DNA from: Opitutales bacterium
GTDB taxonomy: Bacteria > Verrucomicrobiota > Verrucomicrobiia > Opitutales > UBA9783
Length of the DNA stretch: 32,000 nt
Assembly: GCA_024407725.1 (NCBI GenBank)
Contig: JAKSVZ010000002.1
Coordinates: forward strand, 1 to 32,000
Direction: 5' to 3'
Shown: positions 1 to 32,000 of the stretch, piece by piece
How the letters are laid out: each line of letters begins with the position of its first letter
How positions within the stretch are numbered: the stretch's first letter is position 1
Made by a program: the position numbers and the translations under genes
Notes under the pieces: generated by a model
The model's database searches: none
The model's input: the letters and a program-made list of their open reading frames with translations, nothing else
What the model was told of the DNA's origin: nothing

Positions 1-88
1 TATTCTGTACGGAATAATACTGTCGGGATCGCTCGTAGCTACTCCTATCGATTTTTCAGCCGAACAAGTAGCCATTAAACTAGGGCTG

Positions 89-2323
89 TTGTCATTAGCG
101 GAAACGAATCTAACCCCTCATGTATTGGATGAACCTCCAGCAGGGTTTACCTGTCGTCGATTACTCGCTCAAGTTCTATGTTATAAGGGTGACTTCCTCT
201 CTATGCGCCATCAGTTGCGTTTAACGCCACCGGATGCGAGCACTGCATTTTTAACCAGTTGGTACGAATGGAATACCCACAAGCGTGTTTATTTACTGCC
301 GCTCCTATTCGCGCCTCAATCCTCTTTGTTGGGTCAATTCTTATCGGACTACAATGCCGTAGTTTTGGAGCCCATAGGCTCTCCCAAATGGGCTCAATTT
401 TGGACCCGCTATCAATGGCAACACTTACCATCCTCTTGGGAACGGCTTGCCTTACAAATCAAAGAAACAATCACGCAAGGGAAAGGGAAAATCTTTTCTG
501 TTGCCTCATCCAATCTCAATCGAACAATCCATGATTTATTTCGCTCAGGTTGCTATGAAGACCTGTATCAAGTTTTAATTCAAAATTATGCTAAACTGGA
601 TGGAACCCAGTGGATTTATTGGATGCTCCAAATAAAACAGGCGATTCAAGCACCCGTTGATGATGCAATCCTGACGTACATCAATCGTGCATCGGTAACC
701 CATCAGAGCATTCATCCTGTATTAAAATACTGGCTGAAACAAACCCCCAACAATCAACGTTCTCAGCTCCTTTACCAATTGTATTGGGTTTATAAAAACA
801 AAAATGCGGCACCCCATGCTCAATACCTCCAGTTATTACAAGCCCAAAGTCTTATTCAAACAAAATCGGTTACATTGTCCAAACAAGCCATGGATAAGCT
901 TAAAAGCGTCGATCCATCGCTGCAATGGATGGCAGATAGTATTACAGCGCAAATAGCCCTGTCGGAAACGCCGCCAAATTACTCAACTGCTGCCTATTTA
1001 TTTGAACAAGCAAGCAAAAAAGCTCCGGATAAGCATCAACGCTACGAATGTGAACTGCTCGCGTTTCGTTGTTATAATCTATCAGGCAATTATGAACGCG
1101 GGTACGCACTGTATCAAAATTACTTCTGGCACACCGCTCAATTTAACAACTTTCCACCAGAATCATTTATTAAAGAAGGCTGTTTTTGCGGAATTTTAGG
1201 CCATCAAAGTGCTGCAAGTCTTGAAAAAGACCTACAGGGGTATGAAGCTAAACTGTTGTTATCGAGCGCTTCCCTACGTTCTATCCGATTTGCATGGATT
1301 CGTCACAATTTTGAAGCAGGCAATACAACAGAAGTCTTAGAATACCTGCAACAGCCTGTGTTTCACATGCCATTCTATCGTACCGATGCAACGCTTTACC
1401 GCTCCAAATGCTTGCTAAAAGCAGGATTGGTGCAACAAGCCGATACGGTTTTAAACGCCCTCAAACCCAACGAATTAGCTCCTATCCATCAAGCGGATTA
1501 TTACTTGCTCAAAGGCTACCTAGCTCAAGCAGCAAACAATAACGCAGCGGCTCATCAGGCATTACAAAGCTTTTTCAACATCACAGGGGCGCTTCCCATC
1601 GATCTGAGGGCTCAGGCGACCTTACTACAAGCCCAATTGTATGCTAACGACCACAATCCGTTGAAAGCCAAACAAATTCTATTGGATTTCTTGCCTCAAA
1701 CCAATCTTGAATGGTACCCATTCATTGCCTTTCAAGCAGGGTGTTACAGCGAACGTATAAAACCAATTAATTGCGATGAGGTATTGGGTATTTTTAAAGA
1801 ACTTTATCTACGGCAACCGAATCATCCGCTAGCAAAAGATGGGCAAATCAAATCCGGACTTGTGTTGTTGCAACAAAATCGCCCGCAAATAGCCCAGATT
1901 ATTCTTGAGGATCTACTGCCTCATGTAAACGGAGAACAAGCACTGTGGGTTCGTTATTTGATTCAAAAATGCAAAATTATCGGTAACAGCCAACCCTTAG
2001 ACCTTTCTCAAGCCAAACTAGAAGCATTGTTGGCCAATCCCATGTCTTTAGCTCTTCAACTAGAAATAGAGCTTCAATTGGCGTTTGTGCAGCAAGCCAT
2101 GGGGGATCTTCCTGCCATGCAAAGTATCTTGCTGAAGGCCTGCCGACCGTTGTTTGAAGACAATGATCGAGAATTTACCTCTGTTGAGCTTTATTGGTTC
2201 AAACGCTGTCTATTTACCTTATATCGATACACAACAGACCCTCAAATGGCTCAACAAATCTATGGATTTTTGCAAGAATTAGGATTTGCGGAAGTTCCTC
2301 AAATAACCAACGACCATGAATGA
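89..2323 (+). CDS. Large helical-repeat (TPR-like) protein, function unknown; possibly 5'-partial
   Basis: 744-codon ORF from a TTG at 89. The same frame has no stop back to base 2, so the true start may lie upstream of the window. Leu/Gln/Ala/Tyr-rich helical-repeat-like composition. Its stop overlaps the next gene's start (2316-2323). Confidence 0.55.
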   Translation: MSLAETNLTPHVLDEPPAGFTCRRLLAQVLCYKGDFLSMRHQLRLTPPDASTAFLTSWYEWNTHKRVYLLPLLFAPQSSLLGQFLSDYNAVVLEPIGSPKWAQFWTRYQWQHLPSSWERLALQIKETITQGKGKIFSVASSNLNRTIHDLFRSGCYEDLYQVLIQNYAKLDGTQWIYWMLQIKQAIQAPVDDAILTYINRASVTHQSIHPVLKYWLKQTPNNQRSQLLYQLYWVYKNKNAAPHAQYLQLLQAQSLIQTKSVTLSKQAMDKLKSVDPSLQWMADSITAQIALSETPPNYSTAAYLFEQASKKAPDKHQRYECELLAFRCYNLSGNYERGYALYQNYFWHTAQFNNFPPESFIKEGCFCGILGHQSAASLEKDLQGYEAKLLLSSASLRSIRFAWIRHNFEAGNTTEVLEYLQQPVFHMPFYRTDATLYRSKCLLKAGLVQQADTVLNALKPNELAPIHQADYYLLKGYLAQAANNNAAAHQALQSFFNITGALPIDLRAQATLLQAQLYANDHNPLKAKQILLDFLPQTNLEWYPFIAFQAGCYSERIKPINCDEVLGIFKELYLRQPNHPLAKDGQIKSGLVLLQQNRPQIAQIILEDLLPHVNGEQALWVRYLIQKCKIIGNSQPLDLSQAKLEALLANPMSLALQLEIELQLAFVQQAMGDLPAMQSILLKACRPLFEDNDREFTSVELYWFKRCLFTLYRYTTDPQMAQQIYGFLQELGFAEVPQITNDHE

Positions 2324-3692
2324 TTGGGATGTGATTATTATAGGCGCCGGTTTATCGGGCCTAGGGGCTGGTATTCGGTTGGCCATTGCCAATAAAAAAG
2401 TACTGATGGTAGAACAGCATTCGGTTGTTGGCGGCCTCAATAGCTTTTTTGTCAAAAACGGTATCCTCTATGATGTTGGCTTGCATGCCATGACCAACTT
2501 TGTTCCTCGTGGTACCCCTCATCATCCCTTAACTCAATTGTGCCGCCAATTGCGCATCCCTTACGAAGCGCTTCAGTTGGAAGAACAACGAGCCTCTAAA
2601 ATCCAATTCCCAGACGTTACCTTAACCTTTACCAACCAATTTGAACAATTGTTGTCCGATGTCCGAACTCATTTCCCACAAGAAATAGATGGCCTATTAA
2701 AGCTCGATGCGGCGGTAATGGCTTGCGATGACCGCACGTTGGAATCAACCCCGTTTATATCCACCTGTAAAACCTTGCCTCAATGGATTCACGATCCTCT
2801 GCTGCAAAACATGCTGTTATTGCCATTGTTTTATTACGGAAGTGCGCATACCGACGATATCGATTGGCGCCAATTCTGCACCCTCTATAAGGCTATTTAT
2901 AAAGAAGGATTCGCCCGCCCCAAGGGAGGCATTCGCCCGCTATTAAAACTGCTGGTACAACAATATCATACCCATGGAGGTGTTTTACGGCTAAAAACTC
3001 CCATTCAATCGATTGTGTTGGAAGGAAACAAAGCAACAGGGGTTGTATTGCAATCCGGCGAAGTTCTTCACGCTCACTGCATTCTATCGTCTGCCGGTTA
3101 CCGCGAAACGCAAGCGCTTGCATCCTCAGTCACCCAAGCGCCTCAACCCACCTTAAGTTTTGTCGAAACCATAACGGTTTATCCGCAACCACCCCAAGCG
3201 TTAGGGCTCGATACAACCATCTGCTTCTTTAATCAACAATCAACGATTCATTATCATACGCCAGAATCCTTAATCGACTTAACAAGCGGCGTTATTTGTA
3301 TCCCTGAAAATTACGGAACCCAATCGGCACAGCAAACAACGTTACGAACCACCCATTTGGCTAATTATGCCGCTTGGAAGCAGTTAGCGCCATCGGATTA
3401 CGCAGCCAACAAACAAAGCTGCTTAAAGCAATCCCGCGCATGTGCTTTTGAGCAAACTCAAGGGAAAGAGCCATCAAGTATTCTAGGGGAAGACGTTTTT
3501 ACGCCGCTCACCATTGAACGCTTTACGGGGCATCGTCAGGGCGCTATCTACGGCTCTCCAAACAAAATGCACAATCGATCTAGCGGATACGAAAACCTTT
3601 ACCTTTGCGGCACCGATCAAGGCTTTTTGGGCATCGTCGGCGCCTTATTAAGCGGTATTTCGATTGCTAATTATCGCTGCTTACAGGGATGA
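2316..3692 (+). CDS. NAD(P)/FAD-dependent oxidoreductase (phytoene-desaturase / amine-oxidase-like fold)
   Basis: N-terminal dinucleotide-binding fingerprint WDVIIIGAGLSGLGAGIRLA...VLMVEQ. 458 aa. Translationally coupled to the upstream ORF by an 8-nt overlap. Confidence 0.75.
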   Translation: MNDWDVIIIGAGLSGLGAGIRLAIANKKVLMVEQHSVVGGLNSFFVKNGILYDVGLHAMTNFVPRGTPHHPLTQLCRQLRIPYEALQLEEQRASKIQFPDVTLTFTNQFEQLLSDVRTHFPQEIDGLLKLDAAVMACDDRTLESTPFISTCKTLPQWIHDPLLQNMLLLPLFYYGSAHTDDIDWRQFCTLYKAIYKEGFARPKGGIRPLLKLLVQQYHTHGGVLRLKTPIQSIVLEGNKATGVVLQSGEVLHAHCILSSAGYRETQALASSVTQAPQPTLSFVETITVYPQPPQALGLDTTICFFNQQSTIHYHTPESLIDLTSGVICIPENYGTQSAQQTTLRTTHLANYAAWKQLAPSDYAANKQSCLKQSRACAFEQTQGKEPSSILGEDVFTPLTIERFTGHRQGAIYGSPNKMHNRSSGYENLYLCGTDQGFLGIVGALLSGISIANYRCLQG

Positions 3693-3732
3693 ACGTTTGG
3701 CGTTAACGAGAAAAGCGTGAGGGCACAAGGGC

Positions 3733-5091
3733 TTACCTCATTTTCCCAATTCCGTACGCGTTAAATCCAATGGAACGCAGCTGTTCTAAATCCAACCCAT
3801 TACGACCGTCGAACAAGAAGGTTGGGCGTTTCATAAGGGTATACAAATGCTTATAATTCAACGAAATAAAGGGTTCGCCTTCAGTCAAGATAACGATTGC
3901 ATAGCTACCGCGCGCAGCCTGTTCCGGATCCGACACGACTTCAACCGCTTCGGAAGGATAACCTGCTAAATCCCTACGAATTACCGATTCCGGTACCCGT
4001 GGGTCATAAATCGATAAAAACGCTTGTTCTTTCAATAAATCCTGGCAAACGGTAATTGCAGGAGATTCACGCGTATCATTGGTATCCTGCTTAAACGCAA
4101 AGCCAAAAATAGCAATTTTTTTGCCCGATAAGGTATTAAACAGCTTTTCTAAAATCAAACGCGCAAAACGATGCTTTTGGTGCTCGTTCATGTCCACTAC
4201 TTGCTGCCAATACAGCGCGGATTCTTTCAACCCAAAGGATTCGCACAGATAGATCAGATTTAACAGATCCTTTTTAAAGCAAGAACCCCCAAAACCAACT
4301 GAACTCTTTAGGAATTTAGCACCAATACGGCTATCAGCACCAATTGCGCGCGAAATTTCATCGATATCCGCTCCTGAACACTCGCACAAAGCCGATAGGG
4401 CGTTGATCGAGGAAATACGTTGAGCCAAAAAGGCATTAGCCGACAGCTTGGACAATTCGCTGGACCACAGGTTTTGAGTAATAATTTTTTCTCTCGGTAC
4501 CCAATGAGCATAAATATCCACTAGAGTTTGAATCGCCTGTTTACCGCTTTCAGTTTGCTCGCCTCCAATCAAAATACGATCGGGATGGCGTAAGTCTTGC
4601 ATAGCGGTTCCTTCAGCCATAAATTCCGGATTGGACAGAATTTCAAAATGACACTGATGCGGATTGCTCGCCAAAATCGCCCGCAATTTGTTAGCGGTAC
4701 ACACTGGCAACGTGGACTTTTCAACAATAATTTTATCCGAGGTGGCTAAAGCCGCAATACGTTCAACCGCACTAACAATATACTTCAAGTCCGAAGCTTT
4801 TCCTGCTCCCTCTCCATATTGCTTGGTTGGGGTGTTAACGGACAAAAAGATAACATCGGATTCTTGGATAGCAGTATCAATATCCGTCGTAAAGGATAGG
4901 TTACGTCCACGGAGCTTTTTAACCGTTTCCGCTAACCCCGGTTCATACACAGGTAATTGATCTGAATTCCAAGCATCAATTCGCTGCTGATTAATATCAG
5001 CAACCCTTACTTGTACTTCAGGGCATTGTTCGGCAATAACAACCATCGTTGGACCACCAACATAACCCGCTCCAATACTGCAAATCTTCAT
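3733..5091 (-). CDS. ugd: UDP-glucose 6-dehydrogenase (animal/plant-like type)
   Basis: MKICSIGAGYVGGPT Rossmann start, catalytic-Cys box GFGGSCFKKD, and NPEFMAEGTA, WSSELSKL.ANAFLAQRISSIN and DTRESPA motifs. As far as I recall, it is collinear with eukaryotic UGDH. Confidence 0.9.
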   Translation of the reverse strand: MKICSIGAGYVGGPTMVVIAEQCPEVQVRVADINQQRIDAWNSDQLPVYEPGLAETVKKLRGRNLSFTTDIDTAIQESDVIFLSVNTPTKQYGEGAGKASDLKYIVSAVERIAALATSDKIIVEKSTLPVCTANKLRAILASNPHQCHFEILSNPEFMAEGTAMQDLRHPDRILIGGEQTESGKQAIQTLVDIYAHWVPREKIITQNLWSSELSKLSANAFLAQRISSINALSALCECSGADIDEISRAIGADSRIGAKFLKSSVGFGGSCFKKDLLNLIYLCESFGLKESALYWQQVVDMNEHQKHRFARLILEKLFNTLSGKKIAIFGFAFKQDTNDTRESPAITVCQDLLKEQAFLSIYDPRVPESVIRRDLAGYPSEAVEVVSDPEQAARGSYAIVILTEGEPFISLNYKHLYTLMKRPTFLFDGRNGLDLEQLRSIGFNAYGIGKMR

Positions 5092-5173
5092 GCCCTTATA
5101 GGAGCTCCTTTTGCCCTAATTGTCAAACTCAAAGCCATTCCTCCCCCAAGGTAAAGCCGACCTAGCACTGCCC

Positions 5174-6037
5174 TTAGAACGTTCTACCTACGCCCAAATA
5201 GATTTGGTCGGAATGGAAATTAGCCAGCTTCGGGATTTCGTACCCGTAGCATTTAGCCCCAAACACCTGATGCAAGCCAATATGGCGGTAACCGACTTCA
5301 AATAACGTTTCAAACTTTTCAGCGCGTACAAACAGGCTAAAGTTGTACAGCAACGAGCCGGAATGGATGTACTTACGACGTTCACTAAGCCAAGTACAAG
5401 TAGCCCAATCACCAGCAGCAACATCCCATATTTGCCAATAGTCCAGTGTCGTAAATTTGGTACAGACATAAGCACCACCAAGTCCGCCGCCGATACCAGC
5501 GGATAACCAATCTAAGATATATTGTTCCCAATAGGCATTAACTTGAGCTCCAGCAATGCGTTGGTTTTTGAGATAAAACATTTTTTCATTCCAGTTCCAT
5601 ATCGGATTTCCAGCATTATCTCGTAAATAACTATATCTTAAACCACGAAAATCGGATTGATAAGGTATGTTGACCCCATTAACTTCTTTATTGTAAGGTG
5701 CGCGTTTCTTTACGCTGACATAAGCTCCTAGAATTTCTACTTCTAAGCCTAAAGATCCAATATTGAACACATCGAATCGTCCGCCTAAAGCAACTGATAA
5801 ATTGCGGTGATTGCTGTATGGAATTTTACCCGATGTACAATCAGCGTCTCGTACTATGGCTTCATGTGTTATGCCAATGCCCTCTGGCTCTCCTCGGTTC
5901 CCTTTCTCAAACTGTCCCCAATCGTCTCCCTTCAGCTCCCCAAATCCCGAACGTACCATGACGTACAAACCATAACAGGGAGTACTCATGCCTAAGGTTA
6001 GGCTTAAAGTAAACAACGATATCCAATAGCTACGCAT
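5174..6037 (-). CDS. Outer-membrane beta-barrel protein (family unclear)
   Basis: Signal-peptide-like N-terminus MRSYWISLFTLSLTLGMSTPCYG. Gly/aromatic-rich alternating segments. C-terminus ...YLGVGRTF ends in Phe, as is typical of barrel OMPs. Confidence 0.6.
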   Translation of the reverse strand: MRSYWISLFTLSLTLGMSTPCYGLYVMVRSGFGELKGDDWGQFEKGNRGEPEGIGITHEAIVRDADCTSGKIPYSNHRNLSVALGGRFDVFNIGSLGLEVEILGAYVSVKKRAPYNKEVNGVNIPYQSDFRGLRYSYLRDNAGNPIWNWNEKMFYLKNQRIAGAQVNAYWEQYILDWLSAGIGGGLGGAYVCTKFTTLDYWQIWDVAAGDWATCTWLSERRKYIHSGSLLYNFSLFVRAEKFETLFEVGYRHIGLHQVFGAKCYGYEIPKLANFHSDQIYLGVGRTF

Positions 6038-6114
6038 TTACTTATAAATAAATAAGAAAATGATGCGAAAACAAGCTATAAAAAGAGAGTAAGAAGAAGA
6101 AGAAAACCGCTTCC

Positions 6115-6200
<86 letters not shown>

Positions 6201-6205
<5 letters not shown>

Positions 6206-6239
6206 GTTTAACTAAAAACTAAGTTTAGTTAAACGGAGT
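6201..6239. other. Perfect 16-bp inverted repeat (7-nt loop) between the hppA stop and the tRNA; one arm contains tRNA nucleotides 1-5
   Basis: ACTCCGTTTAACTAAA (6201-6216) and TTTAGTTAAACGGAGT (6224-6239) are exact reverse complements. A T-run (GATTTTTT) follows on the plus strand only. Confidence 0.6.
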
Positions 6240-6277
6240 ATCTTGATTTTTTCAAGTTTATTTAAAACGCTCTTTGT

Positions 6278-8449
6278 TTAATGACAGGCGAGCGTTAAGC
6301 CAACTCCGATAATCGAAACAATCGACATCAGTTTCAGAAGGATGTTAAGGCTTGGTCCTGCTGTATCTTTAAAGGGATCACCAACGGTATCCCCAATAAC
6401 AGCTGCCTTATGAGCCTCCGTACCTTTGCCCCCGAACTTTCCGGTTTCGATGTATTTTTTAGCATTATCCCAAGCACCCCCAGCATTGGCCATAAAGATA
6501 GCCAAAACGAATCCGCTGGATAAGGTACCGGCCAACATACCGATTACCCCAGGAACGCCAAATAGCACTCCCACGATAAAGGGGAAGCAGACGCACAAAA
6601 GGGCAGGCACAATCATCTCTTTTTGCGCCGATTCGGTTGAAATCTTAACGCACAAGGAATAATCAGGCTTTGCTTCACCAGTTAAAATTCCTTTGATTTC
6701 CCTAAACTGGCGGCGTACTTCATCGACCATTTTGGAAGCTGCACGACCCACCGCATTCATCGATAATCCGCAGAATACAAACGCCAGCATGGAACCGATA
6801 AACATACCCATGAGCACTTTCGGATTGAGCAAATGCACATCGAAGTAATGCATCAATTGGGTAAAATCGATATCCGAAACATTGACTGAGCGACCATCAA
6901 CCATAACCGTTGTATGTCCGGCGCGCGCCAATCCCATTTTGAGCTCTTGTACATAAGAGGCAATCAGGGCTAAGGCCGTTAAGGCTGCAGAACCAATTGC
7001 AAACCCTTTTCCGGTAGCGGCCGTGGTGTTTCCAATTGCATCCAAAGCATCGGTACGGGTACGAACTTCTTCAGGCAATCCGCTCATTTCAGCGTTTCCA
7101 CCGGCGTTATCTGCAATAGGACCATACGCATCCGTTGCTAAGGTAATTCCCAAGGTGGATAGCATACCAACCGCGGCTAAACCGATTCCGTACAAACCAC
7201 GATTGAACAAAGACAGTTGGAAGCGTGAGGCAAAGCCGAAAGCCAAGGCCATTCCAATAACAACGGCAAATACCGGTAACATGGTCGATACCATTCCTTC
7301 ACCTAACCCACCAATAACCACTGGACCTGCTCCTGTATCTGCTTTTTCAGCAATACGGCGGGTTGGGCTATAATCGCTGGATGTATAGTATTCGCAACCC
7401 TTTCCGATTACGATACCGGTAATTAAACCAGCAACCAACGCTGACCATAACGCAGCGTCAAAGCCTAAAATCCGGCATAAGAAATAAGAAACAACAATCA
7501 ATCCACCTGCCGCTATATGAATTCCTTTATCCAAGGCCTTTAAAATCGATTTTCCGGATTCTGCTCCAGTAACTTTTACGTTAAAAATACCTACCAACGA
7601 TAAGAAGATACCAAAAGCTCCTACGAGTACAGGCGCTAATACTGCATTCCATTGCAGGTCAGAATTTGCAAAGGCAATTGCACCTAAAGAAGCAGCTGCA
7701 ATGATCGAGCCATAGTAAGATTCATACAAATCAGCTCCCATTCCTGCAACATCCCCTACATTATCTCCAACGTTATCTGCAATCGTCGCTGGATTTCTTG
7801 GATCATCTTCAGGAATATTGGCTTCTACTTTACCCACTAAATCAGCACCAACATCTGCTGCTTTTGTAAAAATTCCACCGCCAACACGCGCTAGCAATGC
7901 ATTTAAGGAAGCTCCAACCCCGAAGGTAACCATCGTGGTTGTGATCAACGTGGCACGTTCGCTTGATGGAATATTTCCCGTAAACTGATTCAAAACAAAG
8001 AACCAGAATGAATAATCGAGAATCGCCAAGCCTACGACCACCAATCCCATAACGGAACCGCTACGGAAAGCAATCATCAATCCTTTGTTCAATGAATGAC
8101 GAGCGGCTTCTGCCGTACGAGCTGAAGCTGCAGTTGCTGTTTTCATTCCTAAGAATCCAGCAAGACCCGAAAAGAATCCACTCGATAAAAATGCAAACGG
8201 TACCCATTGGTTTTGCAATTGGAACCCATAGGCTAAAATCGCTAAAAATATAGCTAAGCAACCAAATAAGCATGCTACAATCTTATACTGTTGCTTTAAG
8301 TAGGCCATGGCTCCTTCGCGCACATACCCTGCAATGGTACGCATCGTTTCGTTACCTTCATCTGCTTGCCTCATTTGCCCATAAAAATAGGCGGCAAATC
8401 CTAGGGCTGTTAAACCCGCTAATGGCGCTAGCCAGAACAATCCACTCAT
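6278..8449 (-). CDS. hppA: Membrane-bound ion-translocating pyrophosphatase, K+-dependent-type signature
   Basis: 723-aa polytopic protein with the hallmark motifs [29 protein letters not shown] and [11 protein letters not shown]. The [10 protein letters not shown] box has Ala, not Lys, which is the residue reported to mark K+-dependent enzymes. Confidence 0.93.
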
Positions 8450-8473
8450 AATCCTTATTATTTTTACAATTTC

Positions 8474-8501
8474 AGTATAGTTACTTTAAAAAATTTTACA
8501 A
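8474..8501 (-). promoter_or_regulatory. Candidate promoter of hppA (TTGTAA-N16-TATACT read on the minus strand)
   Basis: Minus-strand read is cTTGTAAaattttttaaagtaacTATACTgaaattgtaaaaataAAGGAttATG. An AAGGA ribosome-binding site sits just before the ATG. Confidence 0.35.
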
Positions 8502-8525
8502 GCCCCTTAACGAAACTTCCCTTCC

Positions 8526-9239
8526 TCAATAATTAAAATCCAGCTGAATCGATGTAATACCTTTTTCGCGGATTAACGAACGCAACTTCGCATCTTGTTC
8601 CTCAAAACCCGGCATGCAATGCACATGCGTTACCACCAACATATGCTTAATTTTTTTGTACAAACCAGTTTCAATCAGTTTAATCACAATCGGGTATTCG
8701 CACCCTTCTACTGCCAGCTTTAAAACATCAATGTCCGTCTGCAAATCCTCAATAAAAGCACATAAATCGATACATTCAATATCGATGGTATCGCCCTTAA
8801 AGCTTTTACGTACGTTATAGATAGAGCTTTCTTCTGAAAAGAAAACATCGTATTTCCCATAAGACTCTAAATACAGTTTCGTATTCAACGGCTTATCTAA
8901 AACTCCCTTTTGATACAAATGGACATTGGGATTCGACCCAAATTTCTTTTGTAATTCTGCGATACACTTGGGATTGGGTTCAAATCCGTAAACAACTGCA
9001 CCCTTTTCGACAAACAATTGCGCTACTTGCCCTAAATTCATCCCGCAATCAATATAAATAGCTCCAGGTTTTAATGCCTGATACCAATCGGTGTTTCGGA
9101 GTTCTTCTAAGCATCGTTCTTCACGACCCGTAGAACCCATCCATTTAACCAACATGGCTCTAGCGCGCTCAGGGAAAGCCCATCGGACGCACGCACGAAT
9201 AACCCCGTTTTCATATAATTTACGCAAAAAATGCTTCAT
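8526..9239 (-). CDS. FkbM-family SAM-dependent methyltransferase
   Basis: SAM-binding-like IYIDCGMNLGQVAQLF followed by VYGFEPNP. The size (237 aa) and layout are typical of the FkbM family. Confidence 0.7.
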   Translation of the reverse strand: MKHFLRKLYENGVIRACVRWAFPERARAMLVKWMGSTGREERCLEELRNTDWYQALKPGAIYIDCGMNLGQVAQLFVEKGAVVYGFEPNPKCIAELQKKFGSNPNVHLYQKGVLDKPLNTKLYLESYGKYDVFFSEESSIYNVRKSFKGDTIDIECIDLCAFIEDLQTDIDVLKLAVEGCEYPIVIKLIETGLYKKIKHMLVVTHVHCMPGFEEQDAKLRSLIREKGITSIQLDFNY

Positions 9240-9364
9240 ACGTATCTTTGGTGTAAAAGAAAATCAGTTTTGTAGCAAGCACAAGTTCATACATGAATTT
9301 GTCTCTTTTTAAAATAAGCTTGATTATCAGAAAACTAATTTACACCTTTTTTGATAGTTGCTTC

Positions 9365-11851
9365 ATGAAACAGCTGGTAATTGCTGAAAAACCAAGCGTT
9401 GCGAAAGATTTAGCGAAAGCGCTAGGGGGATTTAAGACTAATAAAGCCGGATATTTTGAGCGGGATGATATGATTTTATCTTCCGCCTTAGGACATTTGG
9501 TAGAGTTGTATTTACCCGGAGACATTGATAAAAAATATAAATTTTGGACACTCAAAAATTTGCCCATTTTACCGGAAAAATTTCAACTAAAGCCCATTGA
9601 AAAAAGCGCTGAGCGTTTCCATTTTTTAAAAAAGCTGATGGAGCGTTCGGATGTATCAGGGTTAATCAATGCCTGTGATGCCGGTCGCGAAGGGGAATTG
9701 ATTTTTGCGTATCTATGTGAATTGGCGAATTGTAAAAAACCCACGCAACGGTTATGGCTTTCATCCATGACGCCTGATGCCATCCGCGATGCCTTTGATC
9801 ATCTACGAAGCGCCGAAAGTATGCAGTCGTTAGAAGCTGCCGCCCGTTGCCGTTCTGAAGCGGATTGGTTGGTAGGAATCAATGGAACGCGTGCGGTTAC
9901 CGGACGTATGATGGGGAATCGCTCAAAAGATGTTGCGAGCGTCGGTCGAGTGCAAACTCCTACCTTGGCACTGATTTGCGAACGCGAACAAGAAATTCGC
10001 GACTTCAAACCCACTCCTTTTTGGACCCTAGAAGGAACGTTTAAGTTGCACTCAGGTACTTATACGGGTTGGCTTCAGCGCCCAAACTTTAAAAAGCAAC
10101 AGGAAGCAGATCGCAGTGACCGTTTTTGGAAGGAATCGGAAACGCAAGCCTTAATAACCCAACTTAATAGCCTTAAGCCAACGGATTGGGTGGTTCAGGA
10201 CAGCCAAAAACTATCCAAAACAGCTGCTCCGCGTTTGTTTGACTTAACCTCCTTGCAACGTACCTGCAACCAACGCTTTGGGTATTCGGCAAAATTTACG
10301 TTGGATATGGCGCAAAGTTTGTATGAAAAGCATAAAGCGCTCACATACCCCCGTACCGATTCGCGTGCCTTGCCTGAAGATTATGGACCAACCTGTATTA
10401 ACATCCTTAAAAAATTAAGCGGGGCTTATGCACCTTTAGCAACTAAGGTGATTGAACATCATTGGGTCAATCCTCAGTCGAAAATCATTTTTAATAACAA
10501 AGCAATTTCAGACCACTTTGCTATTATTCCAACCGAAATTGCTCCCAAGGAGCTCAAGGAAAGCGAACGAAAGGTATACGATTGCGTTGTACGACGCTTT
10601 ATTGCTGCCTTTTTTCCACCTGCTGAATTTTCAACCACTACACGCTTAACCACTCAGGCTGAGTTAACCTTTAAAACAGAAGGGAAGATACTCGTTCAAC
10701 CGGGGTGGTTAGAAGTAACCGGAAAGCCAGAATCAAAAGAAGAACTGCCTGCCTTAACCCCTGACGATCAGGAGCATGCAACCAGCGAGGCTTTTCAGGT
10801 TCAAGCAGACGAAACGCATCCACCCGCTCGCTTCACCGAAGCGACCTTGTTAACCAGCATGGAGCACGCAGGTCAACAAGTGGAAGATGCGGAATGGGCT
10901 GAAGCCATGAAAGAACGTGGATTAGGAACTCCTGCCACACGCGCTCAAATCATTGAGAATTTAATCGGAGTTCATTATCTCGAACGGGTTGAAAAGCATC
11001 TATGTCCTACGCCTAAAGCTGAACAGCTATTAGCGTTTTTAAACCTAACGCAGGTGCAAGACTTAGCAAGTCCAACCCTTACGGGCGAATGGGAGTATCG
11101 GTTAAATCAGATCCAAGATGGATCTCTGAATCGTGAACAATTCATGGAAGATATAAAGACGATGACAAAGCAGCTCGTGGAAAAGATTACCACGTTCCAA
11201 GACTATCAAAACACGCTAAAGGTGCTAGCTCCAACCGACGGGAAACCAATGATTGAAACCTTTCGGTCGTATCAATCCCAAGATGGCACCTTGGTGATTT
11301 ACAAAACCATCGGTAACCGCAAGTTATCGCTTGAAGAGCTCGGTACGCTGATCAACCAAAAGCGGATTGGACCCCTGACCGGCTTTACCTCTAAATTAGG
11401 CAAGCTTTATACGGCTTCGCTTGTTTTAGGCGATGATTATAAGGTGAAGTTTGAGTTTGAATCCAAAACCGAATCAGCTCCAATCGATTTAAGCCTATGC
11501 GAATGGATCGGAACCTGCCCCCTCTGCGGAGCTAAGGTTTATGTGAATGACCAATCCTTGGTATGTGAACATTTTTTGGAAAAAACCTGCGGATTGCGCA
11601 TCAAACGCACGATTTTGGACTATACCTTATCGAACGATCAGTTGGTATACTTGTTAAAAAATGGTAAAACAGAGCTGATTACTCGCTTTAAATCAAAACG
11701 AACTGGAAAGTTTTTCTCAGCCTATTTGGTGCTCAACAAAAACGGTTCTCTCAGCTTTGAATTTGAGTCCAAAGCCACCAAGGCTACCGATGAAAAGCAG
11801 CCGAAAAAGGCGAAAAAAGCGAAAGCTAAAACAAAAACAAAATCAGCTTAA
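9365..11851 (+). CDS. topB: DNA topoisomerase III (type IA) with two C-terminal repeat modules, a Zn-ribbon and a Lys-rich tail
   Basis: Toprim start MKQLVIAEKPSVAKD. CDAGREGE acidic box. Active-site Tyr context LTYPRTDSRALP. C-terminal CPLCGAKV...CEH ribbon flanked by GKLYTASLVLGDDYKVKFEFE and GKFFSAYLVLNKNGSLSFEFE. Tail is KKAKKAKAKTKTK. I prefer the ATG at 9365 to the ORF-track start at 9293. Confidence 0.85.
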   Translation: MKQLVIAEKPSVAKDLAKALGGFKTNKAGYFERDDMILSSALGHLVELYLPGDIDKKYKFWTLKNLPILPEKFQLKPIEKSAERFHFLKKLMERSDVSGLINACDAGREGELIFAYLCELANCKKPTQRLWLSSMTPDAIRDAFDHLRSAESMQSLEAAARCRSEADWLVGINGTRAVTGRMMGNRSKDVASVGRVQTPTLALICEREQEIRDFKPTPFWTLEGTFKLHSGTYTGWLQRPNFKKQQEADRSDRFWKESETQALITQLNSLKPTDWVVQDSQKLSKTAAPRLFDLTSLQRTCNQRFGYSAKFTLDMAQSLYEKHKALTYPRTDSRALPEDYGPTCINILKKLSGAYAPLATKVIEHHWVNPQSKIIFNNKAISDHFAIIPTEIAPKELKESERKVYDCVVRRFIAAFFPPAEFSTTTRLTTQAELTFKTEGKILVQPGWLEVTGKPESKEELPALTPDDQEHATSEAFQVQADETHPPARFTEATLLTSMEHAGQQVEDAEWAEAMKERGLGTPATRAQIIENLIGVHYLERVEKHLCPTPKAEQLLAFLNLTQVQDLASPTLTGEWEYRLNQIQDGSLNREQFMEDIKTMTKQLVEKITTFQDYQNTLKVLAPTDGKPMIETFRSYQSQDGTLVIYKTIGNRKLSLEELGTLINQKRIGPLTGFTSKLGKLYTASLVLGDDYKVKFEFESKTESAPIDLSLCEWIGTCPLCGAKVYVNDQSLVCEHFLEKTCGLRIKRTILDYTLSNDQLVYLLKNGKTELITRFKSKRTGKFFSAYLVLNKNGSLSFEFESKATKATDEKQPKKAKKAKAKTKTKSA

Positions 11852-12874
11852 CGCGGTTTTGATGATTTCCCAATAACGGCGCACTCTCCACGAATAATGG
11901 GGCTGGAAGAACGTACAATCTCCGCCTTCATAATTTACCAAACCGGTTGACATACAATCTTTGCAAAAATCAACCTTTTGATGCCATAATGGTAGATTTT
12001 CTTTCGTAACATCAAAAACGCTTCCAATGGGTTCTTGAATATTACAACAGGCTATAATTTCTCCCTTTGCGTTCATAGCCAATTGATGATCAAACCAATA
12101 ACAGGTTTTAGATGGTTTAAAGCATTTTGCATTTAATCCCATCAAAAGATCTTCAACGAGGCATTTTAAATATTCTTGTGGTAAAGTATTTTTAATATAT
12201 TGCATCCAGATTTTAAAATCTAATGGAATTGCGTAATAAGGGATAAGCATAACGTTCAACGATTTTGCAAATTCGTAGGCCGCTGGAATTTCATGAATAT
12301 TGAACTGATACACATGAAAACGAATCATAATTCGTCCGATACATCCTCGTTGTCTCAACGTGCGGACCAATGTACGAATATTGTTTTTGATGTGTTCGAA
12401 ATCAAAACGATGAATCCGATCGTAGGATGCCTGGCTAAAACCACACATGGAAATGAACATAGACATAATTGGGCTTGCATCAAAGGTGCTGGGCAACGAT
12501 GGCAAAACATTCGCATTAGTGCTTAAATCCAACAAACATTGCTCTTCGTTTGCGATTTCAACAATTTTTGCAAACTCCGGGTGCAGTAGCGGTTCATACC
12601 AAATATATAAAATTAATTCACTACCAACCGTTAAAAAACCTTTTGCCTTTAAATCCTTAATAATCCTTCGGAAAAGCTCTACATCCATGAATCGATTACC
12701 TTCGCAGACAACAGGCGCATGGTTACGGTTCGCCATTCCCGTTGGGCAAAAATAACATTGAGCGTTACATACCTGACTAATATCCATCAACACCTGATTC
12801 TTTGCTGAATCGGGTAGTTTGCGGTACGCATTAATGCGTTTAATCGTCGATAGGGTTTTTAGGATCTGGGGCAT
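11843..12874 (-). CDS. Radical-SAM enzyme with SPASM/twitch-like Cys-rich C-terminus (paralogue 1, most divergent)
   Basis: CNAQCYFC (CX3CX2C), YEPLLHPEF and LSTNA motifs. C-terminal cysteines KTC...IIACC...FCKDC. Its 3' end overlaps the topB 3' end by 9 bp (convergent). Confidence 0.75.
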   Translation of the reverse strand: MPQILKTLSTIKRINAYRKLPDSAKNQVLMDISQVCNAQCYFCPTGMANRNHAPVVCEGNRFMDVELFRRIIKDLKAKGFLTVGSELILYIWYEPLLHPEFAKIVEIANEEQCLLDLSTNANVLPSLPSTFDASPIMSMFISMCGFSQASYDRIHRFDFEHIKNNIRTLVRTLRQRGCIGRIMIRFHVYQFNIHEIPAAYEFAKSLNVMLIPYYAIPLDFKIWMQYIKNTLPQEYLKCLVEDLLMGLNAKCFKPSKTCYWFDHQLAMNAKGEIIACCNIQEPIGSVFDVTKENLPLWHQKVDFCKDCMSTGLVNYEGGDCTFFQPHYSWRVRRYWEIIKTALS

Positions 12875-12914
12875 TTTTTAAAATGATATTAACATTATCG
12901 TTTGTATGTAAATT

Positions 12915-13973
12915 TTACAAAAAGTATGATAAAGATGGTAAATCGAATTCATCGTTGTCTTCACACTGTATACGCGGGACACCTGCTGCCTTGCAGGTTT
13001 TACAGAATTCAGACGTAGCATAATATGCCTGCAAGCTTTCTGGGGTCATGTTAAATAAACTGCCTATAGGTTTTGGGAACATAACACAAACATTTAAATC
13101 CCCATCCGGATTAATACAGATGTCCGTAAAGGAACATGTATTTACCGGTCCTCTTGGATGGCTACCATGAAACAAATACTGAGACATTAGTGTTAGATAA
13201 TCTACAGGTAACTCTCGATTGTGGTATTTTAAAGCTCGTTCTCCATCCACAAGAAAAGCCCATACGGGCCAAAATCCTATATGTAACGAGCGTGCAAATT
13301 CGGCTGCAGCTTTAATTTCATGTGTGTTAAATTGATAAACATGAAATATTAATGTAAAATATCCTATACAACCATGTGCACGAAATTCATGAACTACTGA
13401 TGCAATATTTTTCTTACACTGTTCAAAATCACTCATAAAAATCTTATCGTAAGATTTTTGACTAAACCCACACATGCTCAGTCTAAAGAAGGAAACACAA
13501 GATGCATCAAATTTATCAGAAAATTTAGGTAAGAAAATTCCATTAGTAGATAAAGAAATGTGACGTTTTTTACGAGTTATGTAATCCATAAACCGTTCGA
13601 ATTCCGGGTGCAGCATAGGTTCGCCCCAGTTATACAAAGCAACCATCTGGTTGTTGTTTGTATGCAAAAAATGCTGTTTTTCTAGGTAATCCAGGATTTT
13701 TTTAAAAAGTTCAAAATCCATAAAATGACCTTTTTCAGTCGGAGCACACCCGTTGCGATTTTTATTTCCGGTTGAACAAAATATACACTTAGAATTACAT
13801 ACGTTGCCTATATCTATATAAAATCCTGTCTCTTTCAGGCATTGTCGATAAGACAAAACGCGTTTTAATGCTTCAAGTTTATTAGGGATAAACTTTGATG
13901 TGCTAATTGTTTTAAGAATCTCCCAGCGTTGAGCTAATTTCAAACATTGATCAATTCGAAATAACTTATTCAT
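12915..13973 (-). CDS. Radical-SAM enzyme with SPASM/twitch-like Cys-rich C-terminus (paralogue 2)
   Basis: CNSKCIFC, NWGEPMLHPEF, LSTNG, C-SFTDI-C-INPDGDLNV-C and FCKTC motifs. Acidic tail CEDNDEFDL. AGGA ribosome-binding site 5 nt before the ATG. Confidence 0.78.
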   Translation of the reverse strand: MNKLFRIDQCLKLAQRWEILKTISTSKFIPNKLEALKRVLSYRQCLKETGFYIDIGNVCNSKCIFCSTGNKNRNGCAPTEKGHFMDFELFKKILDYLEKQHFLHTNNNQMVALYNWGEPMLHPEFERFMDYITRKKRHISLSTNGIFLPKFSDKFDASCVSFFRLSMCGFSQKSYDKIFMSDFEQCKKNIASVVHEFRAHGCIGYFTLIFHVYQFNTHEIKAAAEFARSLHIGFWPVWAFLVDGERALKYHNRELPVDYLTLMSQYLFHGSHPRGPVNTCSFTDICINPDGDLNVCVMFPKPIGSLFNMTPESLQAYYATSEFCKTCKAAGVPRIQCEDNDEFDLPSLSYFL

Positions 13974-14171
13974 ATTATCCTAAACGTAACCTATTGTTTT
14001 TGTAAGTACAACTTATTTTATCAGCCATTGGTTTCTTAAAAAGAAAGATTCTGATATACTAAATTATAATTATAAATTTATGCTAGGTATTACCCAAACC
14101 CCGTTATTCAGCCTTTTAGGGCAAAAAATAGCGGAAGATCCGTTTCGGCTGATCAGTGCGGTTATTTTCTT
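13963..14171. repeat. 209-bp exact duplicate (copy A) of 15396-15604
   Basis: Base-for-base identical by eye at an offset of 1433 bp. It covers the first 11 nt of the radical-SAM gene, the whole divergent intergenic region and the first 92 nt of the membrane-protein ORF. Confidence 0.9.
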
Positions 14172-14214
14172 GTGTGCTATTTTACATATCTGTGCGACAT
14201 TTATCCGCACTTGA
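14080..14214 (+). pseudogene. Truncated duplicate of the 5' end of the 15513 membrane-protein gene; retained as a 44-codon ORF
   Basis: Encodes MLGITQTPLFSLLGQKIAEDPFRLISAVIFLCAILHICATFIRT*. Residues 1-36 are identical to the full-length protein and the upstream region is the same. The ORF terminates just after the duplication junction. Confidence 0.8.
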
Positions 14215-14291
14215 TCATTTGCTGATTCGGGCAGTTTCCGATAAGCCTAGATGTGTTTAATAATTGATAAGATTTTTTAAGATCTTACTTG
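14184..14291 (-). pseudogene. Decayed relic of the 5' end of a paralogue-1-like radical-SAM gene
   Basis: Aligns to 12767-12874. The minus-strand read IKHI*AYRKLPESANDQVRINVAQIC matches IKRINAYRKLPDSAKNQVLMDISQVC. The start codon is lost and there is an in-frame TAG. Confidence 0.75.
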
Positions 14292-14344
14292 TGAGTAAAT
14301 AAATGAAATTGTTTTATGATCCACTTTATCTCAATTACAATCAT

Positions 14345-15406
14345 TTATAAATAATACTTCAAAGCACGTAAATCGAATTCGTCGTCATCTTCGCACAATA
14401 AACGCGGAAACCCTGCAGCTTTGCATTCTGTGCAAAACGGATAAGAATCACACAACGCTTTCCAGGAATCAGGTGTCATATCAAAAATGCTACCCATAGA
14501 CTCTCGAAACATACAACATCGATGTACTCCTCCTCGTGGATTAATACAGAGTTGTGCAAAATGACATGTGTTAACGGGACCACGTTTATGGCCTCCATAA
14601 AACAAGTATTGAAACATTTTACTCAAATATTCTGTTGGTAATTCTCCTTTTAAAAACTGCATGCCTCGCTTTCCATCCACTTGATATGCCCAAACTGGCC
14701 AAAAATCTATATGTAGCGATCGTGCAAATTCAGCCGCTGCTTGAATTTCATGTGTATTAAATTGATAAACACAAAAAATCAAACCAAAACCCCCAATATA
14801 TCCATGATGTGCACGAAGATTTTTAACAAGCGTTGCAATATTGCGTTTACATTGTTCAAAATCCGCCATGAAAATTTTATCGTATGAAGCCTGACTAAAG
14901 CCACACATTGTGAATCTAATAAAACGAATAGAAGATGCATTAACATTTGCCGAAAATTTAGGAAGATAGATTCCATTGGTGGATAACACAATTTTTCGTT
15001 TCTCTTGCGTTAAATAATCAATAATACGCTCGAATTCCGGATGAAGTAAGGGTTCTCCCCAGTTATACAAAGAAATTCGTTGATCTTTTGGGGTATGTAT
15101 AAAACCCACTTCTTTAAGATGAGTCCAAACCTGTTTAAAAAATTCAAAGTTCATAAAGCTGCCTCTTTCTTCAGAGGAGCATCCGTTGCGATTTTTAATG
15201 CCGGTCGAACAAAATAAACATTTCGAATTACACACGTCTCCGATATCAAGGAATATATTATCTACATCCATCTCATGCCGATAACATACTAACTGCTTGA
15301 TAGCCTTTAGTTTATTTGGCACAAATTTTGAAGTACTGATCGTTTTTAAAATTTCTAAAGCTTGATATAGTTTTAGGTGCCTACGCAACCGAAACAACTT
15401 ATTCAT
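14345..15406 (-). CDS. Radical-SAM enzyme with SPASM/twitch-like Cys-rich C-terminus (paralogue 3)
   Basis: CNSKCLFC, NWGEPLLHPEF, LSTNG, C-HFAQL-C-INPRGGVHR-CC and FCTEC motifs. Acidic tail CEDDDEFDL. By hand count, 216 of 352 aligned residues are identical to paralogue 2. Confidence 0.78.
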   Translation of the reverse strand: MNKLFRLRRHLKLYQALEILKTISTSKFVPNKLKAIKQLVCYRHEMDVDNIFLDIGDVCNSKCLFCSTGIKNRNGCSSEERGSFMNFEFFKQVWTHLKEVGFIHTPKDQRISLYNWGEPLLHPEFERIIDYLTQEKRKIVLSTNGIYLPKFSANVNASSIRFIRFTMCGFSQASYDKIFMADFEQCKRNIATLVKNLRAHHGYIGGFGLIFCVYQFNTHEIQAAAEFARSLHIDFWPVWAYQVDGKRGMQFLKGELPTEYLSKMFQYLFYGGHKRGPVNTCHFAQLCINPRGGVHRCCMFRESMGSIFDMTPDSWKALCDSYPFCTECKAAGFPRLLCEDDDEFDLRALKYYL

Positions 15407-15604
15407 ATTATCCTAAACGTAACCTATTGTTTTTGTAAGTACAACTTATTTTATCAGCCATTGGTTTCTTAAAAAGAAAGATTCTGATATACTAAATTAT
15501 AATTATAAATTTATGCTAGGTATTACCCAAACCCCGTTATTCAGCCTTTTAGGGCAAAAAATAGCGGAAGATCCGTTTCGGCTGATCAGTGCGGTTATTT
15601 TCTT
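15396..15604. repeat. 209-bp exact duplicate (copy B) of 13963-14171
   Basis: See copy A. Here the block leads into the intact membrane-protein gene. Confidence 0.9.
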
Positions 15605-16865
15605 ATGCGCCATCCTGCATACCTTTTTCTGCAGTAAATTCAGCACAAAAGCGCGGCAATTGGAGCAGGCGAACTGTGATAGCTACAAAGTATCCATTTT
15701 CCATTGGCTTGGAGAAGTAGAGGTAATTTTTGGATTATGGCTCATTCCGCTTTTATTGAGCTTCATTTGCTTCAAAGGCTGGAATGCCAGTGTTCAGTAT
15801 TTTTCCACGCGGCATTATACCGAACCCATCTTTGTGTGCATCATCATGATGATAGCAGCTACACGTCCTATTTTATACGTAGCAGAACGTTTTATCAATT
15901 TAGCGGTTAACACCCTAGGGGGAGAACGTCCATCCACTTGGTGGTTTTGCATTCTAACCATTGCCCCTTTGTTTGGCTCTCTGATTACCGAACCCGCTGC
16001 GATGACGATTGCTGCCCTGCTCTTGTCGCATAAGGTTTTTGTTTACAAACCGAACGCTTGGTTTTCGTACGCGACCCTAGGCTTGCTGTTCGTTAATGTA
16101 TCCATTGGGGGAACTCTAACCCACTTTGCCGCCCCTCCCATCCTGATGGTAGCCAACACGTGGCATTGGACCACCGCTTATGTATTCTCGCATTTTGGGA
16201 TTAAAACAATCATGAGCGTTATCATCTCAAGCGTACTGTACTTTTTACTCTTTGCCCCTCACTTGCATACGCTCAATAAGCGCGCAAAAATGGAAACGCT
16301 ATCCTCCCAGAATGAACAAAGACTACCGCTGGGAATTATTCTAACCCATGTCGGCTTTTTAACCTGGACGGTGCTCAATGCACACCATACGGCTTTGGTT
16401 GTATTCGGAGGATTGCTATTTTTGATGGTAGCTCAAATCTTTAAAAAGTATCAATCCCCCATGGCGCTCAAAGAATCTCTGTTGGTGGGATGTTTCTTGG
16501 CAGGGCTTGTAACACACGGCGGACTGCAAGAATGGTGGATCGAGGCTGTTTTATCACGGCTCAATGATGCCTGTTTGTTCTACGGATCGGTTATTTTAAC
16601 CTCTTTTAATGATAATGCATCGTTAACCTATCTAGCATCCTTGGTTCCAGCGTTTGCCGATCATTTTCAATTGCAATCAGCGGTGGTTAGCGGCGCAGTG
16701 ATTGGTGGGGGATTAACGGTTATTGCCAATGCACCTAATCCAGCTGGACAATCCATCTTATCCAAGTTTTTTGCCCATAACATCGTAAAGCCCCTACCTT
16801 TGTGCTTAGGTGCTTTATTGCCCACCTGCGTCACGATTTATATCTTCCGCTATTTAATGGGATAG
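15513..16865 (+). CDS. Polytopic inner-membrane protein, probable ion/solute transporter (family not recognised with certainty)
   Basis: 450 aa with roughly 10-12 hydrophobic segments and no soluble domain. Transcribed divergently from the radical-SAM array. Confidence 0.6.
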   Translation: MLGITQTPLFSLLGQKIAEDPFRLISAVIFLCAILHTFFCSKFSTKARQLEQANCDSYKVSIFHWLGEVEVIFGLWLIPLLLSFICFKGWNASVQYFSTRHYTEPIFVCIIMMIAATRPILYVAERFINLAVNTLGGERPSTWWFCILTIAPLFGSLITEPAAMTIAALLLSHKVFVYKPNAWFSYATLGLLFVNVSIGGTLTHFAAPPILMVANTWHWTTAYVFSHFGIKTIMSVIISSVLYFLLFAPHLHTLNKRAKMETLSSQNEQRLPLGIILTHVGFLTWTVLNAHHTALVVFGGLLFLMVAQIFKKYQSPMALKESLLVGCFLAGLVTHGGLQEWWIEAVLSRLNDACLFYGSVILTSFNDNASLTYLASLVPAFADHFQLQSAVVSGAVIGGGLTVIANAPNPAGQSILSKFFAHNIVKPLPLCLGALLPTCVTIYIFRYLMG

Positions 16866-17004
16866 GCTTCTAAAAAAGCAAAACACAAAAAAATTTCGCT
16901 TTTTTAGCGACAGTAAGCCTAAGGGTTATATACTGTTTTTGTCCTTCTAATTTAGCATGAAATGAATTTAAAAGTAAGGATGCTTGGGATCCTTTACTTT
17001 TGAG

Positions 17005-17033
17005 TTGACATTAAGATGAAAAACAGATTAAAT
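17005..17033 (+). promoter_or_regulatory. Candidate promoter TTGACA-N17-TTAAAT
   Basis: Perfect -35, a 17-nt spacer and a 4/6 -10. It lies directly after a strong hairpin (16970-17001) in a gene-free spacer. Confidence 0.35.
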
Positions 17034-17545
17034 TTATCTTAATTTGTATACCATATGCAGTGGACAAAATTATTTTATCCCAACAAGATTTTTTGTCAAG
17101 CTCTTTATAAGAGGGGGATGCTTTGGGGGGACTTTCCCTATTTGTTTTTTATCTGCTAAACGGATCCATTGTACATCACCGAGAAAACACTGATGAAATA
17201 CTCTTTGTGCCTCTGTTTTTTATCGACATGGATTAACAATTACCGTATGATACGGTATTGCCTTTTCTGATTCTGCTTTTCCAAGAAAAAGTTTATTTCA
17301 AAAAAACCATCCTGTCGAGCCTTTTTAAGATAAATCCTAAAAGGATCCTATGGGTTGATTGGGATTTTCCGTCTTTATAAATGAAGGTTAAAACAAGCAA
17401 ACTTACTGTTTTCGCTTGATAGCCCTGTAAAAAAGCAACCGCTCCCAAAGAGGGCATGGGGCATTATAGGTTTATCGTTTAAAAAACCAATTTTTTTAGA
17501 AAAGGCTCATAGTAAAAAGAGAACCTATGAACTTTCGCTTTTTTA

Positions 17546-17574
17546 TTGACATAGGCACATAGGTTGAATAAAAT
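17546..17574 (+). promoter_or_regulatory. Candidate promoter TTGACA-N17-TAAAAT, bracketed by a CATAGGT/ACCTATG inverted repeat
   Basis: Perfect -35, a 17-nt spacer and a 5/6 -10. The inverted-repeat arms at 17558-17564 and 17576-17582 flank the -10. There is no protein gene downstream. Confidence 0.5.
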
Positions 17575-17580
17575 TACCTA

Positions 17581-17815
17581 TGTAAGGAAGCAATCCTCCA
17601 ATTAATGGAATTTTTGTCCCTCAAGCATTCATAGGCTTACAGCAGGTGATAATTGGTAAATTTATCATGTTCTTCTTGGTCTTTTTTAGGAGATTCTCAT
17701 AAAGATTTTAACCAATCCTTATCGAACAGTCAAGGACAAAAGCGGAGCAAGAACCCTAACGAACATTAAAAAATATCGCCTAGAGGGAAACCTTTAGGCG
17801 ATATTCATAGGTTTT
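17581..17815 (+). ncRNA. Candidate small RNA (unit X) running from the 17546 promoter to the shared hairpin at 17773-17804; ends uncertain
   Basis: A promoter with no ORF of 60 aa or more behind it. Contains the core ATAGGCTTAC-agcag-GTGATAAT, also found at 29689-29706 and in degenerate form at 29305-29322. Both ends are inferred, not demonstrated. Confidence 0.3.
17768..17804 (-). terminator. Rho-independent terminator of ald (possibly bidirectional)
   Basis: 14-bp stem ATATCGCCTAGAGG / CCTTTAGGCGATAT (one G:U pair) with loop GAAA. On the minus strand a U-run follows (the A-run at 17768-17772 on the plus strand). It lies 23 nt after the ald stop. Confidence 0.7.
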
Positions 17816-17827
17816 AATAGCTTATGC

Positions 17828-18967
17828 TTATTTCTTAGAACAAGTGCAATGGCCACCGAACAAGGTTTCGGGGCAAACGAACTTCATCTTTAAGGAATCA
17901 GCAACTGCTTTATGGGTAATAGAACCCTTATAAACGTTCAAGCCGTTCAGCAAGTGCTTGTCTTCCTTAAGGGCGCGTTCGTAACCCAAGTTCGCCAATT
18001 TTTCAACGAATGGGAACGTTGCGTTGTTCAAGGAGATGGTAGAAGTACGAGCAAAAGCTCCAGGCATATTGGCTACGCAATAGTGGACAATACCGTTTAC
18101 TTCAAACACGGGATGATCGTGTGTTGTTGCATGGCTGGTTTCGCAGCATCCACCTTGGTCAATAGCGACATCAACAATGACGCTACCCGGTTTCATGGTC
18201 TTCAGCATGCTCTTCATAATCAAGCGTGGAGTCGATAATCCAGGGATTAAAGCCGCACCAATAACGATATCAGTTGAAGGAAGGAGCGCTTTAATGTTTT
18301 CAGATGACGAATAAACGGTTTTTACGCGGCTTTTAAATACATTGGCAATGTGTTCCAACGTTGGTTGATAGGAATCAACAATCGTTACATCGGCACCCAT
18401 TCCGCTTGCGATTAACGCTGCATTTTGTCCGACGCAACCACCACCTAAGATAAGAACTTTGGCGGGTAATACACCGGGAACGCCGCAAGGTAATAAGCCA
18501 CTACCACCGAATTGTTTTTGTAAGAAATAGCTTCCCATGAGGGCTGACATGCGTCCTGCAATGGTACTCATAGGCATCAACAACGGTAATTTTCCGCGTG
18601 CATCGGTAACGGTTTCGTAAGCGATACAAACAGCTTTGGATTTAACCAACGCATCGGTTAATGGACGATCGGCCGCCAAGTGTAGGTACGTAAAGACAAT
18701 CTGATCTTTGCGAATTTTGGAGTATTCTGCTTTTAACGGCTCTTTGACCTTAACGATCATATCGGCCTGCTTCCAAATCTCATCTGCAGTTTTGCAAATT
18801 TTAGCTCCAGCTTTCTTGTAATCTTGATCTGAGAAGCCAGCGCCAACTCCTGCTGAGGCTTCAACCAAAACAGTATGTTTTTGATGGGTTAAACTGGCTA
18901 CAAACGCCGGTATTAACCCAACCCGATTTTCTCTTTCTTTAATTTCTTTTACGATACCTATTTTCAT
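17828..18967 (-). CDS. ald: Alanine dehydrogenase
   Basis: MKIGIVKEIKERENRVGL N-terminus, NAD-binding VLILGGGCVGQNAA, and an HYCVANMPGA box. Confidence 0.92.
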   Translation of the reverse strand: MKIGIVKEIKERENRVGLIPAFVASLTHQKHTVLVEASAGVGAGFSDQDYKKAGAKICKTADEIWKQADMIVKVKEPLKAEYSKIRKDQIVFTYLHLAADRPLTDALVKSKAVCIAYETVTDARGKLPLLMPMSTIAGRMSALMGSYFLQKQFGGSGLLPCGVPGVLPAKVLILGGGCVGQNAALIASGMGADVTIVDSYQPTLEHIANVFKSRVKTVYSSSENIKALLPSTDIVIGAALIPGLSTPRLIMKSMLKTMKPGSVIVDVAIDQGGCCETSHATTHDHPVFEVNGIVHYCVANMPGAFARTSTISLNNATFPFVEKLANLGYERALKEDKHLLNGLNVYKGSITHKAVADSLKMKFVCPETLFGGHCTCSKK

Positions 18968-19125
18968 AAATGTGCATCCTTTCGTTCTAGGAAAATAGCG
19001 AACCTCCTATGCGTCAACTCTAAACCGTTACATAAAAATAGGTTCGCGATTTAACCGTATTTTATATTATAAAAGGTACGTACTAACGGAGCAATAGGTG
19101 AGTTGCTCCCATTCAAACACACAGC

Positions 19126-21642
19126 ATGACGCACGCTATTGATTCTATCGCTTCCTTTCAACTGGACAATGGTTTGTCGGTTGTGGTTATTCCAACCCAA
19201 TCGCCTGTGTTAGCGCTGCAATTATGGGTAAAAACCGGCAGTATTCATGAAGAAAGTTATTTGGGGGCAGGGCTATCGCACTTTGTAGAACACATGGTGT
19301 TTAAAGGAACGGAAGACTATACCTATCAAGAACTGTTTAAAACCGTTCAAAACGCAGGCGCCAAGCTCAATGCTTATACGACCTTTGACCATACCGTTTA
19401 TACCTTTGACGGAACCGCTTCTGCATTTACAACGGGTCTGGCTATTCTCAACAATTTGGGCTTTAAACCCACCTTTCCGGAACAAGAATGGGGCAAGGAA
19501 CGGGATGTGATTTTGCGGGAAATTGCGCTGTATGCCGATGACCCTGATGACCGCTTGGATACGTTAGTATTATCCACGGCTTATCGCGTTCACCCTTATC
19601 GCTATCCGGTTATTGGCTATCAAAAGCTATTTGAACAACTGACCCTAGATCATTTGAAACAGTACTGGCAAAAGCGGTATGGGGTTAATAATGCGATTTT
19701 GGTCGTTGCCAGTAATCTACCGGACGATCAAATCCGGACGCAAGTAACCTCGGTTTTTGGCGCGCATAGTCAGCGTTACATGGCGCCTTTATGGATTCCA
19801 GACGAACCCTTGCAGTTGGTCGAACGTTCTCAACGCTTAACAGGGCATTATCAATTAACGCGCGGCATTCTTGCGTTTAAAATCCCTGGGTTAGGGCATC
19901 CTGATTTAGTACCGTTGCAGGTCATTGGAACCGTATTAGGCAGCGGCGAAAGCTCCATTTTATACCAAAAACTGCGCAAAGAGCTACGGTGCGTATACCA
20001 AGTGGATACTTCGGTTTGCGCTGAATTATACCAAGGGCTTTTGATCATCAAATACACCTGTGATGCCGACAAACGCACATTGGTTGAGCAACAGCTACAG
20101 GAACATTTGGTTCAATGGACCTTGGATGCCCTAGACCAAAAAGCCATTGATAAGACCTATCGGCAGGCTTTGATTACGGAAATAGATACCAATCGCAGCG
20201 CATCTGAATTAGCTCAGCATATCGGTTGGGTTAAGCTCAATTTTGACGATTTTAGCTATCCGCAGCACTATCTAGATCAACTCAAAACCTTAACGGTTGA
20301 AGCGGTACAAACGGTTATTCATCGGTATTTAATTCCCTCTCAGCGCGTTCAGGTATCCTTAGAGCCCACCCCTCAAAGCACCCCATCCGCAACAGTTAAT
20401 CCGACCTCTGTTCCTCAGCAAAAATTAGCTACCTTTGAACTGCAATCCGTACGCTTGGTCTATCAACGCTGTACGCATTTACCCAAAACCCACATCGTAG
20501 CATTATTTCCAGCAGGAGCTTTGAGGGAAACGCCCCAAGAACGCGGTATTTCGCACCTATTTGCAACCCTGTTAACCAAAGACACCCGCCAACAGTCAGC
20601 CTTGGATATCGCCAATCAAATTGAGGCTATCGGCGGACAATGGCAGGGGTTTGTAGGCAATGATTACCTAGGGTTATCCATTGAAACGTTGGCCGAAAAC
20701 ACCACCTTGGCCATTCAACTCCTACAGGAAGCATTAACCCAGTACAACCTTGTTCCACAAACCTTTAAGGTGGAAAAACAGGCGCAAATTGCCGCCTTAA
20801 ACGACCTACAGGATGACATTACCTATGTCGGTCTTCAAGGGCTCAGACAGCAGTTTTTTCAAAACCATCCTTATGCGGTGCCCCCAAACGGAACTCAGAA
20901 AACACTTGCTGGTATTACCTTGGAGGATTGTCAGCGCTTTGGGGATCGCCTCATTCAAGCCAACAACTGCGTTCTATCGATTGTTTCATCGTTACCTAAA
21001 CAATTCTTTGTGGATGCCTTAGGACCTCTATGCAATACCTTACCAACGGCTTCCAGCTCCAATCATATCTTGGACGATCAGCCCTTTACACCGCAACCTA
21101 CAGAGCGCGTTCCGGTTCATTTTCAACAAGCCATGGTACTCCTAGGGTACCCCATTGCTGGCTATACCCATCCGGATTTCTTAATAGGAGCTTTACTAGA
21201 AACCTTGCTCAATGAAATCTCAAGTGTTTTGGAGGAACCGATACGCGAAATCCATGGCTTAGCGTATACCGTTGGAGCTACCCGTATTCTAGGCAGTCAA
21301 CTCGGCCTGTTAGGCGTATTGGCCAATACCAAAACCGAGCAGGTGGATAAGGTACACCAAGAGATGATTCAATGCATGAATACCCTCCTGACGCACCGCT
21401 TAACCTCTGAAATCTTTACCGCTTGCCGTAATTGCCTAAAAACCAACCGACAAATTTGTTTACAAAGCATAGGTTACCGCGCCTTTACCGCCGGTTACCA
21501 TTGCTTGTTAAAACTCCCCATGAAGGATTATCTATCGTATGATGCCCTCGTCGATTCAATCACCCTTGACGATTTTATCGATCGATGCCATGATTTTATT
21601 GAAAATCCCATTGTACGAATTTTAACCCATCATGATAAATAA
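19126..21642 (+). CDS. M16 (pitrilysin/insulinase-family) zinc peptidase, fused double-domain form, no signal peptide
   Basis: Inverted zinc motif HFVEHMVFKGT in the N-terminal half. The second half is M16-like but lacks HxxEH. Confidence 0.85.
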   Translation: MTHAIDSIASFQLDNGLSVVVIPTQSPVLALQLWVKTGSIHEESYLGAGLSHFVEHMVFKGTEDYTYQELFKTVQNAGAKLNAYTTFDHTVYTFDGTASAFTTGLAILNNLGFKPTFPEQEWGKERDVILREIALYADDPDDRLDTLVLSTAYRVHPYRYPVIGYQKLFEQLTLDHLKQYWQKRYGVNNAILVVASNLPDDQIRTQVTSVFGAHSQRYMAPLWIPDEPLQLVERSQRLTGHYQLTRGILAFKIPGLGHPDLVPLQVIGTVLGSGESSILYQKLRKELRCVYQVDTSVCAELYQGLLIIKYTCDADKRTLVEQQLQEHLVQWTLDALDQKAIDKTYRQALITEIDTNRSASELAQHIGWVKLNFDDFSYPQHYLDQLKTLTVEAVQTVIHRYLIPSQRVQVSLEPTPQSTPSATVNPTSVPQQKLATFELQSVRLVYQRCTHLPKTHIVALFPAGALRETPQERGISHLFATLLTKDTRQQSALDIANQIEAIGGQWQGFVGNDYLGLSIETLAENTTLAIQLLQEALTQYNLVPQTFKVEKQAQIAALNDLQDDITYVGLQGLRQQFFQNHPYAVPPNGTQKTLAGITLEDCQRFGDRLIQANNCVLSIVSSLPKQFFVDALGPLCNTLPTASSSNHILDDQPFTPQPTERVPVHFQQAMVLLGYPIAGYTHPDFLIGALLETLLNEISSVLEEPIREIHGLAYTVGATRILGSQLGLLGVLANTKTEQVDKVHQEMIQCMNTLLTHRLTSEIFTACRNCLKTNRQICLQSIGYRAFTAGYHCLLKLPMKDYLSYDALVDSITLDDFIDRCHDFIENPIVRILTHHDK

Positions 21643-24526
21643 ATCATTTTTGTTTGCTTTTGCTGAATGCTTATGCCTACCGTTGATGGCTCAAACGGTT
21701 GCGTCTGCGAACCCATCAGAGGTTCCGAATCTCCCAAAAATTCATGAAAAAACATCGGCAGAACCCATAAGCCAACAACTATCGTTAGCACCCACCACCT
21801 CTTGGGAACAGCCCCTTGTTGCGGATTCCGCCATTCGTTCCGGAACCTTAGCCAACGGAATGCATTATTATTTATACCCCATGCAGCACCCATCCAATTC
21901 TATTAGTCTCCAGTTGCTCGTACAGGCTGGTGCGCTTATGGAAACAGATGCGGAGGATGGATTAGCTCATTTTATTGAACACATGGTGTTTTGCGGAAGC
22001 CGCCATTTTGAGCCTAAAACCCTCGTACATTTCTTTCAGAAAAACGGAATGAATCTAGGCCCCGATAGCAACGCGTATACCGGTTGGTTTCATACGTGCT
22101 ATCTTTTAGATTTGCCCAATAACGAACCAGCTAATTTACAAAAGGCGTTGACCGTATTAAACGACTTCATGTTTGAAGCCTCATTTCTAAAATCCGAAAT
22201 TGAACGCGAACGAGAGGTCATTTTATCGGAAAAACGCTTACGAGACTCCATAGCCTATCGCGCATCGGTATCGTTTTTAAAGCAGTTTTATCCCGAACAT
22301 CAATTAGGTAAACGCTTCGTCATAGGTACGGAAGACGTAATTAAAGCGGTTACCGCGGAAAACTTTTTTAACTTTTACAAGCAATGGTACACGCCCAACC
22401 GCATGGCGTTGATTATCGCTGGAAACATCGATGCTGATAAGACCTTAACCTTGCTACAAAACACCTTTAAGGCAAGCCGTCCGGAAACCCCTACGCCTGA
22501 TTACGGGACCATCAAACCATTCAAGAAAACCCCCGCGGTATCGGTATATAGCGATAAAGAATTACCCGAAGCTACTTTGTTATTAGCAGCGCGACGTCCG
22601 TTTGCTAATCCGCACCCATCCACATTGAACGATTTTAAGTATTTCGTCACTTGGTCCTTGATGAGCATTATGCTCAATCAACGCTTAAATGAATTGGTCA
22701 ACACAACCGATCTGATTCGCGCAATTTTTGAGCACGAAAACATGGCAGGATGCATCGAAAGCACCAGCTTTTCCTTTTCATGCGCGCACGACCATCTTCT
22801 TAAGATCGTGCCTTTGATCGAACAAGCCTACCGTTCCGTTAACTTGTTTGGCTTTTCCGAACAAGAATTAGCTGCCGCTAAGGTTATTTTGGAAAACAGC
22901 TTAAAAACCGCCTGTATTTCCGAAAAGAACGAAACTCCTAAGCAGCGCGCCGATCGGATGTGCGGGGTTCTAAGCATTAACCAACCGATTATATCCGCTC
23001 CTCAACGGCTGACCCATTTTCAACAAATTCAATCGAGTATTACCCCCCAAACCTGTAAGGAATTGTGGAATTCCTTTTGGAAGAATGGCTATTATTTGTT
23101 CGCCCAAGGTTCGTTTGATGAAAAACTAAACGCTGCCGCCTTAGAAGCTGCGTTCGCCCAATCTCAACAGCAAGCATTACAACAACCGAATCTTTCGCGT
23201 CCAACAGAGTTAAAATCCGTCTTCCCATCCGGTCATCAGGTAAAAATCACTCACTACGTCTATCATCCCGATTTGCAATTGGAAACTTTTACCTTCGACA
23301 ACAATGTACGGGTAAACTTACGACATACAACCTTTGAAAAAGAAAAAATCGATATTCACGTAGCCATGGGTTGTGGATTGATGGAGCACAAGAATCATCC
23401 ATTACCTGGATTGCATTACTTCTTAAACGGAACCTTTATTGAAGGCGGTATTCAGCAATATTCCAAAGTAGAATTGGATCGCCTATTTGAAGGGAAACCG
23501 GTCTCCATTAATTTTTCGGTTAATTCCGATTGCTATGCTTTGTCCGGCCATACCAATCAACGTTATTTGTCGCAAGAATTGCAATTGATTGGCGCTTATT
23601 TGCTACAACCCGGTTATCGCCCTGAGGGAGAAAAGAACTTCCGTAAACACCTACTGGGATTGTACGAAAGCTTTAAGCACGATCCCTTTGGCGTAATGAA
23701 AACCCAAGGCAATGCGTTTATGACCAACAACGATATGCGTATCGCTTATCCCGAGTTATCCGTCATGCAACAACGCACCACAGAAGAAGCACGCGCCTTG
23801 TTGGAGCCTGTCCTACAAAAACAGTATATGGAGCTGACCATCGTGGGGGATTTCGATCGCAACGTGTTACTGGATCAACTATTTAAAACCTTCGGTCAAT
23901 TGCCTGCGCGTGAAGCAACCAAGCACATACCCAATGATTACGAAAATACCTTTTGGCCCACCAAGCGTTCGGTTAAAGTACTAACTTTTCAATCAACGGT
24001 GGATGAAAAAGCAATGGCGGTGCTTTTGTTCCCTTGTAAGGGCGATCAAAATCCCATCTATGCCCGTAAATTAAGTCTTATTGCTTCGATTATTAGCCAT
24101 CGTTTATACGATGAAATTCGAGAAGATTTGGGCGATTGCTATACCGCCAATGCGTGGCTAAGTCAAAACGAGGTCTTTAACCGCGGAGCTATTTTTTCCT
24201 ACTCAATCGTCACCCCTCAAAAATTAAGCACAGTAGCCGACCGCATGCTAAAGATTGCTGACGATATTGCGCATCATGGCGCCACACAAGATGAATTGAA
24301 TCGAGCCATTAAACCCATGGTAGGTACCCTTGAAAAAGCACGGGTCACCAATGGCTTTTGGATGAATTGGATGAGCGGTATTCAAGCCAATCCCCATCGT
24401 TTAACATGGGATTTGGCCAATAGCGCTACTTATACCCAAGTAACCCTTGAGGAAATCAACAAATATGCACGGGATTATCTCAACCGCGGATGGGCCATCT
24501 CCCTGCAGATACAACCTGAAAAGTAA
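21632..24526 (+). CDS. M16 zinc peptidase, secreted/periplasmic double-domain form
   Basis: Signal-like MINKSFLFAFAECLCLPLMAQT. HFIEHMVFCGS zinc motif. The start overlaps the upstream M16 gene by 11 nt. Confidence 0.85.
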   Translation: MINKSFLFAFAECLCLPLMAQTVASANPSEVPNLPKIHEKTSAEPISQQLSLAPTTSWEQPLVADSAIRSGTLANGMHYYLYPMQHPSNSISLQLLVQAGALMETDAEDGLAHFIEHMVFCGSRHFEPKTLVHFFQKNGMNLGPDSNAYTGWFHTCYLLDLPNNEPANLQKALTVLNDFMFEASFLKSEIEREREVILSEKRLRDSIAYRASVSFLKQFYPEHQLGKRFVIGTEDVIKAVTAENFFNFYKQWYTPNRMALIIAGNIDADKTLTLLQNTFKASRPETPTPDYGTIKPFKKTPAVSVYSDKELPEATLLLAARRPFANPHPSTLNDFKYFVTWSLMSIMLNQRLNELVNTTDLIRAIFEHENMAGCIESTSFSFSCAHDHLLKIVPLIEQAYRSVNLFGFSEQELAAAKVILENSLKTACISEKNETPKQRADRMCGVLSINQPIISAPQRLTHFQQIQSSITPQTCKELWNSFWKNGYYLFAQGSFDEKLNAAALEAAFAQSQQQALQQPNLSRPTELKSVFPSGHQVKITHYVYHPDLQLETFTFDNNVRVNLRHTTFEKEKIDIHVAMGCGLMEHKNHPLPGLHYFLNGTFIEGGIQQYSKVELDRLFEGKPVSINFSVNSDCYALSGHTNQRYLSQELQLIGAYLLQPGYRPEGEKNFRKHLLGLYESFKHDPFGVMKTQGNAFMTNNDMRIAYPELSVMQQRTTEEARALLEPVLQKQYMELTIVGDFDRNVLLDQLFKTFGQLPAREATKHIPNDYENTFWPTKRSVKVLTFQSTVDEKAMAVLLFPCKGDQNPIYARKLSLIASIISHRLYDEIREDLGDCYTANAWLSQNEVFNRGAIFSYSIVTPQKLSTVADRMLKIADDIAHHGATQDELNRAIKPMVGTLEKARVTNGFWMNWMSGIQANPHRLTWDLANSATYTQVTLEEINKYARDYLNRGWAISLQIQPEK

Positions 24527-24535
24527 AGTTTAGCC

Positions 24536-24859
24536 ATGAATTCCATCACCATACTTACTTCCGAAAATTTTGATACCTTTATTCAACAACCCTTTGCCTT
24601 GGTCGATTTTTTCGCACCTTGGTGTGGGCCTTGCAATGCCTTAGCTCCCATTTTAGAGGATATCGCTACGACGCACAACATCCCTGTCGGAAAAGCATCG
24701 GTTGATGAAGCAGCTAATCAGGAACTCGCAAGTTCCTATCATGTACGGAGTATTCCCACTTTACTCTTCTTCCAAAACGGTAAGCTGGTAGAACAACACG
24801 TTGGTGCGCTTTCCAAACAGGAACTATTGGAAAAAATCAAAACCTATGTCACCCTTTGA
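24536..24859 (+). CDS. trxA: Thioredoxin
   Basis: 107 aa with the WCGPC active site and an IPTLLFF motif. Confidence 0.9.
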   Translation: MNSITILTSENFDTFIQQPFALVDFFAPWCGPCNALAPILEDIATTHNIPVGKASVDEAANQELASSYHVRSIPTLLFFQNGKLVEQHVGALSKQELLEKIKTYVTL

Positions 24860-25451
24860 TTATTTGTCCGATTTGGGACAGCGTTACCCCCAATTGCATC
24901 CCCATATACACGCCATTCAAGAAGCAGTGCAGTTGATCGTCACAACCTTTCAGCAAGGAGGTAAAATGCTCACGGCAGGTAACGGCGGAAGCGCTTCCGA
25001 CGCGGAGCATATTTCTGGAGAATTATTAAAATCCTTCAAAAATCCTCAACATCCCAAGGATTTACCATCGAATTTGGCGATGCATTTACAATGCGCGTTG
25101 CCCGTTATCCCTTTAGGAAGCCTACAGGCTGCTTATACTGCATTTTCTAACGACTGCGACCCTCAATGGGCGTTTGCGCAGTTGGTCTATGCATTAGGAC
25201 GCAAAGGAGATACCTTGTTAGCCATCAGCACCTCAGGACGTTCAAAAAACATCTGTTACGCAGCTGAAGTTGCCAAAGCCAAACACATGACCGTGATAGG
25301 TTTGTCGGGCAATACCGGCGGAGATTTAAAAGCGCTTTGTGATGTATGCATTTGCGTTCCCGAAACGGAAACCTACAAAATCCAAGAATTCCACTTAGCC
25401 ATCTATCATACGCTGTGCCTCATCATCGAAGAGCGTATGCATACGATGTAA
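24846..25451 (+). CDS. gmhA: SIS-domain protein, phosphoheptose isomerase (GmhA/DiaA-like)
   Basis: GNGGSASDAEHISGELL and AISTSGRSKN SIS motifs. I prefer the in-frame ATG at 24846 (MSPFDY...) to the track start at 24801, which lies inside trxA. Confidence 0.7.
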   Translation: MSPFDYLSDLGQRYPQLHPHIHAIQEAVQLIVTTFQQGGKMLTAGNGGSASDAEHISGELLKSFKNPQHPKDLPSNLAMHLQCALPVIPLGSLQAAYTAFSNDCDPQWAFAQLVYALGRKGDTLLAISTSGRSKNICYAAEVAKAKHMTVIGLSGNTGGDLKALCDVCICVPETETYKIQEFHLAIYHTLCLIIEERMHTM

Positions 25452-25456
25452 ATCAT

Positions 25457-25786
25457 TTAACCCGCACGCGATGCGTCCCCTGAATGCGGATTATTATGAT
25501 GCATCGGAGTAGAAGACGAATGGTGTTTGGGTCCAAAGCTACGTTTCGGGGGATTTGAATTCGCTAGGGTTGTTCTTAAACGATAGCAAATACGGGCTTT
25601 GGTTAAATCATAGGGGCTCATTTCCATTAGCACCCGATCCCCAATACCAATTTTAATAAAATTTTTTCTTAATTTTCCGGAAATATGAGCTAACAATTCT
25701 TGTTGATTATCCAAGCGCACTCTAAAAAGCGTTTTAGGGAGTACTTTAACAATGGTTCCTTCAACTTCAATTAACTCTTCCATCAA
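25457..25786 (-). CDS. infA: Translation initiation factor IF-1 with a 37-aa C-terminal extension
   Basis: Residues 1-72 match the IF-1 S1/OB fold ([19 protein letters not shown]...[38 protein letters not shown]). A His/Pro/Ser-rich tail follows. Confidence 0.88.
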
Positions 25787-25855
25787 TAATTTATTACTAT
25801 ACCCTTTTTACAGAATCGGTCAAGTGTAAAGGGTAACCCCATTCATCACTTTAAC

Positions 25856-26545
25856 TTGCTCCCTGTCTCCAAACCTGCTTTGATTTTTCTTATGGCAAAG
25901 CATAAAAAATGGCTAGGAATCGTTCTGTTGCTTGGCAGCTGTATTTGCTTCTTGTTGCCCCAGAGAACTACATGGGATTGTGCTGGATACACCTTATGCC
26001 CGCATTATTTTAAAACCACGCAAGCAGCTAAGGATTTTGTACAAAGCGCCGATTTTAACGAAAACAAACACTATCGGTATTATTGGTCTTGGACGCTTGT
26101 TTTTTCGGACAACCAAGGCAGTAGATCATCCGATTCTACTGGTTCCCAACCCATTTTATGGGCGTTTTTAAGAATACCGCATTATGGTTGGTTCAAAACC
26201 AAGCCCGACAAATGGGTACGCTTGGTATTAGCACAACAAATACAAGCTCAAATACCCCATCGAACGGTAGAAGTTCAAGGCAATGCAATCCTCGTTGATC
26301 ATCAAAGGATTGGAGTGTGTATCGCACAAGAAGAGCGTAATGGAGCATTTTGGGATTACGTAATCGAATTAGCGCTCAATACCCCTAAGGACGCTCTAGC
26401 TGGCACCTCATTTAATACCTCGTTAGCATTAGAATCCCAACAGGTCTATAACAGCGAAACCTTCTTAAAAGCCTTTTGGGTTGCTTTTCTGAAAAATCGA
26501 GACCCAAGATCGTTCGATCTTAAAACTCCTTTGCCAGAGTGGTAG
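25856..26545 (+). CDS. Hypothetical membrane-anchored or lipoprotein-like protein
   Basis: ORF from a TTG, with an alternative ATG at 25892 (MAKHKKW...). Hydrophobic N-terminus with a lipobox-like LLGSC. No domain recognised. Confidence 0.45.
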   Translation: MLPVSKPALIFLMAKHKKWLGIVLLLGSCICFLLPQRTTWDCAGYTLCPHYFKTTQAAKDFVQSADFNENKHYRYYWSWTLVFSDNQGSRSSDSTGSQPILWAFLRIPHYGWFKTKPDKWVRLVLAQQIQAQIPHRTVEVQGNAILVDHQRIGVCIAQEERNGAFWDYVIELALNTPKDALAGTSFNTSLALESQQVYNSETFLKAFWVAFLKNRDPRSFDLKTPLPEW

Positions 26546-26649
26546 CGATTCCTCGGTTGCAGATATAAAAAGCATAGGCAGCTAGGACATAGTTGCAAGA
26601 TGCCTTGAAAATAGTTGCTTAAAAAGGGCGAATCCTCTAGTGTTGCACT

Positions 26650-27198
26650 ATGGATTACATTATTCGCACCCTACCCTCAACGGCCAACCTAAGGAAATCG
26701 TTAGGAATCTGTGTTTTCGGTAGCTTATTGCTCGCAATTTGCTCTCAAATCCAAATCCCTTTGTGGCCTGTACCCATGACCTTACAAACGGCTGCAGTTT
26801 TATTTTTGGCTTATCGCTTTGGCAGTACCCACGCCGTTCGCGCAGTATTAGCTTGGGTTCTGGTCGGAAGCTTTAATCTGCCTGTGTTTTCGCATTTAAC
26901 AGGCATAGGGGCGCTCAGCGGACCATCCGCTGGATATATCTATGGAATGGTGCTGCAAGCGTATAGTGCCCGTTGGTTTTTTAAATCGGGGTTAAGCATC
27001 CCACGCCTCATTGCTGGAGGCTATCTATGCGTAGCGCTTACTTTTATCGTTGGATATGCTTGGCTTAGCGGATTTGTTGGAACAAACATGGCTTTTACAA
27101 CCGGAGTTGCTCCGTTTTTACTGAGCGAAAGTCTCAAAATTATAGTGACTTCATGGTTTTGCAACCAGAACTCATCCCGCTGCGTCCACACCATTTAG
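26650..27198 (+). CDS. bioY: Biotin transporter S-component BioY
   Basis: 182-aa, 6-TM-like protein with a PVPMTLQTAAVLFLAYRFG segment typical of BioY. Confidence 0.78.
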   Translation: MDYIIRTLPSTANLRKSLGICVFGSLLLAICSQIQIPLWPVPMTLQTAAVLFLAYRFGSTHAVRAVLAWVLVGSFNLPVFSHLTGIGALSGPSAGYIYGMVLQAYSARWFFKSGLSIPRLIAGGYLCVALTFIVGYAWLSGFVGTNMAFTTGVAPFLLSESLKIIVTSWFCNQNSSRCVHTI

Positions 27199-27566
27199 TG
27201 TGCTTGCAGTATTTTGTCGGCAATGGATACAGCACAGGGTTTACCGCCAACACCACCCGCGTGCTTACTTACCTTAAACAACATCCAACCCTTGCGTGTA
27301 TTCAAATCGTGCAAGGAGCTGATACTCTTTGTCAATCCTGCCCGAATATGCATACGCAATGTGAAACTGCTCAGCAACATGACCAAGGTTATTTACAAGC
27401 GCTTCATTTAACCATCGGACAACAGCTATCGTTCCAAGAAGCCATTGAACGCTTCCAACGGTACGTTAACGATACGGTATTTCACACAATTTGCGGCACC
27501 TGTCCGTGGTATGATCTATGTTCTTCTTTACGTCAAAAGCGAACGCTTGATATACTCGATACGTAA
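27153..27566 (+). CDS. DUF1284-family Cys-rich protein
   Basis: LRPHHLVCLQYFVGNGYS signature plus CQSCP and CGTCPWYDLC pairs. Overlaps the end of bioY by 46 nt if the ATG at 27153 is used. Confidence 0.65.
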   Translation: MVLQPELIPLRPHHLVCLQYFVGNGYSTGFTANTTRVLTYLKQHPTLACIQIVQGADTLCQSCPNMHTQCETAQQHDQGYLQALHLTIGQQLSFQEAIERFQRYVNDTVFHTICGTCPWYDLCSSLRQKRTLDILDT

Positions 27567-27577
27567 GTAGTTACGCT

Positions 27578-28495
27578 ATGAATGCATCTCATTTTTTGTT
27601 GGTTGACGGTACCAATTTGGCGTTTCGCAGCTTCTATGGGATACAATACCTATCCAACAGCCAACAGCTGCCGGTGAATGCCATTTACGGCTTTTTCAAT
27701 TCACTTCTGACTTTAGCCCAAACGCATTCGTTTGAACGCGCGATTATTTGCTTTGATTGCGGTCATTCAAGTGCCAGAACAGAAATCTTGGATGCCTATA
27801 AGAAAAACCGCACCCCAACACCGGATGATTTCAAAAAACAACTGCCTTACATTAAGGAACTTATTCCGTTGTTTGGATGGGTGTGTTGTGAGCAAATGGG
27901 GATTGAAGCTGATGATTTAATCGCAACCTGGGCTCAATGGGCCACCCAAAATCAACAATCGGTAGCCATTGTCAGCGCGGATAAAGATCTCATGCAGTGC
28001 GTTACGAATACGGTGCATCAAATCGTTCCAAATTCCAACGGTTGGTATTCCTTAGATCCTGCGGGAGTGGTAGAAAAGGTAGGCGTTTATCCCCATCAAA
28101 TCGTTGATTATTTAGCGCTTATTGGGGATTCTGCCGATAATTACCCAGGATTGCTGGGAGTGGGGCCTAAAACAGCTGCAAAATGGCTCAACGCTTATCA
28201 ATCAATCGAGGGTATTTACACTCATTTATCCGCCATAAAACCCGAACGTTTTCAGTCGGTTTTATCCCAATCAAAAACCTTAATCGAACGAAATCAATCC
28301 TTGGCGCGCCTTTCCTGTTCCCTTGATTGGATTGACCCTAAATTCAACCCTCAACCTCAGCCTCAAGCGTTAGATGCTAAGTTAACGGAGCTTAATTTGA
28401 ACAAATTAAGGGGTAAATGCCGTCAGTTTTTCCAACAGCATCCATCGATAATCCCTGATTCTAAGCCCTTGCAACAAGGGGAGTTTGCCTTTTGA
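27578..28495 (+). CDS. Stand-alone 5'-3' exonuclease / flap endonuclease (Pol I N-terminal-domain type)
   Basis: LLVDGTNLAFRSFYG, EADDLIAT, SADKDLMQ and the H3TH segment GDSADNYPGLLGVGPKTAAKWL. 305 aa with no polymerase domain. Confidence 0.85.
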   Translation: MNASHFLLVDGTNLAFRSFYGIQYLSNSQQLPVNAIYGFFNSLLTLAQTHSFERAIICFDCGHSSARTEILDAYKKNRTPTPDDFKKQLPYIKELIPLFGWVCCEQMGIEADDLIATWAQWATQNQQSVAIVSADKDLMQCVTNTVHQIVPNSNGWYSLDPAGVVEKVGVYPHQIVDYLALIGDSADNYPGLLGVGPKTAAKWLNAYQSIEGIYTHLSAIKPERFQSVLSQSKTLIERNQSLARLSCSLDWIDPKFNPQPQPQALDAKLTELNLNKLRGKCRQFFQQHPSIIPDSKPLQQGEFAF

Positions 28496-28508
28496 GCACC
28501 CGAAAACT

Positions 28509-29165
28509 ATGAACTCCACAGACTTGCCCAATCCCAATACCGTCTTTCCTATTAAAAACCTAACTACGTTAACCTATGTAAAGCCGACCCTTAAAAATCC
28601 GAATATTAGCGTTGGGGATTTTACTTACTTCGGAGCTAGCGATTTCGAAAGCCATGTGACCCACCATTATGATTTCATCGGGGATAAGCTGATCATTGGT
28701 AAATTTTGCCAAATTGCCAAGGGGGTCAATTTCGTGATGAACGGCGCCAACCATCAAATGAATACCGTTTCTACCTATCCTTTTTACATTTTTGCCGGCT
28801 GGGGTCAAAAAGCGCCTGATAAGGCCGATATGCCCCTCAAAGGCGACACAGTGGTCGGTAACGATGTTTGGATTGGACAGGACGCAACCATTTTACCTGG
28901 AGTTCATATTGGGGATGGCGCTATTATTGGTTTAAACAGTGTCGTAGGGTCTCATGTTCCTCCTTATACTATTGTGGCGGGAAATCCTGCAAAACCTATC
29001 AGAAAACGCTTTGACGACGAATTAATTGCGCTCATGCTGCGCTTGAAATGGTGGGACAAAAGCATTGAGGAAATTCGTCGACTAATCCCCACGCTAACCA
29101 ATTGCCATTTGGATGAAGTAAAAGCTGCTATCAAACAGCTACTAGCCTCCGATTGCTCAAGATAA
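28509..29165 (+). CDS. vat: Xenobiotic acyltransferase (XAT) family, Vat-type streptogramin A acetyltransferase-like
   Basis: HHYDFIGDKLIIGKFCQIA, MNGANHQMN..TYPF, hexapeptide run GNDVWIGQDATILPGVHIGDGAIIGLNSVV, and GNPAKPIRKRF..LKWWD. I prefer the ATG at 28509 to the TTG at 28485. Confidence 0.82.
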   Translation: MNSTDLPNPNTVFPIKNLTTLTYVKPTLKNPNISVGDFTYFGASDFESHVTHHYDFIGDKLIIGKFCQIAKGVNFVMNGANHQMNTVSTYPFYIFAGWGQKAPDKADMPLKGDTVVGNDVWIGQDATILPGVHIGDGAIIGLNSVVGSHVPPYTIVAGNPAKPIRKRFDDELIALMLRLKWWDKSIEEIRRLIPTLTNCHLDEVKAAIKQLLASDCSR

Positions 29166-29170
29166 AAGCC

Positions 29171-29199
29171 TTGACACTCTAACCGTTTAGAGTTACCAT
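29171..29199 (+). promoter_or_regulatory. Candidate promoter TTGACA-N17-TACCAT (unit Y)
   Basis: Perfect -35, a 17-nt spacer and a 4/6 -10. The spacer contains the small hairpin CTCTAA-ccgt-TTAGAG just after the vat stop. Confidence 0.4.
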
Positions 29200-29207
29200 T
29201 ATTTTTG

Positions 29208-29318
29208 ATGGGTGAAACTGGTTGCGGGAAGACATTTTTGATCGGCCATATGGCTGTCCTTCAAGAAACTCGGCTGTTTTTTAGGAACCAGATGGCGTCA
29301 CTTGATAGCTTCACGTAA
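29208..29318 (+). pseudogene. 36-codon ORF with an N-terminal Walker-A motif: relic of a P-loop ATPase gene, or a leaderless micro-ORF
   Basis: Encodes MGETGCGKTFLIGHMAVLQETRLFFRNQMASLDSFT followed by TAA TAA TAG. GETGCGKT fits GxxGxGK[ST]. The ATG lies about 9 nt after the -10 box. Confidence 0.4.
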
Positions 29319-29351
29319 TAATAGACTATCAACACTTACGATCATCTCGTG
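29241..29351 (+). repeat. Paralogous unit Y core (related to 29652-29735 and, more distantly, 17621-17668)
   Basis: ATCGGC..CTTCAA..ACT...GGCGTCACTTGATAGCTTCACGTAATAATAGACTATCAACACTTACGATCATCTC aligns to unit Z. By eye, 39 of 54 positions match in the ungapped 3' block. Confidence 0.7.
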
Positions 29352-29588
29352 CACCCAAATAGTAAATGAAGGACGTTAAATAAAATATAGTTCCATCATT
29401 CATAGGTTGGCATGTTCTTTCAAGAAATATTGTACAACCTATCCCCTCCTAGAGTCAAGCCAAAAGCCAAAACTATATAATTTAAATACTAAACACTGCT
29501 TGTTAAAATGTCTTTAAAGAAATGAAAAAAGCAGCAATAAACAGCACAAAATTCCCCGAATCTGTACTGCTTTGATTCGATAAAAATC

Positions 29589-29617
29589 TTGACACAACAA
29601 AACTTTATTCCTATGAT
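29589..29617 (+). promoter_or_regulatory. Candidate promoter TTGACA-N17-TATGAT (unit Z)
   Basis: Perfect -35, a 17-nt spacer and a 5/6 -10. No ORF of 60 aa or more downstream. Confidence 0.5.
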
Positions 29618-29651
29618 TTAAGTAGGATGTAGTAAAAGTTTTTTATTACTC

Positions 29652-29735
29652 ATCGGCTGTTCTTCAATAGACTAGAGGGCGTTACCTGATAGGCTTACGT
29701 GATAATAAGCTGCTAACACTCACAATCATCTCCTC
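29652..29735 (+). repeat. Paralogous unit Z core
   Basis: ATCGGCTGTTCTTCAATAGACTAGAGGGCGTTACCTGATAGGCTTACGTGATAATAAGCTGCTAACACTCACAATCATCTC. See unit Y. Confidence 0.7.
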
Positions 29736-29899
29736 TGGCGCTCTGCAACTAAAAGCAGGATCACTAGAAGCAAGAAACGTTAGTGTTGATTCATCCATTT
29801 CGCTTCTACCAAACAGAATTTAACTCATTATTGCCTGAGCGTCAATAAAAAAGATAAGGATGTTCCTTTCCTTTTTTATCTCTTAAAATGCTTTTATCC

Positions 29900-29928
29900 T
29901 TGACCCTTGGCCAAATAAAGAATATAAT
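29900..29928 (+). promoter_or_regulatory. Candidate promoter TTGACC-N17-TATAAT pointing into the 3' end of pnp (antisense)
   Basis: 5/6 -35, a 17-nt spacer and a perfect -10. The only thing downstream is about 230 nt of spacer and then the antisense strand of pnp. Confidence 0.5.
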
Positions 29929-30160
29929 TGTTCTTAAGCGAACAAATGGCTCCAATATTCAAAATCTTTTGCACGCAAACCAAATTTTTTGATTTATCGC
30001 ATCTGCCAGCTACCATAGCAAAACATTAAAATACACGCTACAACTTAACGTTTTGACGTTAACTTTAACTTGAGCATTTTCTGGCGAAGCATGCTTGCTT
30101 ATTTTAAGCGCTTTCGCCATCGAATGTCAATTACAACGTAAAGGCTTTTGCCAATCCTTA

Positions 30161-32000
30161 TTATTTACTTGGCTGTTGTTGCATAGCTGCCTTACGGCTT
30201 AAGCGGACACGACCTTTTTCATCAATCCCAACACAGGTAACTACCATCGTATCACCAAGAGCGCATACATCGCTTGGATGATTGACTCGGCAATCAGATA
30301 ATTCGGATACATGCACCAATCCTTCCTGTCCGGGCAAGCATTCCACGAACACACCAAAATCCTTAATGGATTTAACGATGGCTTGGTAGGTTTTCCCAAC
30401 TTCGATTTTTTGATCGAGCGCTTGGATTTGCTCAACTACCTTCTTGAGCATTTCCTCATCGCAGGCATAGATTGAAACTTTTCCAGAATTATCTTCGCAG
30501 ATATCGATTTGGCAGCCGGTTGATTCCGTTAAACGTTTAATGTTCTTACCGCCAGGACCGATTAAAGCACCGATCTTGTCTGGAGAAATCATAACGGTTG
30601 CAATGCGTGGAGCAAAGGGGCTGGTAGACGTACGCGGTTGCGCCAAGGCGCCTTTCATAACTTCCAAAATACGCGCTCTTGCTTGAGTATTTTGATGAAT
30701 CGCTTCCTCCATGATTTCTAGAGGCAATCCAGCAATCTTCAAATCCAATTGAAATCCGGTAATTCCCTTGTCGGTTCCACAGATCTTAAAATCCATATCG
30801 CCGTAATGGTCTTCATCACCGATGATATCCGTTAACAGCTTATAACGCGCGATAGAGCCCGTTTGATCCATTTCGGTTACCAACCCAATGGATATACCCG
30901 ATACAGGGGCTAAAATGGGCACTCCTGCGTCCATCAACGCTAAGGTACCACCGCAAACGGATGCCATGGAGGTTGAACCGTTTGAGCTCATGATATCCGA
31001 AACCACACGAATGGCATAAGGGAAATCAGTTTCCGATGGAATAACGGGCAACAACGAACGTTCTGCTAAGGCACCATGTCCTACTTCACGGCGGCTAAGG
31101 AATCCAAAGCGTCCTGTTTCTCCTGTTGAATAAGGCGGGAAGTTGTAATGAAGGATAAACGATTTCGATTGTGCTCCTCCGGTTAATCCATCCAAATCCT
31201 GAGCATCGCTATTAGCGCCCAAGGTTACGCTCACCAAGGCTTGGGTTTGACCCCGTTCGAACACAGCAGACCCATGCACGCGCTTCGGCAAAACATCAAC
31301 CGCACAGGATAATTTACGGATTTCATCCAACGAACGGCCATCTAAGCGCTGATCTTGGTCTAAAACTGCCTTACGGCACACGTCCTCTTGCAAAGCTTCA
31401 AAAGCAATCGATACGGCTTCTTTTGCCTTTTCTTCATCGTCGAACCATTGCTCATCAATCGCCATTTTGAACGCGGACTGTTTGAGCAAGCGTACCCCTT
31501 CATCAGCCGCTGAACGATCGGCATTGAACCAAGTGTTGCGCAAGGGTTCCGTAAAACTGGCTCTGCACCATTCCATGGCTTCTGTTGTAGCTACATGAGG
31601 AACGTACGCACTTTTTACACGTCCTACTTGGCGCGCCAACGCTTCTTGGGCGTCTAAAATTGGCTGAATGGCCTGTTGAGCCTTATGTAAAGCCTCAATA
31701 AAACGTGCTTCCGGCAATTGATCCGCGCATCCTTCAATCATCAAGGCACGGTCTCGGGTACCCACATAGATTAAATCCAAATCCGAATCGAATTGCTGAT
31801 TGTTGGTTGGGTTAATAACAAACTCGCCATTGACCTGAGCAATCCGCACGCAACCAATGGGTCCGCCCCAAGGGATATCAGAACACATCAACGCCGCAGA
31901 AGCTCCATTGACCATCAAAATATCCGATTCATTCTTCAAATCGGTCGATAAGAGCAAACCAATAATTTGCACTTCATTTAAAAAGTCACTTGGAAATAAA
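30161..32000 (-). CDS. pnp: Polynucleotide phosphorylase, N-terminus beyond the window edge
   Basis: RNase PH core motifs (FPPYSTGE, GHGALAERSL), KH (PDKIGALIGPGGKNIKRL) and S1 (GKTYQAIVKSIKDFGVFVECLPGQEGLVHVSEL). The frame stays open past the track start at 31972 to base 32000 (..LFPSDFLNEVQIIG..). Confidence 0.93.
   Translation of the reverse strand, partial: LFPSDFLNEVQIIGLLLSTDLKNESDILMVNGASAALMCSDIPWGGPIGCVRIAQVNGEFVINPTNNQQFDSDLDLIYVGTRDRALMIEGCADQLPEARFIEALHKAQQAIQPILDAQEALARQVGRVKSAYVPHVATTEAMEWCRASFTEPLRNTWFNADRSAADEGVRLLKQSAFKMAIDEQWFDDEEKAKEAVSIAFEALQEDVCRKAVLDQDQRLDGRSLDEIRKLSCAVDVLPKRVHGSAVFERGQTQALVSVTLGANSDAQDLDGLTGGAQSKSFILHYNFPPYSTGETGRFGFLSRREVGHGALAERSLLPVIPSETDFPYAIRVVSDIMSSNGSTSMASVCGGTLALMDAGVPILAPVSGISIGLVTEMDQTGSIARYKLLTDIIGDEDHYGDMDFKICGTDKGITGFQLDLKIAGLPLEIMEEAIHQNTQARARILEVMKGALAQPRTSTSPFAPRIATVMISPDKIGALIGPGGKNIKRLTESTGCQIDICEDNSGKVSIYACDEEMLKKVVEQIQALDQKIEVGKTYQAIVKSIKDFGVFVECLPGQEGLVHVSELSDCRVNHPSDVCALGDTMVVTCVGIDEKGRVRLSRKAAMQQQPSK

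Follow-up and report, generated by a model that had tools for sequence, protein, structure and literature searches.

Three consecutive radical-SAM genes lie side by side on the minus strand of a 32,000-nucleotide stretch of DNA from a gut Opitutales bacterium (hereafter, the window), with no partner gene beside them in this genome, and the question is what such an array could be doing there. The initial annotation described a trio of paralogues between topB and a polytopic membrane protein, and proposed that they modify a peptide or a small molecule, with the membrane protein as a possible exporter. By ORF calling we reproduced the trio of intact minus-strand paralogues (343, 352 and 353 aa) and the arrangement around it: topB is convergent with copy 1 and overlaps it by 9 bp (11843-11851), the divergent membrane gene (15513-16865) is upstream of the array, and the gaps of the array contain short ORFs only, none of 60 aa or more being credible. 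The main features are:

11843..12874, minus strand: radical-SAM copy 1 (ORF, 343 aa)
12875..12914, no strand: AT-rich spacer between copy 2 and copy 1 (sequence; 40 bp, GC 0.15)
12915..13973, minus strand: radical-SAM copy 2 (ORF, 352 aa)
14345..15406, minus strand: radical-SAM copy 3 (ORF, 353 aa)
15513..16865, plus strand: Na_H_antiport_3 (PF07399) polytopic membrane protein (Pfam E 5e-157)

The CX3CX2C motif near the N-terminus reads CNAQCYFC in copy 1, CNSKCIFC in copy 2 and CNSKCLFC in copy 3, and the scores against Pfam Radical_SAM (PF04055) are 29.6, 44.6 and 33.0 bits, respectively, all above the gathering score of 29.5 bits, with copy 1 marginal. On both counts, the three proteins belong to the radical SAM superfamily. 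The (Y/G)EP(L/M)LHPEF box, the LSTN(A/G) motif, the pattern of C-terminal cysteines and the acidic CED(N/D)DEFDL tails of copies 2 and 3 were seen in the sequences as described. Copies 2 and 3 are identical at 216 of 352 aligned residues (61.4%), the same count as in the earlier hand alignment, and copy 1 is indeed more distant, with 41.3% identity to copy 2 and 40.9% to copy 3. From their spacing, copies 2 and 1 may be co-transcribed. The GenBank version of copy 3 is shorter, with 308 aa and a start at M46.

The atypical, AT-rich composition of the genes was borne out by computed values, most strongly in copies 2 and 3. The GC content is 0.385, 0.352 and 0.363 in copies 1, 2 and 3, compared with 0.445 ± 0.017 in the 18 other genes, and GC3 is 0.375, 0.289 and 0.285, compared with 0.434 ± 0.028, which places copy 1 about 2 SD and copies 2 and 3 about 5 SD below the other genes. 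The fast divergence that had been suggested found no support. A comparison of copies 2 and 3 gives saturation at synonymous sites (dS ~2.4) and a dN/dS of 0.11, so that their divergence is old and has taken place under purifying selection. Copy 1 and its orthologue in a sister genome (L011) show a dN/dS of 0.15, with a dN of 0.144 compared with 0.015-0.057 for the flanking genes. The three genes are real, selectively maintained copies of a radical-SAM family.

The sister genome L011 carries one radical-SAM gene at the topB/antiporter locus, which is the orthologue of copy 1 (78.7% amino acid identity); the lineage of copies 2 and 3 was found only in the genome studied here. In the tree, copies 2 and 3 form a pair (100% bootstrap); they fall within a Verrucomicrobia clade (95%) but not in the group of copy 1 (84%). 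The paralogue expansion previously proposed is confirmed as far as paralogy goes, but a simple local triplication would not place copies 2 and 3 outside the group of copy-1 orthologues. Copy 1 is the ancestral occupant of the topB/antiporter locus and was inherited vertically; copies 2 and 3 are an old AT-rich sister lineage, either retained in this genome alone or acquired from a verrucomicrobial relative that has not been sampled.

Another aspect of the history of this locus is a repeat, whose elements are as follows:

13957..14191, no strand: Repeat A, second copy of the divergent intergenic region between copy 3 and the antiporter gene (repeat comparison)
14080..14214, plus strand: 44-aa pseudo-ORF, truncated antiporter N-terminus (MLGITQTPLFSLLGQKIAEDPFRLISAVIFLCAILH…) (ORF and repeat comparison)
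14192..14344, no strand: unique spacer downstream of copy 3, 153 bp (comparison)
15390..15624, no strand: Repeat B, functional divergent intergenic region and antiporter 5' end (repeat comparison)

Repeat A sits between copies 2 and 3 and spans the first 6 radical-SAM codons and the first 37 antiporter codons; in a core of 209 bp, positions 13963-14171 are 100% identical to 15396-15604. Later gene conversion or recombinational import might have left this identical, putatively promoter-bearing repeat behind, and Repeat A would supply copy 2 (and copy 1) with an upstream region identical to that of copy 3. A perfectly identical repeat flanking highly diverged genes in a metagenome-assembled genome could also point to chimeric strain alleles or to decaying duplicates, the more so as near-invariant residues are lost in each copy and a second, independent assembly of the junction was looked for and not found. 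We consider such an artefact or remnant quite improbable: none of the three ORFs is interrupted, and dN/dS is 0.11-0.15; the repeat junction leads into 153 bp of unique sequence with no shared k-mer path, for which no similarity was found within the window or in L011; and the last 20 bp of the antiporter fragment match neither the resident gene nor L011 and represent a third allele. The unique 153 bp and the third allele fit a real, older duplication better than a graph artefact.

By profile and motifs, the trio belong, as new members, to a large, unnamed and widespread radical-SAM family, here called the 'HVYQFN' family. At E <= 1e-30 it has 940 representatives, corresponding to about 940 clusters at 50% identity; the GTDB species genomes contain at least 590 of its loci, and 12 of 73 loci are multi-copy. 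Like the members LI_RS06565 of Lawsonia intracellularis, P0014 and P0019, the window copies match the full-length profile and carry the signature motifs CNxxCxxCxTG, WGEPxLHPE, LSTN, GFSQxSYxKIH and FHVYQFNxxE, together with four C-terminal cysteines, all of which are preserved in 149 other members. They differ from typical members in that one to three near-invariant residues are missing in each copy. Copy 1 has a tyrosine for the glycine of WGEP (WYEP); copy 2 has CV for the family CC pair (V297, the second Cys being gone) and has lost the His of KIH; copy 3 shows H to C in FHVYQFN (FCVYQFN), H to F in KIH, so that both copies 2 and 3 read KIF, and S to T. Furthermore, copies 2 and 3 have an extra N-terminal extension of about 50 aa, predicted to be helical. 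These substitutions could mean altered or lost activity, and because different near-invariant residues are replaced in each copy, the three probably differ in specificity or chemistry. Searches with the NCBIfam profiles placed the trio in no well-characterised subfamily, as the initial annotation had anticipated, every match being far below its cutoff, and no family member has been characterised so far.

The four C-terminal cysteines follow the pattern C-x10-G-x4-C…C-x2-C, which is invariant in 30/30 and about 150/152 members and corresponds in copy 2 to C280-x10-G-x4-C296 and C324-x2-C327. A SPASM domain has seven to eight cysteines (CX9-15GX4C, gap, CX2CX5CX3C, gap, C) and two auxiliary clusters, and the twitch domain is its abbreviated form, with the CX9-15GX4C beta-hairpin, further cysteines and one auxiliary cluster. 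The proposed resemblance to SPASM/twitch holds for a Cys-rich domain of this type but not for a full SPASM domain, as only four cysteines are conserved; Pfam SPASM (PF13186) gave no match at E <= 1 for any copy, and among the relatives only P0026, the most distant one, matches it. Four cysteines would be enough for one predicted auxiliary cluster, and the domain may be described as twitch-like.

The AF2 model of copy 2 (pLDDT 84.6) alternates beta and alpha elements, with a predicted C-terminal hairpin and helices, and matches many radical-SAM crystal structures with probability 1.00, in agreement with a partial TIM barrel. Among the full-length PDB matches found with Foldseek, BlsE was the best (E 1.9e-7); SuiB, viperin, anSME, DesII, EpeE, SkfB, MoaA and BtrN were the other leading ones, all with TM scores of about 0.5. 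When the C-terminal domain was taken by itself, the profile matched no solved twitch or SPASM domain significantly, and the best fold matches (anSME and SkfB, E 2.8-6.6) were not significant.

Some of these enzymes deserve a closer comparison. BlsE (cytosylglucuronate decarboxylase; PDB 7vob), whose substrate is a sugar acid, combines radical-SAM chemistry with a C-terminal auxiliary-cluster domain. It aligns over 344 columns and is also a PDB sequence match (E 1.6e-6), but identity is 14%, TM is 0.50-0.53, the trio reach 19-21 bits with TIGR04466 (cutoff 400), and its pathway is that of a nucleoside antibiotic rather than a glycan locus. The archetype of the twitch enzymes, BtrN (2-deoxy-scyllo-inosamine dehydrogenase; PDB 4m7t), has a carbohydrate-like substrate and was a PDB sequence match at E 3.3e-9. 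Its ligands are Cys169, 187, 232 and 235, and the spacing, C-x(15-18)-C, gap, C-x2-C, is alike; HMMER aligns the first two C-terminal cysteines of the family with those of 'SCMVPS…PCFEDF', a weak match (i-Evalue about 4). BtrN differs in being about 100 aa shorter, in lacking the FHVYQFN and GFSQxSY motifs and in a Foldseek TM of 0.39-0.53. The full-SPASM enzymes anSME, SuiB and CteB share the radical-SAM core and the CX9-15GX4C hairpin, whereas the family conserves four C-terminal cysteines instead of their seven to eight, gives no Pfam SPASM match, and lacks an RRE domain and a peptide or sulfatase context.

When TM is normalised to the target, viperin structures score best (about 0.62), and the PADLOC pVip profiles matched with E values of 1e-7 to 1e-8. 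In AT-rich, strain-variable, tandem genes, this could suggest viperin-like antiviral enzymes that produce modified nucleotides and have multiplied to form a defence island. We give hardly any credence to this reading. With pVip the proteins reach no more than 27-33 bits, in alignments confined to the N-terminal core (profile positions of about 6-150 out of 257-262); with NF038283 they reach 20-28 bits where 180 would be required, and no match was found among 50,697 phage records. In addition, the family has its conserved four-Cys putative auxiliary domain, which viperins are not known to have, and its genomic context is one of glycans and not of defence.

This context was evident when the neighbourhoods of 73 family loci were compared. 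In raw counts, at least 48 of them have one or more glycan-type neighbours and 33 at least two kinds: GT2 (24 loci), DegT (17), Wzt-like ABC (15), NDP-sugar dehydratase/epimerase (14), an adjacent methyltransferase (12), RmlC-like (9), GT41-TPR (9), WbsX (8), CmcI (8), Wzm (7), sugar C-methyltransferase (6), flippase (5) and flagellin (4). The family domain is also fused to GT2, WbsX, GT1/4 and methyltransferase domains in relatives, and true members are present in annotated glycan loci on the plasmids of Lawsonia and Methylocystis. The window copies, by contrast with such typical members, are orphans, fused to no such domain: neither the window nor the five closest Verrucomicrobia loci have a glycosyltransferase or nucleotide-sugar gene beside the radical-SAM gene. 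The only looser links are two genes farther off in the window, for an FkbM methyltransferase and ugd (see below), and neighbours in relatives: in the Verrucomicrobia clade the radical-SAM gene adjoins an ArnA-like formyltransferase (L009, L010, L094/L095) or fliQ/fliR (L013, L093). The initial annotation was right that the trio has no partner gene beside it, but the recurrent partners of its relatives are glycan genes, and the family carries no RiPP hallmarks.

Because the family is found elsewhere in, or fused to, genes for the biosynthesis of cell-surface sugar chains, the trio are probably glycan-tailoring rather than peptide-modifying enzymes. As a whole, we favour, with moderate confidence, paralogous glycan-associated radical-SAM enzymes with a carbohydrate substrate and one auxiliary cluster. 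For the trio this argument is indirect, since the closest loci are without such neighbours and the relatives with them are 25-35% identical. A comparable arrangement occurs in the pBHWA1 block of Brachyspira hyodysenteriae, where radical-SAM paralogues that share the four-Cys pattern lie in tandem within an rfb/glycosyltransferase locus. The block is strain-variable and has been linked to colonisation and virulence (PMC4267127). The Brachyspira genes are distant (59-86 bits against the family profile, compared with 270-390 for true members) and lack the HVYQFN motif, and unlike the orphan trio of the window they lie inside a glycan cluster.

The orphan location in Verrucomicrobia would also fit enzymes that mature a protein, cofactor or lipid whose genes are elsewhere, of the anSME, tungsten-enzyme, GDGT-MAS/Tes or HpnH kind. 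The best NCBIfam match was TIGR04317 (tungsten cofactor oxidoreductase maturase), at 63-69 bits; weaker ones were to MoaA, Tes and HpnH, and GDGT-MAS and anSME were among the PDB sequence matches. However, these scores are far under the cutoffs (69 against 380 bits for TIGR04317) and reflect mainly the generic radical-SAM core; the window has no sulfatase or aldehyde oxidoreductase neighbour, genes for sulfatases, aldehyde oxidoreductases or lipids do not recur near family members at the 73 loci, and the fusions of the family are with glycosyltransferases. We regard this explanation as rather unlikely.

The original proposal, that the genes encode RiPP or small-molecule maturases and the membrane neighbour exports their product, has several points in its favour: peptide maturation is a common role of SPASM/twitch radical-SAM enzymes, SuiB, CteB and SkfB are among the full-length fold and sequence matches, NCBIfam gives weak matches to sactipeptide and ryptide maturases, and a pair of M16 peptidases is encoded 4 kb from the trio. 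It now seems very unlikely to us. The NCBIfam maturase models reach 13-24 bits against cutoffs of 300-850, no RRE/PqqD domain was found (Pfam, E <= 1), the short ORFs are the antiporter fragment and overlapping noise, none of them precursor-like, and the contexts and fusions of the family are carbohydrate-related. The supposed exporter is a Na_H_antiport_3 gene, 90% identical and in the same position in L011, and both this gene and the M16 pair are kept there with a single radical-SAM gene. We see the antiporter gene as a conserved neighbour and found no sign that it is a functional partner.

Under the glycan-tailoring reading, the N-terminal [4Fe-4S] cluster would cleave SAM to give a 5'-deoxyadenosyl radical, which could take a hydrogen from a nucleotide-sugar or from a sugar already built into a growing surface glycan or glycoprotein. 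The one putative auxiliary cluster (C280/C296/C324/C327) might position the substrate or handle an electron, and the outcome might be epimerisation, oxidation, dehydration or decarboxylation, as catalysed by BtrN, DesII, BlsE and HygY. This chemistry is a guess, because no family member has been characterised. The pathway of the substrate would be encoded elsewhere in the genome.

One gene of the window, 2.6 kb away, may be a companion of the trio in glycan tailoring:

8526..9239, minus strand: FkbM-family methyltransferase (Pfam Methyltransf_21, TIGR01444; GC 0.399)

It is strain-variable, as L011 lacks its interior (8583-9190) but keeps the ends of the ORF. A ugd gene is located 7 kb from the radical-SAM trio.

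The three genes described in the initial annotation are consecutive minus-strand ORFs, and every motif quoted for them there was found:

11843-12874, minus strand: radical-SAM gene, copy 1, 343 aa
12915-13973, minus strand: radical-SAM gene, copy 2, 352 aa
14345-15406, minus strand: radical-SAM gene, copy 3, 353 aa

In global alignments, 216 of 352 positions are identical between copies 2 and 3 (61.4%), which reproduces exactly the earlier hand count, and copy 1 is more distant, with 41% identity to each of the other two. The arrangement of the neighbours was also as described, with topB convergent with copy 1 (9-bp overlap) and copy 3 divergent from the gene of a 450-aa membrane protein. The atypical composition, first estimated by spot counts, was borne out on computation: GC3 is 0.289 in copy 2, 0.285 in copy 3 and 0.375 in copy 1, against 0.434 ± 0.028 in the 18 other genes of the window taken as reference. 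Database entries for the three proteins already exist, as 'radical SAM protein' or 'hypothetical protein'. In GenBank, copy 3 (P0002) starts at Met46 and has 308 aa; the 353-aa form is the likelier product, because the 45 codons upstream are in frame and conserved at the protein level with copy 2 (MNKLFR…ILKTISTSKF).

All three proteins passed the Pfam Radical_SAM gathering score, copy 1 barely. In the NCBIfam search no curated model came near its cutoff for any of them: the top match, a tungsten-enzyme maturase model, reached 63-69 bits against a cutoff of 380, and MoaA, spiro-SPASM, ScmF, BlsE, viperin, AlbA and others scored below it. Since nothing came near the NCBIfam cutoffs, the alternative that the trio belongs to a well-characterised family found no support. 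The Cys-rich C-terminal third had been likened to a SPASM/twitch domain, a proposal that survives in part. Pfam SPASM gave no match to any of the three copies even at E ≤ 1, and in the alignment with database relatives only four C-terminal cysteines are conserved (C280, C296, C324 and C327 of copy 2), with a second, near-invariant Cys beside C296; the same four are invariant over ~150 diverse members. The spacing, on the other hand, agrees: C280-x10-G-x4-C296 fits the CX9-15GX4C signature of SPASM/twitch and is followed by C-x2-C. The domain would then be twitch-like and not a full SPASM, because four ligands suffice for one cluster.

The AlphaFold model of copy 2 (confident, pLDDT 84.6) has a hairpin and helices in the four-Cys region. 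Foldseek of this model against the PDB returned BlsE first (E 1.9e-7), followed by SuiB, viperin, anSME, DesII, EpeE, SkfB, MoaA and BtrN, all of them, BlsE included, at TM ~0.5; no solved structure closer to the family than this was found. The family profile matched the PDB sequences of CteB, BtrN, GDGT-MAS and BlsE, and in the HMMER alignments the first two C-terminal cysteines line up with the corresponding ones of CteB and BtrN. Taken alone, the C-terminal domain matched no solved twitch or SPASM domain in a sequence-profile search of the PDB (the sole match, a methyltransferase, was judged spurious), and its separate AF2 model (pLDDT 73) gave anSME and SkfB as top Foldseek matches, without significance (E 2.8-6.6). 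The twitch assignment, which comes from the motif and the overall fold, is well supported but not proven, and cluster binding is only predicted. The three genes are thus regarded as twitch-type radical-SAM enzymes, members of a large uncharacterised family; the members are new and the kind of enzyme is already known.

This family, referred to here as 'HVYQFN', carries motifs such as FHVYQFN besides the four C-terminal cysteines. A word-indexed protein search gave 26 matches, suggesting a tiny family; an exhaustive profile search gave 940 representatives at E ≤ 1e-30, that is, about 940 clusters at 50% identity, in many phyla. A scan of one genome per species found at least 590 loci, and the carriers include Firmicutes, Desulfobacterota, Planctomycetota, Proteobacteria, the Cyanobacteria-related Gastranaerophilales, Nitrospirota and a methanogen. 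Several copies at one locus are common (12/73 loci). Our literature searches found no characterised member, phage records searched with the radical-SAM proteins gave no match, and defence-system models gave weak partial pVip matches only. The trio itself is a modest curiosity, and what it brought out is a large radical-SAM family, clearly marked by its signature and lacking a curated model.

Glycan clusters made up the first neighbourhoods of family members that we examined; they contain Wzy, Wzm/Wzt, enzymes of the RmlA/B/C/D type, WbsX and GT2/GT4, and also TylF- and CmcI-type methyltransferases. Clustering of 751 neighbours of 73 loci gave the recurrent partners listed below; a neighbour of this sort lies within 7 kb at no fewer than 48 of these loci, and at 33 of them more than one kind is present.

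Recurrent neighbours of the family (loci with the partner, of 73)
GT2: 24/73
DegT aminotransferase: 17/73
ABC ATPase (Wzt-like): 15/73
NDP-sugar dehydratase/epimerase: 14/73
SAM methyltransferase (typically adjacent): 12/73
RmlC-like cupin: 9/73
TPR-GT41: 9/73
WbsX: 8/73
CmcI: 8/73
Wzm: 7/73
Sugar C-methyltransferase: 6/73
B12 radical SAM: 5/73
Flippase: 5/73
Flagellin: 4/73

Long family members are fused to GT2, WbsX, GT1/GT4 and methyltransferase domains, and true members lie within annotated glycan loci on plasmids of Lawsonia intracellularis and Methylocystis. The pathogen Clostridium botulinum is, with Lawsonia and Brachyspira, among the carriers of members or distant relatives. On plasmid pBHWA1 of Brachyspira hyodysenteriae (L089, 8947-18120), six radical-SAM/SPASM genes, one between rfbF and rfbC and five in tandem, lie within an rfb/glycosyltransferase locus; they are related to the family more distantly and share its Cys pattern, C…C(C)…CxxC. 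Part of this block is strain-variable and has been linked to virulence by association only (PMC4267127). The family is consistently tied to O-antigen, capsule and flagellin-type glycan loci. These contexts bear no resemblance to a RiPP locus and point to sugar or glycan tailoring. The initial annotation had suggested peptide or small-molecule modification with the neighbouring transporter as exporter; the peptide-and-exporter reading is unsupported, given the glycan context, the conservation of the antiporter as a neighbour and the lack of any credible precursor-peptide candidate among the short ORFs by the three genes. An orphan SPASM/twitch enzyme, it should be cautioned, need not be a peptide maturase.

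Inside the Verrucomicrobia clade the carbohydrate links are thin but present. A formyltransferase of ~346 aa directly adjoins the Opitutales orthologues in L009, L010 and L094/L095:

L009, 11175-12212: ArnA-like formyltransferase
L094, 2005-3045: ArnA-like formyltransferase
L010, 63-827: ArnA-like formyltransferase

It matched the N-terminal UDP-Ara4N formyltransferase domain of ArnA best (121-123 bits), fell well under the Fmt cutoff and is not Fmt; together with the radical-SAM gene it may form a two-gene amino-sugar module. The orthologue on the metagenome contigs L094 and L095 (P0010; 777-1752 and 704-1679, respectively) is split in the gene calls into 269 aa and a second, overlapping ORF of 74 aa, and is probably a frameshifted or pseudogenised copy. 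Another formyltransferase, beside the relative P0020 (L005), is the housekeeping PurN and was dropped as evidence. In two other contigs, L013 (1110-3318) and L093 (660-2773), the flagellar export genes fliQ/fliR adjoin a radical-SAM paralogue divergently. In the window, ugd is 7 kb from the radical-SAM genes, and an FkbM-family methyltransferase gene (8526-9239, minus strand, GC 0.399) is found 2.6 kb from the array, with the H+-PPase gene on one side of it and topB on the other. In the sister genome L011 (Verrucomicrobia UBA3869) the interior of the FkbM gene (8583-9190) is missing and the ORF ends are kept, so this gene was probably lost there by a 608-bp internal deletion.

We lean slightly towards a carbohydrate as the substrate of the three enzymes; any one specific chemistry is far less probable than this. 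In the model that we favour, they would abstract hydrogen from a sugar carbon with the assistance of the auxiliary cluster, as in BtrN, DesII, BlsE and HygY. If the family's reaction were worked out, a new step in the biosynthesis of bacterial glycans would become known.

Comparison with L011, whose flanking proteins are 90-97% identical to those of the window, showed that the genes there run H+-PPase, topB, a single radical-SAM gene, antiporter, SDR, alanine dehydrogenase, M16, M16. This radical-SAM gene is orthologous to copy 1 (78.7% identity) and has the same 9-bp topB overlap, and 12875-15527 of the window (copy 2, repeat, copy 3 and intergenic region) has no DNA-level counterpart there. 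The membrane neighbour belongs to PF07399 (Na_H_antiport_3, E 5e-157); since it is kept at the conserved single-gene locus of L011, it is a housekeeping-type neighbour rather than a dedicated exporter. A further copy-1-type contig has a single radical-SAM gene beside a cut, unannotated divergent gene, probably the antiporter. The tandem M16 (insulinase-type) peptidase genes of the window (19126-24526, plus strand, 838 and 964 aa, ends overlapping) are conserved in L011 at 92-93% identity, and nothing suggests that they are linked with the radical-SAM genes. Where L011 has its 279-aa SDR gene (7696-8535), the window has 962 bp of ORF-less, AT-rich sequence (16866-17827, GC 0.34) between the antiporter and alanine dehydrogenase genes, with no detectable SDR remnant and no Rfam match. 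Elsewhere in the window, ORFs 89-2323 (744 aa), 5174-6037 (287 aa) and 25856-26545 (229 aa) had no Pfam or NCBIfam match.

In a bootstrapped NJ tree, copies 2 and 3 pair (100%) inside a Verrucomicrobia-specific clade (95%) and fall outside the group of copy-1 orthologues and the MutY/T2SSE-locus orthologues of other Opitutales (84%), so that a recent duplication of copy 1 is not their origin. They are old and selectively maintained, because synonymous sites between them are saturated (dS ~2.4) and dN/dS is 0.11. Neither 5.8 billion proteins nor the JGI metagenomes included a closer relative of the pair, and the latter held no close relatives of copy 3. Different near-invariant residues are replaced: G by Y in WGEP in copy 1; H by F in KIH in copies 2 and 3; C by V in the CC pair in copy 2; and H by C in FHVYQFN, together with an S-to-T change, in copy 3. 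With purifying selection, we read these replacements as functional divergence and not decay. Copy 1 itself has evolved faster than its surroundings (dN 0.144 and dS 0.98 against its orthologue, L011 9989-11026; flanking genes, dN 0.015-0.057 and dS 0.26-0.67), and its GC3 is 0.375 versus 0.465 in that orthologue, which hints at allelic replacement at the locus. In Verrucomicrobia the family is not characterised by low GC3, since stable orthologues have z from -0.5 to +1.1. A second paralogue, found in a different MAG (L013), has atypical GC3 too (z = -3.0). The variable copies are thus more likely to have come from an AT-richer relative, by import or recombination.

The 371 bp that separate copies 2 and 3 are no empty spacer; they hold one copy of a 235-bp direct repeat, a possible trace of recombination:

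13957-14191: first repeat copy, between copies 2 and 3
15390-15624: second repeat copy, at copy 3 and the antiporter gene (15513-16865, plus strand)

The repeat takes in the first six codons of the radical-SAM gene, the first 37 of the antiporter gene and, between them, all of the divergent intergenic region, so that copies 3 and 2 (and copy 1, 40 bp downstream) have a common upstream region. Its core (13963-14171 = 15396-15604) is 100% identical over 209 bp. There are 7 mismatches in the 20 bp past the core; in the antiporter frame 5 fall on third codon positions, and the peptide is unchanged. In this tail the fragment, the resident gene and L011 represent three different alleles. With synonymous sites saturated in the genes that flank the repeat, the identical tract must be young, which suggests gene conversion between two old repeat copies or recombinational import via this homology. 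That the array is an assembly chimera is disfavoured, as unique sequence of 153 bp lies past the repeat junction; the junction 26-mer was not found in JGI metagenomes. Scanning 11700-15700 gave fewer promoter-like sites than shuffles and no convincing terminators, and the Rfam and tRNA scans of the window gave only tRNA-Ser at 6116-6205, with nothing in the gaps.

Taken jointly, these observations allow a reading that we offer as speculative and rather doubtful: the 'HVYQFN' twitch family would carry out an undescribed radical tailoring of glycans or glycoproteins at the surface, perhaps on the polymer itself in view of its glycosyltransferase fusions, and the Opitutales array would be a set of specificity variants, diverged and shuffled by recombination, which are kept under one shared, duplicated promoter and diversify the cell surface in the gut (e.g. 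for phage or host evasion). The Cys loss in copy 2 and the His losses in copies 2 and 3 would then be switches of reaction outcome, e.g. epimerase versus dehydrogenase. The locus offers a compact example of accessory enzyme genes added at a conserved site with a presumed promoter-bearing repeat kept identical. Within the first repeat copy begins a 44-aa ORF (14080-14214, plus strand), a truncated pseudo-copy of the antiporter N-terminus, which automatic annotation might take for the gene of a small peptide beside the radical-SAM genes.

Follow-up and report, generated by a model that had tools for sequence, protein, structure and literature searches.

What fills the unusually long gap between the convergent genes vat and pnp in the 32,000-nucleotide (nt) stretch of Opitutales DNA analyzed here (the window)? 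The two genes end where an earlier note on this DNA had placed them, leaving a spacer of 995 bp (29166-30160) that, as the note also held, contains no open reading frame (ORF) of 60 or more amino acids (aa), the longest being 40 aa. The note described a gap packed with promoters and holding two related sequence units, and took these for a pair of small-RNA (sRNA) genes or, alternatively, for duplicated 5' relics of genes. The explanation that we prefer, and to which we give about an even chance, is that a small, non-essential module has grown into this spacer in one lineage, at a hotspot of structural turnover beside a horizontally acquired, decaying vat gene. The features on which the argument draws are collected in Table 1.

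TABLE 1 Features of the vat-pnp spacer and its borders (positions are those of the window)
Feature	Position	Strand	Remarks
vat-like ORF	ends 29165	+	
pnp ORF	ends 30161	-	
Final ~55 nt of vat coding sequence	29112-29165	+	Head of duplication copy 1; similar to 29521-29545
P1, TTGACA-N17-TACCAT	29171-29199	+	Consensus scan, 10/12
Unit 1	29241-29351	+	Core 29287-29348; more diverged paralogue
Pm' site, TTGACT-N18-TACAAT	29429-29458	-	10/12; faces P1
Decayed copy of vat 3' end	29521-29578	+	Head of duplication copy 2; P = 0.001
P2, TTGACA-N17-TATGAT	29589-29617	+	Consensus scan, 11/12; duplicate of P1
Unit 2	29652-29735	+	Core 29671-29732; collinear with the single unit of relatives
Pm, TTGACG-N17-TAAATT	29817-29845	-	9/12
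A/T-flanked hairpin	29845-29879	unstranded	Inverted repeat 29845-29860/29864-29879
Strain-specific segment, ~280 nt	29880-30160	unstranded	Between hairpin and pnp stop; carries P3 and P4
P3, TTGACC-N17-TATAAT	29900-29928	+	Consensus scan; in strain-specific segment
P4, TTGACA-N18-TAAAAT	30130->30101	-	Consensus scan, 11/12; just after pnp stop codon

Promoter-like sites were scored against the sigma70 consensus over 12 positions, with chance levels taken from shuffles of the spacer itself. The spacer holds 12 such sites compared with 3.1 ± 1.7 in the shuffles, about four times the expected number and a density of about 1.2 per 100 bp by this consensus scan. Five sites match at least 10 of the 12 positions (0.44 ± 0.66 expected, maximum of 3 in 1,000 shuffles; P < 0.001), and three match at least 11 (0.02 expected), making the spacer far richer in near-consensus promoters than its composition predicts, in support of the earlier note's picture of a promoter-packed gap. 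All three plus-strand sites that it listed (P1, P2, and P3) are present with their 17-nt spacers, and it had missed the minus-strand sites (P4, Pm', and Pm), which are just as good. Because the minus strand holds equally good sites, the six best sites constitute three convergent pairs, spaced 230 to 290 bp, an arrangement that looks organized rather than random and thereby counts against our preferred explanation. A similar promoter-rich spacer occurs elsewhere in the window, at 16866-17827.

The gene upstream of the spacer has a history of its own. The Vat of the window is 67 to 74% identical in amino acid sequence to genes in many unrelated gut phyla; vat is not situated beside pnp in more distant relatives, and by these comparisons it looks like a horizontally acquired resistance gene. 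Among the closer relatives, it has been lost twice independently. The possibility that the spacer arrived together with vat was rejected, since it resembles none of the sequences flanking 80 vat loci in other phyla. A neighbor of this horizontally transferred type, together with a G+C content of 33 to 39% in the spacer versus 43 to 50% in its flanks and the fourfold excess of promoter-like sites, would suit what Panyukov and Ozoline have called a promoter island, AT-rich DNA that has gathered many promoter-like sites and would trap RNA polymerase and nucleoid proteins, thereby silencing or insulating a foreign gene; in E. coli, 75 of 78 islands adjoin foreign genes (PMC3661553). We nevertheless regard this as improbable for the vat-pnp spacer. 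The definition of an island demands a density that nowhere drops below 8 PlatProm starts per 100 bp along a stretch of 300 bp or more (PMC3661553), and the 1.2 per 100 bp found here, although obtained with a different scanner and not with PlatProm, is far below that value. Moreover, the sites are few, discrete, and near consensus rather than a dense, overlapping swarm, and the other promoter-rich spacer of the window appears to have no obvious foreign neighbor.

Part of the promoter enrichment, but only part, is explained by duplication. The cores of the two units are identical at 47 of 62 positions (76%), pair with each other in a blastn search within the window (E = 9e-9), and give a local alignment score of 61, compared with 19.8 ± 2.4 for shuffles. 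Both units terminate in ATCATCTC, and unit 1 carries an internal 19-nt subduplication (GGCTGTCCTTCAAGAAAC/GGCTGTTTTTTAGGAAC). The relatedness of the units was recognized earlier, and they prove to be true paralogues together with their promoters; the similarity is in fact wider than was then stated, taking in the promoters (GATAAAAGCCTTGACAC and GATAAAAATCTTGACAC) and a stretch left over from the 3' end of the vat coding sequence (29112-29139 versus 29521-29545; score of 26 versus 15.0 ± 2.3). The tandem period is about 385 to 420 bp, with start-to-start offsets of 384 to 418 nt. Since the copied segment contains a piece of the neighboring vat gene, the repeat is a plain segmental duplication, and these alignments show the two units and their promoters to be a single tandem duplication that began inside the vat coding region. 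What had been read as a pair of sRNA genes is thus better described as the two halves of that duplication. The Pm' site was considered as a duplicate of Pm and rejected, as the similarity is not significant and homology was suggested by MAFFT alone. One aspect of the repeat counts against the preferred explanation: the approximately 170 nt that follow each unit have lost all similarity while the units have kept their 76% identity, which could mean that the units have been under selection or subject to gene conversion.

The two units are not members of a dispersed sRNA family. The 32-kb window contains no further copy, nor do the loci retrieved for comparison, which total about 1.4 Mb; pattern scans of a genome collection and of viral sequences returned no matches, and blastn searches of plasmid and phage collections likewise returned none.

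Loci from the same genus, whose pnp proteins fall in one 90%-identity cluster and are 96 to 97% identical to that of the window, indicate what the spacer was expanded from. In these relatives, vat (or its remnants) and pnp are always convergent and are separated by spacers of 274 to 421 bp that contain one module, arranged as P1 (plus strand), a variable unit, Pm (minus strand), and the pnp terminator. The sequence block that contains Pm (plus-strand text AACTCATTATTGCCTGAGCGTCAATAAAAAA) is common to 14 of 14 related loci, and P1 is present in all same-genus loci except L123 to L127, from which it has been deleted. P1 of the window is orthologous to the sole plus-strand promoter of every relative that retains this part, and TTGACAnTCTAA...TTTAG at P1 is retained in L002, L087, L089, L091, and L092. 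Both convergent promoters of L087 match the consensus at 11 of 12 positions, as does the Pm orthologue of L002. Between the hexamers of P1 lies a near-palindrome (CTCTAACC/GTTTAGAG; 29177-29192), which P2 lacks. The P1 -35 hexamer and the palindrome TCTAA-N4-TTAGA are invariant across three lineages and the center of the palindrome varies, a pattern that hints at a candidate protein-binding operator and also counts against the preferred explanation.

It is unit 2 that is the paralogue closest to the single unit of relatives, matching that of L091 at 56 of 76 positions and those of L002 and L089 at 33 of 41 (P < 0.004 in each case), whereas the similarity of unit 1 to these units is weak (P = 0.03 to 0.8). 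The neighboring region (24002-28510) aligns to relatives as a single high-scoring segment pair, with the flanking 4.5 kb collinear, and a metagenome scan with the exonuclease recovered one close relative, a short one. The long vat-pnp gap is genuine yet is a strain-specific expansion, at a site that has been rearranged in every related strain. The spacers of relatives have diverged through deletions, through the gain of a minisatellite in one case and of a poly-C insertion in another, and through two separate deletions of vat. Even within a group whose 4-fold sites are 88 to 93% identical, the unit has been truncated, replaced by the minisatellite, or deleted along with P1 and half of vat: L002, L089, and L092 have lost part or all of it, and from L123 to L127 it is entirely gone.

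The ends of the module bring up a mobile or invertible element (a miniature inverted-repeat transposable element [MITE] or an inverton) whose inverted repeats, TTGACAYTC ... GARTGTCAA, would merely resemble -35 boxes. Invertible promoters are abundant in gut bacteria, and the 9-mer TTGACATTC is inverted at both module ends in L002, L089, and L092, recurs in L087, L091, and the window with a single mismatch, and is present also at P4. Against this, each of the window's six TTGAC boxes has a TAnnnT 17 to 18 nt farther on, as in real promoters; the inverted sequence amounts to 9 nt, with no target-site duplication seen; the searched sequence holds no second copy, and there is no plasmid, phage, or viral match; and in no lineage is the interior turned around relative to the others. 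Such an element is, in our estimation, very improbable.

The spacer of the window also differs from the single module of relatives at its pnp end. The weak hairpin and T-run that had been reported after unit 2 were recovered and map to 29845-29879, where the arms of the inverted repeat are 88% complementary, include three G-C pairs, are flanked by A6 and T6, and fold as a closed stem. A terminator scan of the spacer returned no hits, this hairpin being too G+C poor to register. It occupies the place that the pnp terminator has in relatives. It could be a candidate bidirectional terminator and is a likely endpoint of the predicted P1 and P2 transcripts on one strand and of the pnp and P4 transcripts on the other. 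The segment between it and the pnp stop codon is absent from all relatives. A diverged third copy of the repeat was considered for this segment (29881-30160) and rejected for want of significant similarity to either duplicated copy; the P4 region shares only an 11-nt match, TTGACATTCG, with the Pm of L087. The 255-nt minus-strand RNA predicted to run from P4 to the hairpin has a folding z-score of -2.5. Another terminator-like hairpin, on the minus strand, lies inside the vat 3' end (29140->29123).

Two paralogous, fast-evolving genes for trans-acting sRNAs would have P1 and P2 driving RNAs of about 150 to 650 nt, in which a C/U-rich, single-stranded block, CUAACACUCACAAUCAUCUCCUCUGG, would serve as the seed for the purine-rich ribosome-binding sites of target mRNAs. 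A strong predicted promoter does precede each unit, and a common downstream hairpin with a T-run follows; the C/U-rich block is common to unit 1, unit 2, L091, and L087 and, in three of the four homologues, falls within the 5' arm when the RNA is folded into a long, irregular hairpin; and the predicted transcript of the single L087 module folds better than its shuffles (z = -2.3), a result that weighs against the preferred explanation. We consider sRNA genes unlikely all the same. L002, L089, and L092 lack the block, and L123 to L127 lack the unit altogether, although these strains are only about 10% diverged from L091 at neutral sites. Single-sequence folds of the window units, over both strands and several extents, are not significant (z = -1.7 to +0.6), and an RNAalifold consensus reaches -0.56 kcal/mol with 9 pairs, a comparison of low power, as there are four full homologues only. 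No canonical terminator was found. The Rfam search called for in the earlier note matched no RNA family in the spacer: with Rfam 15, applied at gathering thresholds and at an E value of ≤10 to the spacers of the window and of L087, all matches were far below gathering and none overlapped the unit cores, the only gathering-level match in the window being a tRNA (6119-6205).

Sequence conservation likewise gives no sign of constraint. Between lineages, the units are 74 to 80% identical, compared with 79% at the 4-fold sites of pnp, which is about the neutral level, and substitution rates in the spacer equal those in control intergenic regions; since only three independent lineages are available, these tests have little power. 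The spacers of L087 and L088 differ by 0.7%, compared with 3.3% at pnp 4-fold sites (P = 0.02 relative to pooled pnp and exonuclease 4-fold sites, Fisher exact test). Purifying selection was considered as the cause and rejected: control intergenic regions, with 2 differences in 588 nt between these strains, are equally conserved, so the low divergence is no evidence of special constraint on the spacer. Beyond the promoters, then, the sRNA gene reading drew no support from Rfam, folding, neutral conservation, or the unit deletions in close strains.

Nor do the units appear to encode a protein. Tandem intergenic modules between strong convergent promoters would accord with a locus resembling type I toxin-antitoxin systems, in which a short toxic peptide would be encoded on one strand and its antisense antitoxin RNA transcribed from the promoter opposite. 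On the minus strand, both units have a purine-rich stretch and an AUG opening a 15-aa ORF with the same end position (MIVSVSSLLSRKPIR and MIVSVDSLLLREAIK; the counterpart in L091 is MRGSFVLVTLRSGNSIR). A scan of ORFs and hydropathy across five spacers, however, found no conserved, hydrophobic small ORF of the length expected of such a toxin (about 18 to 60 aa), and 15 aa is itself too short to span a membrane. The shared mini-ORF was rejected as a protein: it is broken in L087 (CUG start and a different tail), deleted in L002, L089, and L092, and without codon-position bias, a count by hand of the differences between the copies giving 5 at third, 4 at first, and 4 at second codon positions. 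Of the hydrophobic ORFs, the best two lie on the minus strand (29514-29600 and 29503-29595); neither starts with ATG or is preceded by a ribosome-binding site, and relatives have nothing equivalent. A small protein from minus-strand ORFs that are alike at their N termini (MNDGTIFYLTSF and MDESTLTFLASS) was likewise rejected, as the resemblance is not kept in relatives and shows no codon-position bias. Of a toxin-antitoxin locus, we would say that it is most improbable.

The spacer adjoins a gene that is itself decaying, and a decayed ordinary protein gene, or a second copy of vat, could once have stood between vat and pnp, with the units as its 5' relics. Translation downstream of P1 in frame +1 gives PLFLMGETGCGKTFLIGHMA, which resembles a Walker A motif and brings a Pfam AAA_5 match (E = 0.026), and one antisense-frame tblastn match to vat genes was obtained (E = 0.002). 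The Pfam match scores 15 bits against a cutoff of 22, in one of six frames, and its motif (GETGCGKT) is missing at the homologous place in every relative, for which reason a P-loop ATPase relic was rejected. A second vat copy was rejected as well, because the E = 0.002 match is not significant after correction for 109 queries and was not reproduced by other means: tblastn with the window's own Vat returned nothing in the window's spacer, and a Vat profile hidden Markov model (HMM) returned nothing in all frames of six spacers (best E value of about 1). With the six-frame Pfam matches below threshold and both vat searches negative, the alternative of duplicated gene relics raised in the earlier note found no support, and we judge a decayed gene to be quite improbable.

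Our preferred explanation, the expansion of a non-essential module, can be set out as a series of steps. The ancestral module, of about 300 to 400 bp, comprised the vat 3' end, P1, a unit-bearing variable segment, Pm, and a putative bidirectional terminator, ending at the pnp stop codon. In the lineage of the window, a segment that starts within the 3' end of vat and takes in both P1 and the unit was copied in tandem, and approximately 280 nt of unrelated DNA with another convergent promoter pair now parts the terminator hairpin from the pnp stop. The near-consensus promoters are, to judge from their sequences, probably active. P1 and P2 would then produce plus-strand non-coding transcripts running to the hairpin, and Pm, possibly with the 29458 site and P4, would produce minus-strand transcripts overlapping them, resulting in cis-antisense pairs and transcriptional interference. 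Because there is no detectable constraint in the transcribed sequence, the predicted RNAs are in all likelihood not the products of a conserved sRNA or protein gene but by-products or, at best, regulators of recent origin that the cell can do without; the spacer may harbor a young sRNA or antisense pair of this kind.

There is also a functional reading, which we hold to be improbable: a previously unrecognized, fast-evolving kind of cis-antisense cassette, seated at 3'-3' gene junctions of this Opitutae lineage and acting through convergent transcription itself. Such a cassette would consist of two near-consensus sigma70 promoters facing each other around about 200 to 290 bp in which the sequence is free to change, one of the promoters sometimes containing a palindromic operator, and its RNA sequence would be without function. 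It might, for instance, block or terminate transcription that runs on from one convergent gene toward the other, or adjust the 3' ends of the vat and pnp transcripts, and its instances would include the three pairs of the spacer and the promoter cluster at 16866-17827.

Taken at its plainest, the spacer is a worked example of how a promoter-packed intergenic gap arises by ordinary segmental duplication and indel turnover beside a waning resistance gene, and it cautions against taking paralogous promoter-bearing units for sRNA gene families. If the promoters are active and their convergent layout is selected, sequence-independent antisense transcription would be a functional element at convergent gene junctions, in Verrucomicrobiota, a poorly studied gut phylum for which, to our knowledge, almost no regulatory RNAs have been described.

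Several known systems resemble the spacer in part. As in cis-antisense pairs that arise from face-to-face promoters, near-consensus promoters face each other across about 200 to 290 bp, and the predicted transcripts would overlap almost wholly because the terminator-like hairpins lie outside the convergent promoters; unlike in those pairs, the promoters enclose no target gene, the sequence in which the transcripts would overlap is non-coding and free of constraint, and the transcripts are predicted ones. The LDR (ldr/rdl) and SIB (ibs/sib) loci of E. coli are tandem intergenic repeats encoding type I toxin-antitoxin pairs, and the spacer shares with them intergenic tandem modules of several hundred base pairs with strong promoters on both strands. 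It differs in having no conserved small hydrophobic ORF, in that sister strains have lost parts of its modules and can dispense with them, and in that its repeat contains a piece of vat, as expected of plain segmental duplication. Small RNAs of the DapZ/MicL type are transcribed from their own promoter in a 3' untranslated region and share a terminator with the mRNA; P4, just past the pnp stop, and its predicted 255-nt RNA, which would end at the hairpin of pnp, recall this design, but the P4 segment is confined to this strain. Finally, although its sites are much sparser, discrete, and near consensus, and although its host belongs to the Opitutae (Verrucomicrobiota), the spacer resembles the promoter islands of E. 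coli (PMC3661553, PMC7054387) in being AT rich, in its excess of promoter-like sites, in its foreign neighbor, and in its indel-rich evolution.

No ORF in the spacer between the convergent vat and pnp genes (29166-30160) exceeds 40 amino acids, in line with the earlier note's claim that none reaches 60, and the three plus-strand promoter-like sites that it described (P1 to P3) are all in place. The source is a low-G+C member of the Opitutae/Puniceicoccales (Verrucomicrobiota), and its pnp product is nearest to MAG proteins of that name. Dinucleotide-preserving shuffles of the spacer contain 3.1 +/- 1.7 promoter-like sites, as opposed to the 12 observed. Five sites match at least 10 of the 12 sigma70-type consensus positions (0.44 +/- 0.66 in shuffles, with 0 of 1,000 reaching five) and three match at least 11 (0.02 expected), such that the promoter richness noted earlier is real against shuffles. 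Three minus-strand sites had been missed, and the sites on both strands together form three convergent pairs, 230 to 290 bp apart. The G+C content is 33 to 39% in the spacer versus 43 to 50% in its flanks.

Positions of features in the window (scores are matches to consensus promoter positions)
Feature	Position	Strand	Score
tRNA	6119-6205	-	
Promoter-like site, second spacer	17005	+	
Promoter-like site, second spacer	17099	-	
Promoter-like site, second spacer	17223	+	
Promoter-like site, second spacer	17546	+	
Promoter-like site, second spacer	17733	-	
vat (Vat-type hexapeptide acetyltransferase gene)	28509-29165 (ends 29165)	+	
P1	29171	+	
Unit 1	29241-29351		
Minus-strand promoter-like site	29458->29429	-	10/12
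P2	29589	+	
Unit 2	29652-29735		
Pm	29845->29817	-	9/12
P3	29900	+	
P4	30130->30101	-	11/12
pnp	ends 30161	-	

The core repeat of the two units (29287-29348 and 29671-29732) is 76% identical, with a local alignment score of 61 versus 19.8 +/- 2.4 for shuffles. The likeness of the two copies extends upstream across the promoters (GATAAAAnnCTTGACAC), vat coding sequence at 29112-29139 (Vat residues DEVKAAIKQ) matches 29521-29545 (P = 0.001), and start-to-start offsets are 384 to 418 nt. Because the repeat spans the vat 3' end, the promoters and the units, a block from inside vat through P1 and the unit was copied in tandem, and the vat fragment heading copy 2 decayed afterwards. The units are therefore paralogous, as the earlier note held, but through one DNA duplication event that included the vat 3' end rather than as members of a small-RNA gene family. 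The window and locus L001 are identical across the 4.6 kb in common, including the whole spacer, and may come from the same reads, so the duplication is known from what may be one read set.

We compared 12 further loci of the same pnp protein cluster (at least 90% identity). By identity at pnp 4-fold sites, these loci and the window represent only three independent lineages, all from metagenome assemblies: the window's own, L002/L089/L091/L092/L123/L125 (88-93% among themselves, 77-80% to the window) and L087/L088/L128 (~69% to both others). All related loci have the convergent layout, with spacers of just 274 to 421 nt holding one module, not two. The module comprises P1 (plus strand, CTTGACAnTCTAA-N3-TTTAG), a stretch of variable sequence, all or part of the unit, a conserved block legible as the minus-strand promoter Pm (TTGACA/G-N17-TAnnnT) and the pnp terminator. 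Both convergent promoters score 11/12 in L087, as does Pm in L002. Unit 2 is the window copy that resembles the relatives' unit (56/76 to L091, 33/41 to L002 and L089), and their promoter resembles P1, in copy 1. These comparisons show that the ancestral module was single and was duplicated in tandem in the window's lineage, where the stretch from the terminator hairpin to pnp also gained ~280 nt.

The added segment, 29880-30160, is unrelated in sequence to either duplicated copy. It is a strain-specific insertion that lies between the pnp stop codon and the presumed pnp terminator, bordered by imperfect direct repeats, AATGCTTTTATCCTT (29886-29900) and AAGGCTTTTGCCAATCCTT (30141-30159). Near-consensus P4 lies directly past the pnp stop, and the predicted 255-nt RNA that would run from P4 as far as the hairpin has a folding z-score of -2.5, making this RNA a possible 3'UTR-type sRNA.

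Members of the second lineage are ~10% apart at neutral sites, yet their spacers are drastically unlike. The unit's 3' block persists in L091, where a C8 tract (~5380-5420) between the -35 and -10 boxes of P1 gives a 22-nt spacing. The block is missing from L002, L089 and L092, and the 3' half of the L002 unit has given way to an AT-rich minisatellite (~6 copies of TTATTAATTAATTT; displayed minus strand, 4790-4870). In contrast to the spacer, 24002-28510, with several genes and intergenic regions, forms one HSP against L087 and L089. Alignable spacer blocks are 74 to 80% identical between lineages, versus 79% at 4-fold sites, an approximately neutral level. Indel turnover in the relatives is rampant by these alignments, with neither constraint nor homology detectable. 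Low L087/L088 spacer divergence (0.7% versus 3.3% at pnp 4-fold sites) was rejected as a sign of constraint, control intergenic regions from these two loci being equally conserved (2 differences in 588 nt). Immediately past its P1 start site, L087 has a perfect 7-1-7 palindrome, TGGTTCACTGAACCA (7395-7415), and its vat remnant forms a hairpin (AACCTGC...GCAGGTT, ~7465-7505) followed by T6 on the Pm-transcribed strand, which could end a ~285-nt Pm transcript.

We put at about even the probability that the spacer is near-neutral, combining turnover with by-product antisense transcripts. The near-consensus promoters would be active, transcripts from P1 and P2 would reach the hairpin at 29845-29879, and those from Pm and P4 would run in the opposite direction, yielding overlapping non-coding antisense transcripts whose sequence is irrelevant.

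A function is hinted at by the arrangement of the six best sites as three convergent pairs and by the persistence of 76% identity between units when the stretches after them lack any similarity. Additionally, a near-palindrome (CTCTAACC/GTTTAGAG, 29177-29192) lies between the -35 and -10 boxes of P1. All three lineages share identical arms, TCTAA and TTAGA, around a 4-nt center that varies (CCGT, CCAT, TTAT, GCGT). This operator-like element is missing from P2. That the units are a young pair of functional sRNAs, using a C/U-rich seed, is nevertheless unlikely. The Rfam scan proposed in the earlier note found nothing for the units, no family matched the spacer of the window or L087, and the tRNA was the sole gathering-level match in the window. 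Folding z-scores of the window's units and predicted transcripts range from -1.7 to +0.6, and the consensus fold of four full-length homologues reaches -0.56 kcal/mol; for the single L087 module, folding of each strand is somewhat more favorable than in shuffles (z ~-2.3).

That the spacer is a protein-gene relic is distinctly improbable. Six-frame Pfam searches returned only a sub-threshold AAA_5 match (E = 0.026) at a Walker-A-like GETGCGKT, which no relative has at the homologous place, and Vat profile and tblastn searches in all frames were negative. Small ORFs differ between loci, and a 15-residue minus-strand mini-ORF common to both units has no codon-position bias and is broken or deleted in relatives. 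Hydrophobic small ORFs, which a type I toxin-antitoxin locus might employ, are window specific, begin at non-ATG codons and lack a ribosome-binding site; we consider such a locus the least probable reading. A MITE or inverton is very improbable: the homology count suggested earlier found no unit copy beyond the spacer in the window or ~1.4 Mb of loci, the unit pattern had no match in a species-representative genome collection, nor the spacer in plasmids and phages, nor the 3'-block pattern in viral contigs.

Of the 16 near-consensus promoter-like sites in the window, 5 fall in a second gene-free spacer between convergent genes (16866-17827, ~962 nt), which also has 7 terminator-like hairpins (0.7 expected) and bears no resemblance in sequence to the spacer between vat and pnp. 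The promoter of this second spacer at 17005-17034, followed by a hairpin (17124-17140) and T-run, marks a candidate ~110-nt sRNA.

Vat is 67 to 74% identical in amino acids to genes in Vampirovibrio, Elusimicrobia, Fibrobacter, Bacteroidales, Clostridia and others, its nearest homologues being mostly in animal-gut and rumen MAGs. More distant Opitutae instead have LptD_N-domain, ABC-transporter ATPase and RNase III genes downstream of pnp, and vat looks horizontally acquired. It is undergoing loss in the genus through two independent deletions, which left its last ~50 nt in L087, L088 and L128 (L087 7440-7544) and its first ~270 nt in L123-L127 (L123 5137-5505), where one deletion removed P1, the unit and the vat 3' half. 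Promoter islands, defined by a density of 8 or more predicted starts per 100 bp, have been described adjoining foreign genes in E. coli (PMC3661553). An island-type role here is quite unlikely: the AT-rich spacer adjoining a foreign-type vat is similar, but the start density that defines the islands is far above that of this spacer.
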